Below are positions 1 through 64,000 of a stretch of 64,000 nt of DNA, piece by piece. Under the pieces are notes generated by a model. It was not told where the DNA came from, did no database searches, and saw only the letters and a list, made by a program, of their open reading frames with translations. The position numbers and the translations under genes were made by a program. The DNA is from an uncultured virus (IMG/VR IMGVR_UViG_3300046820_002883) (lineage: Duplodnaviria; Heunggongvirae; Uroviricota; Caudoviricetes). Positions within the stretch are counted from its first letter, which is position 1; each line of letters opens with the position of its first letter. Where the stretch lies: the IMG/VR virus record IMGVR_UViG_3300046820_002883. The stretch is one strand, 5' to 3'.

Positions 1-52
1 GTGCAATGACTAATACGATAACTGTAAAGTTTTTTTGTATGAAATTTTTCAT
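1..52 (-). CDS. 5' end of a membrane protein gene running off the left edge (MKNFIQKNFTVIVLVIA...)
   Basis: ATG at 52 with A-rich leader and TATTTAT motif at 66-72; frame open to position 1; hydrophobic N-terminus. Confidence 0.6.
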   Translation of the reverse strand, partial: MKNFIQKNFTVIVLVIA

Positions 53-63
53 AATTTTTTTAT

Positions 64-882
64 TTATAAATAGTTTAATAAACCGTAACTATCATTACGG
101 AGTTTCTTTAATGCTTTATCACGTAATTGTCTTATACGTTCTTTTGTACAACCAAACTGTTCTCCCAAATCCTCCAAGTTCATTTCAATACCATTTAACC
201 CATACGATTTTTCGATTATCACCTTTTCTCTATCATCAAGAACCGACAACATCATCGATACTCTTTTACGAATTTCCTCAACAGTATTTAACGAATCTTC
301 AGGATTTTCAGAATTAGGGTTTGGGATAGTGTCAATCAATTGGTCACCCTCTTCATTTATGTCTTCAAAAAGATTAACGCAGTACGGTAAAACAATTTCG
401 GTTCCTTTATCACTATCTTCGTAGTTGATGAAGAATTGGTCGTCCACATTTACCTGTTCGTTTTTTCTTCTTTTTTGATTTTCTTGAATGATGTTTGACG
501 GAAGTCGTATAATTCTCGCATTTTCATTCAATGATGCCATGATAGATTGTTTAACCCACCAAACAGCATAAGAAATAAACTTGTACCCACTGCTTGGGTC
601 AAATCTTTCAGCTGCTCGAATTAATCCGATGTTACCCTCTGAAATTAAATCAATTAAATCCATTCCATTATTTTGGTACATCTTAGCAACTGAAATAACA
701 AATCTTAAATTACCTAAAACAAGTTCATTTAATAACTTGTCCTTTTCTTGTTTGGTAATTTTTTTGTCTCTCAACAATTCAAAAATCTCATTTTGTCTTT
801 CATGTGAGACAACTTTAATTTTTCGAATGTCTTTTATGTAATTTTGGATTTCCTCTGTGTTTATTAGTACGGTTTTGTTCAT
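64..882 (-). CDS. Phage-encoded RNA polymerase sigma70-family factor (RpoD/RpoS-like regions 1.2, 2, 4)
   Basis: NLRFVISVAK, DLISEGNIGLIRAAERFD, KFISYAVWW (region 2); LEDLGEQFGCTKERIRQLRDKALKKLR (region 4 HTH). Confidence 0.95.
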   Translation of the reverse strand: MNKTVLINTEEIQNYIKDIRKIKVVSHERQNEIFELLRDKKITKQEKDKLLNELVLGNLRFVISVAKMYQNNGMDLIDLISEGNIGLIRAAERFDPSSGYKFISYAVWWVKQSIMASLNENARIIRLPSNIIQENQKRRKNEQVNVDDQFFINYEDSDKGTEIVLPYCVNLFEDINEEGDQLIDTIPNPNSENPEDSLNTVEEIRKRVSMMLSVLDDREKVIIEKSYGLNGIEMNLEDLGEQFGCTKERIRQLRDKALKKLRNDSYGLLNYL

Positions 883-927
883 TAAAAAAATTGGTTTGTA
901 GTTCGAGGTAAAAATAAGTATATTTTT

Positions 928-1392
928 TTAATTTTCAAAGTTATCTAGAAACTTTTTTTCGTCTTCTGTCAAACTTTCTACCCCGAACTGTTCAATTTTT
1001 TCCAAAATTACGTCTAAATCCATGTTTTCCAATTGTTTAGATTGTTCAGTTTTTTTACCGTAATCTAACCTCAATTGGACATGTTCTTCATTGGGTTTGA
1101 ACATAAAATCCTTCATTTGCACTGGAATATTCGCACTATATATCCCTTCTCTTTCGAATAAAAAGTAGAATTTAGTGGTTTCCATGGAAATTATATTGTG
1201 AAGTTCTTCGGATAACTCTTTCCTTGTTGCATCCGATTCAAATATAACAATTATATTCTTTGATGTATCTTCAATAACAAATCTAACTTTTTTAATTCTT
1301 GGACTTGCTCCAAGAACATCTAAACAGAAGAATTCCACATCCTCATGGTCGTCAAAACTTGCGTATAAAAATAACAAATATGTTTTCATCAA
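928..1392 (-). CDS. Hypothetical protein with short C-terminal helical domain (DUF6576-like)
   Basis: 154-aa ORF; C-terminal LDVILEKIEQFGVESLTEDEKKFLD pattern. Confidence 0.7.
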   Translation of the reverse strand: MMKTYLLFLYASFDDHEDVEFFCLDVLGASPRIKKVRFVIEDTSKNIIVIFESDATRKELSEELHNIISMETTKFYFLFEREGIYSANIPVQMKDFMFKPNEEHVQLRLDYGKKTEQSKQLENMDLDVILEKIEQFGVESLTEDEKKFLDNFEN

Positions 1393-1404
1393 TCTATAAA
1401 TTTT

Positions 1405-1824
1405 TTAATGAACTATCAATAGTGTACCTAAAACCAAAACCGCCACCCCTGAAATTATGGAGGTGAATTTATTCTTAACCTTTTCTTTCTTTAATTGAAA
1501 CTCAAGTTTTTTGGAATAATCCTCCATCACTTTATATTTCTGATTTTGTGCATCAATTATTGAAACATAATTCTGTTCTTTAATTTGCATTGTGGTTATG
1601 ATACTATCTTTTAATTCAACCTTTTTTTCAGTTACAACCAATAAAGAATCACTCAATTTAAGCTGTTCTTTGGCCTCATCACCAGATTTTAAATCTTTAA
1701 CAATCTCTTTAACTTTAGAGATTGGGAAACATTTAACGGGTTCTGTTTTATTATTTGTATCTGTCTGAGAAAAAGCTGTCAAGCTCAGGTTCAGTGTAAC
1801 TATCAACACGATTAATTTCTTCAT
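1405..1824 (-). CDS. Secreted/membrane coiled-coil protein, putative spanin-like partner
   Basis: Signal peptide MKKLIVLIVTLNLSLTAFS-Q, central coiled coil, C-terminal TM helix; overlaps upstream gene by 74 nt. Confidence 0.65.
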   Translation of the reverse strand: MKKLIVLIVTLNLSLTAFSQTDTNNKTEPVKCFPISKVKEIVKDLKSGDEAKEQLKLSDSLLVVTEKKVELKDSIITTMQIKEQNYVSIIDAQNQKYKVMEDYSKKLEFQLKKEKVKNKFTSIISGVAVLVLGTLLIVH

Positions 1825-2122
1825 GATATTTTTGTTTTACTTTTGTCTTTTTATGTTTTATGTCTTCAATTTGTTTATCAACCAAATCAATCTCTTTGTT
1901 TAGTCCCACAATGGTACTATCCAATTTAGCGTTTTCATCATGAAGACCCTGAATGACAACGTTTAACGAGTCTATCTTTTGTTTATCTTTATCTGACATA
2001 GTTACACTTGGTGTTATTACGAAAATTAACCAATACAGTGCAACTAAACCAATACCAACAATTAATAGAGTCTTGTAATTTTTACTAAAAAAGGAACCTA
2101 CGGTGTTTAATTTTTTATCCAT
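1751..2122 (-). CDS. Inner-membrane-anchored coiled-coil protein, putative i-spanin-like
   Basis: N-terminal TM (TLLIVGIGLVALYWLIFVI) then heptad coiled coil; TATTTAT motif at 2138-2144. Confidence 0.65.
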   Translation of the reverse strand: MDKKLNTVGSFFSKNYKTLLIVGIGLVALYWLIFVITPSVTMSDKDKQKIDSLNVVIQGLHDENAKLDSTIVGLNKEIDLVDKQIEDIKHKKTKVKQKYHEEINRVDSYTEPELDSFFSDRYK

Positions 2123-2159
2123 AATTATGTTTTAATTATAAATACCCACACCTCTTAGT

Positions 2160-2834
2160 TTACTTCTTTTTACTAACAATCTCATCAATAATACCATATT
2201 CAAAAGCGTCTTGAGATGATAACCAAAGGTCTCTTGTCGCATCTTTCATCACTTGTTCGGCGGTTTTATTACAGTACGTTCCCAATAATTGAAATAGGGT
2301 TTCATTTAATTTAACCCACTCTTTCATTGAAATTTCCGCGTCTTGGATATTACCTTCAAAACCACCTGATGATTGGTGTAACATTGTACGTGAGAAACGT
2401 AATGAACTTCTCTTACCGACAGTTCCCGCTCCTAATAGAATTGAACCCATTGATGCCGCCATACCTGTATTAATGGTTCTGATATCGGAACTAATATAGT
2501 CCATAACATCCACCATAGACAGACCCGATTTAACCGAACCACCGGGACTATCAATGTGCATTGTGATGTCATTGTTGTCCAAACTGTCCAAGAACATCAA
2601 CTGAGCTTGTACAATTGTTGACATATTATCGTTAACCACACCAGCAACCCATATGATACGTTCCATCATCAAACGAGAGAACACATCCATTGCAGTCACG
2701 TTTAATTGTCTTTCTTCAAGGATGTATGGGGTTAAACTATCCTCAACTTGTCTGTTAAAGTAGTGTAAATTCATTCCACTAATACCTTTGTCCTTTGCGA
2801 ACAAACCGAAGTCTTTATATTGTTTTGATGTCAT
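2160..2834 (-). CDS. clpP: ATP-dependent Clp protease proteolytic subunit
   Basis: DVFSRLMMERII, IDSPGGSV, catalytic Ser in AASMG, His in MLHQ, Asp in TRDLW; Bacteroidota-type N-terminal extension. Confidence 0.97.
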   Translation of the reverse strand: MTSKQYKDFGLFAKDKGISGMNLHYFNRQVEDSLTPYILEERQLNVTAMDVFSRLMMERIIWVAGVVNDNMSTIVQAQLMFLDSLDNNDITMHIDSPGGSVKSGLSMVDVMDYISSDIRTINTGMAASMGSILLGAGTVGKRSSLRFSRTMLHQSSGGFEGNIQDAEISMKEWVKLNETLFQLLGTYCNKTAEQVMKDATRDLWLSSQDAFEYGIIDEIVSKKK

Positions 2835-2871
2835 AATGTTTTTTATTTAAATGTAAGAAATTTTTTTGAAA

Positions 2872-5214
2872 TTAAGAAATTTTTGGGGTAATATAATCCA
2901 CAGAACTTACGTTGTCTTCTTTTTTGACCATAAGTAAATTATCGGACCAATTTCTAATCAGTGTGTTGTGAGAGATTACAAAAATGTGGTCAAAATAGGT
3001 TTTAATCTTCTTAAAGAATTCACCTACCATCTCTAAGTTCTCGTCCGCAATTTTACCGAATACCTCATCCATTACCATGATATTTGGTTTAGGTAAAGAA
3101 GAAATTTTGGTTAATACACTTCGTAACGCTAACGATGAAATTGTCTTCTCATACCCCGAACCTGCGTTCAATGGTTTAACAACCCTTGTTTCGGTATCAA
3201 TCATAAGGAATTCCACCTCATTCTTATCGTTAATATTTAATTCTAAAATGAAGTAACAACTGTCAACCAATAAACGATATAGTTCTTGGTTAATTAGTGG
3301 GACCATATTTCTAAGAATAATTTTAGAGATACCATTTTTACCAAAGATAGTTAGATATGTTTTGAACACTCCTTGAGTCTGATTTTCACTTTTAATTTTA
3401 CGAATCAAATCTTTGTTAGTACCAATCTTTTGATTTAAAACAGTTGTGTTGTTTTTTAATCTCTCAATATTAGTATTGTATATACGAATATCTGCGTTTG
3501 CGGTCTCTACTTGAGTTTTTAAACCAACCAATTCCGCATCTATCTTTTGATTTTCCGCTAACTTTTGTTTGTTACGGTCATAATTGTCAAGTTTCATTTG
3601 TAACTTTTCAATTTCCATTCGTTTTTGTTCAACCTCAAGTTCGTATTTTGTCTTTCTGATTTTGTTCTTCTCATACTCATCGTATTCCTTTTTCAAATCG
3701 GAAAAAACCTTTTCATTTTCAGTTAACTCATCGTATTTTTTTCTGTTGTCAATTTGAGTTTGTTTAACCGATTCAATCAATTGTTTTAGTTTATTGATTT
3801 CTTCTGTGTGGTCGACATCTTCCAATGCACGATTACAAGTTGGACAAATTTGACCTTCTTCTAATTGTTTAACTAACTCTTCGTTTCGTTTAATTGTATC
3901 CGCATTAACTCGTCCCTCCACAACTAAACCATTCATTTCGTCTTTAACTAATTGGTGGTCTTCTTCAAGATAAAACTTTGAGGGTTCTTTAACATCAACC
4001 GAATTTGCGTTTGAAATTGCAATATCTTTTTGTTTCACCAAATTACCCATATCAAGTTTGATTTGGTCGGTGTTTGTTCTAATTAACTCTTGGTCAATGT
4101 CATTATTTCTTCTGGATAATAAACCGTCTCTACGAGACTCTAATTCCTTTAATGTGATTTCCGTGTTAGATAACTCACCATTCAATCTAACAATCTCACT
4201 ATCATTGAATGTGATTTCGTCTTCAAATGATTTTGTTTCATTTTCTAAATCGGAAATGTTATGTTGATTAGATACCAACGTTTTACTCCATTCGGTTTGG
4301 ATGGTTTTACAAAGTTCCTCTTTTTCTTTAAGGACTTCTAATCCTAAAAACTTGGTGAGAATTTGACCTCTCGCCGTTGGTTTGGAATCAATTAGTTCTT
4401 CCAAATTGTATCCTGTTGTCAAGATGGTTGAAAGGAAATCTTCTTCGGTACCAATCGCGTTGGTAATAAAGATTTCGGTTTCCCTTCTCTGTTCTCCTGT
4501 CAAATTTTCAAATGAACCATCCTCATTTACTTTATAAAAATCAAGTACATTGGTTACATTGTAATCTCCACTCTTTGCTTTCTTACGAGTACTAATTCTT
4601 TCGATAATATAATCGTCACCATCGATGTTGATGTTTCCTTTTACCCTAACTTCATTGTCATCTGTGAATCGGTTAAAGATTTCAGATACTGTTTTAGTTT
4701 TGGTTGTTTTGTTGAAAAACAAATACATTAGTAAGTCGACAGTTGCAGTGGATTTACCCCCAAAGTTTTTTGGGTTAGATTCAACCACAGTGATTCCCGG
4801 TAATTCAGAAAAAGAAATCTCATTGTTCCTTCCGTATGAAAGAAAATTTGAGAACTCTACTTTGTTCACATACCATTTGTTGTATTTTACTTTACCACCA
4901 TTCTTACTAAGATACGCTTCATTCACTTTATTGTCCAATCTATCAACTAAGTCCCACACAACGTCAATTTTATTCTCTTCGATAAAATCTTTTGCTAAGA
5001 CCTTTTGATATTGCATATCTGAAATGTTCTCAGATATGTCTAATGATTGAAGTTTTGTGTTTTCACCATCCGATAAAACTTTAGTGATAATTTGTACAAA
5101 CTTAGTGTTGTACTTTTTTTGAAAGTGGCATTTAACTCTACTGATTTTTTCAGCAGTAAAATTCTCAGGAGTATCCTGCCAAGTTACTTTAATATAAGGA
5201 TTGTTATATGACAT
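2872..5214 (-). CDS. sbcC: SbcC/Rad50/T4 gp46-like ABC ATPase with ~110-aa N-terminal extension
   Basis: NFLSYG, Walker A NFGGKST, coiled coil with CPTC zinc hook, signature variant GSGYE, Walker B MVMDEVFG, ISH; start placed at ATG 5214 (ORF track 5247). Confidence 0.92.
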   Translation of the reverse strand: MSYNNPYIKVTWQDTPENFTAEKISRVKCHFQKKYNTKFVQIITKVLSDGENTKLQSLDISENISDMQYQKVLAKDFIEENKIDVVWDLVDRLDNKVNEAYLSKNGGKVKYNKWYVNKVEFSNFLSYGRNNEISFSELPGITVVESNPKNFGGKSTATVDLLMYLFFNKTTKTKTVSEIFNRFTDDNEVRVKGNINIDGDDYIIERISTRKKAKSGDYNVTNVLDFYKVNEDGSFENLTGEQRRETEIFITNAIGTEEDFLSTILTTGYNLEELIDSKPTARGQILTKFLGLEVLKEKEELCKTIQTEWSKTLVSNQHNISDLENETKSFEDEITFNDSEIVRLNGELSNTEITLKELESRRDGLLSRRNNDIDQELIRTNTDQIKLDMGNLVKQKDIAISNANSVDVKEPSKFYLEEDHQLVKDEMNGLVVEGRVNADTIKRNEELVKQLEEGQICPTCNRALEDVDHTEEINKLKQLIESVKQTQIDNRKKYDELTENEKVFSDLKKEYDEYEKNKIRKTKYELEVEQKRMEIEKLQMKLDNYDRNKQKLAENQKIDAELVGLKTQVETANADIRIYNTNIERLKNNTTVLNQKIGTNKDLIRKIKSENQTQGVFKTYLTIFGKNGISKIILRNMVPLINQELYRLLVDSCYFILELNINDKNEVEFLMIDTETRVVKPLNAGSGYEKTISSLALRSVLTKISSLPKPNIMVMDEVFGKIADENLEMVGEFFKKIKTYFDHIFVISHNTLIRNWSDNLLMVKKEDNVSSVDYITPKIS

Positions 5215-5719
5215 TGTCGTTTTTTTGTAGTTCCCATTTTTCGTCAATTAGATTGTACGTTTCTACGTGTTCTTCTCTAAATGACATCCATTTTTCAAGT
5301 TCGTTACTGTTGTTTGGAGTGAACTCAGTAAACATGATTTTGTTTTTGTCTTTGATAGTTTCAGGTCTAATCAAAATAACTTGTGTAAACTTTTTATTGG
5401 TTCTGACAAAAATATGTTTATTCTCATTCGATTCCAAATTATCATTTACTTTATTATACCAATATTTTGCTTTTCGTATTGGTATATTAATCGTTCTGTA
5501 CCCTAAACCACTCATTATTGAATAATCATTTGACCAAAAGTTTCCTGACCATCCGCCCCTTTCCAATTCCGCTCCGATTGTTTCATCATCTACGTTTATT
5601 AAATCAATTGCCTTCGAATTGGAGTGGCAATTAAAGTTGAGGTCAAATACCTCTTTTAAAAATTTTTTCGAGAATTCTCTAACTTCTGAATCATCATAGT
5701 TTCTTTTGATAAAGGCCAT
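5204..5719 (-). CDS. Hypothetical protein, possibly restriction-endonuclease-like (PD-(D/E)xK) fold
   Basis: 171-aa ORF; AIDL...GAELE spacing is reminiscent of a PD-ExK core; function uncertain. Confidence 0.6.
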   Translation of the reverse strand: MAFIKRNYDDSEVREFSKKFLKEVFDLNFNCHSNSKAIDLINVDDETIGAELERGGWSGNFWSNDYSIMSGLGYRTINIPIRKAKYWYNKVNDNLESNENKHIFVRTNKKFTQVILIRPETIKDKNKIMFTEFTPNNSNELEKWMSFREEHVETYNLIDEKWELQKNDNVI

Positions 5720-5753
5720 TAAACATTGTATATACTATATCACCCATGGGTGT

Positions 5754-6098
5754 TTATTTGGTTATTCTACTTTCTTCGAAGAACTCAACGATTGCGTTGA
5801 TTGCCCAAACAGAACCCGCCGTGAACATTCCATCAAAGAAAATTGCGGGTAACCACCCGATTCCAAATTGTGTTGTTAATCCACCCAAACATAATGAGAA
5901 GAAAAAACCAACCCATGTTGATGTACATAACATACAACTTATTAGTCCTGAAATAAATTTACCGAGACCTTGAAGAGGAAGAAATGGGTTATTACCCCAC
6001 TTGTGAATTGATTGTCGAGTACTTTCAAAAATAGAACCATAAACTAATATAGTTGTCATTCCGTACGCAGCAACCATCCAAATAATGATTTGTGTCAT
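5754..6098 (-). CDS. Small multi-TM membrane protein with CxxC (DUF1360-like)
   Basis: LISCMLCTSTWVGFF motif, about three TM segments; start placed at ATG 6098 downstream of a promoter-like motif. Confidence 0.7.
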   Translation of the reverse strand: MTQIIIWMVAAYGMTTILVYGSIFESTRQSIHKWGNNPFLPLQGLGKFISGLISCMLCTSTWVGFFFSLCLGGLTTQFGIGWLPAIFFDGMFTAGSVWAINAIVEFFEESRITK

Positions 6099-6147
6099 AA
6101 TTAATTGTTTTGAATAAAATATACGAAAAAATTTTGAATAAACAAAA

Positions 6148-6681
6148 TTACTCGTCATATAATGATGAAAGATTACTATCTTTCATGAACTTGGCTTTCT
6201 TACCAAAGTTTTCTAATGACGCAGTTAATTTATTTAATTCTTCTTGTAGTTTGGAGTTCTCTTCGGTTAATCTCAATACCTCATCATTGTTAGTTACTTC
6301 TTTTGTGACCTCAATGATTTTTTCAACCGGAACTTCTTTGATGATTTCTTTAACTACAATTTGAGTGTCACCTTTTATTTCGATGGGGACCTCTTTAATA
6401 ACCTCGACGGGTACTTCTTTAATAATTTCCTTGATTACCTCAACCGGAATTTCTTTGGTTACTATTTTTTCAACAATAACTTCAACGGGTACTTCTTTGA
6501 TTACCTCTTTCTCAATAATTCTCTCATTACTTTGAAAACCTTTAGGGGTTTCACCATATTTTATTATAGTAAACCCCCTTTGAAAAACTTGTTTAGCAAA
6601 TGTTTCAGGATTTTCAATATTGTTTATTTCACAATATTTTATAAATTCATTATCTAACGTTAAGGAGTACTTCGGAACCAT
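6148..6681 (-). CDS. Hypothetical protein with VPVEVIKE (articulin/alveolin-like) repeats and C-terminal coiled coil
   Basis: Repeated EVPVEVIKE/EIIKEVPVE units. Confidence 0.8.
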   Translation of the reverse strand: MVPKYSLTLDNEFIKYCEINNIENPETFAKQVFQRGFTIIKYGETPKGFQSNERIIEKEVIKEVPVEVIVEKIVTKEIPVEVIKEIIKEVPVEVIKEVPIEIKGDTQIVVKEIIKEVPVEKIIEVTKEVTNNDEVLRLTEENSKLQEELNKLTASLENFGKKAKFMKDSNLSSLYDE

Positions 6682-7453
6682 TTTCTAAATCGGTTATGTC
6701 TGATATTGAGAAATGTAAAAATGGTTGCTCGTTTTCAATGTCAACCGTAGTGTATTCATCACTCTCTACATCATAAATACCGTACCCATGGTAATTTATA
6801 GTCTCTCCAAAGTTTTGTTGAATTAAAGAACCAATCATAATTGCTTTACCACCATTAGGTAAGTCAAACATTTGTCGTTTATGGATATCTCCACATAATA
6901 AAAGGTCCAAACCAACAAAATTCAATGGTGAATATGCCGTTTCAAATTCAAAACCGGTGTCTGTTGATAATCCTTGGATTGGTCCATGGAATAAACCAAC
7001 ATAAAACCCATCTTCTTTAACGTATTCAGGTCTTTGATTATGTTGATATAGTGAATAGACAACCCAATTGATGTTATCGTCTTTATATACTCCACTATTT
7101 TTAAAATAGGCAACATTTTCATGGTCCAATAACTCAACAATTGGTGTTATACTATCCAATCTATTTGTGTTATTCTCTAAGAAGTCGTGGTTACCGGGAA
7201 GAATAATAACTTTTCCGTAATTGTCTGCCATTTCCTTGATAAACCAAGACGTTAACATCATTTGTTCATTTGAAATGTTGATTTTTTGGTGAGCAATGTC
7301 ACCGGTAATTACGATTCTGATATCATCATAATCATAACCATCTAGTTTACCTTTTAGGTCCTTTAAAAACAATTTAAACTGTTTTTTGTACATGTCATGT
7401 AACTGAAATGTTCTGATATGTAAATCAGATATGTGTACTATTTTTTTTATCAT
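6650..7453 (-). CDS. sbcD: SbcD/Mre11/T4 gp47-like metallophosphoesterase nuclease
   Basis: HISDLH, ITGD, PGNHD, LFHG, GDIH motifs. Confidence 0.92.
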   Translation of the reverse strand: MIKKIVHISDLHIRTFQLHDMYKKQFKLFLKDLKGKLDGYDYDDIRIVITGDIAHQKINISNEQMMLTSWFIKEMADNYGKVIILPGNHDFLENNTNRLDSITPIVELLDHENVAYFKNSGVYKDDNINWVVYSLYQHNQRPEYVKEDGFYVGLFHGPIQGLSTDTGFEFETAYSPLNFVGLDLLLCGDIHKRQMFDLPNGGKAIMIGSLIQQNFGETINYHGYGIYDVESDEYTTVDIENEQPFLHFSISDITDLENGSEVLLNVR

Positions 7454-8304
7454 TTTAAATAACTTTTAATGTCCATTTGTAAGATACCTTGATTAATTTC
7501 GTTTGGTACTTTGTACTCGACGTACTCACCTGTATCTTTTAAGTGAGTGATAACACATCCCAACATCTTAATGTCTTTAAATTTGGTGTTTTCCAACATC
7601 TTTAACAACAACTTACCATACAAAGGTAATTGAATATAGTAATGAGTTAATGCGGTGTCATAAAAATTTTCAAAAGGATGTAACATTTTACCAGTATAGG
7701 GTTGAATCTTGAAGTTCTTCTCTTGGTTTGTTTTCCAATCCGTCACCACAAGACCAAAACTATCTTTTTGTTTATTCATCATTAACCAAACCTTATCAGG
7801 TTGTCCCGTATAACCAAACTCAGGGTCCCCCAACACGATTTCTGTATCAAGTAAAACTGCACCTCTTTCGTGCATTAAATCTAAGAATTTTTTACCACCA
7901 TAAATCATTTGGTTACTCTTATCAATCTGAGAGTTATCACATTCAAATATTGGTTGTCGAACATCTTTATAGTTGTTGTATTGTTGTACTAAATCACTCT
8001 CTAACACATAGTGTACTCTACTCCCTAAATTGGTTGAGTAGTCTCCTGCGGCTTTCCACTTTTCAAGTAATCGTTGTGATTCGGACTCATCACCATCGGT
8101 CATATCGTATGCCTTTGATTCCGCATCAAATGGTATATAAAATTTCTTTATCACTTTAGATACCGATGGGAAATTACTTTTAATCTTCCCATCTAAATCT
8201 TTCATATAGTAAATGTGTTCATCCTCTATGAAAGTTAATTCAAGTTCTTGTCTTCTTTTTTCAAGAGCCTCTCTAATCTCTTGTGCTATTTTTTTTAAAT
8301 CCAT
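7450..8304 (-). CDS. PD-(D/E)xK exonuclease (lambda-exo/Cas4-like superfamily)
   Basis: GSRVH, E..GQPD..TDWKT, HYYIQLPLY motifs. Confidence 0.85.
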   Translation of the reverse strand: MDLKKIAQEIREALEKRRQELELTFIEDEHIYYMKDLDGKIKSNFPSVSKVIKKFYIPFDAESKAYDMTDGDESESQRLLEKWKAAGDYSTNLGSRVHYVLESDLVQQYNNYKDVRQPIFECDNSQIDKSNQMIYGGKKFLDLMHERGAVLLDTEIVLGDPEFGYTGQPDKVWLMMNKQKDSFGLVVTDWKTNQEKNFKIQPYTGKMLHPFENFYDTALTHYYIQLPLYGKLLLKMLENTKFKDIKMLGCVITHLKDTGEYVEYKVPNEINQGILQMDIKSYLK

Positions 8305-9245
8305 TAGTCTAATTTATATTCTTTATAATTTTCTAAATTACCTTCCAAATCGGCAATATCTTTATCTAAAGGTAGTTTCACAATGTTAACCTTACCCATT
8401 AATTTACCACAATTCATTTTGTGATATAATCTCTCAGCATCATTCCACGCATCTCCATCCAAAACAATAGTCACTTCACATTTATTATCATAAATTTTAT
8501 TGTAAAGTACTTCACTGATATATTTTCCTAACATTGGAATTGCGTTGTCCAAAAAAATCGAATCGAACGCCCCCTCAACTAAGTATATTTTCTTAGTCCA
8601 ATCAATTAAACTTTCATTAAAGATGATTAACTCTTTTTGTACATCGGGGTTTTTATATTTCATTTTTGTTTTTAACAAATATGAACGAGCAATAAAATAG
8701 TTGATTCTCCTGTGTTCGTCGTAAGATGGGATGATTATTCTATTTTCATATGGACCACCAAAACAAAAACCGATATTGAACTTACGAACAATTTTATCGG
8801 TTATGTTTCTTTTTTTCAAGTACGCAACTGCTTGTTTGTAATGGTGAGTTAACTTCATACCATCACTAACCATACTTAAAGGAACAAATTCGGGTGGTAG
8901 TTTAACTTCTTTCTTTACAAATGAAGCAACAAACTCAACGTCTTCCGGTTTTAACAACTCATATCTTTTAAGTTGTTTAGGAGTACCGTATTTTTTAACT
9001 AATTTATAGATTGAACCATGGGTGCCGTTAGTTTCAGCACATGACCAACACTTATAAACTGAACGTTTGTAGTTTATTTCTAAATTACCCTTACCGTCAC
9101 CATCGTCTAATCCTTTAATATCATAAGAACAAACAGGACAATCAAATGATATTTGACCCTTATAGTCATTATGCATTCGATAGTCCCCAAGAATATCTTC
9201 GAGTATCTCGATAAGTGGTTCATATTGTGGGTCCATAGATGACAT
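8304..9245 (-). CDS. DNA primase (Zn finger + TOPRIM)
   Basis: CPVC...CWSC zinc ribbon, RIIIP, KYKNP, LVEGAFD, LDGD; start ATG 9245 or 9236 (ORF track TTG 9263). Confidence 0.92.
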   Translation of the reverse strand: MSSMDPQYEPLIEILEDILGDYRMHNDYKGQISFDCPVCSYDIKGLDDGDGKGNLEINYKRSVYKCWSCAETNGTHGSIYKLVKKYGTPKQLKRYELLKPEDVEFVASFVKKEVKLPPEFVPLSMVSDGMKLTHHYKQAVAYLKKRNITDKIVRKFNIGFCFGGPYENRIIIPSYDEHRRINYFIARSYLLKTKMKYKNPDVQKELIIFNESLIDWTKKIYLVEGAFDSIFLDNAIPMLGKYISEVLYNKIYDNKCEVTIVLDGDAWNDAERLYHKMNCGKLMGKVNIVKLPLDKDIADLEGNLENYKEYKLD

Positions 9246-9295
9246 CCGTAATAATATAAACAAAAAAAGTGAAAATAAAAAATCAGGCGTTAAAA

Positions 9296-9361
9296 TAAAA
9301 AAGGGTGAGAGTTACACCAACAGCTCCCACCCTGTATATTGTCATTCGACAATACCATATG
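9296..9361 (-). ncRNA. Candidate small RNA: hairpin + terminator hairpin whose loop is antisense to the Pro/Thr repeat mRNAs
   Basis: - strand: UAUUGUC-GAAU-GACAAUA hairpin (9337-9354), AGGGUGGGAG-[CUGUUGGUGUAA]-CUCUCACCCU hairpin (9302-9333) then U-run; TTTG-N20-TATAAT immediately upstream. Confidence 0.5.
9297..9333 (-). terminator. Rho-independent terminator
   Basis: 10-bp GC-rich stem (one G-U on the - strand), 12-nt loop, followed by UUUUUAUUUU. Confidence 0.85.
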
Positions 9362-9362
9362 T

Positions 9363-9394
9363 AAATTATAAGAAATAAAAATTAAAAAACCAAA
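9363..9394 (-). promoter_or_regulatory. Bacteroidota sigmaA-like promoter (TTTG-N20-TATAATTT)
   Basis: TTTG at 9394-9391, TATAAT at 9370-9365; same architecture upstream of the SSB gene (TTTG-N20-TATATTTT) and of the gene starting at 6098. Confidence 0.5.
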
Positions 9395-9397
9395 ATT

Positions 9398-9874
9398 TTA
9401 GTAATTTAAAATAGCATTTGACACCGACATGTTTAATGTGATGTCCGTAACGTCGTCATTAGAATAGTCCAAATTACTGAAGTCTACAGTATTAATCCTA
9501 CCGTATATTGTCCAATCTGACACAACGGTTCCTACGGGGTCCAACATCTGAAGTTTTAGAACAATTGGGTCGTAAATTGACTCGTCAACCATTAATTCAT
9601 AAATTCTTCGTGACATAGATGGCTCAATAGGGTCGTATAAAACAAAAGACATGTCATCCCAAGACGAAACATTATTGTGCATAACGTTTGTTGGTCTTGA
9701 TGCCATTCTAACATAATATTGGGGGATGTCAAAGGATTGAGGAAACGTTACCAAAAATCTATTGACTCTCATCGGTTCGAAAACCGGAATCCTATTTTGT
9801 TGTTGGTTTGGTGTTTCATCACTAACTTGTTGGGGTTGGTTTGTAAATCCTCTAAGTAGTTTGAATTTGGACAT
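9398..9874 (-). CDS. Tail tube protein-like (T4 gp19 family) paralogue
   Basis: FEPMRVNRFLVTF, LYDPIEPS, LQMLDPVGTVVSDW, FSNLDYS motifs typical of myovirus tube proteins. Confidence 0.8.
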   Translation of the reverse strand: MSKFKLLRGFTNQPQQVSDETPNQQQNRIPVFEPMRVNRFLVTFPQSFDIPQYYVRMASRPTNVMHNNVSSWDDMSFVLYDPIEPSMSRRIYELMVDESIYDPIVLKLQMLDPVGTVVSDWTIYGRINTVDFSNLDYSNDDVTDITLNMSVSNAILNY

Positions 9875-10479
9875 TACTTTTCAGTGCTTTTTTGCATATT
9901 AACATAACCAATAACCGCCGTTGCCGCATCACTCATGTCGTAATTCTCTTTTTTTAAGTTACCGGTTTTACCGTATAACCATTTTACTTCAGGACAAACA
10001 GTATTAACGTTTTCCCAAATGATATGTTTCTTATCGATATCTTTTGGTAAACCTCCAAACAGTACATTCTTACCTTTATCGTTTTTACCAACTAAACTTG
10101 GAAACGCAAATTTTCTTGCGTTGTAGGTCGAGATAAAAGTCGGAACAATACCTAAGATTTCATAACATGATTTTAAAATCATGGTGTTATATCTAAGTAG
10201 AGTTCCTACAGTGTAGATGTTATTTGAATTTAATAGTGGTTCTTCAATTACTACCTTGGTGATACCGACATCCCTGTAGTTCTCCATATGTATTCTGAAA
10301 GCATCCGCTTTCTTCAACATCTCTTCGATTTTGTCTTCAGGTTGTGGTTTTATCTTAGGTGAGAAATGTGTCAATTCTAATAATTTAGAAGAATTAACAT
10401 CAAATAGCGCCCATCCGATGGTCTTTGTTGAAATATCCAACCCCAAAATTTTGGGTGTATTCTTTAGTTTTGTGCTCAT
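9874..10479 (-). CDS. ruvC: RuvC-like Holliday junction resolvase
   Basis: ILGLDISTKTIG, VVIEE, DMSDA acidic catalytic motifs. Confidence 0.88.
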   Translation of the reverse strand: MSTKLKNTPKILGLDISTKTIGWALFDVNSSKLLELTHFSPKIKPQPEDKIEEMLKKADAFRIHMENYRDVGITKVVIEEPLLNSNNIYTVGTLLRYNTMILKSCYEILGIVPTFISTYNARKFAFPSLVGKNDKGKNVLFGGLPKDIDKKHIIWENVNTVCPEVKWLYGKTGNLKKENYDMSDAATAVIGYVNMQKSTEK

Positions 10480-10518
10480 ATAAGAATATATAACGCATAT
10501 TTTGGTAAAAGTAAAGAC

Positions 10519-12668
10519 TTAGAAATCTAATTTCATGGCAAACACCTGTGTACCTGTTCTTTTAATTGGATAAGATGTTTTACCGATAACCAAAACTTCC
10601 TTATTTGAGTTCAATAACGCGACTTCTGTGATTCTTTTATCTTGACCTGTAGTGTATGTTGGATTCTGAGTAACATTGAATTGACTTGCGGGTAAATTAA
10701 CCATGTAGTTCATTTTTTCAATATCAGTTGCTCTTACCAATCTAATACTTCCGGGAAATGGTTGTTCATCACCAAATTGAGGTGCTGTTGAAGGTTCGTT
10801 TGGAATTGGTCCTAAGAAAGTCTCCAAATCAAAGATTGTTGTGTCGTTTTCAAACATATTAAAGTCCACCATAAATGCATAATCCACAATGTTTGCTGGG
10901 TCAATTAAATCACCAACGGTATGGTTTGGAATATACGATGTCATGTCTAACAATTTCCATTGTGTATGGTTAGGTAATTCACCGACATCCGTCACTTGTA
11001 TTAAGAATTGTAACTGATTTGCTATGAAACCGTTTGCAGCATCGCATGTTTCGTTTGTTGACAACATATTTGTGAAATAACCGTCACCAAATTTAACATA
11101 AAGATTAGAAGGTATTTGGTAATATGTACTTCCTGTCGTTGTTTCAAACTTGGTATAATAATTACATGGTAAACCGTTTAATTGAGTGTCACCTGAGTAA
11201 TTGAATAGGTAAGTAACCCAAACGGTTTCAGATGTTGAACCTGAATAGAATGATTGATTAGATGGTGCATTACTTGGAATCAAATTAACTTTTGGTGAAG
11301 GTAATGTATACTTCCTATTTGATTTATAATCAAGTGCCGCAACCAATTCTTGGTCATCAATTACGATTGTTTTGTTGTTTGTGAAAATCTTACCAATCTT
11401 ATATCCGTTTTCATCTAAAAGATATCTGAATTTAATTTGTTGACTGGCATTGATACTTGATTTTACATAATAATCGGTAGTGTCCATGGTAAATAAAGCA
11501 CCAATTGTTGTACCGGTACTTCTGTGATATTGAATAAATGGAATATAAACTTCAAAGTACTCTAAATCGGTAATTGTGTTACCAATTTCATCTTCTAACA
11601 ATGCCTGTGCTTCGTTATTATTGGTACTAATGTAATCATCGTATTTAAAGAATCTTTCGGGGTCATTTCTTAAATCACCTAACTCAGAATAATGAATAAT
11701 AGCAAGACATCTTTGTTCTTCAGGGGTAACATCAACAACTTCATTATATGAGTTAAGATATGATGTTGGGTGACTAATTGTTGCACCTGTTAGATTTACA
11801 AATGTTTGACCACTTGATGTTGTATAACCCAAATATTGTTTAGTTGACACATGTTTGTTTGATGTAAAACCTGAAAGATTTTCATCTAAACCGTTAACAT
11901 CAAATCCAATTGGTTTATCGTCCCAAACAACATTCATTGTCCATGAATTTAATTGTTGTGATGGGTCAATTTCCGCAGATTTACAATTAGGGTTAAATTG
12001 AACAGAAACAGGATATTCATTTTCACATGAATTACAAACAACTTGAGCAATACCATCACAAGAACTAAAATCAGGAGTGTTTCTATCAACATAAAGTGTG
12101 TTTCCTGTGATTCCTGTAATTCTATAAATTAAACTTGAACATTGTCCTGTAATAACCGGATGATTTGGGTCATTTCCACAAAATCCACCAAATACTAACG
12201 TAATGAATTCACAATCACTAAAACTTGAACCTGTCGGTACAATAATTTCATTGTTACCTATAATATCAGATAATAAAATACCTTGAGTTTCACATTCAAC
12301 CGACGTTCCTGTACAATTAGCCGAATCGTATTCAACATATTGTGTAACGAAACCCGCAGGTCCCATTACATTTCTTAATGTATCGGTTGTTTCCATATCA
12401 ATAGGAATACCGTATACTGTTGTTGTATCGTTAGTGTCTAATTTATATGGGTATTTTACACCACCTTCTCTATCGAATGGTGCAAAAACTGATTGGTGTG
12501 GTTTACCGTTTAAACGGTAAAATTGTCAAAAGGCGCTGTGTAATCAAATTCGGAATCTCCTATCTGAAAATAAGCAATGTTAAAATTACCTTTCGCAATA
12601 GAATTTCTACCTTTTTGGGTAATCCTTACGGATAAAAATTCTGAATTGTTATTACTTAAAAAGCTCAT
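10519..12668 (-). CDS. Baseplate/tail-fibre attachment protein (tail-collar DUF3751-like N- and C-halves); frameshifted at ~12515, long ORF is 10519-12396
   Basis: 5' fragment 12668-12510 (MSFL..ITQKGRNSIAKGNFNIAYFQIGDSE..) follows a TATTTAT motif; one extra base joins it to the 625-aa ORF (716 aa total), which ends ITEVALLNSNKEVLVIGKTSYPIKR..KLDF. Confidence 0.75.
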
Positions 12669-12709
12669 AGTTTATATTATAAATATTTTATTCAATGTTA
12701 TCAAGTTTA

Positions 12710-15118
12710 TTACATACATCCTCCGGAACCTGTCATTGGTACAATTGTGTAATTAGTTCCAAGTGATGGTGGTGGTACTGATGAGTCCGCCCATGCCACA
12801 CTAATTGAACCATAGTAAATTGGTAACGTACAAATACATCCTTGTTGTCCCGTGGCTAAAACGAATGTTTGTGAATCACCACTACAATCATTATATGTGA
12901 ATCTTATTGAATCTGTACCGTTTGGATTTCCTCCTGATGGTGTTGTATTTTCAACATCATAACAAGAACATGGGTTTGTTGAAGTTGGTGTTGGTGTAAG
13001 AGATTGTGTAACTGCTGGAGTTGCGGTAGGAGTAACAGATTGTGTAACTGCTGGAGTTCCACCCGGTGTTGATGTAGGAGTAACGGCAGGTGTTCCTGAA
13101 GGTGTAACCGCCGGTGTTCCTGCTGGTGTTCCTGTTGGTGTTGGGGAAGTGGTAGGTGTAACTGTAGGAGTAAGTGTTATAGTTGGAGTAACTGTCGGAG
13201 TAACTGTTTTTGTTGGAGTAACTGTAGGAGTAGATGTAGGTGGTGCTCCACAACATTCATCAGAACTATCACAACAATCATCAAGATTTATTCGATAAGT
13301 ATTTTCACAACATCCACTACACGATAGTTTTACATAAATTTCTAAAAGACTTGCACTTATCCCCGTTAAACTACATGATTGTCCCGTTCCCATGTTTGTA
13401 CAATATGTGGAACCTGTAATATTTGTTGGGGTTGTTCCAGTATAAACATCACAATCAGTATGAATTGAACCTGAGTTAAAGTTAATCAAAACACTTTTTG
13501 GTGTTACAGTATCTCTAACACAAGCACCTTGACTTGGTGATACTGTTGGTGTAATTGTGATGGTTGGAGTTATAGTTGGTGTAGGTGTAACAGATTGTGT
13601 AATTGTTGGTGTGACTGTTGGTGTAACAGATTGTGTGACCGCAGGTGTTCCACCCGGTGTTCCTGTTGGTGTTCCTGAAGGTGTTATTGCCGGTGTTCCT
13701 GAAGGTGTTATTGCCGGTGTTCCTGTTGGTGTTACAGATTGTGTAACCGCAGGAGTACCTGTTGGTGTAACTGATTGTGTAACCGCAGGAGTACCTGTTG
13801 GTGTAACTGATTGTGTAACCGCTGGTGTTCCACCCGGTGTTCCTGTTGGTGATGGTGTGGTTGTTATTGAAGGGGTTGAGGTAGGTGTAACTGACTGAGT
13901 AACTGCGGGAGTTGCCGTAGGTGTAACTGACTGAGTAACTGCAGGTGTTGCAGTAGGTGTGACTGACTGAGTAATTGATGGTGTCCCTGTTGGTGTTGAT
14001 GTTGGTGTGACTGACTGAGTAACTGCGGGAGTTGCTGTAGGTGTAACAGATTGTGTAATTGTTGGTGTGACTGTTGGTGTAACAGATTGTGTAACCGCCG
14101 GTGTTCCTGTAGGGGTTACGGATTGTGTAATTGTTGGTGTTACTGTTGGGGTTACACTATTTGTTGGTGTAATGGTTGGAGTTATTGTTGGTGTTGATGA
14201 TGGTGTCTTAGTAGGTGTGGGGGTTGGTGATGTGATAGAATCACAGTTTTGATTATCCGCACAACCACCATTTGCAAAAACGGAAATGTTAGTCGGGTCA
14301 CTAAATGTTATTGTTTGATTGTCAAAACATACACATTGGTAAACCGTACCCAATGGAGGAATTGTCCCCGTAATTTGGAGTTGGTTATAACAGTCGGTAT
14401 ATGAATATGTAATTGTGGTACCATCAGTACTAACAATTCTTTTACATACACAATCAGTACATAATGTTTGTGGTGTGGTAGTTGGAGTTGGTGTTGGTGT
14501 AACTGACTGAGTAACCGCAGGTGTTCCTGTTGGTGTGACTGAAGGTGTAATTGCTGGTGTTTGTGGGGGGTTTAATGTTATTGTTGGTGTGGGTGTTGGT
14601 GTTATGGTAGGTGTAGGTGTTGGAGTTGGGTCAGGACATTCACCCGTACAAACACCACCTTGTACCAATTCACCACCTTCATATGATGGAGTTTCAAATG
14701 CACAAAATTTATAACTCGTTAAAGGCGAGACCGGTATATTTTGAACGTCACCATTACAGTCAACATAATCAACAGTTAGTGTATTGGTGGGGTCATTATT
14801 ATAAAAATACCAACAATAACAAATTTGTGGCGTAGGAGTGGGTGTTGGAGTAGGGGTTGGGGTTGCTTGTGTTTCTTCACAATTACCATCAGGTACAATA
14901 TTAATATTTGTACCATTCAGGTTCGTTATTCCCGCGCCTTGACCATCATCACCAACGCACGGATAAAAAGTTGGTGCTAAACCGTTTAACCTTATGTTGG
15001 TACCAATAGGAATACTGATGGGTCCAACCGGTGTGGAGGTACAATCAATGTATGATATACTACACGGTACAGGATTACCCGCGAGACAGTAAACACCGTA
15101 TTTAAAACAACCTGCCAT
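12710..15118 (-). CDS. Cys-rich, Pro/Thr-repeat (mucin-like) putative virion fibre/adhesin, 802 aa
   Basis: Cys-rich modules alternating with TPTPT and TPAVTQSVTPT blocks; lies in the structural cluster. Confidence 0.85.
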   Translation of the reverse strand: MAGCFKYGVYCLAGNPVPCSISYIDCTSTPVGPISIPIGTNIRLNGLAPTFYPCVGDDGQGAGITNLNGTNINIVPDGNCEETQATPTPTPTPTPTPQICYCWYFYNNDPTNTLTVDYVDCNGDVQNIPVSPLTSYKFCAFETPSYEGGELVQGGVCTGECPDPTPTPTPTITPTPTPTITLNPPQTPAITPSVTPTGTPAVTQSVTPTPTPTTTPQTLCTDCVCKRIVSTDGTTITYSYTDCYNQLQITGTIPPLGTVYQCVCFDNQTITFSDPTNISVFANGGCADNQNCDSITSPTPTPTKTPSSTPTITPTITPTNSVTPTVTPTITQSVTPTGTPAVTQSVTPTVTPTITQSVTPTATPAVTQSVTPTSTPTGTPSITQSVTPTATPAVTQSVTPTATPAVTQSVTPTSTPSITTTPSPTGTPGGTPAVTQSVTPTGTPAVTQSVTPTGTPAVTQSVTPTGTPAITPSGTPAITPSGTPTGTPGGTPAVTQSVTPTVTPTITQSVTPTPTITPTITITPTVSPSQGACVRDTVTPKSVLINFNSGSIHTDCDVYTGTTPTNITGSTYCTNMGTGQSCSLTGISASLLEIYVKLSCSGCCENTYRINLDDCCDSSDECCGAPPTSTPTVTPTKTVTPTVTPTITLTPTVTPTTSPTPTGTPAGTPAVTPSGTPAVTPTSTPGGTPAVTQSVTPTATPAVTQSLTPTPTSTNPCSCYDVENTTPSGGNPNGTDSIRFTYNDCSGDSQTFVLATGQQGCICTLPIYYGSISVAWADSSVPPPSLGTNYTIVPMTGSGGCM

Positions 15119-15150
15119 TTATTATTTTATATTCTTTTTTTTTCATTTTA

Positions 15151-15888
15151 TTAACATCCACTTCCAACTACACCCAAATCGTTTGGTGTTCCGGTTATTA
15201 CATCATATATATGTCCTGATTGTTGAAAGAATCCTGACCATGTTGTTGTCAATGAGGTGGTTGTGTAGATTACGGTACTTGGGTCTGTAATTGACGTTAC
15301 ACTCGGTAAAGTATAAACCGTTACACTATAACTACTGTAACAACCTAATACTCCGGCACATGTACTATTACAGGCCAGTAAGTTCCAAGATTTATACCCA
15401 ATACTGGGTGTTGGAGTAGGGGTTTTTGTTGGTGTTGGTGTACGAGTTGGTGTTACAGTTGGTGTACGAGTTGGAGTAGGGGTTTTTGTTGGTGTAGGGG
15501 TTTTTGTTGGTGTTGGTGTACGAGTTGGTGTTACAGTTGGTGTACGAGTTGGGGTAGGGGTTTTTGTTGGTGTAGGGGTTTTTGTTGGTGTAGGTGTCGG
15601 ACTTACCGGTATTAATACACAATCAGAACATCTTAAATCAATGAGTGACATTTTATAACTGTCAATTTCACAATGTTTAATAAAAACAAAAACTGAAGTT
15701 ATTGAACTTTCAGCATTTAATTGAAATGAATATGTTGTTCCCGTTATTGGAATTAATGAGTTATTCCCATTAATGTAATTGGCGTTACTAATATTTGAGG
15801 TTAACCCCGTATAAATATAATATCCACTGCAAGGTGTTAAACCAGCAAAGTTCGATATCGTTACATTATATGTTTTTATTAACGCCAT
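15151..15888 (-). CDS. Two-domain protein with TPT(K/R) linker, putative virion fibre component
   Basis: 245 aa; TATTTAT motif at 15894-15900. Confidence 0.85.
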
Positions 15889-15954
15889 ATACCATAAATA
15901 TAAAAATTATGGTTTTAAAATAAAGTCTAAAGAATTTTATTTAAAAAAGAAGAA

Positions 15955-16821
15955 TTAACAAGAGATTATATCGATTTGTAAAGTGGTTGTACCCGATGGT
16001 ATAGTGTAGTTATACACGGGTATTTGTGATAAAGAACTACCTGAATTGGTATATACACTCACCCCATTTCTTATGATATCATAAGAAATTCCCGCAGGTC
16101 CATATGATGTACATCCAGCACCTGTTGTGGATTCAAATAAAGAAATATTAATTACATCACCAACAGATACAGTTGTTGACCCATTTGTGGTCCCAACTGA
16201 TTGTGTAAAACTAACGGTAAAGAATGTTGTACCATTTTTCTTCAACGTACCCGATGTTTTGGCACAAACATCACATTTATCGTAGGAATATGATAGGGTG
16301 AATGTACTTGATAAGGATGTTGTTGGGGTCGGAGTAGGGGTTTTTGTTGGTGTTGGTGTACGAGTTGGAGTAACAGATGGTGTACGGGTTGGTGTTACAG
16401 TTGGTGTACGAGTTGGAGTAGGGGTTTTTGTTGGTGTTGGTGTACGAGTTGGTGTTACAGTTGGTGTACGAGTTGGAGTAGGGGTTTTTGTTGGTGTAGG
16501 GGTTGGGGTACCGTCAAGATAAGAACCTGTACAATTTGAATCAACATCAAAACACATTGTATTATAACATGGATATGCATTAGTATCGTGAGTGTAGATA
16601 TTTTTAATAATGTATCTACCTGTTGTTTGGTCGGTCATTTTAACCCAATATTGGGTATTAAAACTTAAACCACTAATTGTTACTTCATTTGAAGTTAAAC
16701 CTGTATTGAACAAGGTGAACGTTGAATCGGTCGTTTCAGGATATGGTGACGCTCCGGTCTTATACCTTAAAGTATATGGTCCGTCAAAAACAATATTGTA
16801 TAATTTTACATTTAATCCCAT
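15955..16821 (-). CDS. FN3-like domain + TPT(K/R) linker + beta domain, putative virion fibre component
   Basis: 288 aa; [16 protein letters not shown] resembles an FN3 strand pattern; TATTTAT motif at 16831-16837. Confidence 0.85.
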
Positions 16822-16857
16822 TGGTATTCTATAAATACTTTATTACTTATTTTATTA

Positions 16858-19800
16858 TTAACAATCACATCCACCGTATGTTGGATTACATTCAGTTCCG
16901 CAGTTACCAACTTGTGAAGCTGTAGAGTTCGGTGCCACCACATAATTTCCGCCTACTATTATGTATAAACCAAAGAATTGTATTGCACATTTTCGCCATG
17001 TACCAGGAGGTAATGCTTCATTTTCCCATGTACTTTGACAACATTGATAAAATGCATGTACTTGACCGTCTGATGAAGCCGCAGCGTCTGCTGGGTCAAC
17101 ATTAATTTCCCAACAGTTACACTGATTTGCGTCGGGATTACAATCACCGACCAATGAAACGGCGGCATTTCCTCCGTTCACGTTTACACTACCTACACAG
17201 GCACAAAAGTCAAGTCGATAACCAGTCGCGGCTATAATCTCGGGGGTGATAATAACTGAAGAGGATGGGTCACAACAAGTTTGGTAATCGATAGATTGTA
17301 CATTAGGAGTAATTGAATCAATTCGGTATTTTTTACAAACACATCCCGGAATTGATGGTGTTGGGGTAGGTGTTGGTGTATTAGTTGGTGTTGAAGTTGG
17401 TTGTGGTGATTCTGATGGTGGAGGTGTCGATGCTACTGTTCTTGTTGGTGTAGGTGTTGGTGTTGGTGTTATAGTACGAGTAATAGTTGGTGTAACTGTT
17501 GGTGTAACTGTTGGTGTAACTGTTGGGGTTATAGTACGAGTAATTGTTGGAGTTATCGTAGGGGTAACTGTTGGGGTTAATGTAGGTGTAGGTGTTCTTG
17601 TTGGTGTAACAGATTGTGTAACTGCAGGAGTTCCACCCGGTGTTCTGGTTGGTGTAGGTGTTACACTAGTTGTTGGGGTAATTGTTGGTGTAATTGTTGG
17701 TGTAATGGTAGGTGTTACAGTTGGTGTTATTGTTCTTGTTGGTGTAATGGTAGGAGTAATGGTTGGTGTAATAGTCGGTGTGATTGTAGGTGTGATTGTA
17801 GGTGTGATTGTTCTTGTCGGTGTAATTGTGGGAGTTGATGTAGGAGTTGGTGTTGGACAAGGTCTTGCAACAACACATTCATTACAAGTAGCAAATGTAC
17901 CGGTTGGTGTGTAAACAGTGAGGAACGAATTAAATAAAATTACAGTTGCGTTACTATAACAAAATCCATTAATTACATATGCAAATGATGGGTTAGCAAT
18001 TATGGCATTAAAATCGGCCTGTGTTACGTTAAATTCAAAACCATCAGGACTACAACAACTAACCATTCTTATCGAAACATAAACAGTTGTTGGTGTTACC
18101 GTAGGAGTAACGCTAGTTGTAGGTGTAATTGTAGGTGTAATTGTAGGTGTTCTAGTCGGTGTTACTGTTGGAGTGATAGTCGGTGTTACCGAAGTAGTCG
18201 GTGTAATGGTAGGTGTTATTGTTGGAGTTACTGTGGGAGTTATAGTTGGAGTAACCGATGGGGTAACAGCGGGAGTACCTGTTGGGGTAATGGTTGGTGT
18301 AATGGTTGGTGTTACAGAATTTGTTGGGGTAATGGTTGGAGTAATGGTCGGTGTGATGGTAGGTGTTACCGTTGGAGTAACTGAAGTAGTTGGTGTGATT
18401 GTGGGGGTAATGGTTGGAGTTATTGTCGGAGTTCTAGTTGGAGTAATGGTTGGTGTAACTGATGTGGTTGGAGTTATAGTTGGTGTAATAGTCGGAGTAA
18501 CGGTAGGAGTTACTGTTGGCGTAATAGTAGGAGTTACTGATGTAGTTGGCGTAATAGTAGGAGTTACAGTTGGAGTAATTGTAGGAGTTACTGTTGGCGT
18601 AATAGTAGGAGTTACTGATGTAGTTGGCGTAATAGTAGGAGTTACAGTTGGAGTAATTGTAGGAGTTACTGTTGGCGTAATAGTTGGAGTTACTGAAGTT
18701 GTTGGGGTAATGGTCGGTGTGATTGTAGGGGTAATTGTTGGTGTTTGAGTCGGTGTCAACGTTGGAGTTACAGAAGTTGTTGGTGTAATCGTTGGTGTTA
18801 CTGTTGCGGTTCTAGTTGGAGTTACTGACGGTGTAATTGTCGGTGTAACTGATGTTGTTGGTGTTATAGTAGGGGTAATAGTAGGAGTTACTGTCGGGGT
18901 AATAGTTGGTGTGATAGTAGGAGTTACCGATGTTGTTGGAGTTATAGTTGGAGTGACTGTTGGTGTAACTGTAGGGGTAATAGTAGGAGTTACTGTTGGT
19001 GTAACTGATGTTGTTGGTGTAATAGTAGGTGTAACCGTTGGTGTTATGGTTGGTGTTACTGACGGTGTGATGGTAGGAGTCACTGATGTTGTTGGTGTGA
19101 TGGTAGGAGTGACTGTTGGGGTAATAGTCGGTGTTATAGTAGGTGTAACCGAAGTCGTTGGGGTAATGGTAGGTGTGATTGTGGGTGTTACGGTTGGTGT
19201 AACAGATGTAGTTGGTGTTATAGTTGGAGTAATGGTTGGTGTTATTGTGGGTGTTACGGTTGGTGTAACAGATGTAGTTGGTGTTATCGTTGGGGTAATG
19301 GTTGGTGTTATTGTGGGTGTTACGGTTGGTGTAACAGATGTAGTTGGTGTTATCGTTGGGGTAATGGTTGGAGTAACTGTAGGGGTAACTGTAGGTGTAA
19401 CAGATGTAGTTGGTGTAATAGTTGGAGTGACTGTTGGTGTAACTGTTGCAGTTCTAGTTGGGGTAATTGTTGGTGTTACAGAAGTTGTTGGGGTTATTGT
19501 AGGTGTAATAGTTGGTGTGACTGTAGGGGTAACTGTAGGTGTTACTGTAGGAGTAACTGAGGTAGTTGGCGTTACAGATGTGGTTGGGGTTATAGTCGGA
19601 GTAACTGTTGCAGTTATAGTTGGAGTTACAGTAGGTGTAACTGAGGTTGTAGGAGTAATGGTTGGGGTGATGGTAGGTGTTACAGTTGGTGTTACTGTTG
19701 GTGTGACTGAGGTTGTAGGTGTAATGGTAGGAGTAATGGTTGGTGTTACGGTAGGGGTAATAGTTGGTGTTATAGTTGGAGTAACTGAGGTAGTGGGTGT

Positions 19801-22800
19801 TATTGTTGGTGTTACCGTTGGGGTAATAGTTGGTGTAACACTAGTTGTTGGTGTTATAGTTGGTGTAATTGTAGGTGTAACAGTTGGAGTTACTGTTGGG
19901 GTTACAGAAGTTGTTGGAGTAACTGATGTTGTTGGTGTGATGGTCGGAGTCACTGTAGGTGTAATCGTAGGAGTTACCGTAGGTGTTACTGTTGGAGTTA
20001 CTGATGTTGTTGGAGTAATAGTCGGAGTTACCGTTGCAGTTCTGGTTGGTGTAACGGTTGGTGTGACAGTTGGTGTAATTGATGTTGTAGGTGTAATGGT
20101 AGGAGTGACCGTAGCAGTTACTGTTGGAGTAATAGTTGGAGTAACTGACGTGGTTGGTGTAATAGTAGGTGTTACCGTAGGTGTTTGGGTCGGCGTAACT
20201 GAAGTTGTTGGAGTAACCGTAGGTGTGATTGTTGGTGTAACTGTTGGAGTAACTGATGTTGTTGGTGTTATAGTAGGAGTAACCGTAGGGGTCTGAGTAG
20301 GTGTTAGTGTTGGGGTTACTGATGTTGTAGGGGTAATTGTAGGTGTAATAGTAGGGGTTACTGTTGGAGTAATTGTAGGTGTTACTGAAGTTGTTGGAGT
20401 AATGGTTGGCGTGATGGTAGGAGTGGTTGTTGGTGTAACTGATGTAGTTGGCGTGATGGTTGGAGTTACGGTTGGGGTAATGGTTGGTGTTACTGAGGTT
20501 GTAGGGGTAATGGTTGGAGTAACTGTTGGAGTAATAGTTGGCGTAACCGAAGTAGTCGGTGTAATAGTTGGTGTTACTGTTGGGGTAATAGTCGGAGTAA
20601 CAGTTGGTGTAACGGAAGTTGTTGGTGTAACGGAAGTTGTTGGCGTTATTGTAGGTGTCACCGTAGGTGTTTGAGTCGGTGTGATTGTTGGTGTAACTGA
20701 AGTAGTTGGTGTAATAGTCGGAGTAACTGTTGGGGTAACCGAAGTTGTTGGAGTTATTGTAGGTGTTACCGTTGCGGTCCTAGTTGGAGTTATAGTTGGG
20801 GTTACAGATGTAGTTGGTGTTACTGATGTAGTAGGGGTGATAGTCGGTGTTACAGTCGGTGTGATTGTAGGTGTTACTGTTGGAGTTACAGAAGTTGTAG
20901 GTGTAATTGTTGGTGTTACTGTTGGAGTTATAGTTGGTGTAACTGAGGTTGTAGGAGTAATGGTTGGGGTGATGGTAGGTGTTACTGTTGGAGTTACAGA
21001 AGTTGTAGGTGTAATTGTTGGTGTTACTGTTGGAGTTATAGTTGGTGTAACTGAGGTTGTAGGAGTAATGGTTGGGGTGATGGTAGGTGTTACAGTTGGT
21101 GTTACTGACGTGGTTGGTGTTATTGTAGGAGTAACCGTAGGTGTTTGAGTCGGTGTCAACGTTGGAGTTACTGATGTTGTAGGGGTAACGGAAGTAGTTG
21201 GAGTAATGGTAGGTGTAATTGTAGGTGTTACTGACGGTGTAATGGTTGGCGTAACCGAAGTAGTCGGTGTAATAGTTGGTGTTACTGTTGGAGTAACCGT
21301 CGGAGTTATAGATGTAGTTGGAGTTACCGTTGGAGTAATTGTAGGTGTTACTGTAGGTGTAACTGAGGTAGTCGGTGTGATTGTGGGTGTAATGGTAGGA
21401 GTAACAGTTGGAGTAACTGTTGGTGTTACAGATGTAGTTGGTGTTATTGTAGGAGTTACTGTCGGGGTAACCGTAGCAGTTCTAGTGGGGGTGATTGTAG
21501 GAGTAACAGAGGTAGTTGGAGTGATGGTCGGAGTAACTGTCGGGGTAACTGTTGGCGTAACTGTTGGAGTTACTGATGTTGTTGGAGTAATGGTTGGAGT
21601 TATAGTTGGAGTAACCGTTGGAGTAACAGATGTGGTTGGTGTTATGGTCGGAGTGATTGTTGGAGTTACCGTAGGAGTAACAGAAGTTGTAGGGGTTACA
21701 GTAGGTGTTTGAGTCGGTGTTATCGTTGGAGTTACCGAAGTTGTTGGAGTAATGGTTGGAGTTATAGTTGGAGTTACTGTTGGTGTTACTGTTGGTGTTA
21801 CGGAAGTTGTTGGTGTTGTAGTTGGAGTAATAGTCGGTGTTACTGTTGCAGTTCTAGTTGGAGTGATGGTTGGTGTGACAGAAGTTGTTGGAGTTATAGT
21901 CGGCGTTACCGTTGAAGTTATAGTTGGCGTAACTGTAGGTGTTACAGATGTAGTTGGTGTTATTGTTGGAGTAACTGTAGGTGTTACAGATGTAGTTGGT
22001 GTTATTGTTGGAGTAACTGTAGGTGTTTGAGTTGGTGTAACTGTCGGGGTGACAGAAGTTGTTGGAGTAATTGATGTAGTTGGGGTTATTGTTGGTGTAA
22101 CTGTTGCAGTTATAGTTGGGGTAATGGTCGGTGTGACAGAAGTTGTTGGTGTGATTGTAGGAGTTACTGTTGGGGTAACTGTAGGTGTTACTGAGGTAGT
22201 GGGTGTTATAGTTGGAGTAACTGTAGGTGTTACTGTCGGGGTAACTGAGGTTGTTGGTGTTATTGTAGGAGTAATAGTAGGAGTTACTGTTGGAGTTACA
22301 GATGTTGTGGGAGTAATAGTCGGTGTTACCGTAGCAGTTCTAGTTGGAGTGATTGTAGGAGTGACAGAAGTAGTAGGTGTTATAGTAGGAGTAATGGTAG
22401 GAGTTACTGTTGGTGTAACAGAAGTCGTTGGTGTGATAGTAGGAGTTACTGTCGGTGTTTGAGTCGGAGTAATTGTGGGTGTTACAGATGTAGTAGGAGT
22501 TACGGATGTTGTTGGCGTGATTGTCGGTGTAACCGTTGCAGTAACGGTAGGTGTCACCGTTGGGGTAACAGATGTTGTCGGTGTTATTGTTGCGGTAACT
22601 GTCGGCGTTACGGTTGGTGTAACAGAGGTAGTTGGAGTAATAGTTGGGGTTACAGTTGGTGTAACAGTTGGTGTAACCGAAGTTGTCGGTGTGATAGTAG
22701 GTGTTACGGTTGGAGTAACTGTAGGGGTAACGGTAGGTGTTACCGAAGTCGTAGGAGTTATTGTTGGCGTTACCGTAGCAGTTCTAGTCGGTGTTACTGT

Positions 22801-25800
22801 TGGAGTGATAGTCGGTGTTACTGATGTTGTTGGTGTAATAGTCGGAGTTACCGTTGCGGTTACGGTTGGAGTTACCGTAGGAGTAACAGATGTTGTTGGT
22901 GTAATTGTAGGGGTTACTGTAGGTGTAATTGTCGGGGTAACCGATGTAGTTGGAGTAATGGTTGGAGTAACTGTTGGTGTTTGAGTCGGTGTAACAGAGG
23001 TTGTGGGTGTGATTGTCGGTGTAACCGTTGCAGTAACGGTAGGTGTCACCGTTGGGGTAACAGATGTTGTCGGTGTAATAGTAGGAGTTACCGTTGGAGT
23101 AATAGTTGGTGTAACTGAAGTTGTTGGTGTAATAGTTGGGGTTACAGTTGGTGTGACAGTTGGTGTAACCGAAGTTGTCGGTGTGATAGTAGGTGTAACC
23201 GTTGGTGTTATGGTTGGTGTTATGGTTGGCGTAACAGAAGTAGTTGGTGTTATCGTTGGCGTAACTGTTGATGTAACTGTAGGTGTCACTGTTGGGGTAA
23301 CAGAAGTTGTGGGGGTAATTGTTGGTGTCACCGTAGGTGTTACCGTAGGTGTTACTGATGTGGTAGGTGTGATTGTAGGTGTGATTGTGGGTGTCACAGT
23401 AGGAGTAACAGATGTTGTTGGTGTAATGGTAGGGGTTACAGTAGGAGTTTGAGTCGGTGTCAACGTCGGTGTTACGGAAGTTGTTGGCGTAACTGAGGTT
23501 GTAGGAGTAATAGTCGGAGTTACCGTAGCAGTTCTAGTTGGGGTAATTGTAGGGGTTACCGATGTTGTTGGTGTTATAGTTGGAGTAACCGTTGGTGTCA
23601 CCGTTGGGGTAACACTGGTTGTTGGTGTTATAGTTGGGGTAACTGTAGGAGTAACAGTTGGAGTTACTGATGTCGTAGGAGTAACCGTTGGTGTTTGGGT
23701 AGGTGTCAACGTTGGTGTAACCGAAGTGGTTGGAGTTACCGTTGGAGTAATTGTAGGTGTTACCGTAGGTGTTACAGAAGTAGTTGGAGTTACAGTTGGT
23801 GTTATTGTCGGAGTTTGAGTCGGTGTGATGGTTGGAGTCACCGAAGTCGTTGGTGTTATAGTTGGGGTAATGGTTGGGGTTACTGTTGGGGTTCTAGTTG
23901 GAGTTACCGTTGGAGTGACAGATGTTGTGGGGGTAACTGATGTCGTTGGAGTAATGGTTGGTGTTACAGTTGCCGTAACTGTAGGTGTAATTGTTGGGGT
24001 TATAGATGTAGTTGGAGTTACAGTTGGGGTAATAGTCGGAGTAATAGTAGGCGTAACTGAAGTAGTTGGTGTTATTGTTGGTGTCACGGTTGGTGTTACC
24101 GTCGGTGTTACCGATGTTGTCGGTGTTATTGTAGGTGTTACAGTTGCCGTAACAGTAGGTGTCACAGTTGGGGTAACAGATGTAGTTGGTGTAATCGTTG
24201 GAGTAACCGTAGGTGTTTGAGTTGGTGTTACTGTTGGGGTTACACTAGTTGTTGGAGTAATTGTAGGAGTAACTGTCGGAGTTACTGTTGGTGTAACAGA
24301 AGTTGTGGGAGTAATTGTAGGTGTTACCGTAGCGGTTCTGGTTGGGGTAACTGTTGGTGTTACAGATGTGGTTGGTGTAACCGATGTTGTTGGAGTAATG
24401 GTTGGCGTGATGGTAGGAGTGGTTGTTGGTGTGACAGTTGGTGTCACAGAGGTAGTTGGAGTAATAGTAGGTGTTACCGTCGGTGTTTGAGTCGGTGTTA
24501 CTGAAGTAGTTGGTGTAATGGTAGGTGTAACTGTCGGAGTTACGGTTGGTGTGATTGAAGTAGTTGGTGTGATTGTGGGAGTTACTGTTGCGGTAACAGT
24601 GGGGGTTACTGTTGGAGTAACTGAGGTAGTTGGTGTAACTGATGTGGTAGGAGTTATAGTTGGAGTAACTGTTGCGGTTCTAGTTGGGGTAATAGTTGGG
24701 GTAACTGAGGTAGTCGGTGTGATAGTAGGTGTTACTGTAGGTGTTACCGTTGGTGTTACTGATGTTGTAGGAGTTATAGTTGGCGTAATGGTTGGTGTTA
24801 CCGTCGGTGTAACTGTAGGAGTGACACTAGTTGTCGGTGTAATTGTAGGTGTAATAGTAGGGGTTACTGTTGGAGTAATTGTAGGTGTTACTGAAGTTGT
24901 TGGAGTAATGGTTGGCGTGATGGTAGGAGTGGTTGTTGGTGTAACTGATGTAGTTGGCGTGATGGTTGGAGTTACGGTTGCAGTAACGGTAGGAGTAACA
25001 CTAGTTGTTGGAGTAACTGAGGTTGTTGGGGTAATTGTTGGTGTAATAGTTGGTGTTACAGTAGGTGTTACTGTAGGAGTTACTGATGTTGTTGGGGTTA
25101 TAGTTGGGGTGACAGAAGTAGTTGGCGTGATTGTAGGAGTAACCGTTGCCGTAACTGTAGGTGTTACTGTTGGAGTTACAGATGTTGTAGGAGTTACCGT
25201 TGGAGTAACAGATGTAGTTGGTGTTATAGTAGGAGTAACCGTAGGGGTCTGAGTAGGTGTTAGTGTTGGGGTTACTGATGTTGTAGGTGTTATAGTCGGT
25301 GTTATAGTTGGAGTTACTGTTGGTGTAACTGAGGTAGTTGGTGTAATAGTTGGAGTTACTGTTGGTGTAACTGTAGGGGTTACGGTGGGTGTTACCGATG
25401 TTGTCGGGGTTACTGATGTAGTTGGAGTTACAGTTGGTGTTATTGTCGGAGTTTGAGTCGGTGTCAACGTCGGTGTAACACTAGTTGTTGGAGTAATAGT
25501 TGGTGTTACTGTTGCAGTAACGGTAGGTGTCACCGTTGGGGTAACAGATGTTGTCGGTGTTATTGTTGGGGTAACTGTTGGTGTTACGGTTGGTGTTACG
25601 GTTGGTGTAACTGAAGTTGTTGGCGTGATGGTTGGAGTAATGGTTGGTGTTTGAGTTGGGGTAACTGAAGTTGTTGGTGTAATAGTTGGGGTCACTGTCG
25701 GTGTTACTGTTGGTGTTACTGTTGGTGTTACCGATGTAGTTGGAGTAATAGTAGGTGTAACCGTTGGGGTAACAGAGGTTGTTGGTGTAATGGTTGGTGT

Positions 25801-28800
25801 TACCGTGGCAGTTCTAGTGGGTGTAATGGTAGGTGTAATCGATGTAGTTGGAGTAACCGATGTAGTTGGAGTGATTGTCGGTGTAACGGTTGGAGTAATG
25901 GTAGGTGTAATTGTTGGTGTTACGGTTGGTGTGATTGAAGTAGTTGGCGTAATAGTCGGAGTTACTGTGGGAGTAACTGTCGCAGTTCTCGTTGGGGTAA
26001 TGGTTGGAGTAACAGAGGTTGTTGGTGTTACAGATGTTGTAGGAGTGATAGTAGGGGTGACTGTTGCGGTAACTGTCGGCGTTACGGTTGGTGTAACTGA
26101 AGTGGTTGGTGTTATCGTTGGTGTAACGGTGGGTGTGACAGTTGGTGTTACAGATGTTGTAGGAGTGATAGTAGGGGTGACTGTTGGTGTAATTGTAGGT
26201 GTAACCGAAGTTGTAGGGGTTATAGTTGGTGTAATAGTAGGAGTTATAGTTGGAGTTATAGTTGGGGTAACCGATGTAGTTGGTGTTACAGAAGTCGTTG
26301 GTGTGATAGTTGGTGTAATAGTGGGAGTTTGAGTGGGAGTGATAGTTGGTGTTACTGAAGTTGTTGGTGTAATTGTAGGAGTGATTGTAGGTGTTACAGT
26401 TGGTGTTACTGAAGTGGTTGGAGTTATTGTGGGTGTTACCGTTGCAGTTCTAGTTGGAGTTATAGTTGGGGTAACCGATGTAGTAGGAGTTACTGAAGTA
26501 GTAGGGGTAATGGTTGGAGTAATTGTGGGGGTTACAGTAGGTGTTACAGTTGGTGTTACTGAAGTGGTTGGAGTAACTGTAGGTGTCACAGTTGGAGTAA
26601 CCGATGTAGTTGGAGTCGCGGTAGGGGTAATGGTTGGAGTAATTGTGGGGGTTTGGGTTGGTGTAACCGATGTTGTTGGTGTTATAGTTGGAGTAACAGT
26701 TGCAGTAACTGTAGGTGTCACAGTTGGAGTAACCGATGTTGTTGGTGTAATGGTTGGAGTAACTGTAGGGGTTACGGTGGGTGTTAATGTTGGGGTTACT
26801 GATGTTGTAGGTGTGATGGTTGGTGTAACTGTTGCAGTAACTGTAGGTGTCACAGTTGGAGTAACACTAGTTGTTGGCGTTACCGATGTTGTTGGTGTAA
26901 TGGTTGGAGTAACTGTAGGGGTTACGGTGGGTGTTAATGTTGGGGTTACTGATGTTGTAGGTGTGATGGTTGGTGTAACTGTTGGTGTAACCGATGTAGT
27001 AGGGGTAATGGTTGGAGTAATTGTGGGGGTTCTAGTTGGTGTTATAGTTGGTGTTACAGATGTAGTAGGAGTTACGGATGTTGTTGGCGTAATTGTAGGG
27101 GTTACTGTAGGTGTTTGAGTAGGAGTTCCTGTTGGAGTTATAGAAGTGGTCGGCGTTACTGTTGGAGTGATAGTTGGTGTTACTGTGGGGGTAACTGAAG
27201 TCGTAGGAGTAATAGTTGGTGTTACTGTAGGGGTAATGGTTGGTGTTACTGAAGTAGTTGGAGTTACTGTGGGTGTGATGGTTGGGGTTATAGTTGGTGT
27301 TCTAGTTGGGGTTACTGAAGTTGTTGGTGTAACGCTAGTAGTTGGAGTAATTGTAGGAGTAACTGTAGGAGTTTGAGTCGGTGTCAACGTTGGTGTAACA
27401 CTGGTTGTTGGTGTAATGGTTGGTGTTACTGATGGCGTAATGGTCGGTGTTACCGAAGTTGTTGGGGTGATGGTTGGTGTAATAGTTGGAGTGATTGTGG
27501 GAGTGATGGTTGGTGTAACTGAAGTCGTAGGAGTTAGAGTTGGAGTTGTGGTCGGAGTAACAGAGGTTGTTGGAGTAACGGTTGGTGTGGTTGTTGGGGT
27601 TACTGTGGGAGTCCTAGTAGGAGTAACAGAGGTTGTTGGTGTCAATGTTGGTGTAACTGAAGTCGTAGGAGTTATAGTTGGGGTTACTGTTGAAGTAACA
27701 GTTGGTGTAACGGTTGGAGTTACACTAGTAGTTGGGGTTATAGTTGGTGTAATAGTAGGAGTTACTGTTGGTGTAACAGTTCTAGTTGGGGTAACTGTCG
27801 GAGTTATAGTTGCGGTAACAGTAGGAGTTACGGTTGGAGTAACTGATGTAGTTGGTGTTATAGTCGGCGTAATAGTTGGAGTAACCGTTGGGGTGATTGT
27901 GGGAGTAATTGTTGGTGTTTGCGTCATTGTTGGAGTCGATGTTGGGGTCGGACTCGGTATCATTGTATAATCAATATCACATGCAGGTGCTGGTGTTACA
28001 GTTGGTGTCGGTGTAAATGTTGGAGTTACAGAAGTTGTTGGTGTAATCGTTGGTGTTACTGTTGCGGTAAGTGTTGGTGTTACTGTAGGTGTAACAGAAG
28101 TAGTTGGAGTGATAGTAGGTGTAACCGTAGGGGTTACTGAAGTCGTTGGTGTAATAGTTGGTGTTACTGTCGGTGTCTTAGTAGGGGTGATAGTTGGTGT
28201 TATAGATGTTGTTGGCGTGATTGTAGGTGTTATAGATGTTGTTGGCGTGATTGTAGGTGTAACTGTTGCGGTAACTGTTGGTGTCACCGTTGGAGTTACT
28301 GAAGTTGTTGGTGTAATGGTAGGGGTAACTGTTGGTGTAACTGAAGTCGTAGGAGTAATGGTAGGTGTGACTGTAGCGGTTCTAGTTGGAGTAATGGTTG
28401 GGGTCACACTAGTTGTAGGGGTTACTGAAGTCGTAGGAGTGATTGTTGGTGTTATTGTCGGAGTTTGAGTCGGTGTCAATGTAGGAGTTACAGATGTGGT
28501 CGGGGTAACGGTAGGTGTAATCGTTGGTGTAACTGAAGTTGTTGGTGTAATTGTAGGAGTGATTGTTGCCGTTACAGTTGGTGTAATAGTAGGAGTAACT
28601 GAAGTTGTTGGGGTAATAGAGGTTGTTGGTGTAATCGTTGGAGTTATAGTTGGTGTAATGGTTGGTGTAACAGTAGGTGTTACCGTAGGGGTAACAGACG
28701 TTGTTGGTGTAACTGAAGTTGTTGGAGTAATTGTGGGAGTAACCGTTGCGGTAACTGTAGGTGTAATAGTAGGCGTTACAGATGTTGTTGGAGTGATTGT

Positions 28801-31539
28801 TGGGGTAATGGTAGGTGTTCTAGTGGGGGTGATTGTAGGAGTAACGGAGGTAGTTGGTGTAACAGAAGTCGTTGGCGTGATAGTAGGAGTGACTGTTGGT
28901 GTTTGAGTCGGTGTCAACGTCGGTGTTACAGATGTGGTTGGTGTTATGGTTGGGGTAATGGTAGGGGTGATAGTCGGCGTTACTGATGTAGTTGGCGTGA
29001 TGGTTGGAGTAACTGTTGCTGTTCTAGTAGGTGTAACGGTGGGTGTCACCGAAGTAGTTGGTGTAACTGATGTGGTTGGTGTTATCGTAGGAGTAACCGT
29101 CGGGGTTCTAGTAGGTGTTACAGTTGGTGTAACTGATGTGGTTGGCGTAATGGTCGGGGTAATAGTTGGAGTTACTGTTGGTGTTATACTAGTTGTTGGA
29201 GTAATAGTTGGAGTTACTGTTGCAGTAACTGTAGGAGTTACCGTAGGAGTAACTGATGTAGTTGGGGTAATGGTTGGAGTGATTGTAGGAGTAACAGAGG
29301 TTGTTGGTGTCAATGTTGGTGTTACCGTAGCAGTTCTAGTTGGAGTGATTGTAGGAGTAACAGAGGTTGTTGGTGTCAATGTTGGTGTAACTGAAGTTGT
29401 AGGAGTAACAGTTGGAGTTACTGTTGCAGTAACTGTAGGTGTAATAGTTGGTGTTACTGATGTGGTTGGTGTAACTGTAGGAGTAGTTGTGGGTGTGATA
29501 GTAGGTGTTACCGATGTAGTTGGTGTAATAGTTGGAGTAACTGTGGGTGTTCTAGTTGGAGTAATGGTTGGTGTAACCGAAGTGGTTGGAGTTATAGTTG
29601 GTGTAACTGTGGGAGTCACTGATGTGGTTGGTGTAATTGTAGGAGTAATGGTTGGTGTTACTGTAGCAGTTCTAGTTGGAGTGACAGAAGTTGTTGGAGT
29701 TACCGTAGGTGTTACCGAAGTGGTTGGGGTTGTTGTTGGTGTAACTGTGGGAGTTTGAGTCGGTGTTACCGTTGGAGTAACAGAAGTAGTTGGTGTTATA
29801 GTTGGAGTAATGGTGGGAGTCACTGTGGGTGTTACAGATGTTGTAGGTGTAATAGTTGGTGTAACCGTAGCGGTAACGGTAGGTGTTACTGTTGGGGTAA
29901 CCGATGTAGTTGGGGTAATAGTTGGTGTAACCGTAGGTGTTATAGTAGGACTTATCGTTGGTGTAACAGAAGTTGTTGGAGTGATAGTAGGAGTTATCGT
30001 TGCAGTAACTGTTGGTGTAACTGTGGGAGTCACTGAAGTTGTAGGTGTAATTGTAGGTGTAATTGTAGGTGTTTGAGTCGGTGTTACCGTTGGTGTGATT
30101 GTAGGTGTTACACTAGTTGTGGGGGTAATAGTAGGTGTTACCGTTGCAGTTCTAGTTGGTGTAATAGTAGGAGTAACTGAAGTTGTTGGTGTAATGGTCG
30201 GAGTTACGGTAGGAGTTACTGTAGGGGTCACAGATGTTGTAGGTGTAATAGTTGGAGTCACTGTTGCAGTAACGGTAGGAGTGACTGTTGGTGTAACAGA
30301 GGTAGTAGGAGTAACTGAAGTAGTCGGAGTAACCGTAGGTGTTTGAGTCGGTGTTACCGTTGGGGTGGTAGTGGGAGTAACTGAAGTGGTTGGTGTTATC
30401 GTAGGTGTTTGAGTCGGTGTAACCGTTGGGGTAACAGAAGTTGTTGGTGTGATTGTTGGGGTAACCGTAGGTGTGACTGTAGAGGTCACAGTAGGAGTTA
30501 CACTGGTAGTTGGGGTTACAGATGTTGTTGGCGTGGTAGTAGGTGTTGTTGTTGGAGTGACTGTTGGAGTAACCGATGTGGTTGGTGTAATTGTGGGTGT
30601 TATAGTTGGTGTTTGTGTAGGTGTAATTGATGTAGTGGGAGTTACAGTTGGTGTTTCACTTGGGGTTAATGTGGGGGTCACCGAGGTGGTGGGTGTTACG
30701 GTAGGTGTTTCACTTGGAGTAAGAGTTGGTGTTACGGATGTAGTTGGAGTAATGGTTGGGGTTATCGTAGGTGTTACTGTAGGAGTTACAGATGTGGTGG
30801 GTGTTACCGTTGGTGTTTCACTTGGAGTAAGAGTTGGTGTTACTGATGTAGTTGGTGTAATAGTTGGGGTAATTGTAGGTGTTACTGATGTGGTTGGTGT
30901 AATTGTAGGAGTAACTGTTGGTGTCTCACTTGGTGTTAATGTAGGAGTAACTGAAGTTGTGGGAGTAATAGTTGGAGTGATAGTTGGGGTAACAGTAGGA
31001 GTCTCACTTGGTGTTTGAGACGGGGTGACTGTTGGAGTCATGGTCGGTGTTACTGCAGGTGTCTCACTTGGTGTAATTGTGGGTGTAATTGTGGGTGTTG
31101 ATGTTGGTGTTACTGTTGGAGTGGTTGTTGGAGTGGTTGTTGGGGTAATAGTAGGAGTGTTTGTAACCGTAATAGTAGGGGTATTTGTTGGTGTGATAGT
31201 AAGTGTAACTGTAGGTGTTGGGGTAGTCGTTACTGTCGGTGTCAATGATGGTGTTCTGGTAACACTTGGAGTAAGAGTTGGTGTTGTGGTCGGAGTAACA
31301 GACGGACTTGGTACGATAGGTGAACTTGTAGGTGTTGGGGTAGGACAAACAATACCAACTTCACATGTTTTATTTAAGTTAACAAAGTAAACAGAGTAAG
31401 TTCCGATATAATAATCGGTCTCATAATAGTACGGCATTGTGACAGTACCTAAGTTAATTGTACCACCCGAACATGGGTAGAAAACAATTGTCGCTGTTTG
31501 ACCATCATAATTACCCGTATTTATTTTAACTAATGCCAT
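16858..31539 (-). CDS. Giant mucin-like Pro/Thr repeat protein (4893 aa) with small Cys-containing N-terminal domain and Cys-rich C-terminal modules
   Basis: Uninterrupted 14.7-kb ORF; ~4400 residues of TPT(V/I/Q/R/L) and TPTTSV units with heavily varied synonymous codons. Confidence 0.9.
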   Translation of the reverse strand: MALVKINTGNYDGQTATIVFYPCSGGTINLGTVTMPYYYETDYYIGTYSVYFVNLNKTCEVGIVCPTPTPTSSPIVPSPSVTPTTTPTLTPSVTRTPSLTPTVTTTPTPTVTLTITPTNTPTITVTNTPTITPTTTPTTTPTVTPTSTPTITPTITPSETPAVTPTMTPTVTPSQTPSETPTVTPTITPTITPTTSVTPTLTPSETPTVTPTITPTTSVTPTITPTITPTTSVTPTLTPSETPTVTPTTSVTPTVTPTITPTITPTTSVTPTLTPSETPTVTPTTSVTPTLTPSETPTVTPTTSITPTQTPTITPTITPTTSVTPTVTPTTTPTTTPTTSVTPTTSVTPTVTSTVTPTVTPTITPTTSVTPTVTPTQTPTITPTTSVTPTTTPTVTPTQTPTVTPTTSVTPTTSVTPTVTPTVTATVTPTITPTTSVTPTVTPTVTPTITPTTSVTPTITPTRTATVTPTITPTTSVTPTITPTVTPTQTPTITPTITPTTSVTPTVTPTVTATITPTITPTTSVTPTISPTITPTVTPTITPTTSVTPTVTPTVTATVTPTITPTTSVTPTVTPTITPTITPTTSVTPTVTPTQTPTVTPTTTPTTSVTPTVTPTTSVTPTRTATVTPTITPTITPTTSVTPTVTPTITPTTSVTPTITPTRTPTVTPTITPTTSVTPTITPTTTPTVTPTTSVTPTITPTVTATVTPTVTPTTSVTPTLTPTTSVTPTITPTRTATVTPTLTPTTSVTPTITPTITPTTSVTPTVTPTVTATVTPTITPTTSITPTVTPTITPTITPTTSVTPTVTPTRTPTVTPTITPTTSVTPTTSVTPTVTPTRTATVTPTITPTTSVTPTITPTITPTITPTTSVTPTLTPTQTPTVTPTITPTTSVTPTTSVTPTITPTRTPTITPTITPTTSVTPTITPTVTATVTPTITPTTSVTPTTSVTPTVTPTVTPTITPTITPTITPTTSITPTTSVTPTITPTVTATITPTITPTTSVTPTITPTVTPTTSVTPTLTPTQTPTITPTITPTTSVTPTTSVTPTITPTRTATVTPTITPTTSVTPTVTPTITPTTSVTPTVTPTVTATVTPTITPTTSITPTITPTTSITPTITPTKTPTVTPTITPTTSVTPTVTPTITPTTSVTPTVTPTLTATVTPTITPTTSVTPTFTPTPTVTPAPACDIDYTMIPSPTPTSTPTMTQTPTITPTITPTVTPTITPTITPTTSVTPTVTPTVTATITPTVTPTRTVTPTVTPTITPTITPTTSVTPTVTPTVTSTVTPTITPTTSVTPTLTPTTSVTPTRTPTVTPTTTPTVTPTTSVTPTTTPTLTPTTSVTPTITPTITPTITPTITPTTSVTPTITPSVTPTITPTTSVTPTLTPTQTPTVTPTITPTTSVTPTTSVTPTRTPTITPTITPTVTPTTSVTPTITPTVTPTITPTTSVTPTVTPTITPTVTPTTSITPTGTPTQTPTVTPTITPTTSVTPTTSVTPTITPTRTPTITPTITPTTSVTPTVTPTITPTTSVTPTLTPTVTPTVTPTITPTTSVTPTTSVTPTVTPTVTATVTPTITPTTSVTPTLTPTVTPTVTPTITPTTSVTPTVTPTVTATVTPTITPTTSVTPTQTPTITPTITPTATPTTSVTPTVTPTVTPTTSVTPTVTPTVTPTITPTITPTTSVTPTTSVTPTITPTRTATVTPTITPTTSVTPTVTPTITPTITPTTSVTPTITPTQTPTITPTITPTTSVTPTTSVTPTITPTITPTITPTITPTTSVTPTITPTVTPTITPTTSVTPTVTPTVTPTITPTTSVTPTVTPTVTATVTPTITPTTSVTPTTSVTPTITPTRTATVTPTVTPTITPTTSITPTVTPTITPTITPTVTPTITPTTSVTPTTSITPTITPTRTATVTPTITPTTSVTPTVTPTITPTTSVTPTVTPTVTPTVTPTITPTTSVTPTQTPTITPTITPTTSVTPTVTPTVTPTVTPTITPTTSVTPTVTPTVTATVTPTITPTTSVTPTLTPTQTPTITPTVTPTTSVTPTTSVTPTVTPTVTPTVTPTITPTTSVTPTVTPTITPTITPTTSVTPTLTPTQTPTVTPTITPTTSVTPTVTPTTSVTPTVTPTVTATVTPTITPTTSVTPTITPTTSVTPTVTPTVTPTITPTITPTTSVTPTTSVTPTVTATVTPTITPTTSVTPTTTPTITPTITPTTSVTPTITPTVTPTITPTITPTTSVTPTVTPTVTPTITPTITPTTSVTPTVTPTVTPTITPTTSVTPTITPTRTATVTPTITPTTSVTPTTSVTPTVTPTVTATVTPTITPTTSITPTVTPTVTPTITPTTSVTPTQTPTVTPTITPTTSVTPTVTPTTTPTITPTITPTTSVTPTTSVTPTVTPTRTATVTPTITPTTSVTPTVTPTVTPTITPTTSVTPTVTPTQTPTVTPTITPTTSVTPTVTPTVTATVTPTITPTTSVTPTVTPTVTPTITPTTSVTPTITPTITPTVTPTTSITPTITPTVTATVTPTITPTTSVTPTTSVTPTVTPTRTPTVTPTITPTITPTTSVTPTITPTQTPTITPTVTPTTSVTPTVTPTITPTVTPTTSVTPTLTPTQTPTVTPTTSVTPTVTPTVTPTITPTTSVTPTVTPTVTPTITPTTSVTPTITPTRTATVTPTITPTTSVTPTTSVTPTLTPTQTPTVTPTITPTTSVTPTVTPTITPTITPTTSVTPTVTPTVTPTITPTTSVTPTVTPTVTSTVTPTITPTTSVTPTITPTITPTVTPTITPTTSVTPTVTPTVTPTITPTTSVTPTITPTVTPTITPTTSVTPTVTPTVTATVTPTITPTTSVTPTQTPTVTPTITPTTSVTPTITPTVTPTITPTTSVTPTVTPTVTATVTPTITPTTSVTPTITPTVTPTRTATVTPTITPTTSVTPTVTPTVTPTVTPTITPTTSVTPTVTPTVTPTITPTTSVTPTVTPTVTATITPTTSVTPTVTPTVTATVTPTITPTTSVTPTTSVTPTITPTQTPTVTPTITPTTSVTPTVTPTITPTITPTTSVTPTITPTRTATVTPTITPTTSVTPTVTPTITPTITPTTSVTPTVTPTVTPTITPTTSVTPTVTPTVTPTITPTTSVTPTITPTITATVTPTITPTTSITPTTSVTPTVTPTQTPTVTPTITPTTSVTPTVTPTITPTTSVTPTVTPTITSTVTPTITPTTSVTPTITPTRTATVTPTITPTTTPTTSVTPTVTPTVTPTITPTITPTTSVTPTITPTQTPTVTPTTSVTPTVTPTITPTITPTTSVTPTVTPTITPTITPTTSVTPTVTPTVTPTVTPTITPTTSVTPTITPTRTATVTPTVTPTITPTTSVTPTVTPTVTPTITPTITPTTSVTPTVTPTITPTVTPTTSITPTVTPTVTPTITPTTSVTPTITPSVTPTITPTITPTTSVTPTTSVTPTLTPTQTPTVTPTITPTTSVTPTVTPTITPTITPTTSVTPTITPTVTPTITPTTSVTPTVTPTITPTITPTTSVTPTITPTVTPTITPTTSVTPTVTPTITPTVTPTITPTTSVTPTTSVTPTITPTRTATVTPTITPTTSVTPTVTPTITPTTSVTPTITPTQTPTVTPTITPTTSVTPTTSVTPTVTPTITPTVTPTITPTTSVTPTITPTVTPTITPTTSVTPTITPTVTPTITPTTSVTPTTTPTITPTITPTTSVTPTITPTVTPTITPTITPTTSVTPTLTPTQTPTVTPTITPTTSVTPTVTPTITPTVTPTTSVTPTQTPTVTPTITPTTSVTPTITPTVTATVTPTITPTTSITPTVTPTVTPTRTATVTPTITPTTSVTPTVTPTVTPTITPTVTPTITPTTSVTPTTSVTPTVTPTVTPTITPTITPTTSVTPTITPTVTPTITPTTSVTPTITPTITPTVTPTITPTITPTTSVTPTVTPTVTPTITPTITPTTSVTPTVTPTITATVTPTITPTTSVTPTTSVTPTVTPTVTPTVTPTITPTITPTTSVTPTITPTRTATVTPTVTPTITPTTSVTPTVTPTVTPTITPTITPTTSVTPTVTPTITPTITPTITPTTSVTPTVTPTITPTITPTITPTTSVTPTVTPTITPTITPTTSVTPTITPTITPTVTPTITPTTSVTPTITPSVTPTITPTVTPTITPTTSVTPTVTPTITPTVTPTVTPTITPTTSVTPTITPTITPTVTPTITPTITPTTSVTPTITPSVTPTRTATVTPTITPTTSVTPTLTPTQTPTITPTITPTITPTTSVTPTITPTVTPTITPTVTPTITPTTSVTPTITPTVTPTITPTVTPTITPTTSVTPTITPTVTPTVTPTITPTITPTTSVTPTITPTRTPTITPTITPTITPTTSVTPTVTPTITPTITPTITPTNSVTPTITPTITPTGTPAVTPSVTPTITPTVTPTITPTITPTTSVTPTITPTVTPTRTPTITPTITPTTSVTPTVTPTTVYVSIRMVSCCSPDGFEFNVTQADFNAIIANPSFAYVINGFCYSNATVILFNSFLTVYTPTGTFATCNECVVARPCPTPTPTSTPTITPTRTITPTITPTITPTITPTITPTITPTRTITPTVTPTITPTITPTITPTTSVTPTPTRTPGGTPAVTQSVTPTRTPTPTLTPTVTPTITPTITRTITPTVTPTVTPTVTPTITRTITPTPTPTPTRTVASTPPPSESPQPTSTPTNTPTPTPTPSIPGCVCKKYRIDSITPNVQSIDYQTCCDPSSSVIITPEIIAATGYRLDFCACVGSVNVNGGNAAVSLVGDCNPDANQCNCWEINVDPADAAASSDGQVHAFYQCCQSTWENEALPPGTWRKCAIQFFGLYIIVGGNYVVAPNSTASQVGNCGTECNPTYGGCDC
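18085..31345 (-). repeat. Degenerate 12/18-nt coding tandem repeat array (VTPT, ITPT, TPTTSV)
   Basis: + strand reads GTNGGNGT-type units; local exact duplications, e.g. 108-bp x2 at 20867-21082 and 78-bp period from 18509. Confidence 0.97.
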
Positions 31540-31701
31540 CTAATCGCTGAGAATTCCTTTCTTCTTAAATATTGTTAATATAAGAACTTAAAAGAAATTT
31601 GTAAAGAAATTTATCGTTTATGAGTAACGATAATATAAATAAAATTTTAGTAAATGAAAAATGATTCAACGAATGTTGAAGTATTTTATTTTTCATATCC
31701 A

Positions 31702-34700
31702 TTACGGACAACCAAATGGACTTTCTTCTAATTCAATATTTGTGGGTTCGGTAGGACAATTTACCGGGTCGATGTAATATTGAACTAAGTCAAAATTAAT
31801 GTTAGGGTGTTTATTGTACTGATGTTTTAATAATAATTGTTCGTTTGAGTTTCCATTAAAAATAACAACAAATTCACTGTTTAAATCTACATTGTCTTTA
31901 CTAAAATTAATGTTATAATATAGATTTGGTTCACAATAATTCAAATCGACATCAATAACCTCAATTGGAAAACCGTATTGGTTGATTAAATAATCTCCAT
32001 GATTATATAATTCTTTTGGGTGGTCACAACAAGGTTCGATAAAATCGGTTGGTTTCTTTTGTAATTCCTCAGGGAATCTATCATCAAAGAAATACGTGCT
32101 ATTTGTTGGTACACCAAAATTTTCAACTATTCTATTGGTATAAACTCTTAATTGTGTTGTGGGTAAGACTTCAAAAACTTCGTAATCATCATTTAGTGTC
32201 AATCCGGTAATTATACTTTTCTTAACCGATGCTAAACAATCAATGTCGGTTACTTTTAATTTTACATATTTGTATGTAAATGAGAAACCTGAAGTTGTTG
32301 AATCTAAAATATTTTGAAAATTATAGGAAGAGCATGGTAGGTATTCGGCAGATAAAACATATTCATTAACCACCAAATCGTAAACATTTTTTTCAATAAT
32401 CGTTCCACCACTTATATATGACATAATATCATCTTTTGTGGTCCCACTATTAATTGTTGTTCCTGAGTTTACAACCAATACTTTGGTATCATATTTTAAT
32501 CCGTAATCAAAATTACTTATGTATTCAACTTTTGGTATTAGTGTATACCCTGTGTAGTTATCACAATAAGTTGCCCCCGTTTGTCTTGAAATTGTTGTTG
32601 AACCTTGGATACCAAAAATTTCAAAAATTTCTGTGTGACTTTTACCTGTTTCGGGACACGGGTCGTTACCAATCTGTGGTTGTAAACCTTCAATTCTAAA
32701 TTTAACTTCTTTATTTGCAGCATCTATGATATTGAAATCAATAATATCATTAACACTAACACCCGTTAATTTAAATTTACAATCATCACCCGAAATCTTC
32801 TCAATGTAGTAATCTGCGTTTTGGTTATAACCCGAAACACAATTCGCGTACATGAAGAATGACCTATCAGAATATTTTTGAACGCTGGTTTTTTCCCCAA
32901 TTACTTCAATGTAAATGTCAGAAACAAATGAACACCCTGTCGGGGTTTCACAAATATATTCACCGTTACCGGTGACTTCAACACTTATAATCCCTGAATT
33001 TTTGTTTACATTGTAATCCGCCTCAAATCTATAATCAAAATAATCACTAACAGAACAATCATTCATTCCGTATTTTATAGATGAGAATCTAATTTTTTCT
33101 ACACCATCAATATCGATAAAAGTTTCGTAGTTAATTAATGGTAAAGATTCAATATAAGCGGTTTGACCTGTGGTTCCGGTATATGGTGCATAGTTTTCAT
33201 ATCCAGCACTAAATCTTGTGATTGTAATTGTTGAGATTAGTTCAGATATTGCACTCATCCACAATTGTTTAATCTTGACGATATCGGGTTCCAAATAATC
33301 TTTATAATCACAAATTAATGCCAGATTAACCGGGTCATTTGATGAAACAATACTTGTACATCCTGTAATTGGGAATGGGTTAAACAATTGAGCACTGTTT
33401 GTGGTGTTTGTTATACCACTAACAACTACAGACATGCTCGGAGTAAAACCTGTATAATCCGGACCACCATAAATCACACCATCAATTTCAATTAATGGAT
33501 AATATGTCACCCCTGAAATAGTAATTAGCGACCTAAAGTTTGGTTCCTCACCAATCATTGTTTCTAAATCTTCTTCAATTACATTTTCAAAATCGGGATA
33601 TAAACTTTCAATAAATTGAAGTGGTTGACAACCAAATCTATATTGATATTTAGACCTACCAAATACGTTATTCTCAATTAAATTACCTCCAGTCCATTGT
33701 GTAGTTGATGGTAATAATTGTTCAACTAATTGTGGCCAATAGGGTGAAATTTTATTAATAAATTCTGTTACGTCAATTTGGTGGTAAGGTGTAAATCCTG
33801 TTTGACTTAAATAATCCGTGAAAACATCTTCAAGTTGGATATAATTTTTCTTATATCTAACTTTATTTGAATTTGTGACAAGACTATGAATAAATGAATC
33901 AATAAACTCGGCGTATGTTTTTCCTGTTTGTGGATATAATGTATTTGAACCAAAAGATAACTCCAATTCACTACTTTTTCTGTAGATATCGTAGTTAACA
34001 CCATTCGCAGGTGAAATATGAATACCAATGTTCTTTCTGTTTAAAATTAGAATAGAATCATCTTGGTACTGTTGTCCTTTTGCATTATCGACACCACCAA
34101 CTAAGTTATAACCGGTGTCTAAACCGGGTAATGTTCTGAAAACATCAAAATAATCCTCACCATAAGTGTATGGTTTATTTTTTGTTTTTATGGTTTTTGT
34201 TCTACCTGTTAAAATTGAACTTTCGTCATCAATAACCAAAGGAGAACGATGTGACAATGTATTATCGTACCATCCTGAACCCGCACCAAAGAATATATTT
34301 TCAATTGCATTAGTTGCTCTTCTTGGTAAACCCGTAATTTCATCTACAGGGTACCCGTCTCTATTAAATGTGGTTGTTCCTGTGTATGTAATTACATTGT
34401 AGGTATAACCCGTAACATTAAGATTGGCGTAACTATATGTTTTTGTACCTTGGATTACATCATAAATGTCTTTTTCCAAATCAAAACTTGACGGCATTGA
34501 TGTTACTTTGTAAACATACTCGTCAATTTTAATTAGAGGTTCTGGTGCTCCTAAAAATTTTAAAAAGAAATCAATCGATGCTCTTGTACCTTTAGATTTG
34601 TAGATATATGCTAAGTTTACAAGTAATCTTCTATAAAAATCAAATTCCGCATTAACTAAATTTGTTCCGGTTGAAACTCCGTTGTAATTTGAGTCAAGTC

Positions 34701-35943
34701 TTGTGTAAAGAACATCATCTAAAGATTTTTCATCAAATAAATTAACACTTGATAAACCTAAATTCTCCGCTAAGTTTTTTAATAAGATGTCCGGAAGGTT
34801 TTCAATGCCATCATAAGACACATTTCTCATATGAGCAATGTTGTCTATGTATTTTTTAACACTATCAAAACTTTGACCGTAAAGTTGGAACACACTTTGT
34901 GCTCTTTGGTCAGGAGTATCGAATTCAAATAGTTGTGGAGACGCCAAAAATCTAACCATTAAATTAGATTTATAATCATCAACTTCATCTGAAACGTCAC
35001 CTAAATTACGGATATAAGTTTCGTAGTCAATACCATTAATTTGAATGTTCCATCCATCGGACGATATCGGCCAACTGTATTGTACGTTAACTAATGATGT
35101 TTTATCTCCATCATCACTATCTTTTGGAACCAAAAAACTTGAAGTATAAATGGGGTTCGTTTCTCTATTCAATAATGATTCTTCTAAATCATCTAAATTG
35201 TCAAAAAACTCTTCAACTATACCGTCATTTGGTCTAATTAATAAATCTCCATTGTATGTTGTGTTCCCACTAAATGGATTACCGTAAACCGCTAACCTTA
35301 TTTGGTTTAAATTATTTGGTTCACTATATTCTAAAATTGGATATACGTTTTTATTTAATGAAACAACGTATTTTGTGAATGATGAGTAAAAATTTCTAAT
35401 CTCATTGTCCGTTTCAGGTTTAATAACACTGTTTGGTTCAATAAAATTGATGTCGAATGGATTAAAAATCTTACTTCTCTCAATAAAGAATGTTGTTTTA
35501 TTTAAACTACTATCATATGATGATGTAATTACACTGTATAAACTATTACCAATAGGACTATTAGCAACGACATTAATACCGGCAGGGAATTTATTAATAA
35601 TTCTACCAATCGATACTAATATTCTACTTTTTAATGAACCAAATAGGGATTTGTCGGCATATTTTTTATCACCTCTAAATTTAATTGTGTCACTTCTTTT
35701 TGTTCCTTTTGATGATGTTGTAGTTGTTGGTGCATCTTCTTCCTTTAATGTTTCTAACGTTAAAAAATCAGAAAATGGATTTTTTCTAAAACTTTTTGAG
35801 TCTTTTTCAGGAATACTTTTGTCAAGTGCGAAAACCGTATTGGTCAGCGCGGAGGTTCCATCGGTAATTTGTCTACCAACTAAGAAATCATTAAACGTTT
35901 CGGCTCCACTTGCCGCCTGACTTGGTACTTTCCTTTTTGCCAT
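31702..35943 (-). CDS. Large baseplate wedge-type structural protein (P2 gpI/T4 gp7-like core), 1413 aa
   Basis: LPDILLKNLAENLG and YIYKSKGTRASIDFFLKFLG motifs; position in baseplate cluster. Confidence 0.75.
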   Translation of the reverse strand: MAKRKVPSQAASGAETFNDFLVGRQITDGTSALTNTVFALDKSIPEKDSKSFRKNPFSDFLTLETLKEEDAPTTTTSSKGTKRSDTIKFRGDKKYADKSLFGSLKSRILVSIGRIINKFPAGINVVANSPIGNSLYSVITSSYDSSLNKTTFFIERSKIFNPFDINFIEPNSVIKPETDNEIRNFYSSFTKYVVSLNKNVYPILEYSEPNNLNQIRLAVYGNPFSGNTTYNGDLLIRPNDGIVEEFFDNLDDLEESLLNRETNPIYTSSFLVPKDSDDGDKTSLVNVQYSWPISSDGWNIQINGIDYETYIRNLGDVSDEVDDYKSNLMVRFLASPQLFEFDTPDQRAQSVFQLYGQSFDSVKKYIDNIAHMRNVSYDGIENLPDILLKNLAENLGLSSVNLFDEKSLDDVLYTRLDSNYNGVSTGTNLVNAEFDFYRRLLVNLAYIYKSKGTRASIDFFLKFLGAPEPLIKIDEYVYKVTSMPSSFDLEKDIYDVIQGTKTYSYANLNVTGYTYNVITYTGTTTFNRDGYPVDEITGLPRRATNAIENIFFGAGSGWYDNTLSHRSPLVIDDESSILTGRTKTIKTKNKPYTYGEDYFDVFRTLPGLDTGYNLVGGVDNAKGQQYQDDSILILNRKNIGIHISPANGVNYDIYRKSSELELSFGSNTLYPQTGKTYAEFIDSFIHSLVTNSNKVRYKKNYIQLEDVFTDYLSQTGFTPYHQIDVTEFINKISPYWPQLVEQLLPSTTQWTGGNLIENNVFGRSKYQYRFGCQPLQFIESLYPDFENVIEEDLETMIGEEPNFRSLITISGVTYYPLIEIDGVIYGGPDYTGFTPSMSVVVSGITNTTNSAQLFNPFPITGCTSIVSSNDPVNLALICDYKDYLEPDIVKIKQLWMSAISELISTITITRFSAGYENYAPYTGTTGQTAYIESLPLINYETFIDIDGVEKIRFSSIKYGMNDCSVSDYFDYRFEADYNVNKNSGIISVEVTGNGEYICETPTGCSFVSDIYIEVIGEKTSVQKYSDRSFFMYANCVSGYNQNADYYIEKISGDDCKFKLTGVSVNDIIDFNIIDAANKEVKFRIEGLQPQIGNDPCPETGKSHTEIFEIFGIQGSTTISRQTGATYCDNYTGYTLIPKVEYISNFDYGLKYDTKVLVVNSGTTINSGTTKDDIMSYISGGTIIEKNVYDLVVNEYVLSAEYLPCSSYNFQNILDSTTSGFSFTYKYVKLKVTDIDCLASVKKSIITGLTLNDDYEVFEVLPTTQLRVYTNRIVENFGVPTNSTYFFDDRFPEELQKKPTDFIEPCCDHPKELYNHGDYLINQYGFPIEVIDVDLNYCEPNLYYNINFSKDNVDLNSEFVVIFNGNSNEQLLLKHQYNKHPNINFDLVQYYIDPVNCPTEPTNIELEESPFGCP

Positions 35944-36860
35944 TATCCGGTAATCGTATCAAAATTTAGGGTTTCATCAATATCATTTCTTTCTTCACGA
36001 ATTTCATATAATGTTTCATTAAATTCGTCTTTAACCTCGTAAAGGTTGTATTGTCTATAGATGTTATTACTTCCGTCATATATAGTGTAGATACCTTGAG
36101 AAACTGCTTTACTTTGATTACCATACAATGCGTATGCTAGAGTTGAAGCATCATGTTCAACCATTTCAATTTCGACCGTTGTTGGGTTTAGATATGTGTT
36201 GGTTAAAATTATCTTTTGAGAAGGTACACCGATATATGGAACGGTGTTTGGTTTGTTTGTTGGTGCTGAAGACGGTGTTACAGTTAAGAACATCAAATTC
36301 GTTGCTTGTTCACTATATTGATATCTAATTGATTTTTGTGAAGTACTTGTCAAGTTAGACACAATTGGGGTACAGAAAAAAGAAGACGTTACAATTCTAT
36401 AAAAATTTGGAATTTTTTTATTGTCTGATGAATTAATATATTCAATTCTATAACCAACTAACCCTTGAGGGGTGAATTTATTTCTATCTGCCGCAGGTAC
36501 ATTACTTAAATCGACAACCAAACCTCTTACAGATGGTAATGACGCTAAAATACCACAATCTGTGATTGTAGTTCTTATTTGTTTAGGTCTAAGGTGAAGT
36601 GTATAAATTCCCAAATCGGCAAAATCACTTGCAGACAACTTTAAATTATAAAGTCCACCCATTATCTCAACGTTAGGTGCCGCAGTATCATCTGTGGTAT
36701 CCGAATTGTGAAATACAGGTGTTAATACATCACCACTGTCTAATCTTTTTAATGTTACATCAGCAACATTTGTTCTATTTGGGACATAGTGAAAGTAGAT
36801 TTCCACATCTTCCGGTGAAATATCCGAGGGTCTAATTATACCGTAACTTCCTACTGCCAT
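35943..36860 (-). CDS. Phage structural protein (baseplate region)
   Basis: 305-aa ORF; TATTTAT motif at 36873-36879; TAATG overlap with next gene. Confidence 0.75.
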   Translation of the reverse strand: MAVGSYGIIRPSDISPEDVEIYFHYVPNRTNVADVTLKRLDSGDVLTPVFHNSDTTDDTAAPNVEIMGGLYNLKLSASDFADLGIYTLHLRPKQIRTTITDCGILASLPSVRGLVVDLSNVPAADRNKFTPQGLVGYRIEYINSSDNKKIPNFYRIVTSSFFCTPIVSNLTSTSQKSIRYQYSEQATNLMFLTVTPSSAPTNKPNTVPYIGVPSQKIILTNTYLNPTTVEIEMVEHDASTLAYALYGNQSKAVSQGIYTIYDGSNNIYRQYNLYEVKDEFNETLYEIREERNDIDETLNFDTITG

Positions 36861-36885
36861 GTTTTTTTAATAATAAATATAAATT

Positions 36886-38049
36886 TTATTGTTTTCTTAC
36901 ATTAAAATATCCATTTCCGTAATTAACCATTTCACCAATACTATCAATTTCAGATAATCTTAATGTTTTTTCCATTACACCTTGTTTACCTCTTTCAACA
37001 AATATGTCAGAGTAAATAACAGGTTCGTCAATGAATCCTATGAAATGTTCGTTTCTTGTTATCATGTGATTTATAACTTCTTCTTTTGTATAACCAGATG
37101 TTGAACCTGTTATAGTTGTAATTCCGTCTTCAAAATCTTGATAATATAAATTATCAATTGTGTATGCACTGTATGCAACACCTGATGTTGTTCCGGTTGT
37201 TACACCACTATAGGTGTTTGAACCATAAAGTTTCAACTCACTAATTCTACTCTTACCAATCGCAGCATAGTTGAATGTTGTGAATCCTGTTGTACTGTTA
37301 CTATACTCTAAATCGTTCAAATAGTCAATGGTTTGTCCACTAATTGTTGTGTATGGTATTGTAAATCCACTAAATGTTCCAAGAGGATTTAATACTGTCG
37401 TATTTGAAGGTATTTGAATAACTTTTTTAGTTTGGAAATTTGTCCAAGGTGTTTGTATTGATATAGAAACAAGGGTTTCTCCCGTTCCTGTGTATGTTTT
37501 TGTTGCGGTAATGTTTGTTGTGGATAAAATACTTTGAGTACCATCACCCCAATCAACTGTAAAATCAATTTCATGAATTTCAGATACTTTAGTTGTGTCT
37601 ACAGTATTGTAAACCTGTAACGTGTTACCTGTTTGAGTATATGAGAAGTTACACATTTGTTCAACTTGTTCCATTTGACCATCAAATCCAACCATAACAC
37701 CCATTTCATCAACCGATGTTTCCAAGAATACAGGTAATTTATTATCATCATATGCTTGGCTCTTTTGAATCGATTCCCAACCATATAAATCCAACGTCAA
37801 ATCACAACCTGAACCTCCACTTGAGAAATTTGATATAGTTGAACCTGTCCATAGATAATAACCTAAAGAAAGTGTGTCGTTGGTGTTATAAACTATCTCA
37901 CCATCTACCGGTGGTAGTGTTGGGTCTATTGACCATGGAACCAAGTTACCCTCAGAATCATACCAAAAAGGTCCCGTTAACGAATATAGATTTACGTTTG
38001 GGATGTACTTCCTGAGTATCTGGTATTTATATTTTTCTTTTGGGTTCAT
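36886..38049 (-). CDS. Structural protein with PKD-like domain
   Basis: FTVDWGDGT...KTY motif. Confidence 0.75.
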   Translation of the reverse strand: MNPKEKYKYQILRKYIPNVNLYSLTGPFWYDSEGNLVPWSIDPTLPPVDGEIVYNTNDTLSLGYYLWTGSTISNFSSGGSGCDLTLDLYGWESIQKSQAYDDNKLPVFLETSVDEMGVMVGFDGQMEQVEQMCNFSYTQTGNTLQVYNTVDTTKVSEIHEIDFTVDWGDGTQSILSTTNITATKTYTGTGETLVSISIQTPWTNFQTKKVIQIPSNTTVLNPLGTFSGFTIPYTTISGQTIDYLNDLEYSNSTTGFTTFNYAAIGKSRISELKLYGSNTYSGVTTGTTSGVAYSAYTIDNLYYQDFEDGITTITGSTSGYTKEEVINHMITRNEHFIGFIDEPVIYSDIFVERGKQGVMEKTLRLSEIDSIGEMVNYGNGYFNVRKQ

Positions 38050-38867
38050 TATTGTCTTCTTTCATAGAATCTTATCGGACTACTTGTTTCACCCTCTCTT
38101 ACACCTAAACTACCGTCAAATCTGTAAACAATATACGAGTAATCGGTTTTGTCGATTATGACTTTGTAGTAAACATCCTCTTCCTCAATAATCTCCTGTC
38201 CAATAGATAAATATTTGTTTACAAAATCTATAACCTCTCCCGTCTTAGCATTATAATATTTCGCGGTCATATAAAATGTGTTTCCGGTGATATTTGTCTC
38301 GTCAAATGGTGTTTCATCCATAAACCAAAACAAATACATGTTTTCGGTATTTCTATAATTTGAACCGGTAAAAACAGGAATGTAAACAAAATCATTTAAA
38401 GGAAGTACCGAACCAATTGTTGTTCCGGTATAAAAAATTTTCTCACCGATTGGTAATGAAAGATTTTTAGTAAAAACTAATCTTCTATTTGTTTGATTTG
38501 GTGCATCATCATTTGATGTTTTATAAAATTCTAACCTAAAAAAACTTTCAGTAGATTGTCTTAACATTTTTGAATTTTCTTCCAATGTTAGTCCCGTTGC
38601 CTCATAATTTGGTATGTATGTACTTCCGTCTAAAAAATAAAAATAATACCAAATGTCTGTTTGTTGAATACTATACGGACTAATGGTTTGGGTATATGGT
38701 GAGTGAATGTATCTTACAGTTTCATAATTGTCCGAAGGATTTATAATGGAATAAAGAATTTCTTTTTCCATTTCTTCCGCATTTTCAGTCCAACCTAAAT
38801 CTGTTTTAAAAGTTTGGTCATTTGAAAGAATGATTTTTTGGTCAACATTTTTACGTAGTATTTCCAT
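38049..38867 (-). CDS. Phage structural protein (baseplate region)
   Basis: 272-aa ORF, translationally coupled within the operon. Confidence 0.75.
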   Translation of the reverse strand: MEILRKNVDQKIILSNDQTFKTDLGWTENAEEMEKEILYSIINPSDNYETVRYIHSPYTQTISPYSIQQTDIWYYFYFLDGSTYIPNYEATGLTLEENSKMLRQSTESFFRLEFYKTSNDDAPNQTNRRLVFTKNLSLPIGEKIFYTGTTIGSVLPLNDFVYIPVFTGSNYRNTENMYLFWFMDETPFDETNITGNTFYMTAKYYNAKTGEVIDFVNKYLSIGQEIIEEEDVYYKVIIDKTDYSYIVYRFDGSLGVREGETSSPIRFYERRQ

Positions 38868-38868
38868 A

Positions 38869-40671
38869 TTAACAGTCGAATTTTGTTACATTCTTTATCA
38901 AGTCTTGTTTATTATTATATAGATTTTCATTACGTAAATAAAAGTTAATTTCATTTTTTACATAATGAATATTGTTGATGAATGGGAAATTTGTTCCGAA
39001 TCCATCGGGGTCTATAAATCCATGGTCATATAAATCTCTCCACCTCCATAATTTTTCATCTTCAAAATATTTCGCATTTTGTGGAAGACCATAAATTTGG
39101 TCAGTTGTTGACGTTTCGATGTATGGAGATAATTCTCTTAATGTAATTTTATTGTGTGGTTGATATGTTAAACCAAACATATTATTGATACTTGCACCAC
39201 TAAATCCAACAGTCGAACCACTTTGTCCATAATTAAAAACATTAAGTGGATTAGATATTCTATGAAATGCAGGACTAATAATTCTTTCGTTTAATTCCGA
39301 TTTGTTGTATTCAACATAAGCACCATTCAACACGGTACCCAAGGGTAAATCTGTTCCACCGGTAAATTGATAGGGTGTTGCACCGTCCGTTCTGTTAAAT
39401 GTTGTTGTAGGTATCGTTGTTTCAACCGACGTGTTACCACTAAAATGATTATCAATCCAATTGTTATGAAAATTAAATTTCCAACCTACTTTTGGTGGGT
39501 ATTGGAAATAACCGTTACCGTTTCTAAAAATTGTTGTGAGATATACTTCAGTAGGTAAATAACCTAAATTATTTGTCAATCCTGTTAATACTAATGGTGT
39601 TTTAAAATCATAAACTAATGACTCCATTTTGTTTCTTTCAACTAAAAAATCATTGGCTCCCGCACTATTTTCTAACAACAATTTTCTTTCATTTTCCCAT
39701 ATTGGGGATTCAAAACCAATCTTATCAAGAATGTAATCCTTTTTTTCGGTTAATGTTTTATGTTTATGTACATAGTATGTTGATGTAGTCCCTGTAATAT
39801 TTGATTTATTGATACATCTTTTACCAAAAACCACATTTGAAATTGTTAAACCTGTTGGTAATTCGGATTTTGAAATTTCTAAAACATAGTTTTCTGAATT
39901 ATAAATTTCATCCCCAACACTTACTATTGAAAATGTTCTACCGGTTATTGGTGAAGAGGGGTTTAACACTCCTCCTTGGTAGTTATCAGTTAATACAATA
40001 TATTCTCCATTAGAGATACCGTGAGGTACGGGACTTGTTAACTTATATGTGTTACCATTGCTCACGATTCTAAATGGAATACCGTCACCAGCAACAAAAT
40101 TAAAAGTACTTCCTGTAGTTCCACCACTAAGTGTGTATTTCATTGGGTATTGTGTATCCGCAGAATAAACGTATGTTAAATATAAGTTCCAATTATGGTA
40201 TGGGGCATCAATTGATGAGATATTTTGGTGTGAACTTAATCCTGAAATAGAAAATGATGGGGTATATCCCGAATTAATATTGGAGGTGGTTGTAACATTA
40301 GTTACTTCCCTAATCACATCTTTTCTTAAAAAAGCAAACTCATTGTATGGGATATAACCAACAAACGGACTACTAGCTCCCGGAGGTACGATTGTTCCAT
40401 CTTCAACCAAATATAACTGTTGTAGTAATGGATTATATTGACTAGTTCCGCTATACATGTTTCTAAAAACCATTTTGATTTTACCATGTATTTTGTAGTT
40501 ATTACTTTCATTTCTTTCTTTATCAAATAGAAGAGCATTATTAAGTATAATGGTTCTATCTCCTTCTCTTAATAAGTTTCTTGTTTCATCTAAACCGACT
40601 CTAACATTTAAATCCTCATTAGTCGAACCAAAGAATTTTTTTGATGGTAATATGATTCTTTTCTTTTCCAT
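38869..40671 (-). CDS. Phage structural protein (baseplate region)
   Basis: 600-aa ORF, TAATG-coupled; beta-rich; SPVPHGISNGEYIVL beta-barrel-type motif. Confidence 0.75.
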   Translation of the reverse strand: MEKKRIILPSKKFFGSTNEDLNVRVGLDETRNLLREGDRTIILNNALLFDKERNESNNYKIHGKIKMVFRNMYSGTSQYNPLLQQLYLVEDGTIVPPGASSPFVGYIPYNEFAFLRKDVIREVTNVTTTSNINSGYTPSFSISGLSSHQNISSIDAPYHNWNLYLTYVYSADTQYPMKYTLSGGTTGSTFNFVAGDGIPFRIVSNGNTYKLTSPVPHGISNGEYIVLTDNYQGGVLNPSSPITGRTFSIVSVGDEIYNSENYVLEISKSELPTGLTISNVVFGKRCINKSNITGTTSTYYVHKHKTLTEKKDYILDKIGFESPIWENERKLLLENSAGANDFLVERNKMESLVYDFKTPLVLTGLTNNLGYLPTEVYLTTIFRNGNGYFQYPPKVGWKFNFHNNWIDNHFSGNTSVETTIPTTTFNRTDGATPYQFTGGTDLPLGTVLNGAYVEYNKSELNERIISPAFHRISNPLNVFNYGQSGSTVGFSGASINNMFGLTYQPHNKITLRELSPYIETSTTDQIYGLPQNAKYFEDEKLWRWRDLYDHGFIDPDGFGTNFPFINNIHYVKNEINFYLRNENLYNNKQDLIKNVTKFDC

Positions 40672-43600
40672 TATTCCGCAGATGGGAACGCACCTTTAGG
40701 TCCGAACCTTTCAATAAATTTATCAACCGCAGTGTTACCCGGTCTCAATCCAAAATAAAATAAGAATGGTGTTGATAATATTTGTTTATTACCATTATAA
40801 TTGTTTTGTGTTGGTTTAATAATGTATGTGACAGTATTAAATGCCCACGGTGTTGAGGACCAGTTACCAGCATTTCCGACTCTAGTGTATAACGTACCAC
40901 CATACGGTACAGTGGTTGTACCCGATGTTACATACAAATACGTAAACCCTTCTTCTTGTAAATCATAATCTGTGTGATTATCCGTACCACTTTCTTCAAT
41001 ATCAAATCCAACATCGTTAATGTCAGGACCATCGAATGTGTTACCTGAATAGGTTTTAGTCATTGGGAATAAAACGTAGTTATATGAAGAATCTGTAAAA
41101 CCTGAAAATGCATAGTTATAGGTCATCCCCTGTAATCTTTGTGAACGAACCGTAGTATAATCCCAAGATTGGTTGATACCTTCACCAAATCCTTGACCAC
41201 CCTTATCCCAATAAAAGAAGGGAACGATTTGAGAGGATTCGGTTAATCTTCCCGGCTCATTTAAACAAACTCTAACTCTATATCCATCGGGGTCTAACGC
41301 AAAATTAATTGGTAATGGTCCATTTGATGTTCCTGATTGAGATTTAAATAAATTAGGGTAATTATCGGGGTCAAGAATTAATGGAGAATACGCCCCATAT
41401 GCTCTAGTTTGTAAATCAAATTCTTGAATACCCGCTTCATTATTAATTGAAATTAACTGTAATAAATCCCCGTTTAATACCAATTTTAGAGGTGTGGATG
41501 GGTACAAAGTATATCCAACATTATTAAAGAAATCTTTATATTCATAGTTTTGAGCATCCATTCTATAATTTAGATATAACCCAATCATTTCTTTCATATT
41601 TTGATATGACGTTGGTCCGATACTTCTAACCACGGAACAGTTAGGGTCTAAAGTGGGGTCAACACAAATTTCTTTGATAAACTCATCTCTTGGTCCCATA
41701 TCAACAACTGTTGTTGGGTGTCCTAAAGTTGGGTTGGGTGAGTGTGCCGCACTATGTCTAACAAATAAAGATGTTGATGGGTTATATTTTGATGACCTGT
41801 AATAGAATCTTTTAACAGGTACCAATGTTGTTGATTCTTGAACTTTAAAATACGAGAGGTCTTCACAATATTTTGTTCCCCTAACATTTAAATCTAACTC
41901 CTCTTCATTGTCCCATCTAACTTTCGATTTAAATGGAAACATATATAATGAACCTGTTAGCCAATTATCAACAAAGGAGTAATTGACAACACCTTCACAA
42001 AAAAGTTTACCAACGAGTTTTCTTCTAGCATATTCACTAATTGCTTTGGAGTTTGCATCCCAATTTTCAATATTTGCCGCAGGTATAATAGTATAGTTAC
42101 CAAATCTAAATTCAGAGTATCCACTTTTTGTTTTACAAGTATCACATTTATTTCCATTATATGTTTTAATAACTTGACCAACAGGTATTGTTCCCGGACT
42201 CGAAGCACATGTTGGTCCTGTAAATACGGTTAAACCACTATATGGTACACTAACATTCGATGCACAATAAGTTCCCGATACGATTGTTTCGTCATAAACG
42301 GTATTATAACTTTGACAACCATCGGGTAATGTATCGTTATTTATTCCTCCTCCACCTGTTGCTCCTGATAGTAATAAAGTTGCGTCATATAACTCATAAG
42401 TGAACCCCGTCCAAACATAGTCGGTTGGTGAAGTTCCTCCATTGTTCCACAATAACCAATAGCTCGTACTTGATGAATCAATATGTTCATAACCACCACT
42501 ACCACAAGTATATGTATTAAAGTTTAATTGCTCAGATGTATTAACCGTTAATCCCGATAAAGTTGCCTTAGCAGATGGTAATGCATTTCCGTGAGGTAAA
42601 TATGATTTTAATTTTATAATGTATTCACGTGGAGGTATTGATAAAATATTCGTCTGAACAGTCGAAAGTGATTGTCCATATGTTAAACCAGCAAAACCGT
42701 ATGTTGTGTATGTACCCGTTAATAGTACTTCTAATTCGTCAACATCAGGGTCACAGTTTGGTATATAAACTTGATTCGGTTGTGTACAAGTACCGATTTG
42801 ATTTGCAGAACCAATACCTCCCCCGAAGTTTGTTACTCCAACGCCACCGGTATTTTTTCTAACACACTGTGTTACCGTTGGGTCACCGTCATATAAAGTT
42901 ACAGTACTAGCAGTCCCACCATTACAATCGTAGAATGTAAAAAGGGTGGAGGTACCCGCTCCTGATGGTGATGTAAACTCCCATAGTTCACATTCAAGTG
43001 TCAATGTTAATTTATCTCTAACCGCAGTACCATAACCCACTTTTTCATATAAAAGTGCGGGGTCTTCAGTAGATGATGGAATAGTGTCCACATCATCACC
43101 CCCATCACAAGATTCACAATCGGGATATGTTACGATATTTAAATTAACGGTACCAAAATTTTGTAATCTTTCAACCACATCATCTAAAAACTGAAATGGT
43201 CCTCGTTGAAAAATTATCTTTTTACCAATTTGAATTTTAAATACCAATTTTTCATATAATTTTTGAAAAGGTATAATTAACGCTTGTATAACACCAACAA
43301 ATGCTTTATAAATAATTCTTTCAAAAACATTCAAAACAATTGCCAATAAAATTCCAAATGAGAATTTTCTAAACGCAAAGTTTGTTGGCGGTGTTAGAAC
43401 TTCACTTTCACAGTCTTCGTCTTGTTTTGGGGCAATTTCTTTTAATCCTAAAAAGTTATCTCTACCCGTTGCAAACTCGGAACCCATATATGATGACACA
43501 CCATAAACTTTATTGTATGTGAATCTAAAAAAATAATCTTCGGGAAAATAACTACCAAATACATTATTAAAAATTGTGGTATCGGTAATTGCATCTGCCG

Positions 43601-44807
43601 GATAATCATCCCAATTCAAAGAAAAGGCGTATGATTTATCAACGTCATTAATGTATTCACGAATATTTGGTACTAAATAACTACCGATGGTTCTAACTCT
43701 ACCTAAAGTTTCGTTCTTACCTGATATTCTAAATCTATAACAACCCGATGTTGCAATACCTTTATTTGGGTCATTTGTTATTTCATTTTCACCGAATTCA
43801 TTGGTGAAAACATAATCCATATTCATCGGTAGTGATAACACAAATGCTCCCGATTCGTCAATATCTTCATTTAGTTCATATTCCTCTAATCCAGGTCTAC
43901 CTTTTGAGTCGAATAATGTATTAAACCTAATAATCTCAACAGTAGATTTAAATGAGGTTAAATCACACTTTCTACCCATTTTACCACTAGGTGTACAATT
44001 CTTGTTAACGGTATTTGTTCCTTGGTCAGAATAGATTGAACCTAACAAATATGCTTTAGGTTCTACTTTAACTCCTTGACTTGATAAATCAAAATCGGTT
44101 CTTGTCAATCCAATCTCACATAAGTCTTCATTTCCCCAAAATGGGAAAACCTCGACCGTTTGGTTGAATGAAACGATTTGTGGTAATGAATCGATATCTT
44201 CAGATGATTTGTATGTGTATTGATTTTTAAATTTATCTACACCCATACCCTGTCTAATGAAATCGTCGGGTCTTAATGAGAAGCACCCCATATCAGATAA
44301 ATCAACATCAACGTGAACTGTTTGGGTTCCGAGTGGAACTCCCCAAATCATAAAGTCACCTGAGTCATTTGTCTTAACGGTGTATTTGTAATATTTTTCG
44401 TAAACTTCTAAGATTTCTTCTCTTGTAAGAATATCTTTTTGGTCGGGGAATGTACCTGTTGGTGCATGTCCACCATGTTGTTGTCTACTCGGTAATAGGT
44501 TATAACGGTATCCCGCCTCGTTCCTATCATTAATGGTTGTAAAAGGGTATAACGCCGAAATTACTGGGTCGTCAACATCTTCATCTTTAATTGGTATAAA
44601 GATTGAAACTCTTGCGTTTGGAATCCCAAAACCATTGTTTACTGAAATTCTACCGCAGACAACACCGTAGTCGGCACACATAGATGAATAGACATCTGTT
44701 TGTGTGAATTTTAAAGACAATATCTCAAGTAGGTCGTAGTCTTGTTTAAGTTCTACCACCACTTTTTGGTCTTTACCTATATTTGTGGAAATTCTGTGTT
44801 TCTGCAT
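40671..44807 (-). CDS. Large structural protein with N-terminal carboxypeptidase-regulatory/transthyretin-like domain, 1378 aa
   Basis: GVVCGRISVNNGFGIPNARVSIF, TNDSGDFMIWGVPLG; central hydrophobic helices; TATTTAT motif at 44816-44822. Confidence 0.75.
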   Translation of the reverse strand: MQKHRISTNIGKDQKVVVELKQDYDLLEILSLKFTQTDVYSSMCADYGVVCGRISVNNGFGIPNARVSIFIPIKDEDVDDPVISALYPFTTINDRNEAGYRYNLLPSRQQHGGHAPTGTFPDQKDILTREEILEVYEKYYKYTVKTNDSGDFMIWGVPLGTQTVHVDVDLSDMGCFSLRPDDFIRQGMGVDKFKNQYTYKSSEDIDSLPQIVSFNQTVEVFPFWGNEDLCEIGLTRTDFDLSSQGVKVEPKAYLLGSIYSDQGTNTVNKNCTPSGKMGRKCDLTSFKSTVEIIRFNTLFDSKGRPGLEEYELNEDIDESGAFVLSLPMNMDYVFTNEFGENEITNDPNKGIATSGCYRFRISGKNETLGRVRTIGSYLVPNIREYINDVDKSYAFSLNWDDYPADAITDTTIFNNVFGSYFPEDYFFRFTYNKVYGVSSYMGSEFATGRDNFLGLKEIAPKQDEDCESEVLTPPTNFAFRKFSFGILLAIVLNVFERIIYKAFVGVIQALIIPFQKLYEKLVFKIQIGKKIIFQRGPFQFLDDVVERLQNFGTVNLNIVTYPDCESCDGGDDVDTIPSSTEDPALLYEKVGYGTAVRDKLTLTLECELWEFTSPSGAGTSTLFTFYDCNGGTASTVTLYDGDPTVTQCVRKNTGGVGVTNFGGGIGSANQIGTCTQPNQVYIPNCDPDVDELEVLLTGTYTTYGFAGLTYGQSLSTVQTNILSIPPREYIIKLKSYLPHGNALPSAKATLSGLTVNTSEQLNFNTYTCGSGGYEHIDSSSTSYWLLWNNGGTSPTDYVWTGFTYELYDATLLLSGATGGGGINNDTLPDGCQSYNTVYDETIVSGTYCASNVSVPYSGLTVFTGPTCASSPGTIPVGQVIKTYNGNKCDTCKTKSGYSEFRFGNYTIIPAANIENWDANSKAISEYARRKLVGKLFCEGVVNYSFVDNWLTGSLYMFPFKSKVRWDNEEELDLNVRGTKYCEDLSYFKVQESTTLVPVKRFYYRSSKYNPSTSLFVRHSAAHSPNPTLGHPTTVVDMGPRDEFIKEICVDPTLDPNCSVVRSIGPTSYQNMKEMIGLYLNYRMDAQNYEYKDFFNNVGYTLYPSTPLKLVLNGDLLQLISINNEAGIQEFDLQTRAYGAYSPLILDPDNYPNLFKSQSGTSNGPLPINFALDPDGYRVRVCLNEPGRLTESSQIVPFFYWDKGGQGFGEGINQSWDYTTVRSQRLQGMTYNYAFSGFTDSSYNYVLFPMTKTYSGNTFDGPDINDVGFDIEESGTDNHTDYDLQEEGFTYLYVTSGTTTVPYGGTLYTRVGNAGNWSSTPWAFNTVTYIIKPTQNNYNGNKQILSTPFLFYFGLRPGNTAVDKFIERFGPKGAFPSAE

Positions 44808-44862
44808 TATTATCTATAAATAGAAAATTATGTGTTTCCAGAAATAATAAATAAAAAATAAA

Positions 44863-46695
44863 TTAGAATGTAGTCGTTCCTAATGTTTTAACCCTGATTT
44901 TAATATCTTTTTGTGGAAATCTAATTTGGAATATTTGATTTGACTTCATATAGATGGTCATATCAGATTGACTAATTTCTTTAGTTGATGAGTTGACATA
45001 CGATTGAGCAACCTCTGCACTTGAGTATTCACCACCATTTAGGTTATAAACTCTAATATCCACAACGTTCTCAACACCTGTGGTTTGTCCAATCATTCTA
45101 TTTAAATCACCAACCAATAATGGGTCTCCCATTTTTCTTTTTTCAATTGAAAAATAGTCAATAATTTCTTGGATTGTAGTTTTTATTATTTCTGTTTGAT
45201 TACCGTTTTTATTAATAACCAAATCAATTTCTAAACCTAAGTCAATCACTTCCCCACTTTGAATTTCAAGGAAGTCATTTAACATTCGATATTCAGAAAG
45301 GTATGTTAATATATTATCTTTTAATGTGGTTGAAACCGTATCGGTTAAATTACCATTCTCATCATATGATAATAGTTTTATTTTAACCTTATTGTCTTCT
45401 TCCATTACGTTAACTTTTGCGGGTGCACCAAACGTTGATGGCATTGTTTCAATTAATGATTTATAATCATTAAGGGTAACCGCTCTGTTTTGTGCAGCAA
45501 AATTGTATGCAACTAAATTTCTAACTTCCTCGACTGTTGGTTGGTCTGAACCTCCGACTGCCGGTGTTACGTTAGTAACTGTTAATGATTGTTGAACTTG
45601 AGTATTGGTACTTGAGTTTGGTCCATTAATAACAAATGTAACATCATCAATCGTTTGAATAACATCAACACCTAAGTTAGTATCTTTACCTCCACCTGTT
45701 CTATATTTTATGAAAACCGTGGTGTTTGATTTAGGTACCGCACCTAATGAAAGATTGTTTAAATATGTACCTAAACTAACTCTTAATGTTCCGGTATTGT
45801 AGTTATCTAAATTATCTAATGGGTTAACGTTACCAGAACCAAATGTTACCGAAAAATAACCTTCAGGAGTATATTCTGTAACAAACTTATTATTCACATC
45901 AATGTAATCACCGGCAACAAAATTATCTCTATCCGATGCTGTTGTTGTGTTTGGTATGAATACTTTGTCTTGGATTAACGATTTAACCTCATACCATTTA
46001 TTTGATGAATTTAAAAACTCCGAGTTTGTTGGGTTAGATGCAAAGTTTGTTCCTTCTTTATGGATTATACCGGTTACACCCAATACATTTTGTTCAGGTA
46101 GATATAATTTTAAGAAAGGTTTTTGGTCCAATTCTGTGATTACTTTTCTGAAAATTTTAGTAACCCCATTTACGACGGCTTCTCTTTTTACAATTGAATA
46201 TGATATTAATCTGTTATTACCATCAAAATTAGGTATCTTTAATCTGTTTGGTTCACCTTTACTATTGAATGGGTTTGAGAAGTCAATATCCTCCATGGTT
46301 TCAAATATTTGTCCCCCACCTGATATTTGTGCTCCCGCTTGGATAATACCCAAGTATCTCTCATCTTCCTTATCACCTCTTACAGGTACATTAATTGTAA
46401 AGTCACATAACGCAACTGACGGTCTATTACCCGGTATTCTAATACCATATGTTTTAGCAATGTGAAATAATGATTGTCTTTGTTGTGCAAAGTCTAACAT
46501 TGTTTCTTGCCAAACTCTATCAATGTGGAAGTGTAAATTATCGGCAACCGCCGCATTTAAATCTAACAATACTGAGAATATAGATGCGTCGTTAGTGTTT
46601 TTAATTAAATCGGGGTAGTATTCTCTAGTTAGGTTGACTAACTCTTGTCTTAACCCAGCGAAGTCCCTTACCGAGTATGATATTTTTTTTGCCAT
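44863..46695 (-). CDS. Baseplate wedge subunit (T4 gp6 / Baseplate J-like)
   Basis: RDFAGLRQELV, YSVTFGSG, GGSDQPTVEEVR, AQNRAVTLNDY. Confidence 0.92.
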   Translation of the reverse strand: MAKKISYSVRDFAGLRQELVNLTREYYPDLIKNTNDASIFSVLLDLNAAVADNLHFHIDRVWQETMLDFAQQRQSLFHIAKTYGIRIPGNRPSVALCDFTINVPVRGDKEDERYLGIIQAGAQISGGGQIFETMEDIDFSNPFNSKGEPNRLKIPNFDGNNRLISYSIVKREAVVNGVTKIFRKVITELDQKPFLKLYLPEQNVLGVTGIIHKEGTNFASNPTNSEFLNSSNKWYEVKSLIQDKVFIPNTTTASDRDNFVAGDYIDVNNKFVTEYTPEGYFSVTFGSGNVNPLDNLDNYNTGTLRVSLGTYLNNLSLGAVPKSNTTVFIKYRTGGGKDTNLGVDVIQTIDDVTFVINGPNSSTNTQVQQSLTVTNVTPAVGGSDQPTVEEVRNLVAYNFAAQNRAVTLNDYKSLIETMPSTFGAPAKVNVMEEDNKVKIKLLSYDENGNLTDTVSTTLKDNILTYLSEYRMLNDFLEIQSGEVIDLGLEIDLVINKNGNQTEIIKTTIQEIIDYFSIEKRKMGDPLLVGDLNRMIGQTTGVENVVDIRVYNLNGGEYSSAEVAQSYVNSSTKEISQSDMTIYMKSNQIFQIRFPQKDIKIRVKTLGTTTF

Positions 46696-46696
46696 G

Positions 46697-47149
46697 TTAT
46701 ATGTTAATAATTATAAAATCCGACGAAACAAATGGTTCGTTATTAATGTCGTAGTCAATTCTAACTTTAGCCGTATATGGTTTAGTTGAATCACTTGAAA
46801 CTCTAAACAATCTTGAATCCTCTTCTTCTTTTACACTCATCGGTTCTTCAGGGTCTTGACTCGCGTCGGTAACTCTGATTTCTTTTATTTCTAAATTTGG
46901 TATGTATTTTTTTACAGCAGTTCTAATTTCATCCTCGATTTGACCAAATGTAATGTTATCATTAGGTTCAAAAATGTATTCGTATAACCTTGTTCCAAAA
47001 TCAGGTAAATAATATCGTGAACCCTTTCTTGTTAATATAAGATGTATCAAATTTGCACGAACCTCTCTTTCGGGGGTTTCCGTCATTACCAAAAAATCAC
47101 CTTTCGGACTGATTCTAAATGGAAAATCTATACCATACGTTACTGCCAT
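46697..47149 (-). CDS. Baseplate protein gp25 / sheath initiator (GPW/gp25 family)
   Basis: GIDFPF, NLIHLILTRKGSRYYLPDFGTRLYEYIFEP; start placed at ATG 47149 after TATTTAT motif. Confidence 0.92.
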   Translation of the reverse strand: MAVTYGIDFPFRISPKGDFLVMTETPEREVRANLIHLILTRKGSRYYLPDFGTRLYEYIFEPNDNITFGQIEDEIRTAVKKYIPNLEIKEIRVTDASQDPEEPMSVKEEEDSRLFRVSSDSTKPYTAKVRIDYDINNEPFVSSDFIIINI

Positions 47150-47189
47150 ACCTATAAATATAAACAAAGATGAATTACTAATAAATAAG

Positions 47190-47212
47190 AAAAATCGGAA
47201 ATACCGATTTTT
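47190..47212. terminator. Short hairpin, probable terminator after the GNAT gene
   Basis: AAAAATCGG-aaata-CCGATTTTT inverted repeat. Confidence 0.6.
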
Positions 47213-47543
47213 AAAGTGTTTTTATTAATTCTTTAATTCTGTTTAGTTCTTCATTTAAATCCACATCTTTATGTATAAATTTAGAACCTAAATCAGTTTT
47301 TAATGATGGTCTGTAAGTTGATTCAGGGTGTAGTTCTTTCATTTTTTTGATTAACATTGAACCAAATCCCTCTCTTCTTCTATTTGGTCTAACCAGAATA
47401 TCACTAACGGTAATTTCGTTATCAAAAATTACAAAACTAACATACCCAACTATTTCGTCGTCTTCGTAAACTCCGAGTTCATAATTGTTTTGACCATCGT
47501 AATAGTCTAAATGTTCTTCTTCAAACCTTATTTTTCCCATCAT
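47211..47543 (-). CDS. GNAT-family acetyltransferase with C-terminal LNEELNRIKELI tail
   Basis: IVGYVSF, ILVRPNRRREGFGSMLI (acetyl-CoA-binding motif A), TDLGSKF. Confidence 0.85.
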   Translation of the reverse strand: MMGKIRFEEEHLDYYDGQNNYELGVYEDDEIVGYVSFVIFDNEITVSDILVRPNRRREGFGSMLIKKMKELHPESTYRPSLKTDLGSKFIHKDVDLNEELNRIKELIKTL

Positions 47544-47557
47544 TAATAAATATGCAT

Positions 47558-47585
47558 AAAAAAAATCCCGACATATGCCGGGATT
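47558..47585 (-). terminator. Rho-independent terminator downstream of nrdA
   Basis: AAUCCCGGC-AUAU-GUCGGGAUU followed by U-run on the - strand. Confidence 0.88.
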
Positions 47586-47592
47586 GTATTGT

Positions 47593-47670
47593 GTTTAATT
47601 TTCGCCCCCTGTATAATTAAACTAAGTAGATGCTTGAGGTCGGCCTCGAACCATTAAGGGAGCCACCCAC
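47593..47670 (-). ncRNA. Candidate structured (pseudoknotted) RNA in the nrdA 3' UTR
   Basis: Stems GUGGGUG/CAUCUAC, GAGG/CCUC, GUUUAAUU/AAUUAAAC and loop-loop pairing GCUCCCU/AGGGGGC; G-U wobbles only on the - strand. Confidence 0.5.
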
Positions 47671-47672
47671 GA

Positions 47673-50108
47673 TTATGAACCACAACCCTCACATTCAAAT
47701 GGAGAATCTGTTGGTTTTGACGATAACGCCATTTCTACCAATTTCTCTTCCTCTTGATTAACGTTTTGGGTATATGTAGGGTTTACTACTTCTTGTGATT
47801 CGTTTGTGGGTTTAGATGCGGACATATCAATTCCTAATCCTTTTATTGGGTCCACCGCTGACCTTGTTCTTAGATAGTACATACCGGTTTTTAACCCGAG
47901 TTTCCATCCATAGATGTGTGCCGCAAGTACTTTCGTTTTATTTGCATTATCAATGAACAAATTCAATGATTGGGATTGGTCAATATAAATTGACCTATTC
48001 GCAGCCATGGTTAAGATTCTTTTTTGTGACATCTCCCAAACTGTTTTGTAAACTTCTTTTACTTCCACAGGAATTTCAGGGATGTTTTGAACTGAACCGT
48101 TCTCCATGATTAATTTTTTCTTTAACTCATCCGACCATAAACCTCTTTCAAGTAATTCATTTACCAAGTGTTTATTGATAACAATAAATTCACCTCCTAA
48201 TGTTCTTCTTGAGTAAAGATTTGATGTGAATGGTTCAAATGCTTCGTTGTTACCAAGAATCTGTGCAGTGGATGCTGTTGGCATTGGTGCCACTAATAAT
48301 GAGTTTCTAACACCATGTTTAACAACCTCTTTTCTTAATGATTTCCAATCCCATCTTCCACTTGTGTCCTTATCGGTTTTACCCCATAATTCATATTGGA
48401 ATTTACCTTCTGACAATGGAGAACCTTCAAATGAAGAATACGCCCCATGTTCAATTGCCAAATCTTTTGATGATGTTAATGCTGCAAAATAGATTGTTTC
48501 AAAAATTTCAGTTTGTAGTCTATCTGCCTCTTCACTTTCAAATGGTAATTTAACCATACAAAATACATCCGCCAAACCTTGGACTCCTAACCCAACTGGT
48601 CTATGTTTCATGTTTGAACGTTTTGTTTCCTCAGTTGGATAAAAGTTCAAATCAATAACGTTGTTTAGGTTCTTAACTACTTGGTATACGTATTCGTAAA
48701 GTAACGCATGACTAAATTCGCCGTCAAGAATATATTTTGGTAATGCAATCGATGCTAAGTTACAAACCGCTTGTTCATCGGGACTTGAATACTCAATAAT
48801 CTCCGTACATAGGTTTGAAGATTTAATTGTACCTAAGTTCTTTTGGTTTGATTTGTAATTCGCAGCATCCTTATACAACATATATGGAGTGCCTGTTTCA
48901 ATCTGTGAAGTTAAAATCGCATCCATCAACTTTCTTGCTTTCACAACTTTTCTTGCTCGACCTTCTTTCTCGTATCTTTCGTACAATTCAGTAAATCCTT
49001 GAGTGAATGAATATGGGTCATCGTAAGCATCGGATAAACCCGGTGCCTCGTCAGGGGAAAATAATGACCAATCACCATCTTCCTCAACTCGTTTCATGAA
49101 TAGACTTGGTGTCCACATTGCTAAGAATAAATCTCTCGCTCTCATTTCTTCTTTACCGTGATTTTTTCTTAAATCGATAAATTCAAAAACATCGGCGTGC
49201 CATGGTTCAAGATATATTGCGAAGGAACCTTTTCTTTTTCCTCCTTGGTTAATCCAACGAGCAACTTCATTATAAGTTTTCATCATCGGTAAAAGACCGT
49301 CGGATTCTCCACCTGTTCCTTTAATATAAGAACCTTTCGCTCTTACATCATGAACATGAAGACCGATACCTCCAGCCCATTTAGAGATTTTAGCAACGTC
49401 TTTGATTGTGTCAAACAAACCATCGATGTCATCTCCTTTATTACCAATTAAAAAACATGAAGACATTTGTGGTCTACGTGTACCTGCATTGAATAATGTT
49501 GGTGTTGCATGTGTATAGAAGTGTTGAGACAGGTCATCATAAATTCTTAATGCCATATCCAAATCTCCATTACAGATACCCACCGCAACTCTCATGTACA
49601 TATACTGAGGTCTCTCAACAATACGTTTACCAATCTTTAAAAGATATGAACGTTCTAATGTTTTAAAACCAAAGTAATCGAAATCCAAATCTCTTTCTTG
49701 TCTAATTGCACCATCCAAAACTTCTCTGTTTTGGACCACGAATTGGTAGACTTCATCTGCAATTAATGAAGACTCAACTCCCGTTTTTGGTTCGTTAAAA
49801 GAGTATAACTCTTTAATACATTGAGAGAATTTTTTAGGTGTGGTCTTATGTAAATTAGACACGGCCAATCTACCGGCCAATTTTGCGTAGTCAGAATGTG
49901 ATGTTACCAACGATGCCGCAGTTTCTGCCGCAAGTGTGTCTAATTCGGACGTTGAAATACCGTCATAGATACCCTGTGTTACCTTTAAAGTAACTAATGT
50001 TGGGTCAATGTATTCTAAGTTTAAATCATCACAGAAGTGTTGAATTCTTCGTGTGATTTTGTCATATCTCATTTCTTCTAATGAGCCGTCTCTTTTTCTT
50101 ACTTTCAT
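47673..50108 (-). CDS. nrdA: Class Ia ribonucleoside-diphosphate reductase alpha subunit with ATP cone
   Basis: VRKRDG ATP cone, ATPTLFNAG, SSCFL, SNLCTEI, APMPTASTAQ, KTGMYYLR, C-terminal CEGC. Confidence 0.98.
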   Translation of the reverse strand: MKVRKRDGSLEEMRYDKITRRIQHFCDDLNLEYIDPTLVTLKVTQGIYDGISTSELDTLAAETAASLVTSHSDYAKLAGRLAVSNLHKTTPKKFSQCIKELYSFNEPKTGVESSLIADEVYQFVVQNREVLDGAIRQERDLDFDYFGFKTLERSYLLKIGKRIVERPQYMYMRVAVGICNGDLDMALRIYDDLSQHFYTHATPTLFNAGTRRPQMSSCFLIGNKGDDIDGLFDTIKDVAKISKWAGGIGLHVHDVRAKGSYIKGTGGESDGLLPMMKTYNEVARWINQGGKRKGSFAIYLEPWHADVFEFIDLRKNHGKEEMRARDLFLAMWTPSLFMKRVEEDGDWSLFSPDEAPGLSDAYDDPYSFTQGFTELYERYEKEGRARKVVKARKLMDAILTSQIETGTPYMLYKDAANYKSNQKNLGTIKSSNLCTEIIEYSSPDEQAVCNLASIALPKYILDGEFSHALLYEYVYQVVKNLNNVIDLNFYPTEETKRSNMKHRPVGLGVQGLADVFCMVKLPFESEEADRLQTEIFETIYFAALTSSKDLAIEHGAYSSFEGSPLSEGKFQYELWGKTDKDTSGRWDWKSLRKEVVKHGVRNSLLVAPMPTASTAQILGNNEAFEPFTSNLYSRRTLGGEFIVINKHLVNELLERGLWSDELKKKLIMENGSVQNIPEIPVEVKEVYKTVWEMSQKRILTMAANRSIYIDQSQSLNLFIDNANKTKVLAAHIYGWKLGLKTGMYYLRTRSAVDPIKGLGIDMSASKPTNESQEVVNPTYTQNVNQEEEKLVEMALSSKPTDSPFECEGCGS

Positions 50109-50117
50109 GTCTTAAAT

Positions 50118-51095
50118 TTAAAAATCAATGTCATCAAATGATGTATCCATATCTTCAATGGATGTTGTGTTGTTTACCCCCGCTTTTTGATATTCAGCCA
50201 CACGTTTTTCAAAGAAATTAGTTTTTCCTTGTAAAGCAATGTTTTGCATGAAATCAAATGGGTTTTCTGAATTGTATACTTTAGAACAACCTAAAGAATC
50301 TAATAATCTGTCAGTAACAAATTCAAGATACTGTGACATTAAATCTGAATTCATACCAATTAAACGAACCGGTAATGCTTCGAGAATAAATTCTTTCTCA
50401 ATCTCTAATGCTCCACAGATAATTTCTTTAATTTTCTTTTCACTAACTTTCTTTTGGATGTGGTTATTATGAAGATGACATGCAAAGTCACAATGCATTC
50501 CCTCATCACGAGAAATTAGTTCATTTGAAAATGTTAATCCTGGCATTAATCCACGTTTCTTCAACCAAAAGATTGAACAAAATGAACCTGAAAAGAAAAT
50601 ACCCTCAACCGCAGCAAACGCGATTAATCTTTCAACAAATGAACCTGATTCAATCCATTTTAACGCCCACTCTGCCTTCTTTTTAATTGCCGGTACAGTT
50701 TCAATTGCATTGAATAATTTGTTTTGTTCTTGTTTGTCTTTGATGTATGTGTCAATCAACAACGAATATGTTTCACTGTGAATGTTTTCCATCATAATCT
50801 GAAAACCATAGAACATCTTCGCTTCAGTATATTGTACCTCGTTAACAAAGTTTAACGCGATGTTTTCGTTTACAATACCGTCAGACGCAGCAAAGAACGC
50901 CAATACGTGTTTTACAAAATGTTGTTCGTCGTCATTTAGTTTGTGTTCCCAATCGTGAATATCCTGTGCTAAATCAATTTCTTCGGCGGTCCAAAAGCAC
51001 GCTTCTTGTTGTTTGTAAAGTTTCCAAATGTCATTATGTTCGATTGGAAATAAGACAAAACGGCCGGAATTTTCTTGTAAAATCTTCTCTGTCAT
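50118..51095 (-). CDS. nrdB: Class Ia ribonucleotide reductase beta subunit
   Basis: [56 protein letters not shown]. Confidence 0.98.
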
Positions 51096-51107
51096 GTTTG
51101 TAATAAA

Positions 51108-52484
51108 TTAGTTACGGTTTAAAATTTCTTGTTTTCTTTTGAAAGCTTCAGCTGCTCTCGTTGTGTTGGATTTTACTCTTTCTTCTTGGTGTCCGAGTAA
51201 AGTTGTTTGTGATTCAGTATCAATTACCAAGAATTTGTTGTCAAATTTACAATTCGACCAAATGATACCATCCGCCCCAATTCTTGATTTCAATAAAGTC
51301 ATTGTTGCAAGATTGTGCTCTTTTTGTTCTAAAGTTTTACCAACCGATAAAACTACGTGACCAATTTGTGCTTTCTTAATTGAACCGCCCATTTGGTCTG
51401 TGGTAACGACTTCAGATGAAATAGATTCTCTATTACCTTGAGTTGCCGTCCAAATTGCAATATCAAATTCACTTGTCATTGCTTCAAGGTTTCTCATAAC
51501 GTTTCCTTCCCCTTTCCATTCTTCACCAAAGGTTGACCTTTCAGGAGAAATACAGTCAACATAGTCAATCACTAATAAATCAATCCTTTTACCATCAGAA
51601 ATGTGTTTTCTGATTCTTGATTTGATTTCAGAAATAGTAACCGAATCACTTGGTAATTTTACAATACTAAGTGAACCCTCACTTCTTGACTGCATTTCCT
51701 CAACCATTTGTTTAACCTCATCTTTATTGTTTGGTTGTTCGTCAGGTTCAATACCTGACCAAATGGTATAGTGTTTTCTTTTAATATTTGAAGGATTATC
51801 CTCAAAGAAAATTTGTAACACGTGGAAATCGTGATTAAATGCTGTGTTACAGAATAAAGTTAACAAAGTTGTTTTACCAGTACCTGTTGGTGCTAATACT
51901 ACTCCAAGTTCACCTCTTCCTAACCCACCTTTTAATGCGGAATCTAAACCGTTTATACCCGTTGGAATTGGGTGTCTGTTGTCTTTTTCAAGTGCAGCAT
52001 CGATATCGTGAAATACGTCCATAGACTCTTCAGGTGGAATACCAACCTGCATTGCCTTTTGAATAATACCTTCAATTGTGTGGTACGATTGGAACGCTCC
52101 TTTATCGATGATTTCTTGAACTTTTTTAAGTTCTTTTTTTAGATTCTGTTGTTTACAGAAATTAAGTGCTTCATCTTTTACTAAAGATGAGTCGGTTGTG
52201 TTATCTTTAATGTTCTCAATTGTGTCAAGGTGAATTCTTGCACTTTCTTGAGAACCCAATTCAAGAATGATTTTTTGTGACAGACTATCGTAATTTGGAA
52301 TCTTGTTGTACTTCATATAGAACTCCTTAATGTTCTCTGTGATGAACTTAAAAGAGTTGTTATCAAAGTATTTGCTTTCAATAACGTCAATAATAGTTTC
52401 CCCGTATTTCTTGTCCTCGATAATTGACTTTATTAATGATTGTTGGAACGATGTTCCTAAAAATCCAAAATTCTTTTCTGTCAT
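51108..52484 (-). CDS. dnaB: DnaB-like (T4 gp41-type) replicative helicase
   Basis: IPTGINGLD, Walker A APTGTGKTT, LLVIDYVD, WTATQGNR, LKSRIG. Confidence 0.93.
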   Translation of the reverse strand: MTEKNFGFLGTSFQQSLIKSIIEDKKYGETIIDVIESKYFDNNSFKFITENIKEFYMKYNKIPNYDSLSQKIILELGSQESARIHLDTIENIKDNTTDSSLVKDEALNFCKQQNLKKELKKVQEIIDKGAFQSYHTIEGIIQKAMQVGIPPEESMDVFHDIDAALEKDNRHPIPTGINGLDSALKGGLGRGELGVVLAPTGTGKTTLLTLFCNTAFNHDFHVLQIFFEDNPSNIKRKHYTIWSGIEPDEQPNNKDEVKQMVEEMQSRSEGSLSIVKLPSDSVTISEIKSRIRKHISDGKRIDLLVIDYVDCISPERSTFGEEWKGEGNVMRNLEAMTSEFDIAIWTATQGNRESISSEVVTTDQMGGSIKKAQIGHVVLSVGKTLEQKEHNLATMTLLKSRIGADGIIWSNCKFDNKFLVIDTESQTTLLGHQEERVKSNTTRAAEAFKRKQEILNRN

Positions 52485-52499
52485 AATTTTTTTTTGTTT

Positions 52500-52943
52500 T
52501 TATAATTGATAGTTTAAATATGTTGTTTCCAATTCTTCAGATGATAAAATGTCAGTCAATTCTGACAGGTATCTCTTTAAATGTGGACGAATGTCGACCG
52601 TGTACCTTACCTTTGGGTGGAAGATACTTGCGTCAAACATCCTTTGAATAAATACATCATCACCCATCTTAATTACCAACAAAAAGTTTTCTTTTTGTTC
52701 GTCATCTTTACTTTCTGCAGGTGATAAACCGAAGAAATATTCACGATTCTCATGTAAATAATCCAATGTTTTTGTTTTTAAATCTTCACTAATTTCTTCA
52801 CAAATATTTTGAATATAGTAGTGTAAATCTAGTGAACGTCTAGCTTGTGAATTATGCTCTCTTACGTTAAAAAAACGTTGGCAAATAATGTTTCCTTCAA
52901 GTGTCAAAAGGAATTCGAATTTAGTTACATCTTGATTACTCAT
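52500..52943 (-). CDS. Hypothetical phage protein
   Basis: 147-aa ORF in the replication operon. Confidence 0.75.
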   Translation of the reverse strand: MSNQDVTKFEFLLTLEGNIICQRFFNVREHNSQARRSLDLHYYIQNICEEISEDLKTKTLDYLHENREYFFGLSPAESKDDEQKENFLLVIKMGDDVFIQRMFDASIFHPKVRYTVDIRPHLKRYLSELTDILSSEELETTYLNYQL

Positions 52944-53011
52944 TTGTTTTAATTTTTATTATTTTTTTATTTTTTTCTTTTCTTGTTAGTCTTAGAAATG
53001 GATTTAAAAAG

Positions 53012-53941
53012 TTAATCCGATTTTGGTAAAAGAAGAAAAATCCCATCCTCCATCATCATCTTCATAGTATTCTTATATGAACGACCTTCCGGGTCCATTA
53101 CGTCAGTCATAAGAGACTTTATTGATTCTACCGCCTCTTCGGTTAGAAATGGTTCATCGAGACTCACAATTCGTTTATTTACGTTGTAAAACTCTTCTCC
53201 CAATACTCCGTGTTTTGTAACTCCGGTCATTAGATTCTTTATTAGGTTATTATGACCATCCTGTTCAAATAGAATGTTGAATTTTTCTAATAAGTCCTCT
53301 ATTGTTAGTGGTTCAGTTTTAATTTCAGGTACAAGGGCAATTAATCTCCTAACACCTAAATTTTTAATACCGGCAATGTTGTCTGAAGGGTCACCACACA
53401 TAATCTTTACGAGTTTAATATTTTGAATTAATATTTCTTCGTGGTCGTAAACGAACTTATCGTTCAATTGATAAATTCTATTGTGTGATGGGTTTAATAA
53501 ATGTGTTTTCTCAGAAACAAGTTGGGTTAAATCTCCATCCGATGAATAGATTAAAATCTCTTCGTTAGAATGTTGAGTGTAGTAAGCAATACAGTCATCT
53601 GTTTCACAAAATTCAAACTCTCCTTGTCTAACAAATAATTCTTCAAGATATTGTTTAACCCTGTTTCTTTGATTTGTGTAGGAACCCATTTCTTCTTCGG
53701 TCCTAATTCTACTTTTTCTATTTTCTTTATAGTGGTGATAGAATTTTTTCCTTGACGCAGAACCTTGTTCTCCGTCCCAAAAAACTACGATTTTGTCTAA
53801 TCGGTGATTGTCAATTAATCTTCTAAGTGTATTGATGAAATGATATAACCCTCCTATATGTTCTCCTTTATAGAAGTAGTTTTTCATTCCATAAAAACCA
53901 ATAGTTAATAAATTATCACCGTCAACAAGTAAAATGGGCAT
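53012..53941 (-). CDS. 5'-3' exonuclease / flap endonuclease (T4 RNase H-like); C-terminus apparently frameshifted
   Basis: LLVDGDNL, VFWDG, YKENR, ETDDCIA, SSDGDLTQL, GDPSDNIAGIKNLG. Confidence 0.93.
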   Translation of the reverse strand: MPILLVDGDNLLTIGFYGMKNYFYKGEHIGGLYHFINTLRRLIDNHRLDKIVVFWDGEQGSASRKKFYHHYKENRKSRIRTEEEMGSYTNQRNRVKQYLEELFVRQGEFEFCETDDCIAYYTQHSNEEILIYSSDGDLTQLVSEKTHLLNPSHNRIYQLNDKFVYDHEEILIQNIKLVKIMCGDPSDNIAGIKNLGVRRLIALVPEIKTEPLTIEDLLEKFNILFEQDGHNNLIKNLMTGVTKHGVLGEEFYNVNKRIVSLDEPFLTEEAVESIKSLMTDVMDPEGRSYKNTMKMMMEDGIFLLLPKSD

Positions 53942-53956
53942 TAGTCTTTTATTTTA

Positions 53957-54940
53957 TTATTCTTCAATATAGTTGTCAATTTCCTCTTCCAATACAATTT
54001 CACCTGTTCCCGAAAGAATAGCGTTCCAATATTGTGAATAATCTTTTTTGTACACTTCCAATGCCTCTTTAGTGTCATCAATGTAACCTTGTGGTACCGC
54101 AATTATTTTACCATCTTTAAATTGAATACCATTTACGTGGTTCTTCAAAATTGAGATTTTTGTTCTGATTGCGTAAGATACGGTTCTTCCGTTTTTAGTT
54201 GCAGTGATATGATTGATTCCCGCTTTCTTTTGGTTACCAAATAAGAAAACCAATGAAGACGCTAACCACAATGCTTCACCACCTTTTGCTTTAATCTCAG
54301 GTTGACCGAATGGATTATCAGGTAAATCTACCCATGGTTGATTAATAACCACCATTGTGTTGTAGTATGGATAATCTTCTTTTTTAGATTTAGAAATTCG
54401 TGAATGGATGCCCATACCGATTTTATCTGCCAAAGTCGATGCGTTATGCATTTTACCACCTTTACCTTCAAATGTCATTTTACAAGGGATTGAACCCACA
54501 CTATCCCAAAGGAATAATAATGAATGAGGAATCTCTCCTTTTTCTTGTGCATCTAAGATGTCGTTAATAAAATCAGTTGCCTGTTCGATGTAATCAAAAC
54601 TGTCGTTGAAAATGAAGTCTCCCTCCCATTCACCGTCAGAATTTTTTGTTGCCTGTAATCCTAACTCAACCGCATGTTCCCAATTCCATTTTTTCTCTGT
54701 AATAATGAATACCGGAATATGTCCTTTCTTTTGAGCATCCGCCGCAGCTAAGATTAATGCCGTAGTTTTTGATGAGTTACTATGTCCTAAAAACATACTA
54801 ATCCCACCCATCACAGGACCCGGTAAACCGCAAGCTCTTAAAAACGAATCTCCACAGAAGTAGAAATTGGTTTCTTTATATTTTGTTTTCGTGGAGAACT
54901 TCTCTTTGAAGTTGAACTCCTTCTTTGCTATTTTTGCCAT
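53957..54940 (-). CDS. uvsX: RecA/UvsX-like recombinase
   Basis: P-loop GHSNSSKTT, FLWDSVGS (Walker B), VVINQ, KGGEAL, KNHV. Confidence 0.88.
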   Translation of the reverse strand: MAKIAKKEFNFKEKFSTKTKYKETNFYFCGDSFLRACGLPGPVMGGISMFLGHSNSSKTTALILAAADAQKKGHIPVFIITEKKWNWEHAVELGLQATKNSDGEWEGDFIFNDSFDYIEQATDFINDILDAQEKGEIPHSLLFLWDSVGSIPCKMTFEGKGGKMHNASTLADKIGMGIHSRISKSKKEDYPYYNTMVVINQPWVDLPDNPFGQPEIKAKGGEALWLASSLVFLFGNQKKAGINHITATKNGRTVSYAIRTKISILKNHVNGIQFKDGKIIAVPQGYIDDTKEALEVYKKDYSQYWNAILSGTGEIVLEEEIDNYIEE

Positions 54941-54970
54941 TGTCTATGTTGTAGTGTTTTTTTTTGAAAA

Positions 54971-55015
54971 AAAATATGAGCATGGACATATTGTCCAAGT
55001 AAATGTCCATGCTCA
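54971..55015 (-). terminator. Long hairpin (13-bp stem) between SSB and RecA genes, followed by U-run
   Basis: TGAGCATGGACAT-N13-ATGTCCATGCTCA (54977-55015). Confidence 0.7.
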
Positions 55016-55021
55016 ATTAAA

Positions 55022-55882
55022 TTAGAATGGTAAATCGTCTTCTCCCTCAGTGTCTTCTTGTGGGTCGTAAACAGGTGCTTTCGCTTCTGATTTAGACGGT
55101 GATGATGGTGAACCAATTACGGTTTCTTCTGATGAATTTGATACCCATTTTTTAGTTTCAGAATCCCATCTTGGGACTTCTCCTTTTGCTACCATCTCAA
55201 GATAGTCTTCGGATTTTTTAGAATAAACGTCTGACCAAGTCAATTCGTCATTAATCCAAGAATTTACGATTTCTGAATCTGTATGTAGTGGTGATGCGTC
55301 TTCAGGGATGATTGAAGTGATTGCTGTGTAATCTTTACCGTTACCAGCTTTAGTAAGACCGAGAGTGATAATTAAATCACGTCCTTTTTGAGGGTCGGTG
55401 ATGTCACCTTTGTTTTTGAATAATGGGAAGATTTTATCTAATACACCTTCACTTTTAGTGTTGTGTTTAAATCTCCAAAATTTAACTCCGTCTTGTTCGT
55501 TTTCTCTGTCGATAACTTTAACGACATAAAATTTACGTGCTCTATAACTACGAGCAAGTACTTTATCTGCTTCCAATCCGGTCATCATTAACCCTTCATA
55601 AACTTCGTTTAATGGGGAACGTTTACCTTCTTGTTTTGGGTCATAAAGTTTTACCCAATTTCCGTCTACTTGTACTTCATGGAAGTAAACTTCAACGAAT
55701 GGTGAACTACCGTCTGAGGTTGGTAGGATTCGGATACGTTTTTCACCACTTCTTGCACCTTTCGGTAACAATGTAGTAAAATACTTTTTTAATCTGTCTT
55801 CTTGAGACACCTTGTTTGAGTTGCCGCCCGCGGCTTGTTTGTTTTTCTCGTACTGAGCCAGTACTGCTTCGAATGATGACAT
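55022..55882 (-). CDS. T4 gp32-like single-stranded DNA-binding protein
   Basis: RIRILP, PFVEVYFH, FYVVKVIDR, DITDPQKGRDL, acidic tail ending EDDLPF. Confidence 0.9.
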   Translation of the reverse strand: MSSFEAVLAQYEKNKQAAGGNSNKVSQEDRLKKYFTTLLPKGARSGEKRIRILPTSDGSSPFVEVYFHEVQVDGNWVKLYDPKQEGKRSPLNEVYEGLMMTGLEADKVLARSYRARKFYVVKVIDRENEQDGVKFWRFKHNTKSEGVLDKIFPLFKNKGDITDPQKGRDLIITLGLTKAGNGKDYTAITSIIPEDASPLHTDSEIVNSWINDELTWSDVYSKKSEDYLEMVAKGEVPRWDSETKKWVSNSSEETVIGSPSSPSKSEAKAPVYDPQEDTEGEDDLPF

Positions 55883-55930
55883 AAAATTTAAATTTAAGTG
55901 TTAAAAAATGTTTGTATGTAAAATATAGAC

Positions 55931-55958
55931 AAAAAAAGTCGAATTACCAAATCCGACT
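55931..55958 (-). terminator. Rho-independent terminator overlapping a promoter-like motif for the SSB gene
   Basis: AGUCGGAU-UUGGUA-AUUCGACU-UUUUUU; TTTG in the loop is 20 nt from TATATTTT. Confidence 0.75.
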
Positions 55959-55990
55959 CTCTTTTTTTTTTAAAATAGTTAAGAAGGAGT

Positions 55991-56362
55991 TTACTCCAAT
56001 GTTAAAAGATACTTTAATTTTTGGAATAAACCTAACATTTCGTCACGAATATTCAATAAATTTGTATCTACCGGGTCTAAATCATTTGTAAATTCAATAA
56101 AGGATTGACAAATTGTTTCCACCATTTCTACTGGTTTTACGTCAGTTAAGTTGAATAATTCGATTGTTTTGGTTTCTTCATCTAATGTGAATCTACCGTA
56201 TTTTCCCATCGCCTCTTCTACAAAACTATCCATCAAATTTTCCAAATCATCTCTAGTTTGTGCAAATGCATTATGTCTTGCGTATCCTTTGGTTTGCCAA
56301 TGGAATATTTTTAATTGTGCGTGTACACCTAATAATAGGTTAACTTTAGAATTTAAGGTCAT
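55991..56362 (-). CDS. Ferritin/Dps-like four-helix protein (DUF5856-like)
   Basis: QLKIFHWQTKGYARHNAF, DSFVEEAMGKYGR, LLNIRDEM..KYLLTL; start 56362 (track 56377). Confidence 0.85.
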   Translation of the reverse strand: MTLNSKVNLLLGVHAQLKIFHWQTKGYARHNAFAQTRDDLENLMDSFVEEAMGKYGRFTLDEETKTIELFNLTDVKPVEMVETICQSFIEFTNDLDPVDTNLLNIRDEMLGLFQKLKYLLTLE

Positions 56363-56993
56363 TGTCTGTTTCTCCATCTGGATTAAAGCTATTTCTTATG
56401 ACATCTGTTGAATAGTCGTCGACATCTTGTTTGGTTAAAACATATTCGTTTTTACCGGTTTTTTCCATTTCTCCTTGTTTTTGTGCAAAGAATTCTTGTG
56501 GATTTTGATTAAATGGATAAGAGTCAAAAGAACGTAACTCAAGTTTTTCTTCAGGAGTCTTAGGTCTCATCGTTTCAATTTTTGTTCCAAGTTGGTCAAT
56601 TTTACTGATAACGTTATCCATTTGTGATAATTTTTGTTCTAAGTCGTTTAACTTAGTAAATACAGTTTCCATTTTACCAACTACCCCTGAATTTTCAGAT
56701 TTAGTATCATCCATATCTTTTTTGATTGATTTAGTCATATTAACTAAATCTGTGATATCGATTTCTTCAGTGTCTCCACCTTCAGGTGCCCCTGTTTCAG
56801 GTGCTGGTGGTAATTCTCCTGCAGGTGATGGAGGTGCTCCCGCGTCAGCTGGTGCTCCCGCATCGGGTAATGGAGGTAATTCTCCTTCAGGTGCAGGTAT
56901 TTCCTGTTCACTCATTAATTTTACTGTATACTTATTAATTGCTCTGAAACGAGCAACTTCTTCTAGTAATTGTTTTTCTAATTTGTTTGCCAT
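56346..56993 (-). CDS. Hypothetical acidic protein with Pro-rich linker and coiled coil (possible head-associated/scaffold protein)
   Basis: N-terminal LLEEVARFRAI..SEQ motif, PAPE/PPA linker, coiled coil. Confidence 0.75.
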   Translation of the reverse strand: MANKLEKQLLEEVARFRAINKYTVKLMSEQEIPAPEGELPPLPDAGAPADAGAPPSPAGELPPAPETGAPEGGDTEEIDITDLVNMTKSIKKDMDDTKSENSGVVGKMETVFTKLNDLEQKLSQMDNVISKIDQLGTKIETMRPKTPEEKLELRSFDSYPFNQNPQEFFAQKQGEMEKTGKNEYVLTKQDVDDYSTDVIRNSFNPDGETDNDLKF

Positions 56994-56997
56994 GTTC

Positions 56998-57201
56998 TTA
57001 ATCTTGTAAAAGTTGTCTACCGTCTTCGGTAATGAATTTTTTATTTATTCTCTCAACAATACCATCTTTAGACCTAATAACGTAACATTCTCCCGTTTTT
57101 AAGTCACACTCTTCTCTTTCCATTCCATCATTTGAAATAGATTTAACATTTTTTGGATTCATAAAATTATCCAAACTGTTATTTATTTTTTCGTTGTTCA
57201 T
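56998..57201 (-). CDS. Small hypothetical protein
   Basis: 67 aa, ECDLKTGEC motif; TATTTAT motif at 57219-57225. Confidence 0.7.
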   Translation of the reverse strand: MNNEKINNSLDNFMNPKNVKSISNDGMEREECDLKTGECYVIRSKDGIVERINKKFITEDGRQLLQD

Positions 57202-57252
57202 AATAGTATTTTTCTTTTATAAATATCCCAAAAAACCAAAAACATTCAGTTT

Positions 57253-60200
57253 TTACATTTTAAAATAAACAACATCCCCATCATATAACCCCAATTCAGT
57301 CATGAGTTGGTTTGACATACCCATACCGTATTCGGTTGAGTTTGGACCAACGCTAACGGGACCATTTGCAACTATGGTTCCTAATGAACTATCCAATTGA
57401 TAACTCGGGTTGAGTACTGTCGTTTTACCGTTTTTAGGATTTTTAAATGTAGTAACCGCAGTTCTAATTTTCGCCTCATTAACGATTCTAGATAGTTGGA
57501 AGGTTGATGTGTAGAATTTATATGTCGAATCTTTGATTGTTGACCATTTGATTCCATTCGCTAAATTCATTGTAGTTTCATCATTAAGAGTGTATCCTGA
57601 ACTACCCATTCTAACAACAACCGTTCTTAACCAAGTTTCTCCGTTATTTTCAACTTTTTGAATTAATCGTTTTTCGTTATATCCATTATATGGTATTCCA
57701 TACTCGTTTATTCCAACATCATTTAATATGTTTTCTCCCGATATTTTTTTGTTTTGTCTATCAGTTACATATGAAACTTTGTTATAAATAATAACTTCAT
57801 CTGTTGTTGTATCGGTAGATGCTCGTTGTTTCAATATCGCACGTGCTTTAGATGAAATCTTATCAAACAATATACGATAACTTGATAAGAATGAATCTCT
57901 TGGGTCAGGTAATGAAGTATATGGTAATCTCGTACCGGTGAATGTGGTACTAATTGTATTTCCTTTAATATTATGATTTACCTCAGTAATCCAATATGAA
58001 CCTCTGAACATTGGTATGTTTTTTAAATAGAAGAACATTGTTGGTTGAATCATCACATTCCCCATACATGAAACCTCACATTTATATGATGCCTGTTTAT
58101 AATAATCAAATAAACCAACGTCCACGTTATGTGCACCCGCTCCTGATTGTGACCTATTTAAGTCTTCCAAAACTTGGAATGATTCAGATGTGTTCTTAAT
58201 TGAACTTTGGTCTAATTGGACTCCTTTGAAGATTCCTTGATTTTGGTCACCGAAACTAACTTCAAATGCAACCACCTTGTTTGATTTACTTAAATCATTT
58301 GTGGTAAAACCCTGTAGTGATGTTACAACTAATGGGTTATTATTCACCGAACCAAGATGAAAACTATCGTCCGTAAACTTATACGGTTTACTGTTTGACA
58401 TATCGGGTCTTTTTGATGAATTACCAACCAATTGAATGATAACTTTTGGTGACGACTCTTGGTAATCGACCTCTAAGAAGGTGCCAAATAAATTTTTAGC
58501 AACATTTTTAGATGGTGTTATTTTAGATTTAGTACCAACATTAGTTCCATAAAAGTTAACATATGCTGGTAACGCTCTCATATCAAGACCGGTACCTTGT
58601 ATTAACATCGATATCGCAGTATATAAACTAACATTTGCGTTTCTCGGGTCAACCAATGGTAGAATCCTATCTAAATTCAAATAAAATTTGTCTCCAATGT
58701 CCCTGTTTGCTTTATCTAAGAATAAAAATTCTTCTAAAAGTAATCTTTGTCCTATTGAATTACCCGAAGTCCATTTGTCATTAAATGACTTGAAGGTATT
58801 GTACATCTCAAGTTTAAGGTCATTAGTGTTATAACCACCGTATTGACGTATTCTATTTGACGTATTATTTTTTGGTATAGCATCGTATGCACTAAGTCTA
58901 TTTAAAAGTTGTGTTAAGAAAATAGTTAGTCTGTTGTTTGCACCCCCGGCAACATCTTTAGATGCCGGTTTTCTGTTTATAATAGACGTATTTAAATAAT
59001 CACTAAATGCGGTTGAGGTGTTGATTCCTCCATCAGTAATATAACCACCGTATATCTGTACCATTGGTCGATATCTGATAATATTATCTTCAGTTAGTTT
59101 GATGTCATTTACAACAAAGAAATTAAAATAATGGGTATCAATATCCTCACCAATGTACAATCTAATTAATTTTTGATTTGCAACCGTATTGTCTAAAACA
59201 TCGAATGGTTGAACCGCGTAATTAATTAATTGGTCCGCACCCTCCGAACTATTCGCCATACCAAAAAGTATGTATGGGTCAATTTCTTTTGGGTTCGCCA
59301 TTGAAAATTTTATTAGATTTTCATTTGATAATAACCCTCTTGTTATAAACTCAGCGTTTTTAGTTTGTCTTTCGGTTAATGATGTTATTAATTCATCAAT
59401 ATTTGTTGTTTCGGTACTTTGTTTATTAATAACCGATAAACCTTTTAATATATTTTGAAATTTAGAATAATTTATATTTTGAAATGGTTCGTATGGTAAT
59501 TCAGTATTTTGAGTTTCGGTTGCAAATTCTAAAAATAAATCTTCAAACTGTTCTAAAATTTTAGGACTAAAAGTTGCAATTAAATCAATTACTTTTTTCT
59601 GATTAGTTTGTATTGAAAATGTATTTCCTGTACTTCTAATGTATTCAGAATATGAAGGGAATGTTTTACCAGATAAATCACCGTTTATTGAATCTTGTGA
59701 AAACCAAATTGTTCTAAAGTTTTTTTGTTCTGTTGGAATAAAAAACTGACCGTTTGGTATTGTTTTCATATTACCATTTGATGGTAATAAAGTAAAACTT
59801 TTATTATTTTGTTGTTCCAATGAACCATTTGTAAAATACAACTCATTATTAACAACAATATCCCAATTATTTAAATTATCTCGTTTACTGTTTCTATGTA
59901 GAATGTATCCATCACTAGTTTTTCCACTATAGTCTGATGTTGTTCCATCGTATTGTACAAACCCGTTTACAATCTGATTGTAAATTGACTGATAGAACGG
60001 AGAAACTCCCACGTTGTTATAGTTTGCATGGTTTACATTTACTGTTGAACCTGTTGTACTTCCAACAATTGGAGATATATCAAACGTTAAATTTGAATTA
60101 TTATCAAAAAATTCACCACCGTCTATTGGTTGAGTTAAATTACTTACGTTTATACATCCACCAAGAATGTCGGTACCGTCATTAAGATATGTTTTATATC

Positions 60201-63129
60201 TATGATAAATTGACCCCCATTTTAATAGTAAATGATATGGAACAAAATGTGTTGCGGAAACTTCTCTAAACAATGACGACATTAAAATAGATTTAGATGC
60301 AAATGGTGCTCCTTTACTATATGATATATGGTCATCCAAATCTAAAAATGGTAATGAATTTAATAAAAGATATGCAGAACCTTTATATTTCGCATATTTT
60401 GTTGAATTACTAAAATCACTTAATAGTTGATTATGGAAGTAAGGAGTATTCAACATATTAACGGTTGTTGTACTTGCGGGAATAAACGGCACAAAACCAA
60501 CCGCAGGTATTGCGGGATTCGTAATCCTCAATTGTTGGTTAAACATATTTTCGGTATAGTCCGGTTTAACCCACGATTTTGAATTTACAAAAGAGGTGAT
60601 AAAACCTTGAGAACTATCGACATTTAATAAACCGTCAAATTTTAAATTTTCTCTTTTAAATGTACTTTGACCTAAATAACCCAAATATGTACTTGAATTA
60701 AATGGGTAGATATTGTAACGATAGTCTTCCGCTTCGTAATTTATTAATTCAGTGTTTAATGCGGTTTGATTTAAATCACCTTGTTGTGGTGAATTAACAT
60801 TATAACTCTCCAATTTAAATGGTTGGTCAAATGTGTTTATAATATAGTCCGTTGTTGGTAAGTGGTCTTTAAAGTAATTAAACTTATCGTATGGTGACAA
60901 ACCCGGAAGGTATCCACCAAAACTATTTGATTGTCTTTGTTTTCCGTTTCCATCTAAAACAGGAACACCTTTTTCATCCGTTAATGGTACCGATTTTTGA
61001 AAACTAATTAAGTCGGTGATACTTCTTAATTTTTTTACAAAATCAATTAAATCAATATCTTGATTAATAGTTTCTTTAATATTATTAAATTCCTCGTCCG
61101 CTAAAATATCTAAGAATTTTTGATTAAATGAATCTAATAATGTGATATATTTTGCTCTCTCATATAATTCGTAAACAAATGATGAGTATGAGGTATCGTT
61201 ATAGGGTAATGTACCGTTAATTACATCAATACCACATATATCCTCAATTTTAGTCTCATCGGCATCCGTTTCGAACAAGTATCTTGTATTGTTTCTCGTT
61301 GGTTCATTTTTAACGTTTGATTCATCCTTACCCGTAACAATAGTTATATAATCTTCAATAAATGCAACCTCGGGCCACAATGTACTGTCATTTGATTTTA
61401 ATTTATTAATAAGTTCAGGGTCTCCCGGATATGCTATAACATTCTGTTGTGTTCCTGCGGTTGGTTTTTTAATTTCAGGCCATGGGTAAATTGTTTTATC
61501 TCCCTTTGTTTCTTTTGATAAATTACCAATTAGTTTATATCTGTTATCCGCCGATTCAAATGCTTTATTGTGAATTTCTTTCATTAAACGAATGTATACT
61601 TCCGCATTTGCTAAAACCACAGCAAAAATATTTCTTATCGTTGGTTCGAATCCAAGAAGTTCAGGTTTTTTAATAACCTCATTCATTAATCTTTCAACAT
61701 CATCCTCAACCTTTTTTCTTTGTTCTTCGTATGATTTTCTTAATTCAAATATATCTTCAAATAATTTATCGACACCTACAATTACAAAACCGTTTGCGTC
61801 TTTTTGATAATAAGAATTAATGTCTTTTACACTTTTTAATGATATTTTTTGAAAATTACCTCTTGTTTTGTTTGTTAAATTTTGTGAAAATAAAACAGAT
61901 TCAGATAGTCTTTTACTGTAAGCAGAAATGTTTACTTCTAAAGTACCTGATTTAGTGTTACCTGTAATCCATTCTGTGGATGTCCTATCTTTATTCTTTG
62001 TTGGAGATAAATAAAACCAATTTTGTGTGGTTTCAGTACCATTTGCGGATTTAATTGTTTTAACAAAAATCTCATCAGATAAGTTAATTTGGGACCAAGC
62101 TTTAATTGAACTTTCAAAGTTATCAATAAGTTCCTCAACTTCTTTAAGTCCTTGGAATATATCCATACTAACTTGACTAAAGACTTGTTCTTCTAATACT
62201 TTATCTAACGATTCAGCAACATACCCTAAATCTTTTAAGGTTTTAACTGGAAATCCTTTTGGGACTAATCCCTTTTTTTCGTATTGTTTGTAAATTGATT
62301 TTAAAATGGCGTAACCTCTTGACCCTCTTGTTACTTTTTTCTCGTAAACATTTAAATTTGTGTTCAATGTAACCGGAGTATTATTTTCGGTCATGAACAT
62401 ATAGGGACAGTTGATTATTGATGAAAGAGAAATATCATTTAAGTAAGCAAATGTTGAACCAACGAATGTTGTTGATACTTCAAAATTACCATTCGTTTCA
62501 TTAAATTTTGAGGTGAATTTGGTCATATGTAAACGATATCTAATCGCCTTACCATAATAACCTTTAACAGTTAAATAAAATATTGGCCACGGTAAATGAA
62601 AAAATGCGTTGTATGGTGAGTTTTCAGAATTATCAAAAAGAGTTTTACCTCTCACATCAATAAAACTAATATTAACTTGGGGTACAAAGTTTGCTCCCTT
62701 AACAGAAATGGTAATTGAATCAATACCAAATGTTTGTCCTGACGGGTCTTTAAATTGTGAATCCGTAAATGCGAAATCTTTACCGTTTCTGTAGTTTGAT
62801 TCCTGACCTTCAATCGGTTTTGGTAAAAAGGTATCGGTCCAACTTGCATCGAAATTACCGTCACCCGTTTGATTTCTAAGGAAATTTAAATTACCCTTCG
62901 CAATACTAAGTAAAGTATTTCCCTGATTATTATCAGCAATAAGAGTTGTTCTCGGGACAATATCTGCCTCCAAGTTAGCATACATTACTAAGTTTTCCTG
63001 TTTAACCCCTCTTTCTTGTATTTCCCCACTAGAATTAATTACACTATTTGGGTCTACGTAAATAAGGTTATTTTGGTCTACTTTTACAAGTATATTCTCA
63101 CTATTTGATAAATCGTTATTGCTGGCCAT
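57253..63129 (-). CDS. Very large baseplate-hub/tail-associated structural protein, 1958 aa
   Basis: FGIDSITI..PQVNISFIDVRG N-terminal motif; YKCEVSCMGNVMIQPTMFFYL..FRGSYWITEVNHNI..STTFTGTR (gp27/late-control-D-like C-terminal motif). Confidence 0.75.
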   Translation of the reverse strand: MASNNDLSNSENILVKVDQNNLIYVDPNSVINSSGEIQERGVKQENLVMYANLEADIVPRTTLIADNNQGNTLLSIAKGNLNFLRNQTGDGNFDASWTDTFLPKPIEGQESNYRNGKDFAFTDSQFKDPSGQTFGIDSITISVKGANFVPQVNISFIDVRGKTLFDNSENSPYNAFFHLPWPIFYLTVKGYYGKAIRYRLHMTKFTSKFNETNGNFEVSTTFVGSTFAYLNDISLSSIINCPYMFMTENNTPVTLNTNLNVYEKKVTRGSRGYAILKSIYKQYEKKGLVPKGFPVKTLKDLGYVAESLDKVLEEQVFSQVSMDIFQGLKEVEELIDNFESSIKAWSQINLSDEIFVKTIKSANGTETTQNWFYLSPTKNKDRTSTEWITGNTKSGTLEVNISAYSKRLSESVLFSQNLTNKTRGNFQKISLKSVKDINSYYQKDANGFVIVGVDKLFEDIFELRKSYEEQRKKVEDDVERLMNEVIKKPELLGFEPTIRNIFAVVLANAEVYIRLMKEIHNKAFESADNRYKLIGNLSKETKGDKTIYPWPEIKKPTAGTQQNVIAYPGDPELINKLKSNDSTLWPEVAFIEDYITIVTGKDESNVKNEPTRNNTRYLFETDADETKIEDICGIDVINGTLPYNDTSYSSFVYELYERAKYITLLDSFNQKFLDILADEEFNNIKETINQDIDLIDFVKKLRSITDLISFQKSVPLTDEKGVPVLDGNGKQRQSNSFGGYLPGLSPYDKFNYFKDHLPTTDYIINTFDQPFKLESYNVNSPQQGDLNQTALNTELINYEAEDYRYNIYPFNSSTYLGYLGQSTFKRENLKFDGLLNVDSSQGFITSFVNSKSWVKPDYTENMFNQQLRITNPAIPAVGFVPFIPASTTTVNMLNTPYFHNQLLSDFSNSTKYAKYKGSAYLLLNSLPFLDLDDHISYSKGAPFASKSILMSSLFREVSATHFVPYHLLLKWGSIYHRYKTYLNDGTDILGGCINVSNLTQPIDGGEFFDNNSNLTFDISPIVGSTTGSTVNVNHANYNNVGVSPFYQSIYNQIVNGFVQYDGTTSDYSGKTSDGYILHRNSKRDNLNNWDIVVNNELYFTNGSLEQQNNKSFTLLPSNGNMKTIPNGQFFIPTEQKNFRTIWFSQDSINGDLSGKTFPSYSEYIRSTGNTFSIQTNQKKVIDLIATFSPKILEQFEDLFLEFATETQNTELPYEPFQNINYSKFQNILKGLSVINKQSTETTNIDELITSLTERQTKNAEFITRGLLSNENLIKFSMANPKEIDPYILFGMANSSEGADQLINYAVQPFDVLDNTVANQKLIRLYIGEDIDTHYFNFFVVNDIKLTEDNIIRYRPMVQIYGGYITDGGINTSTAFSDYLNTSIINRKPASKDVAGGANNRLTIFLTQLLNRLSAYDAIPKNNTSNRIRQYGGYNTNDLKLEMYNTFKSFNDKWTSGNSIGQRLLLEEFLFLDKANRDIGDKFYLNLDRILPLVDPRNANVSLYTAISMLIQGTGLDMRALPAYVNFYGTNVGTKSKITPSKNVAKNLFGTFLEVDYQESSPKVIIQLVGNSSKRPDMSNSKPYKFTDDSFHLGSVNNNPLVVTSLQGFTTNDLSKSNKVVAFEVSFGDQNQGIFKGVQLDQSSIKNTSESFQVLEDLNRSQSGAGAHNVDVGLFDYYKQASYKCEVSCMGNVMIQPTMFFYLKNIPMFRGSYWITEVNHNIKGNTISTTFTGTRLPYTSLPDPRDSFLSSYRILFDKISSKARAILKQRASTDTTTDEVIIYNKVSYVTDRQNKKISGENILNDVGINEYGIPYNGYNEKRLIQKVENNGETWLRTVVVRMGSSGYTLNDETTMNLANGIKWSTIKDSTYKFYTSTFQLSRIVNEAKIRTAVTTFKNPKNGKTTVLNPSYQLDSSLGTIVANGPVSVGPNSTEYGMGMSNQLMTELGLYDGDVVYFKM

Positions 63130-63442
63130 AATATAGGTTATACAATTCTACATTTCTTTTGTAATCTTGTAAAGAGGTAGTCAAAGGAAATGGTACCCTT
63201 AATATAAAATTATCAGGTATATTAAACTCTAAACTACCGGCCAATGGATTTGCTTGTAATATTAACCAACCAAAAACAGGGGAACCATAATATTGTTCAG
63301 ATAGTTTATCTAATCTATCTTTTCCTCTTTTAAAATATGCGTACTTGTCGGTAGATTTAATTGGTATTTCAATACCCGGAACGATTCTAAAACTAGAATC
63401 TTCTATAAAAAATTGATACCTGTCAAAATATTGTCTACTCAT
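63116..63442 (-). CDS. LysM-like baseplate protein (T4 gp53 / P2 gpX-like)
   Basis: DRLDKLSEQYYGSPVFGWLILQANP...ILRVP. Confidence 0.85.
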   Translation of the reverse strand: MSRQYFDRYQFFIEDSSFRIVPGIEIPIKSTDKYAYFKRGKDRLDKLSEQYYGSPVFGWLILQANPLAGSLEFNIPDNFILRVPFPLTTSLQDYKRNVELYNLYYGQQ

Positions 63443-64000
63443 TACTTCTTAACAACTGGTGTTCTGTAAAAATTTAATTTATCTGTAACCGATGTATTAT
63501 CTGAATTAACTTTATTTAGTTCATCAGTTATTGCTGCATTGGTTTCTTCTATTGGTGCGTCTTTACCAAATTTAATATCTTTATCACTTTTTCTTGATTT
63601 GAATTTAGTGAATTTAAAATTCTTTTTTTCTGGTTTTATAACAAAATCATTTACTCTTTTAGTTAACTTTTTAGTTAAACTACTTGGGTATAAAACGGTA
63701 TCGGTAAAACTATCCATCATCGCTTTTACTATTGAATCTTCTGCAAAGAATTCTTTACTGAACGATTGGAATTGAGTGTCGTCTATTACAGGGAAATTAA
63801 AATTAATTCCACTTGTAAGACTTTCATACATTTTTGTGGTATTGGTTTCAATATAATCAACGTTAGAACTATATTCCTTGTAAATCATGTCAGCAGTAAA
63901 ACCTGTTAAGGTTGACGTGATTGCCTTTTGGTCTTTTATTTGACCATCTTTACCATTTTTAACAATGAAATTAACTTTATCAAGACTCTTAATTAATTCG
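63442..64000 (-). CDS. 3' end of a larger structural gene truncated by the window edge
   Basis: Frame of the 148-aa ORF stays open from 63888 to the right edge; TAATG-coupled to the LysM gene. Confidence 0.75.
   Translation of the reverse strand, partial: ELIKSLDKVNFIVKNGKDGQIKDQKAITSTLTGFTADMIYKEYSSNVDYIETNTTKMYESLTSGINFNFPVIDDTQFQSFSKEFFAEDSIVKAMMDSFTDTVLYPSSLTKKLTKRVNDFVIKPEKKNFKFTKFKSRKSDKDIKFGKDAPIEETNAAITDELNKVNSDNTSVTDKLNFYRTPVVKK

Follow-up and report, generated by a model that had tools for sequence, protein, structure and literature searches.

A conserved structured small RNA beside the primase gene of uncultured phages and its complementarity to PT-repeat genes

Organization of the locus

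The window, the whole 64,000-nucleotide stretch of uncultured-virus DNA analyzed here, carries all of its genes on the minus strand, and no tRNA genes were found in it. Between 9394 and 9291, the minus strand carries a promoter-like TTTG-N20-TATAAT motif followed by two hairpins, one of 8 bp and one a terminator whose 10-bp stem encloses a 12-nt loop and is followed by a U-run. This layout had been proposed in the original prediction, and both the sequence and the fold bear it out. The features discussed below are:

8304..9245, minus strand: DNA primase gene (phrog_47, E 2e-38), directly downstream of the RNA
9253..9258, minus strand: TATATT box 7 nt before ATG 9245, putative primase promoter of the leaderless type
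9291..9301, minus strand: terminator U-run, from the sequence
9296..9358, minus strand: predicted small RNA of ~62 nt, with a putative start at ~9358 and a putative end in the U-run; covariance-model match at 9295-9369 (21.6 bits)
9302..9333, minus strand: terminator hairpin with a 10-bp stem and the 12-nt loop CUGUUGGUGUAA, from sequence, fold and terminator scan
9310..9323, minus strand: 14-mer with 11 perfect complements in the repeat genes, from an exact-match search
9314..9321, minus strand: conserved seed GUUGGUGU, complement of ACACCAAC, with UGGUG invariant in the family
9336..9355, minus strand: hairpin 1, 8 bp with loop GAAU, from the fold, with compensatory changes in relatives
9365..9370, minus strand: -10-like box TATAAT of the small-RNA gene, from the sequence
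9391..9394, minus strand: promoter-like upstream element TTTG, from the sequence, with a 20-nt spacer before the -10 box
9398-9874, minus strand: 158-aa gene with a weak tail-tube match (phrog_4542, E 0.0065)
9874-10479, minus strand: RuvC-like gene, preceding the 158-aa gene
12710..15118, minus strand: 802-aa PT-repeat gene with two exact 14-mer sites
15151..16821, minus strand: two smaller PT-linker genes of 245 and 288 aa, from ORF and composition analysis
16858..31539, minus strand: giant PT-repeat gene of 4893 aa with 251 ACACCAAC sites at a median spacing of 42 nt
47564-47585, minus strand: another strong terminator, from the terminator scan
54977-55015, minus strand: another strong terminator with a perfect 13-bp stem and the 13-nt loop TTACTTGGACAAT, from the terminator scan

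The terminator stem is formed by 9333-9324 pairing with 9311-9302, including one G-U pair, and encloses the loop at 9323-9312. Seven G-C pairs in this stem, with UUUUUUAUUUU directly after it, mark an intrinsic terminator, and the layout is common to 61 of 76 related loci. The RNA region folds with a minimum free energy of -24.1 kcal/mol (z = -2.5). The start near 9358 was placed by the box-to-start spacing, by analogy with the primase gene. Only three strong intrinsic terminators occur on the gene strand of the window; as one of them, the RNA hairpin also ends the long upstream unit. The loops of the other two are unrelated to that of the RNA terminator. The terminator at 54977-55015 might be more than a plain terminator.

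For the primase, the most likely start codon is ATG 9245 (MSSMD...), in agreement with relatives, and not the TTG 9263 of the ORF list. A TATA(A/C/T)T box 6-8 nt before this ATG is conserved in relatives, which argues against the RNA being a primase leader attenuator or riboswitch. Four genes of the window have such a box ahead of their ATG at a distance of 5-8 nt, namely those for the primase (9253-9258), the RuvC-like protein (region of 10485-10490) and the 245-aa protein (region of 15897-15902) and one that starts near 47138 (~47150), all on the minus strand; the arrangement suggests leaderless-type promoters and an independent primase transcript. The gene near 47138 probably starts at the ATG there instead of the listed TTG at 47167. 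On the upstream side, the flanking gene had been described as a tail-tube gene. The 158-aa gene is indeed present, yet its tail-tube identity is only weakly backed by the match to phrog_4542, and no PDB match was obtained for its protein.

The giant PT-repeat gene is a single ORF built of (V/I/T/S)TPT units, and its product consists of 47% Thr and 20% Pro. Its message contains 35.9% C and 8.3% G, compared to 13-20% C and 16-21% G in other genes, a composition like that of a continuous Rho-loading site.

Part of the window was matched in a single RNA library, by a 151-nt contig over 9210-9361 with 3 differences and 1 gap; such a metatranscriptome contig indicates presence in an RNA library, gives no strand, ends or level, and may derive from library DNA. 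Four runs contained a variant ~3-7% divergent. Among the shared differences listed for these runs, 16 fall in 9400-9874 and none in 9296-9394, which is at most a weak hint at constraint.

Distribution and structure of the RNA in related phages

A blastn search of window positions 8300-10500 against cultured-phage records gave no match. The nearest cultured-phage protein is the primase of Flavobacterium phage immuto, with 34% identity to that of the window. Relatives were obtained as 76 IMG/VR loci seeded by primase homologues of 44-83% identity. In 61 of the 76 loci, a terminator hairpin with GGTG in its loop lies just upstream of the primase gene, and the stems differ wholly between loci. The 15 loci without the RNA are those with a primase identity of at most 54%.

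A promoter of its own is predicted for the RNA gene. A conserved TATA(A/C/T)T or TATATTTA box lies 6-9 nt before the conserved 5' end of the RNA, and a TTTG or TTTACA element stands 17-20 nt further up. The TTTG-N19/20-TATAnT arrangement of the window recurs in loci L001, L005, L027 and L030; distant relatives, read by eye, have TTTACA/TTTACT-N17-TATATT ahead of the RNA. The consensus of the distant members comprises the TATATTTA box, AGGACGGGAC, a hairpin with a GAAA loop, GUUUGGUUGGUG, a terminator with the loop (A/G)GUGGUGU, and a run of nine U.

RNAalifold predicted 17 pairs from 21 distant members, 12 of them with compensatory changes. A covariance model, R1, was built from these 21 sequences and found a single copy in 58 of 79 sources, including the window (E 0.24). 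Graded intermediates were L028 (55 bits), L033 (32 bits), and L030 and L027 (~25 bits each). In L008, L035, L053 and L067 the element is present by inspection, with model matches weaker than E = 1 (L008, 16.8 bits). Among 30 distinct model-aligned rows, 94.7% of the cells are paired, compared to 61% in shuffles and at most 54% in slid controls, and 16 of 17 pairs show changes on both sides; none of 500 shuffles reached the observed values, although the alignment was fitted to the model and the structure is therefore favored by the fitting. Within the terminator stem, 8 of 9 pairs changed on both sides. A separate alignment of the close group of the window yielded the same hairpins, with compensatory changes in 7 of 17 pairs and an invariant TGGTG.

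Scanning IMG/VR with an 18-base pattern matched at least 118 stretches, of which 80 were fetched. The covariance model verified 27 of these, 18 of them on new contigs, and in all 27 the primase gene starts 26-70 nt downstream of the RNA. The other fetched stretches were not verified by the model and are chance matches, as expected for a pattern of 18 bases. Together with the 61 RNA-bearing primase-seeded loci, in which the primase gene is likewise directly downstream, the RNA unit is present in ~79 contigs. Whole records contain one copy each, including a 93%-complete genome of 310 kb. The model did not find the RNA in five whole records of RNA-less relatives; a lone match in L089 (E = 0.37) lies in coding sequence by inspection. 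The pattern scan of a bacterial and archaeal genome collection returned one stretch, which the model rejected.

A search of the whole window against Rfam 15 gave no match at the gathering threshold and none at relaxed E-values. The best sub-threshold scores were 31.3 bits for PyrR (threshold 54 bits, L031) and 20.1 bits for FTHFS (threshold 72.6 bits, window). A literature search did not find a description of such an RNA, and a term search of PMC12619734 gave no occurrence of 'small RNA' or 'threonine'.

The RNA gene is probably of single origin. Where the RuvC-like and primase genes are adjacent in RNA-less loci (L056-58, L061, L073, L076), the former ends 29-115 nt before the latter. In most RNA-bearing loci this gap measures 138-196 nt and is filled by the RNA, and genes that were inserted in addition lie upstream of it, such as the 158-aa gene of the window group and those found in L010-16, L025 and L053. 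From this pattern, the RNA gene probably arose once in the RuvC-like/primase gap and remained next to the primase gene; the family would have arisen in a clade of large freshwater phages, probably with Bacteroidota hosts. The 158-aa gene itself is confined to the subgroup of the window (window, L001-L009, L027, L030, L072), inserted between the RuvC-like and RNA genes.

It is very probable that the locus encodes a genuine small RNA, conserved and structured, whose family is absent from Rfam; this is a new small-RNA family rather than a chance hairpin. The small RNA with terminator that had been predicted is thus retained, its promoter-like box, terminator and covarying stems being conserved. 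An alignment of relatives had been named as a test: stem covariation with a conserved loop was found across the ~79 contigs, and the loop core is conserved among relatives that keep the repeat genes.

Conservation and placement of the seed

UGGUG in the terminator loop is invariant across the family. The RNA occurs in 31 distinct variants, 29 of which hold GUUGG or UUGGUG unpaired, in the linker between the hairpins only (18), in the loop only (10), or in both (1). In the 18 linker variants, the unpaired linker contains GUUGG and the loop contains GUGGUGU. The 10 loop variants, among them the window, the L001 type, L018, L027, L028, L030, L053 and L067, lack the linker motif and carry UUGGUG in the loop. 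Neither arrangement applies to L033, with GGUUGGU further upstream, and L035, with AUGGUGU. From this distribution, one accessible copy of GUUGGUG(U) seems to be what evolution keeps. The conserved part of the RNA is exactly the part complementary to the repeat genes.

In the L033 variant (~5837-5980), GGUUGG pairs with a downstream CCAACC that serves as an internal copy of the presumed target word. This variant also has an additional hairpin ahead of the terminator.

Complementarity to the PT-repeat genes

The 14-mer CTGTTGGTGTAACT has one minus-strand copy (9310-9323) and 11 plus-strand copies in the window, compared to a mean of 0.01 matches in shuffles. The 11 exact target sites listed in the original prediction were recovered at precisely those coordinates on same-strand messages. 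All complementary sites lie on the same strand as the RNA gene, 3-22 kb away, so that the RNA is not encoded opposite its targets as a cis-antisense RNA would be. Ranking by frequency, which had been proposed as a check together with the shuffles, placed the target 14-mer at 53 of 11,244 distinct repeat 14-mers. It includes the commonest repeat 12-mer, AGTTACACCAAC, with 38 occurrences.

In the four repeat genes, ACACCA, ACACCAA and ACACCAAC are the top 6-, 7- and 8-mers. ACACCAAC reads ACA-CCA-ACN, i.e. Thr-Pro-Thr, and is the complement of the RNA seed; 294 of its 296 gene-strand copies in the window fall within the four repeat genes. The core ACACCAA occurs at 299 sites in 145 distinct 4+3 flank contexts out of 16,384 possible, and random flanks therefore match any of them with P = 0.009. 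The context matched by the window loop is the top-ranked of the 145. A simulation with only GGTGT fixed and 2000 random flanks gave P = 0.005 for the longest match, P = 0.001 for the mean match length, and P = 0.0005 for the number of sites of at least 10 nt. The match thus exceeds chance when the diversity of repeat k-mers is taken into account, the point on which the prediction could have failed. In a scan of predicted duplexes, the window loop reached -15 kcal/mol or lower in 643 of 3116 repeat windows and in 26 of 7526 elsewhere. Five shuffled loops reached this value in 0-12 of the 3116 repeat windows, and the loop of another terminator in none.

Antisense words as such are not restricted to the RNA. 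In the 45 kb outside the repeat genes, 12 positions at ~8 places carry a gene-strand 14-mer antisense to a repeat 14-mer. Four of these places, at 37539, 37688, 43287 and 61772, are coding sequence antisense to multi-copy repeat words, and the 14-mer at 61772 has 15 targets. They probably stem from runs of GTT, GGT and GTA codons. The unusual feature of the match in the RNA is where it sits, in the loop of one of only three strong gene-strand terminators. The messages at the four coding places (61772-61786, 43286-43300, 37539-37552 and 37688-37701, plus-strand coordinates) are antisense to multi-copy repeat words over 14-15 nt, with up to 15 targets.

The repeats show no codon tuning toward the RNA. 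Codon usage in the repeats resembles that in the other genes (ACA 0.45 vs 0.48; CCA 0.55 vs 0.52), ACA-CCA pairs number 294 compared to 293 predicted from the margins, and only 294 of 1045 TPT tripeptides contain a seed match. Repeat codon usage equals the general usage of the phage; the repeats are therefore not tuned to the RNA, and codon and codon-pair counts found no tuning toward it.

The core of the match recurs in relatives. ACACCAA/CACCAAC are top or tied-top 7-mers in the PT regions of most relatives examined, and ACACCA, ACACCAA and ACACCAAC lead or tie in most of them. In the genome G011, 80 of 102 ACACCAAC copies are located in PT regions, and ~11 of the remaining 22 lie, from a reading of their contexts, in shorter PT-rich stretches below the threshold. 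The extension of the match to 14 nt is not reproduced in relatives, and G011 has no site for its own loop 12-mer. Outside the core, significant complementarity is confined to the window and a sister lineage, two cases that share the sequence through common descent; in L027 and L030 it is marginal, and in L035 and L033 it is not significant. When loops and repeats were crossed, the window loop fitted its own repeats best, and the G001 loop fitted the repeats of the window better than its own. Among the distant members, the match of the loop GUGGUGU to PT words is limited to 6 nt, and no complement of their conserved 5' motif AGGACGGGAC was found in 802 kb of related loci. The 15 RNA-less loci, including three 98-100%-complete genomes, have PT regions with ACACCAA/CACCAAC at or near the top. 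Co-variation or co-occurrence with PT genes, expected by the original prediction, was thus not clearly found, and RNA-less relatives keep the repeats.

Distant RNA-less loci (L062, L064-L066, L069-L071) contain large PT-rich genes, with 178-836 PT-rich aa per locus, on the strand opposite to the primase gene. The 93%-complete, 310-kb genome G011 (L209 149-6857; L224 3528-10632) encodes 25 tRNAs and a tmRNA. Among these are tRNA-Thr(UGU) and tRNA-Pro(UGG), the tRNAs that read the repeat codons ACA and CCA.

Proposed function and alternative explanations

The element would be an independently transcribed phage small RNA of ~62 nt in the window and ~75 nt in distant relatives. Its probable mode of action is pairing through the GU-rich seed, with base pairing in trans via GUUGGUG(U) as the most likely form. 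In the window type the seed would stay unpaired within the terminator loop, and in the distant type within the linker that separates the hairpins. Its complementarity suggests, without proof, that the RNA binds the repeat messages. The only abundant complement in these genomes is ACA-CCA-ACN in PT-linker and PT-repeat genes, which are therefore the likeliest targets. A trans-acting RNA pairing at many sites along PT-repeat messages as its physiological targets is the main reading, with a probability of about 0.4.

On this main reading, the message of the giant gene could be bound approximately every 42 nt. The idea that one RNA coats many repeat sites, put forward in the original prediction, is supported by the abundant seed complements and is not supported by codon tuning or by co-variation of the RNA with its own repeats. 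That the Thr-Pro-Thr codon string forms the target set, and that tiling about every 40 nt masks, times or silences the PT messages, is a tentative proposal. The outcome slightly preferred among those open to PT-message targeting, itself speculative, is that the RNA would cover ribosome-free, C-rich and G-poor repeat RNA, so that Rho and nucleases could not load. Almost the same probability goes to an outcome in which the repeat messages are silenced or decay. If the seed reads Thr-Pro-Thr codons, one RNA could address many genes through a linker motif, with hundreds of sites per message. Such a system would be the prokaryotic equivalent of microRNAs that target coding repeats, and would offer an answer to how an ORF of 14.7 kb, so rich in Thr and Pro, is transcribed and translated.

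A doubtful but serious alternative holds that this is a genuine trans-acting small RNA that is in fact directed at messages of the host, or at a few phage messages outside the repeats. The PT match would then arise as a by-product, since ACACCAAC is how any PT linker is encoded in an AT-rich genome. Several observations speak for this explanation and equally against PT-repeat targeting: the repeats follow general codon usage and are untuned (294 vs 293 pairs), RNA-less relatives retain the same PT words, and the AGGACGGGAC motif without a complement in 802 kb hints at partners outside the phage. The lack of clear co-variation between loop and repeats favors host targets as well. Repeat targeting is further weakened by the four coding places with comparable antisense 14-mers by chance. 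The RNA gene lies in the replication module, and a lambda small RNA is reported to act on host replication genes (10.1101/2024.10.31.621285). Against a by-product stands the exact complementarity of the seed to the commonest repeat 7-8-mer, a coincidence of ~1 in 10^4 for a random seed, which the flanks in the window extend to the top-ranked 14-mer context. Ribosomes normally clear sites that lie far within translated ORFs, which counts against the repeats as targets.

Rather unlikely is a cis element of the primase unit, in which the terminator insulates the promoter or controls read-through and the loop or linker is bound by a protein, with no pairing involved. It would account for the invariable position of the RNA immediately ahead of the primase gene, also in loci where inserted genes precede the RNA, and for one of only three strong gene-strand terminators ending a long upstream unit. 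The unpaired parts contain as many as three copies of UGGU, resembling a repeated binding site for a protein, and the sub-threshold resemblance to a PyrR binding site (31.3 vs 54 bits) is weak. However, a conserved promoter-like box precedes the RNA and a second box stands 6-8 nt before the primase ATG; given two separate boxes, the primase gene need not depend on read-through. That one motif is placed in either linker or loop is more in keeping with an accessible seed than with a protein site of two fixed parts, and no candidate RNA-binding gene is linked to the RNA. The related proposal that untranslated repeats invade the loop and modulate read-through in cis found no support.

An ordinary terminator whose loop matches the repeats by chance is very improbable. 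The antisense 14-mers to multi-copy repeat words at four other coding places, and the many chances to meet such a match in a scan over 64 kb, are compatible with it, but the explanation is largely refuted by a loop core that stays invariant while the stems change wholly across ~79 contigs. Moreover, the loops of the other two strong terminators are unrelated, and shuffled loops lose the duplex sites.

The 22-codon ORF (9358-9290) pointed out in the original prediction exists, and its ATG at 9358 sits 6 nt after TATAAT, a spacing as at the primase gene, but a leaderless message for a 22-residue peptide is the least probable explanation of all and a peptide role is unsupported, since the frame and start are not conserved in the sequences of relatives, which by eye lack an ATG there or have an ATG followed immediately by TAG, and conservation tracks base pairs, not codons.

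Trans pairing through the seed is the preferred reading. The comparative support for the family is unusually clean, with ~80 loci, full stem covariation and an invariant seed shifting between linker and loop, and the RNA is open to study as a defined RNA.

Comparison with known systems

Lytic and uncultured phages have so far yielded few small RNAs, and to our knowledge none is known from phages of Bacteroidota. Phage lambda encodes the small RNA LPR1/PreS, which is reported to pair with host messages (10.1101/2024.10.31.621285). In both cases a short phage RNA would base-pair with messages transcribed elsewhere. The lambda RNA reportedly targets host genes in an Hfq-containing host, whereas the host of the window phage is probably a member of the Bacteroidota, and the window seed is GU-rich with its only abundant complements in the phage's own repeat genes. 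An Rfam search gave no sequence or Rfam relation between the window RNA and LPR1/PreS.

The c4 RNA of P1/P7, oop of lambda and sar of P22 are phage RNAs which pair through exposed loops with phage messages. They use one or two sites near a start codon, in contrast to hundreds of sites inside coding repeats here, 3-22 kb away and on the same strand. Staphylococcal RNAs of the RsaE/RNAIII type repeat a short motif in loops and linkers, and their terminator hairpin is functional. A short conserved seed in hairpin loops or between hairpins, and a terminator that is part of the functional RNA, are shared with the window RNA. However, their C-rich seeds bind G-rich ribosome-binding sites, whereas the seed of the window is GU-rich and complements a CA-rich codon string.

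DsrA, ArcZ and RprA block Rho loading at the rpoS leader and prevent premature termination. The masking proposed here would likewise involve pairing with naked C-rich RNA against premature termination, but it would tile a 14.7-kb ORF instead of occupying a single leader site. The microRNA miR-181 targets zinc-finger gene repeats in coding regions. It resembles the window RNA in having many sites per small RNA through a seed match to the coding sequence of a repeated protein motif, and differs in acting through the eukaryotic Argonaute pathway. Comparable targeting of coding repeats in bacteria or phages was not found in the literature searched. The nearest parallels come from the antisense and trans-acting RNAs of phages; microRNAs that target coding repeats resemble the window RNA in logic alone.

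Follow-up and report, generated by a model that had tools for sequence, protein, structure and literature searches.

A 4,893-residue Thr-X repeat protein of an uncultured freshwater phage: a proposed tether with a family-wide N-terminal domain and Cys-rich C-terminal modules

Bacteriophages are known to make first contact with their hosts through a variety of appendages. Examples include the head filament of the Caulobacter phage phiCbK, the long tail fibres and whiskers of T4, and the fibres of flagellotropic phages. These appendages are folded, usually trimeric, and about 0.1-0.3 µm long. The serine-rich-repeat (SRRP) adhesins of Gram-positive bacteria, such as Fap1, GspB, and PsrP, contain a very long stalk with a hydroxy residue at every second position, and this stalk holds the binding region off the surface. 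Mucin repeats are not known to follow a strict two-residue periodicity. Here we describe a phage gene whose product is dominated by an alternating Thr-X thread and compare it with these systems.

The window, which is the whole 64,000-base stretch of DNA that was analysed, carries on its minus strand an open reading frame that begins with ATG and encodes a protein of 4,893 aa (Table 1). The gene takes up 14,682 bases, or 22.9% of the window, and its codon usage is the same as that of the window's other genes. Five residues (T 2297, P 1002, V 561, I 391, and S 280) make up 92.6% of the protein. With only 42 R and 6 K in its full length, the protein would give few tryptic peptides from the array. 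Nine-tenths of it, about 4,400 residues, is an alternating Thr-X thread with the pattern (x-T-P-T)n. In the main array (aa 70-4480), one phase holds T or S at 2,196 of 2,206 positions and the second phase holds mostly P (937), V (520), I (352), and T (241). The array can be divided into 226 units that range from 6 to 26 residues in steps of four; 153 of them have a preferred length, either 22 (n=93) or 18 residues (n=60), each with a terminal TTS[VI]. The following segments lie outside PT sequence: aa 1-69; aa 1180-1198, where the array is briefly interrupted; aa 4480-4564 (6 Cys); and aa 4725-4893 (16 Cys). The peptide GTPAVTQSVTPT is common to the second PT block and the 802-aa product of a neighbouring gene. 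By inspection, the first 30 residues contain no signal-like hydrophobic stretch. Composition and segmentation thus confirm the domain plan of a preliminary description of this DNA, which listed an N-terminus of about 65 aa, about 4,400 residues of T/P/V/I/S, Cys modules, and a second PT block; its statements that the protein has no signal peptide and that the gene occupies 23% of the window hold as well.

Table 1. Features of the giant gene and its surroundings (positions in the window).
Feature	Position	Strand	Basis or remark
Whole gene, 4,893 codons + stop	16858..31539	minus	ORF; frame backed by strain differences
Conserved N-terminal domain, aa 1-66, proposed virion anchor	31342..31539	minus	alignment A1, profile search, hmmsearch, AF2
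Thr-X array part 1, aa 67-1180	28000..31341	minus	composition; gapless match to contig L003 over aa 1-1053
Short array interruption, aa 1181-1198, with one Cys plus D, Y, M	27946..27999	minus	composition
Thr-X array part 2, aa 1199-4484	18088..27945	minus	composition; exact-match contig pieces from other runs
Middle Cys-containing module, about 80 aa (4485-4562), 6 Cys	17854..18087	minus	composition
Second PT block, about 170 aa (4563-4730)	17350..17853	minus	translation
C-terminal Cys-rich module, 163 aa (4731-4893), 16 Cys, proposed ligand-binding tip	16861..17349	minus	composition
Upstream spacer, 162 nt, with TATTTATA at 31634-31641 (coding strand) and a hairpin-forming inverted repeat	31540..31701	minus	
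Upstream 1,413-aa gene	31702..35943	minus	gene order kept in relatives L001, L004, L002 (28% identity)
Three downstream genes (288, 245, 802 aa), small Cys-containing modules + PT linkers	12710..16821	minus	
Baseplate wedge genes, gp6/Baseplate_J-like + gp25-like, heading the module	44863..47167	minus	

The array goes far beyond chance, the gene is real and coding, and strong purifying selection acts along the array. Among the 51-mers of the gene 95% are unique, the longest exact repeat is 142 nt, and the sequence is unique at k>=151. Shifted self-alignments, at about 68% identity, contain no HSP of at least 90% over at least 100 nt and hence no near-identical internal copies. An independent IMG/VR contig (L003) is colinear with window positions 45937-28379. 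Over the gene's first 3,161 nt the two are 92.6% identical, with no gap in the alignment and no indel across 1,053 codons. Third codon positions hold 204 of the 235 differences between these strains, which confirms the coding frame, and the changed codons comprise 189 synonymous and 23 non-synonymous ones. The pN/pS of the array is 0.057, compared with 0.051 for codons 1-1100 of the neighbouring upstream structural gene, in which a one-codon indel distorts the whole-gene figure. The x phase takes 22 of the 23 residue changes, and therefore the Thr phase is kept. Contigs from four freshwater runs, belonging to four studies, cover all 30 bins of the gene, and pieces of it with zero differences are present in runs X3 and X4; no single contig listed from the four runs spans the whole gene. 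The suspicion that the array might be an assembly expansion is thus dispelled by unique k-mers and by a gapless independent contig with mostly synonymous differences. Of the sampled words, 91% are present in run X1. Depth in the runs refers to single contigs, and no ranking of gene regions was drawn from it. The very high depth in bin 17017-17533 is due to unrelated PT-like contigs. None of the listed public runs that hold the gene is an RNA run.

The giant protein is an extreme member of an unnamed family of uncultured-phage proteins, in which a fixed N-terminal domain is combined with variable C-terminal binding modules. The domain has the motif F-x-P-C-S-G-G-T-I-N-L-G ... P-Y-x-Y ... G-x-Y-S-x-Y-F. 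PCSGGTIN, G46, Y48, Y51, and C65 are invariant in the alignment of related loci (A1) and all are present in the giant protein, whose domain is 49-72% identical to those of the aligned loci. An hmmsearch with the aligned domain located it at residues 1-70 (E=6e-34), the sole copy in the window. A profile of the domain retrieved 486 protein clusters at E<=1e-3 from public metagenome proteins. In most of the best 150 of these 486 clusters the domain starts at residue 1-4, and it is followed by a PT block in 136 of the 150. The representatives of the best 150 are 52-1,727 aa long and their longest PT block is 204 aa, whereas that of the giant protein is 4,431 aa. Complete relatives at related loci range from 147 to 1,437 aa. 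Relatives have 1-4 tandem genes whose products have the N-terminal domain in common and differ in their C-termini, and the linkers in the position of the array are short, irregular PT or PE sequences. The giant protein has the build that defines the family, with a PT linker directly after the N-terminal domain and C-terminal modules behind it. Eight of 30 long relatives scanned carry binding-type or tail domains, namely LRR_5, Fib_succ_major, DUF285, PKD, a DUF5122 propeller, Laminin_G_3, and the phage tail Collar. A contig end is reached by 20 of 57 related loci, and 14 of these 20 (one doubtful) stop within a PT tract. Assembly of such arrays is thus difficult, and long ones are probably under-counted in the family because contigs break inside them.

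The N-terminal domain had no match in Pfam, PHROGs, PDB sequences (profile search), or 50,697 deposited phage records, and word-indexed protein searches with it gave no match at 122-2000 aa or 2691-8563 aa. Since no database match was found, it is the position and the conservation of the domain that suggest a docking role. Structure prediction of the terminal domains, an idea of the preliminary description, gave at best a low-confidence model. AF2 modelled the N-terminal domain as all-beta with six strands, at low confidence (mean pLDDT 64), and a Foldseek search of this model against the PDB gave no match at E<=0.001; a single-sequence AF2 model of the C-terminal module was unusable (pLDDT 41.8).

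The Cys-rich tip changes fast between strains. In the strain of X3/X4, the C-terminal module has 15 non-synonymous and 12 synonymous changed codons, and no Cys is altered. No relative of this module was found in IMG/VR, in metagenome contigs, in a set of 5.8 billion proteins at 297-2000 aa, or among the ORFs of 21 related loci (L001-L021) and of the window. Its matches in the ESM Atlas are viral hypotheticals only, all below 0.9, and BLASTP revealed neither an internal duplication nor likeness to the 802-aa neighbour. The middle Cys module has no family or relative in Pfam, PHROGs, or the ORFs of related loci and of the window. Taken together, the N-terminal, middle, and C-terminal modules gave one match of unknown function in PHROGs at E<=0.1 (E=0.065) and just two unrelated sub-threshold matches in Pfam. 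Because the C-terminal tip is without a known relative, its binding role is proposed by analogy.

A gp25-like gene (46697-47167) and a gp6/Baseplate_J-like gene (44863-46695) lead a module on the same strand, and the giant gene closes it at the distal end. Its earlier assignment to a baseplate cluster is roughly right in that these two genes are upstream, but they are 13 kb away, and the six large ORFs in between have no family match. In Flavobacterium phage immuto, the homologous wedge gene is followed, 10-15 kb further downstream, by tail fibre and spike genes. The host of the freshwater phage may belong to the Bacteroidota, although this is a guess. Tail-fibre PHROG neighbours are present at 7 of 17 related loci examined and at none of the other 10; some of those 10 adjoin replication genes. 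A phrog_677 match on one related protein (L014) falls on its PT-rich part and was left out of the tail evidence. The three proteins encoded downstream of the giant gene have phrog_15511 matches on their PT parts. By hmmsearch, the family N-terminal domain is absent from these three PT/Cys proteins, which shows that a protein can be built this way without it. The window contains no tRNA genes. As a candidate T4-type late promoter, TATAAATA was rejected, with 13 matches against 8.45 expected, which is not significant.

On balance, we lean toward the view that the giant protein is a virion-borne tether with a host-binding tip. As an appendage of a myovirus-like freshwater phage, it would consist of an anchor, a line, and a hook. 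The 66-residue N-terminal beta domain would attach the protein to the virion, with the tail or baseplate as the probable site. The (x-T-P-T)n thread of roughly 4,400 residues would act as an extended, hydrophilic, non-folding spacer with a contour of about 1.4 µm, and the Cys-stabilised C-terminal modules would attach to a surface structure of the host. The line would enlarge the volume that a drifting virion samples. First contact would be reversible, and adsorption would then be completed by the baseplate. What is proposed here comprises virion attachment and its site, an unfolded stalk, a tip that binds, and a gain in adsorption. The length of about 1 micrometre in the preliminary description corresponds to the contour (about 1.4 µm at 0.31 nm per residue); a flexible chain would usually span tens of nm to about 0.1 µm. 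Roles in buoyancy or shielding, also raised there, are conjectural. The anchored filament with a binding tip suggested there fits the conservation of the N-terminal domain in 486 clusters, the binding-type domains at the C-termini of relatives, the tail-fibre neighbours at 7 of 17 related loci, and the fast-changing Cys-rich tip. The strict Thr-X alternation under selection exceeds what a mere spacer needs; glycosylation or an ordered structure may be behind it.

If glycosylated, the Thr-X array of a virion protein would be densely O-glycosylated in the infected cell and become a stiff, hydrated, protease-proof bottle-brush. It would then be a stalk of the mucin or serine-rich-repeat type, possibly a shield or a particle-sticking device, with its length and stiffness set by the sugars. 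We hold this to be unlikely, although Thr or Ser at every second position, a phase that selection keeps nearly free of change (22 of 23 changes are at x positions), is in its favour, as are transferase genes among the relatives. One sub-clade of the family encodes a PF11397 GlcNAc-type transferase (E=1e-64) at a distance of 1.3-2 kb from the gene that bears the N-terminal domain; it was seen at two loci with PHROGs and Pfam (L021, L058), and tblastn added three more (L051, L052, L059). Four loci (L007, L020, L021, L058) have a GT1-like gene within 10 kb, and G004, the one complete related genome searched, holds PF11397. In G003 and G004, however, the transferase genes are at least 100 kb from the fibre gene. 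The 40 window ORFs scanned with Pfam include no glycosyltransferase, tblastn of three relatives' transferases against the window returned only noise, and the contigs of the two closest relatives (G001 and G005, 13% and 6% complete) contain none. Phage transferases, moreover, often modify DNA instead. The strict polar/apolar alternation would also suit an ordered, probably multi-chain fibre, in which, for instance, the 18- and 22-residue units are stacked as turns or chains are paired via the V/I face to form a rod of roughly 0.1 µm, like an ordinary long tail fibre. The dominance of these two unit lengths, purifying selection matching that in the folded neighbour, and the lack of indels between strains agree with this, yet sheets or solenoids do not easily accommodate a Pro at every fourth residue, the units range from 6 to 26 residues in steps of four, and the relatives have only short, irregular PT/PE linkers at the same place; we give such a fibre a small chance.

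The protein may instead have no place in the particle. Within the infected cell, or once lysis has occurred, it might for instance serve as a scaffold, form condensates, act as a decoy, or be a sticky polymer that is set free by the burst. Its huge size and low complexity would allow this, and so would the 10 of 17 related loci that lack a tail-fibre neighbour, some of them beside replication genes. We nevertheless consider it improbable: a fixed N-terminus with swappable binding-type C-termini in tandem paralogues is the build of phage receptor-binding proteins, the gene is at the end of the baseplate module on the same strand, and there is, by inspection, no signal peptide for export. That the array is inflated by assembly, or that the gene is a decaying pseudogene whose frame stays open through its repetitive composition, is hardly credible. 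The run-off loci that end in PT tracts and the want of a listed contig across the whole gene could be read that way, and antisense frames also contain ORFs of up to 461 aa. Against this stand the uniqueness at k>=151, the gapless independent contig with mainly third-position differences, and the conserved or Cys-patterned domains at both ends in the same frame.

A virion that carried the proposed tether would meet the difficulty of finding hosts in dilute water by new physical means: in place of the folded trimeric fibres of cultured phages it would use a line, disordered or stiffened by sugars, that exceeds the particle length many times over. It is possible, if doubtful, that the protein stands for an undescribed class of freshwater-phage appendage. 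Such an appendage would be a single-polypeptide Thr-X "fishing line" of micrometre contour, possibly sugar-coated by phage GlcNAc-type transferases, with a novel N-terminal anchor and interchangeable, fast-evolving, Cys-knotted tips, and its length, tunable from 50 to >4,400 residues, would set the capture radius in dilute water. A tether on the virion would also put a name to a large unannotated family, made up of a new anchor domain, PT stalks, and swappable tips, that has gone unseen in isolate collections (0 matches in 50,697 deposited phage records). Metagenome assemblies probably miss such genes systematically because many contigs end inside the arrays. The locus also demonstrates that low-complexity tracts can be under tight selection, with a pN/pS of about 0.06 and the Thr phase kept, and it offers a clean test case for O-glycosylation of proteins by phages.

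How does the giant protein compare with known systems? It resembles the gel-forming and tethered mucins of animals in its T, P, S, V, and I composition and in having a PTS array with Cys-rich ends, but it has no secretory signal and shows a strict two-residue periodicity. A kinship to mucins is unsupported because the Cys modules match no VWD, C8, TIL, CysD, CTCK, or other Pfam model. The PT boxes of bacterial glycoside hydrolases and the Pfam PT repeat (PF04886) have the same xPTx chemistry and likewise serve as spacers between modules, and shorter family members use their PT linker in this way. PT boxes are about 20-200 residues long, in contrast to 4,400 in the giant protein; a 500-aa slice of the array matched 0 Pfam families at E<=1, and therefore not PF04886. 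The non-repeat modules have no PHROG or Pfam match to known tail-fibre families (collagen-like phrog_5073/6320, T4-type fibres, and tail spikes), and no description of a giant PT or Thr-X fibre in a phage was found in the literature searched, which included passages of PMC12014285 and PMC7824862. With the SRRP adhesins the giant protein has in common a stalk in which hydroxy residues alternate with X, but this stalk is Thr-Pro based whereas that of the SRRPs is Ser based. By inspection it has neither a signal peptide nor LPXTG, and no SecA2/Y2 or GtfA/B genes are among the window ORFs scanned. Its proposed anchor is N-terminal, its proposed tip is C-terminal, and it is encoded by a phage gene; the likeness to SRRPs is an analogy and not kinship. 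Compared with the known first-contact appendages of phages, the giant protein is a low-complexity thread with a several times longer contour and no sequence likeness, but it would share with them the proposed job of reaching out, making reversible contact, and bringing the baseplate to the cell.

The giant gene is a real and striking feature of the window. It is a single open frame with an ATG start, and its product has a calculated mass of 494 kDa. Thr (47%) and Pro (20%) dominate, and 92.6% of the residues are T, P, V, I or S. A sliding count of Thr+Pro delimits four segments outside the PT sequence (see the table); from the 6-Cys to the 16-Cys segment the sequence is PT-rich again, in a second block of ~170 residues. 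In the translation and the Thr+Pro count, all the elements listed in the preliminary description are present where it placed them, and the gene takes up 22.9% of the window, in agreement with the 23% it gave.

Several observations show that the gene is almost certainly real and coding. An 18.9-kb IMG/VR contig, which includes related loci L001 and L003, follows window 45937-28379 in colinear order with ~94% identity and stops inside the array. It aligns to the first 3,161 nt of the giant gene with 0 gaps and 92.6% identity; 204 of the 235 differences fall at third codon positions, and codon differences are synonymous in 189 cases and non-synonymous in 23. Of these residue changes, 22 lie in the x phase of the Thr-X array and 1 in the Thr phase. 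The pN/pS against this contig is 0.057 for the array part only, and 0.051 for codons 1-1100 of the adjoining 1,413-aa structural gene. Contigs from four public freshwater runs (X1-X4), each from a different study, leave none of the 30 bins of 16500-32000 uncovered. X1 is possibly the source sample. Array pieces of 244-345 nt in X3 and X4 show zero differences from the window. No listed contig piece of the four runs spans the whole gene, so its total length rests on one assembly. Even so, no assembler can invent 13 kb of in-frame sequence that is codon-biased and whose parts are mutually unique. Contig depth in bin 17017-17533 reaches the thousands in each of the four runs, and loose ends and joints are numerous there; this is cross-mapping to the second PT block of PT-coding DNA from many other lake organisms or phages. 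Many plus-strand ORFs overlap the gene as a Gly/Val-rich antisense reading. They are shadows of the repeat and not genes, as the strain differences sit at third positions of the minus-strand frame.

The array is strictly alternating. One phase holds Thr or Ser at 2,196 of 2,206 positions, while in the other P (937) is commonest, ahead of V (520), I (352) and T (241); a few A, R, Q and L also occur there. Animal mucin repeats are not known to have such a strict two-residue period. The elementary unit is x-T-P-T (VTPT 487, ITPT 340), and a higher-order unit terminates in TTS[VI] (n=226), with lengths that step by four. At the DNA level, all Tandem Repeats Finder periods are degenerate multiples of 6, with 60-86% matches in most rows. 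Of the 51-mers of the gene 95% are unique, no 151-mer recurs and the longest exact repeat is 142 nt. Shifted self-alignments of the whole array give ~68% identity, as expected when two positions of each codon are fixed and the third is random, and contain no HSP at 90% over 100 nt. Synonymous codons for T, P, V, I and S are chosen as in 17 other window genes. Diverged DNA, degenerate repeats and native codon choice indicate that the array is old and native. A recent run-away expansion is rejected on the same grounds: the repeat units are not identical in DNA. The sole break in the main array (…APACDIDYTMIPS…) resembles by eye the end of the N-terminal domain of related loci L018 and L020 (…PCDLIVEFPTPT…). 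A past fusion of two tandem genes may have left this vestige.

Features of the window, of the giant protein and of related loci
Feature	Position or number	Located in	Strand	Remark
Giant gene	31539 to 16858	window	-	4,893 codons
Sigma-70-type factor	64-882	window	-	
ClpP protease	2160-2834	window	-	
Small GNAT acetyltransferase	47211-47543	window	-	
Genes of 288, 245 and 802 aa	12710-16821	window	-	downstream of giant gene
TATTTATA motif	31634-31641, 16830-16837, 44815-44822, 2137-2144	window	-	coding strand
Spacer	31540-31701	window		162 nt, ahead of giant gene
Plus-strand ORFs	18173-31390	window	+	80-461 aa
Break in main array	27946-27999	window		aa 1181-1198
Thr-X array	aa 70-4480	giant protein		
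Non-PT segment 1	aa 1-69	giant protein		
Non-PT segment 2	aa 1180-1198	giant protein		19-residue interruption
Non-PT segment 3	aa 4480-4564	giant protein		6 Cys
Non-PT segment 4	aa 4725-4893	giant protein		16 Cys
Array unit, 22 residues	93 units	giant protein		
Array unit, 18 residues	60 units	giant protein		
Array unit, 6 residues	27 units	giant protein		
Array unit, 26 residues	23 units	giant protein		
Array unit, 14 residues	12 units	giant protein		
Array unit, 10 residues	6 units	giant protein		
PF11397 gene	12582-13883	L021		
PF11397 sub-clade genes	11890-13152, 13157-14545	L058		

The window is phage DNA. One strand encodes gp25-like and gp6/Baseplate_J-like wedge proteins, a ribonucleotide reductase and a DnaB-like helicase, along with UvsX-like, gp32-like, primase, SbcCD, ClpP and sigma factor proteins. 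The GNAT acetyltransferase gene sits between the baseplate genes and the ribonucleotide reductase gene. In the wedge protein the nearest phages, namely Flavobacterium phage immuto, a Microcystis phage and a 484-kb record of an uncultured phage, are only 26-28% identical, and a 185-nt stretch of the ribonucleotide reductase gene is like Cellulophaga phages. The wedge genes are followed by six large ORFs without a family match and then by the giant gene. Phage immuto has annotated tail fibre and tail spike genes 10-15 kb downstream of its wedge gene, which is the slot of the giant gene. The proteins encoded downstream of the giant gene consist of small Cys-containing modules and PT linkers, and a profile search finds no A1-type N-terminal domain in them. 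The peptide GTPAVTQSVTPT recurs many times in the 802-aa protein and is also present in the second PT block of the giant protein; the PT DNA of the three genes is 64-71% identical to the giant array. Three genes (15955-16821, 40671-44807 and 1751-2122) have the motif TATTTATA 6-14 nt ahead of their start codons, and the giant gene has it about 95 nt ahead. Possibly it is an element of the late-promoter type; its count in the window is not above chance (13 vs 8.45 expected). In the spacer ahead of the giant gene the motif is directly followed by an inverted repeat, TTATCGTT ... AACGATAA, which could either terminate the upstream gene or act as a regulatory hairpin.

The giant protein is a member of an unnamed family defined by its N-terminal domain (alignment A1), and is by far the longest seen. 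A back-translated pattern search found the domain in 19 IMG/VR loci and 38 metagenome loci at 44-100% identity; these 57 are not independent, several being the same or near-identical contigs. The alignment (14 loci) has 20 invariant columns, including PCSGGTIN. Against 1.84 billion representative proteins, the A1 profile matches 486 clusters at E<=1e-3, of which 305 remain at E<=1e-10. Among the best 150 of the 486, the domain starts at residue 1-4 in most, a PT block is present in 136, and length has a median of 340 aa and a maximum of 1,727 aa; their longest PT block is 204 aa, compared with 4,431 aa in the giant protein. The domain has no match in Pfam, PHROGs, PDB sequences or 50,697 deposited phage records. 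AF2 folds it, with modest confidence (mean pLDDT 64), into a beta domain of six strands that matches no PDB fold. A profile search finds a single copy in the window, that of the giant gene, whereas relatives carry 1-4 tandem genes with a common N-terminal domain and differing tails. C-terminal Pfam domains occur in 8 of 30 longer relatives picked from the best 150 and are absent from the other 22: BspA-type LRR, Fib_succ_major (twice), DUF285 (twice), PKD, DUF5122 propeller, Laminin_G_3, Y_Y_Y and phage tail Collar. This build matches the plan of phage receptor-binding proteins, which have a fixed docking end and swappable binding ends.

Genes are complete in 37 of the 57 loci (147-1,437 aa) and run off the contig in 20. 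By our own PT mask, the contig end lies in a PT tract in 14 of these 20 (L003, L004, L010, L012, L015, L022, L026, L028-L030, L036, L038, L055 and, doubtfully, L043). Long arrays are therefore probably under-sampled, and members of this gene family are probably cut short systematically when metagenomes are assembled from short reads. Both L004 and L022, the two closest relatives at 72% identity, break off in a likewise alternating TPTNT[LV] array. Upstream genes of L004 encode 593, 270, 387, 305 and 1,433 aa, and those of the window 600, 272, 387, 305 and 1,413 aa in the same order. PHROG neighbourhoods were surveyed in 17 of the 57 loci, picked for their flanks and to avoid duplicates. Tail-fibre genes, collagen-like or other, lie within 10 kb in seven (L005, L013, L016, L017, L019, L023 and L058); PHROGs detect none within 10 kb in the other ten, some of which adjoin replication genes.

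The middle and C-terminal Cys modules have no detectable relative in IMG/VR, metagenome contigs, protein sets, the ESM Atlas or ORFs of related loci L001-L021 and of the window, and neither resembles the other, or a module of the neighbouring genes, to a significant degree. In the X3/X4 strain, at least 27 codons of the C-terminal module differ, in a region with two small compensating indels. Among the substitutions listed, 15 are non-synonymous and 12 synonymous, and the cysteines are unaffected. This hints that the module changes fast, unlike the array (23 non-synonymous vs 188 synonymous). The contrast would fit a scaffold braced by cysteines whose surface evolves quickly, as that of receptor-binding tips does.

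We lean slightly towards the view that the giant protein is a virion-borne tether with a binding tip. It would act as anchor, line and hook: the N-terminal domain would dock onto the particle, the Thr-X chain would form an extended soluble spacer and the Cys modules would bind a host structure. The tethered tip could sweep a volume and raise the encounter rate with small, sparse cells, and reversible first contact might be possible before the baseplate engages. A polyproline-II chain rises 0.31 nm per residue, which gives 4,411 residues a contour length of ~1.4 um. The worm-like-chain estimate of the root-mean-square span is ~40-120 nm for an assumed persistence length of 0.5-5 nm. The filament of about 1 micrometre proposed in the preliminary description therefore holds as a maximum reach and not as the usual span. 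Were such a line demonstrated on virions, phages would have an appendage of a new type.

A mere spacer does not account for three features: the retention of Thr at every second position, the constant length in different strains and the preference for units of 18 and 22 residues. This leaves room for rivals, in which the stalk could be a glycosylated bottle-brush or an ordered fibre. That the stalk is glycosylated appears rather unlikely to us. No glycosyltransferase is found among 40 ORFs scanned in the window, tblastn of three relatives' transferases has no match there, and the window has no tRNA genes. In one sub-clade, a PF11397 'GlcNAc' transferase (Pfam E=1e-64, phrog_24687 1e-164) lies 1.3-2 kb from the A1-domain gene, in L021 and L058 by PHROGs and Pfam and in L051, L052 and L059 by tblastn. 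We take PF11397 to comprise polypeptide and hydroxyproline GlcNAc transferases of protists. In L058 the PF11397 gene is followed by one for a protein with an RXYLT1_C domain and a methyltransferase PHROG match; the A1-domain protein of this locus has just 157 aa, the domain plus a Thr-rich tail. GT1-like genes lie within 10 kb of the A1-domain gene in L007, L020, L021 and L058, and the sole complete related genome, G004, has PF11397 ~170 kb from its own fibre gene. Sugar-coating of PT stalks is thus plausible for part of the family.

Among known systems, animal mucins were the comparison made in the preliminary description. That likeness is one of composition only: in Pfam the modules contain no mucin Cys domain. 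They match no tail-fibre family in Pfam and PHROGs, and a 500-residue slice of the array does not match PF04886. A full-text literature search, covering few subscription journals, found no published description of such phage proteins. By analogy, the giant protein may work as an adhesin on a long stalk. Among Gram-positive bacteria, the serine-rich-repeat adhesins have a stalk of hydroxy-amino acids with a dipeptide period; they are analogues, and the giant protein, which in translation has neither signal peptide nor LPXTG, is not a member. The PT linkers of glycoside hydrolases and flexible first-contact phage appendages are further close analogues, again without membership. The giant protein is an extreme form of the modular phage adhesin or fibre with a linker, a kind that is already known.

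What the first reader, a model, noticed from the sequence alone, without database searches (positions are those of the whole stretch)
47593..47672. Compact pseudoknotted RNA squeezed between the nrdA stop codon and its terminator
Seen (- strand): starting 2 nt after UAA, P1 GUGGGUG(47670-64)/CAUCUAC(47632-26) encloses GCUCCCU(47663-57) and a GAGG-CCGA-CCUC hairpin. P3 GUUUAAUU(47622-15)/AAUUAAAC(47600-593) presents AGGGGGC(47610-04), which is complementary to GCUCCCU. A separate terminator follows. The stretch is GC-rich in otherwise AT-rich spacers, and wobble pairs favour the - strand. Inference: riboswitch-like or ribozyme-like topology, or an mRNA-stabilising or processed ncRNA. I could not match it to hammerhead, twister, pistol or HDV cores by eye.
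Basis: partly seen in the sequence, partly recalled or inferred. Interest (0 to 1): 0.7.

Follow-up and report, generated by a model that had tools for sequence, protein, structure and literature searches.

The report
Portable phage pseudoknot RNA after nrdA
The small folded RNA behind this phage's ribonucleotide-reductase gene is real and belongs to a widespread, uncatalogued family of knotted RNAs that phages also place in front of, between or inside their tRNA and tmRNA genes, so it is a portable RNA module rather than a reductase-specific switch.

Summary
P1, the P2 hairpin, P3 and the loop-to-junction pseudoknot lie at the stated coordinates on the minus strand, 2 nt after the nrdA stop and 7 nt before an intrinsic terminator. 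In 42 distinct copies behind related phage nrdA genes, 21 of 27 pairs show compensatory changes. That includes 6 of 7 pseudoknot pairs, which were not part of the model used for the alignment. G-U pairs outnumber A-C 90 to 28, so the RNA is the nrdA-sense strand. No Rfam 15 family matches.

The element is not nrdA-specific. The same core follows two other reductase types and an unrelated gene in a phage with no reductase. In a second architecture (outer helix P0 plus hairpin P4 instead of the P3 clamp) it sits right after Bacteroidota-type promoters ahead of phage tmRNA or tRNA arrays, between tRNAs, and inside tmRNAs. A model built only from that second type scores the window copy at 61 bits.

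No terminator-competing pairing was found (0 of 31 loci), which argues against a classical riboswitch. My best guess is a put-like, cis-acting antitermination RNA (about 0.3). Rivals are a processed free small RNA or aptamer, a nuclease-resistant cap, and a new ribozyme. Function is untested.

The parts
47673..50108 (-). nrdA (class Ia ribonucleotide reductase alpha, 811 aa; stop UAA at 47675-47673)
   Evidence: Pfam Ribonuc_red_lgC E 1e-203, Ribonuc_red_lgN and ATP-cone; ORF list
47593..47672 (-). Whole pseudoknot RNA motif, type N (P3-clamp form)
   Evidence: Model R1 hit 47590-47674, 69.4 bits, E 2e-10. Model R2, built from type S copies only, hit 47595-47676, 61.2 bits, E 9e-14
47664..47670 (-). 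P1 5' strand GUGGGUG
   Evidence: Sequence. P1 is 98.5% paired over 42 distinct copies, with 2 pairs changed on both sides
47657..47663 (-). Pseudoknot 5' strand GCUCCCU, directly continuing P1
   Evidence: 6 of 7 pairs compensatory; found independently by RNAalifold
47648..47656 (-). Junction UAAUGGUUC (family consensus UAAYRGU)
   Evidence: Conserved columns in alignments A1 and A3
47636..47647 (-). P2 hairpin GAGG-CCGA-CCUC. Variable, and dispensable in some relatives
   Evidence: 6 of 6 pairs compensatory in A2. Replaced by AT-rich loops, nearly deleted, or enlarged in L008-L024, L075, L079, L045, L058 and L063
47633..47635 (-). Junction AAG between P2 and P1
   Evidence: Sequence; 'AG' is invariant in 45 type S copies
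47626..47632 (-). P1 3' strand CAUCUAC
47615..47622 (-). P3 5' strand GUUUAAUU (the clamp). It takes the sequence position of hairpin P4 and the pairing role of P0 in type S copies
   Evidence: 7 of 7 P3 pairs compensatory; comparison with A3
47611..47614 (-). Conserved loop AUAC 5' of the pseudoknot strand
   Evidence: Invariant AUAC in 45 type S copies, though fixed by the search pattern. Near-invariant in the nrdA set, which was not selected on it
47604..47610 (-). Pseudoknot 3' strand AGGGGGC
47601..47603 (-). Conserved GAA (family GAAA or GAAUA) linking the pseudoknot to P3
47593..47600 (-). P3 3' strand AAUUAAAC
47556..47585 (-). Intrinsic terminator (9-bp stem, 4-nt loop, U run) ending the nrdB-nrdA unit
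   Evidence: Terminator scan. A like hairpin plus T run lies 4-27 nt after the motif in 73 of 80 pattern-retrieved loci
47211..47543 (-). Downstream co-oriented GNAT acetyltransferase gene, followed by a second terminator (47212-47190) and baseplate genes gp25 and J
   Evidence: Pfam; terminator scan

Best explanation
SHOWN. Window 47593-47672 (minus strand) encodes an autonomously folding RNA of about 80 nt. P1 continues directly into one strand of a 7-bp pseudoknot. The other pseudoknot strand sits between the conserved stretches AUAC and GAA(A). A further helix (P3 here) pairs the strand after GAA with the segment right after P1, so P3, P1 and the pseudoknot can stack. It is one member of a large, uncatalogued family carried by uncultured phages, many of them with Bacteroidota-type promoters. 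The family comes in two connectivities. Type N has the P3 clamp and lies after a stop codon and before a terminator. Type S has an outer helix P0 plus hairpin P4 and lies at the start of tmRNA or tRNA transcripts, between tRNAs, or inside tmRNA.

INFERRED (about 0.3). The module works in cis on the RNA polymerase that has just made it, like the HK022 put RNAs and Tn916 canT. Once it emerges it would make the elongation complex resistant to hairpin-dependent pausing and termination. In the window, transcription of nrdB-nrdA would then run through the terminators at 47585-47564 and 47212-47190 into the co-oriented GNAT and baseplate genes. At tRNA and tmRNA operons it would carry the polymerase through these highly structured genes and internal terminators.
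For: Structure and family
- Covariation supports the fold.
- An independent type S model hits the window copy.
- There is one copy per phage record in 10 records of 6-324 kb.

Placement expected of a cis antiterminator
- An intrinsic terminator lies 4-27 nt downstream in 73 of 80 nrdA-type loci and in the window, followed by co-oriented genes.
- In 44 of 80 type S loci a TAnnTTTG box lies 12-18 nt before the GGGUG core, so the motif is the first thing transcribed. The box meaning comes from a passage of PMC7366714.
- In L393 the motif heads an array of 13 tRNAs that holds an internal terminator-like hairpin. In L391 the order is motif, tmRNA, terminator, co-oriented genes.
- put RNAs are about 70 nt. 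putL lies just after its promoter and putR about 270 nt after its own. They contain a triplex and need no protein (passages of PMC9378689). canT is a cis-acting processive RNA antiterminator (abstract of PMC11658703).

Other points
- The core sequence is almost unchanged between AT-rich and GC-rich phages. This fits a conserved partner such as RNA polymerase.
- A position inside a tmRNA is compatible with action on the polymerase.
- One RNA-library contig of a relative (X18, 226 nt, 9 differences) bridges the nrdA end, the motif, the terminator and the GNAT start. This is a weak hint only, because DNA in the library is not excluded.
Against: - No functional test was possible.
- There is no sequence or fold homology to put.
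- 13 of 80 nrdA relatives lack the motif yet keep the same terminator and downstream region. The motif is therefore not required for expression of the downstream genes.
- A sub-lineage (L007-L024) carries a decayed version.
- Every context is also compatible with a processed free RNA.
- A tmRNA gene of about 400 nt hardly needs processive antitermination by itself.
- Earlier notes of this scan reached a similar idea, but they are not independent evidence.
Confidence: 0.3

Rival explanations
1. Free small RNA. The fold is the functional unit: an aptamer or sponge for a small molecule, or a decoy or binding platform for a host or phage protein. The contexts merely supply its ends. These would be a transcription start plus RNase P cleavage at the following tRNA or tmRNA, tRNA processing on both sides, or, in the window, a 3'-UTR-derived RNA that shares the nrdA terminator.
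For: The motif starts at the predicted transcription start and lies 17-29 nt before a tRNA or tmRNA 5' end in 42 of 80 loci. It lies 3-21 nt after and 12-15 nt before tRNAs in 3 loci. The core is highly conserved with many invariant unpaired bases. There is one copy per genome. It can be lost without other change.
Against: Copies inside tmRNA (7 loci by ARAGORN plus L279 by Rfam) would not be released. No 5' processing signal is evident in the window. No co-varying partner gene was found or searched for. No ligand can be named.
Confidence: 0.25
2. Nuclease-resistant structural cap. A very stable stacked or triplex pseudoknot blocks exonucleases and so stabilises whatever RNA it is attached to. 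In the window this would be the nrdBA message, protected up to its stop codon.
For: It lies 0-9 nt after stop codons in 71 reductase-linked loci. It takes the place of pseudoknot PK2 inside phage tmRNAs. It is portable and optional. P2 and P4 are peripheral and variable.
Against: A terminator hairpin already protects the 3' end in the window. At promoter-proximal sites nothing lies upstream to protect, and RNase P would remove the leader. Mere stability does not explain near-invariant sequence across AT-rich and GC-rich phages.
Confidence: 0.15
3. A new class of self-cleaving ribozyme that processes phage transcripts. It would cut the terminator off nrdA mRNA, trim tRNA and tmRNA precursors, or make two-piece tmRNA.
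For: The fold is compact and pseudoknotted, with about 20 conserved unpaired or invariant bases. It occurs in phages beside tRNAs, like theta and HDV-like ribozymes (passages of PMC10879173). Natural helix permutation is known from other structured RNAs (passage of PMC10085705). The topology is a permuted analogue of pistol: a hairpin loop pairs with the strand next to a helix that encloses a variable hairpin (review PMC6154101).
Against: No Rfam ribozyme model matches. The junctions around P2, which correspond to the pistol cleavage junction, vary from about 6 to more than 50 nt and P2 can be lost. The HDV hallmarks L3 and P1.1 cannot be formed (reading). A cut inside tmRNA would be risky.
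Confidence: 0.12
4. One reading: an nrdA-linked riboswitch that senses a nucleotide and controls the terminator or nrdA mRNA.
For: 77 of 78 genuine, untruncated pattern-1 loci follow a reductase operon. The layout is aptamer-like fold plus terminator.
Against: The reductase link is explained by synteny within one phage lineage. The same core occurs in a complete phage with no reductase and mostly at tmRNA and tRNA genes. No terminator-competing pairing was found in 0 of 31 loci, z between -1.5 and +1.6.
Confidence: 0.03

Closest known systems
HK022 putL/putR RNAs and Tn916 canT (factor-independent, cis-acting processive antiterminator RNAs)
   Same: Size is about 70-85 nt. The element belongs to a phage or mobile element. 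It lies either directly after a promoter or after a first gene and before a terminator, followed by co-oriented genes. No dedicated protein gene travels with it. Put stem I contains a groove triplex, and here a GAAA strand must cross P1 (passages of PMC9378689; abstract of PMC11658703; placements).
   Different: There is no sequence similarity. Put is two stem-loops without a pseudoknot, while this is a pseudoknot with three or four helices. Activity on RNA polymerase is untested. It also occurs inside tmRNA.
Pistol self-cleaving ribozyme
   Same: A hairpin loop forms a 6-7-bp pseudoknot with the strand that directly follows a helix, and that helix encloses a variable hairpin. It is associated with phages (review PMC6154101).
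   Different: The order of elements is permuted. The hairpin loop carries 4-5 extra conserved bases on each side. There is no G-U junction of fixed length. The Rfam pistol model gives no hit. Cleavage is untested.
HDV-like / theta ribozymes
   Same: Topology is nested double pseudoknot-like in the variants with a local hairpin (L210, L273 and type S). It is adjacent to phage tRNAs. A conserved C precedes the 3' pseudoknot strand (passages of PMC10879173).
   Different: No 3-bp P3 with L3 and no P1.1 can be drawn. Long variable junctions occur where HDV has none. No Rfam HDV-type hit was found.
tmRNA pseudoknot PK2
   Same: In 7 loci by ARAGORN and 1 by Rfam the motif lies at the PK2 position, about 16 nt after the tag stop codon.
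   Different: The same module also exists outside tmRNA, with its own conserved sequence. It is not part of the Rfam tmRNA consensus and aligns there as an insertion.

Membership tests
Uncatalogued portable phage pseudoknot RNA (defined here; types N and S) | P1 continuing into the pseudoknot strand, with the partner strand flanked by AUAC and GAA(A) | tested here: met
   Window sequence; covariation
Uncatalogued portable phage pseudoknot RNA (defined here; types N and S) | Significant score against a model built without the window's own lineage | tested here: met
   R2 was built from 45 type S copies and hits the window at 61.2 bits, E 9e-14. Caveat: the pattern that fetched those copies was derived from group A nrdA copies
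Uncatalogued portable phage pseudoknot RNA (defined here; types N and S) | A helix stacked on the outer end of P1 and formed by the strand after GAAA (P0 or P3) | tested here: met
   P3: 7 of 7 pairs compensatory. P0: 8 of 8. The stacking itself is inferred
Any Rfam 15 family (4227 models) | Score at or near the gathering threshold | tested here: not met
   Only chance hits far below threshold over the motif, in the window, 7 nrdA-type loci, 10 type S loci and L285 alone
Transcriptional riboswitch (aptamer plus terminator platform) | Mutually exclusive pairing between aptamer and terminator | tested here: not met
   Duplex energies of the motif with either terminator arm do not differ from shuffles in 31 of 31 loci
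Transcriptional riboswitch (aptamer plus terminator platform) | Ligand binding | not testable with these tools
   Needs in-line probing or ITC
Pistol ribozyme | Ten conserved nucleotides and a G-U junction of fixed length between P3 and P2 | tested here: not met
   The corresponding junction region varies in length and P2 can be lost. No Rfam hit. Features taken from review PMC6154101
HDV-like / theta ribozyme | P3 with L3, P1.1 and a catalytic C at the first J4/2 position | tested here: not met
   Threading by eye fails: P1.1 and L3 cannot form. Only the C before the 3' pseudoknot strand is present. No Rfam hit
put-like processive antiterminator RNA | Position between a promoter and terminators, co-oriented with downstream genes | tested here: met
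put-like processive antiterminator RNA | Suppression of termination in cis through binding to RNA polymerase | not testable with these tools
   Needs transcription assays
put-like processive antiterminator RNA | Homology to put (two stem-loops, shared sequence) | tested here: not met
   The fold differs: a pseudoknot rather than two stem-loops. No put sequence was compared. The put description comes from PMC9378689

The most novel reading that the evidence does not exclude
The family is a new class of protein-independent RNA that reprograms RNA polymerase (or, alternatively, a new self-cleaving ribozyme class). Phages of several bacterial phyla would paste it wherever a transcript must be carried on or cut: at the head of tRNA and tmRNA operons, inside tmRNA, and behind early or middle genes such as nrdA. 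Its two natural connectivities (P0 or P3) would keep one three-dimensional core.
Probability: 0.4. Interest if true: 0.85.

Novelty: new variant of a known kind. Interest (0 to 1): 0.72.

Why it matters
If the family acts on RNA polymerase, it would be only the third kind of factor-independent antiterminator RNA. It would also be the first for Bacteroidota-type transcription, and it would give a compact, portable part for controlling read-through.

If it is a ribozyme or an aptamer, it is a new class. Over a hundred natural variants and a natural helix permutation are already in hand to guide biochemistry.

Either way, it shows that the spacer after a phage nrdA gene, the leaders of phage tmRNA and tRNA operons and an internal tmRNA domain share one module. 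That bears directly on why large phages carry their own tRNA and tmRNA sets. The family is absent from Rfam 15, so genome annotation currently misses it.

Tried and rejected
- **Single-sequence folding.** Both strands gave z -0.34 and +0.04. This is uninformative because the pseudoknot is not modelled.
- **tRNA scan of the window.** None found.
- **Own genome.** None is held.
- **Repeats in the window.** No second copy of the motif.
- **Genome contigs pattern scan.** 61 hits, about the chance number. Model R1 finds none real; the best is 20 bits, E 0.18.
- **R2 over Bacteroidota genomes.** 0 hits in 2 MAGs and in 151 genomes of the phylum. This is a weak negative: only 30 candidates were scored per genome and there was no positive control.
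- **BLAST against 50,697 phage records.** The window motif finds only the uncultured 636-kb phage LR756504.1. A type S copy finds no match at E up to 1.
- **Tenacibaculum phage pT24**, the nearest isolate by nrdA DNA, has a terminator only and no motif.
- **RNA libraries.** Contigs of three runs cover the nrdA end and the motif only down to 47632, 47620 and 47606. Depth is 2-5 and these are single short contigs, so the parts without cover and the contig ends say nothing.
- **Stop-codon read-through or small-ORF reading.** The frames behind the stop are not conserved and the indels are not multiples of 3.
- **DNA-level element.** Rejected by the G-U excess on one strand.
- **HDV threading and pistol permutation.** See membership tests.
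- **Literature.** Five full-text searches and term look-ups in PMC5737381, PMC10085705 and the preprint 10.64898/2026.09.22.753630 found no description of this motif. Supplements of those papers were not opened and could list it.
- **Earlier scan notes by place and by window sequence.** Nothing found.

Full report
**1. The observation**

On the minus strand the window reads UAA (47675-47673), UC, then:
- P1 GUGGGUG (47670-47664)
- GCUCCCU (47663-47657)
- UAAUGGUUC
- the hairpin GAGG-CCGA-CCUC (47647-47636)
- AAG
- CAUCUAC (47632-47626)
- UUA
- GUUUAAUU (47622-47615)
- AUAC
- AGGGGGC (47610-47604)
- GAA
- AAUUAAAC (47600-47593)
- 7 nt of spacer
- a 9-bp terminator hairpin with a U run (47585-47556)

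The upstream ORF is a class Ia NrdA with an ATP-cone, preceded by NrdB. Downstream on the same strand lie a small GNAT gene, a second terminator, gp25 and baseplate J. The motif has 46% G+C, against 36% for the window. A nested single-sequence fold is no better than shuffles, so significance had to come from comparison.

**2. Conservation and covariation behind nrdA**

A search of IMG/VR with the NrdA protein returned 80 loci at 82-100% identity, out of 622 confirmed relatives. Reading the DNA behind each stop codon showed the motif in most of them, with different helix sequences.

A covariance model R1 was built from 40 distinct copies. It contained P1, P2 and P3 only. R1 finds exactly one hit in the window (47590-47674, 69 bits) and one in each of 66 of the 80 loci, always right behind nrdA. 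Of the rest, 13 loci go straight from stop to terminator and one locus ends at the stop.

On the 42 distinct aligned rows:
- 89.6% of cells pair, against 78.7% in shuffles (0 of 500 reach it) and 29-49% with slid partners.
- 21 of 27 pairs change on both sides.
- The pseudoknot, which the model did not contain, has 6 of 7 compensatory pairs and 90.8% pairing.

RNAalifold on the unfitted MAFFT alignment chose the pseudoknot helix by itself, with 5 of 5 pairs compensatory. G-U pairs outnumber A-C 90 to 28 overall, and 35 to 1 in P1. The RNA is therefore the nrdA-sense strand.

P2 is peripheral. It is AT-rich and unpaired in L007-L024, nearly absent in L075, L079 and L080, and replaced by a larger insert in L045, L058 and L063.

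**3. Not a known family**

Rfam 15 scans at permissive E-values gave only chance hits over the motif. These covered the window region, 7 diverse nrdA-type loci, 10 type S loci and one type S copy alone. Five full-text literature searches and look-ups in three candidate papers found no description. Supplements were not opened.

**4. The motif is not tied to nrdA**

The contexts were:

| Context | Loci |
|---|---|
| After NrdA-type C-termini | 64 |
| After a different reductase alpha ending ...CVSCEA (Pfam Ribonuc_red_lgC) | 7 |
| After a small DUF5522 ORF that follows a class II-like reductase and runs into P1 and the pseudoknot strand | 6 |
| After an unrelated 218-aa protein | 1 |
| Truncated locus | 1 |
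| Chance match | 1 |

The unrelated case lies in a complete 310-kb phage with terminal repeats. That phage has no Ribonuc_red_lgC match at all, and its gp25 lies 170 kb away.

BLAST of the window motif against GenBank phages found one record, the 636-kb uncultured phage LR756504.1. There the motif lies about 50 nt behind a phage tmRNA that follows two tRNAs. It scores 32 bits with R1 and 70 bits with R2.

**5. A second architecture and the main habitat**

A second, narrower pattern gave 115 stretches, 80 held with DNA. Most have an outer helix P0 of about 8 bp, P1 GGGUG/CAUCY, the same pseudoknot, UAAYRGU, a 5-bp P2 with a CYGA loop, AG, a small hairpin P4, UAUAC and GAAA.

On 45 distinct copies, 95.6% of cells pair, against 84.2% in shuffles (0 of 500). 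P0 has 8 of 8 compensatory pairs, P2 has 4 of 5 and P4 has 3 of 3. P1 and the pseudoknot were largely fixed by the pattern, so they say nothing here.

In this type S the strand after GAAA pairs with the segment before P1. In the window's type N it pairs with the segment after P1. Either way a helix abuts the outer end of P1, so this is a natural non-circular permutation.

A model R2 built from type S copies only scores the window copy at 61 bits, E 9e-14.

Contexts of the 80 loci:

| Context | Loci |
|---|---|
| TAnnTTTG box, then motif, then tmRNA about 27 nt later | 33 |
| Box, motif, tRNA 15-17 nt later | 9 |
| Box, motif, other | 2 |
| Inside a tmRNA by ARAGORN | 7 |
| Between tRNAs | 3 |
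| Before tRNAs without a box | 3 |
| After long ORFs (8 of them nrdA) | 12 |
| Other | 11 |

Notes on this table:
- The tmRNA calls rest on a 5'-end heuristic, backed by Rfam in L285 and L309 and by ARAGORN in L309, L310 and L347.
- Inside tmRNA, the motif sits at the PK2 position about 16 nt after the tag stop. L279, counted here under 'other', is an eighth such case by Rfam.
- The 'other' class includes GC-rich phages and the megaphage-like contig.
- TAnnTTTG is the -7 box of the Bacteroidetes primary sigma factor (passage of PMC7366714).

In L393 the motif heads an array of 13 tRNAs. In L391 the order is motif, tmRNA, terminator, co-oriented genes.

The motif was not found in 185,579 species-representative prokaryote genomes by the first pattern. 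Nor was it found in 151 sampled Bacteroidota genomes with R2, which is a weak negative.

**6. What it does**

*Shown:* a conserved, autonomously folding pseudoknot module that phages insert in non-coding parts of very different transcripts. There is one copy per genome, and it can be lost by deletion.

*A classical riboswitch is unlikely.* Neither terminator arm is more complementary to the motif than to shuffles in any of 31 loci, and the reductase link dissolves outside one phage lineage.

*Preferred reading (about 0.3): a put-like cis-acting antiterminator.* It accounts for the two dominant placements:
- directly after a promoter at operons full of terminator-like structure;
- after a gene and 4-27 nt before an intrinsic terminator, followed by co-oriented genes (73 of 80 loci).

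It also accounts for the near-identical core in AT-rich and GC-rich phages and for tolerance of a position inside tmRNA. Put and canT provide the precedent.

Against it: 13 of 80 relatives keep the terminator without the motif, and nothing was tested.

*Rivals:*
- A free processed small RNA, aptamer or decoy (0.25).
- A nuclease-resistant cap (0.15).
- A new ribozyme (0.12). The topology resembles a permuted pistol and, in the variants with a local hairpin, an HDV-like nested double pseudoknot, but defining features of both are missing.

RNA-library contigs show only that the nrdA end and part of the motif occur in three metatranscriptome runs. One relative's contig bridges the terminator. That is a weak hint.

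**7. Earlier notes of this scan**

These notes describe what appears to be the same or a closely related module in other genomes: a free small RNA, between tRNAs, grafted into tmRNA, and leading tRNA arrays. They also propose a put-like role. I found the tmRNA and tRNA contexts myself before reading them. Their intron and T7-boxA claims were not checked. They are leads, not support.

**8. Verdict**

The window copy is the reductase-linked, P3-clamp form of a widespread, uncatalogued portable phage RNA. Its mechanism remains open.

Noticed in passing
window 16858-31539 (-): A single 4,893-aa ORF is made almost entirely of degenerate tandem repeats. Periods are multiples of 6, mostly 54-204 nt, with 62-94% matches. 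On the coding strand it reads as Thr/Pro/Val-rich repeats. It is probably a giant fibre-like or mucin-like virion protein.
   Followed up: partly
L209:1304-1549 and L208:1566-1763 (-): A small cysteine-rich DUF5522 ORF (65-81 aa, motif GCRHCPY) follows a class II-like reductase in related phages. Its last codons run into P1 and the pseudoknot strand of the motif.
   Followed up: partly
L288:475-942; also L300, L303, L323, L324, L327, L349, L279: Phage tmRNAs of about 468 nt carry the motif at the PK2 position. ARAGORN predicts a short tag, APVPLMGL*. L309 has a tmRNA with a 21-residue tag.
   Followed up: partly
L273:2332-2407 (LR756504.1): ARAGORN calls a tRNA with a four-base anticodon (tcta) next to a tRNA-Met and a tmRNA in the 636-kb phage. 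It may be a frameshift-suppressor-like tRNA or a mis-call.
   Followed up: no
L044 and L048 versus L071 (behind the nrdA stop): The motif-less loci look like clean deletions of the motif between short direct repeats (AGAC). The terminator and downstream spacer stay unchanged.
   Followed up: no
window 47190-47212: A second hairpin with T runs on both strands lies between the GNAT gene and gp25. Two terminators therefore separate nrdA from the baseplate genes.
   Followed up: no
L285:675-700 (-) and many type S loci: A conserved box GTTCTTTGAAA(A/T)AT lies between the motif and the tmRNA 5' end. It also lies upstream of the promoter in the tRNA-Glu loci. Its meaning is unknown.
   Followed up: no
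L290, L316, L320, L332 and L275, L348, L343: GC-rich phage contigs carry the same core inside longer helices (P0 up to 12-13 bp). In L290 it is embedded in a larger hairpin that ends in a terminator-like stem. The family therefore reaches beyond Bacteroidota phages.
   Followed up: no
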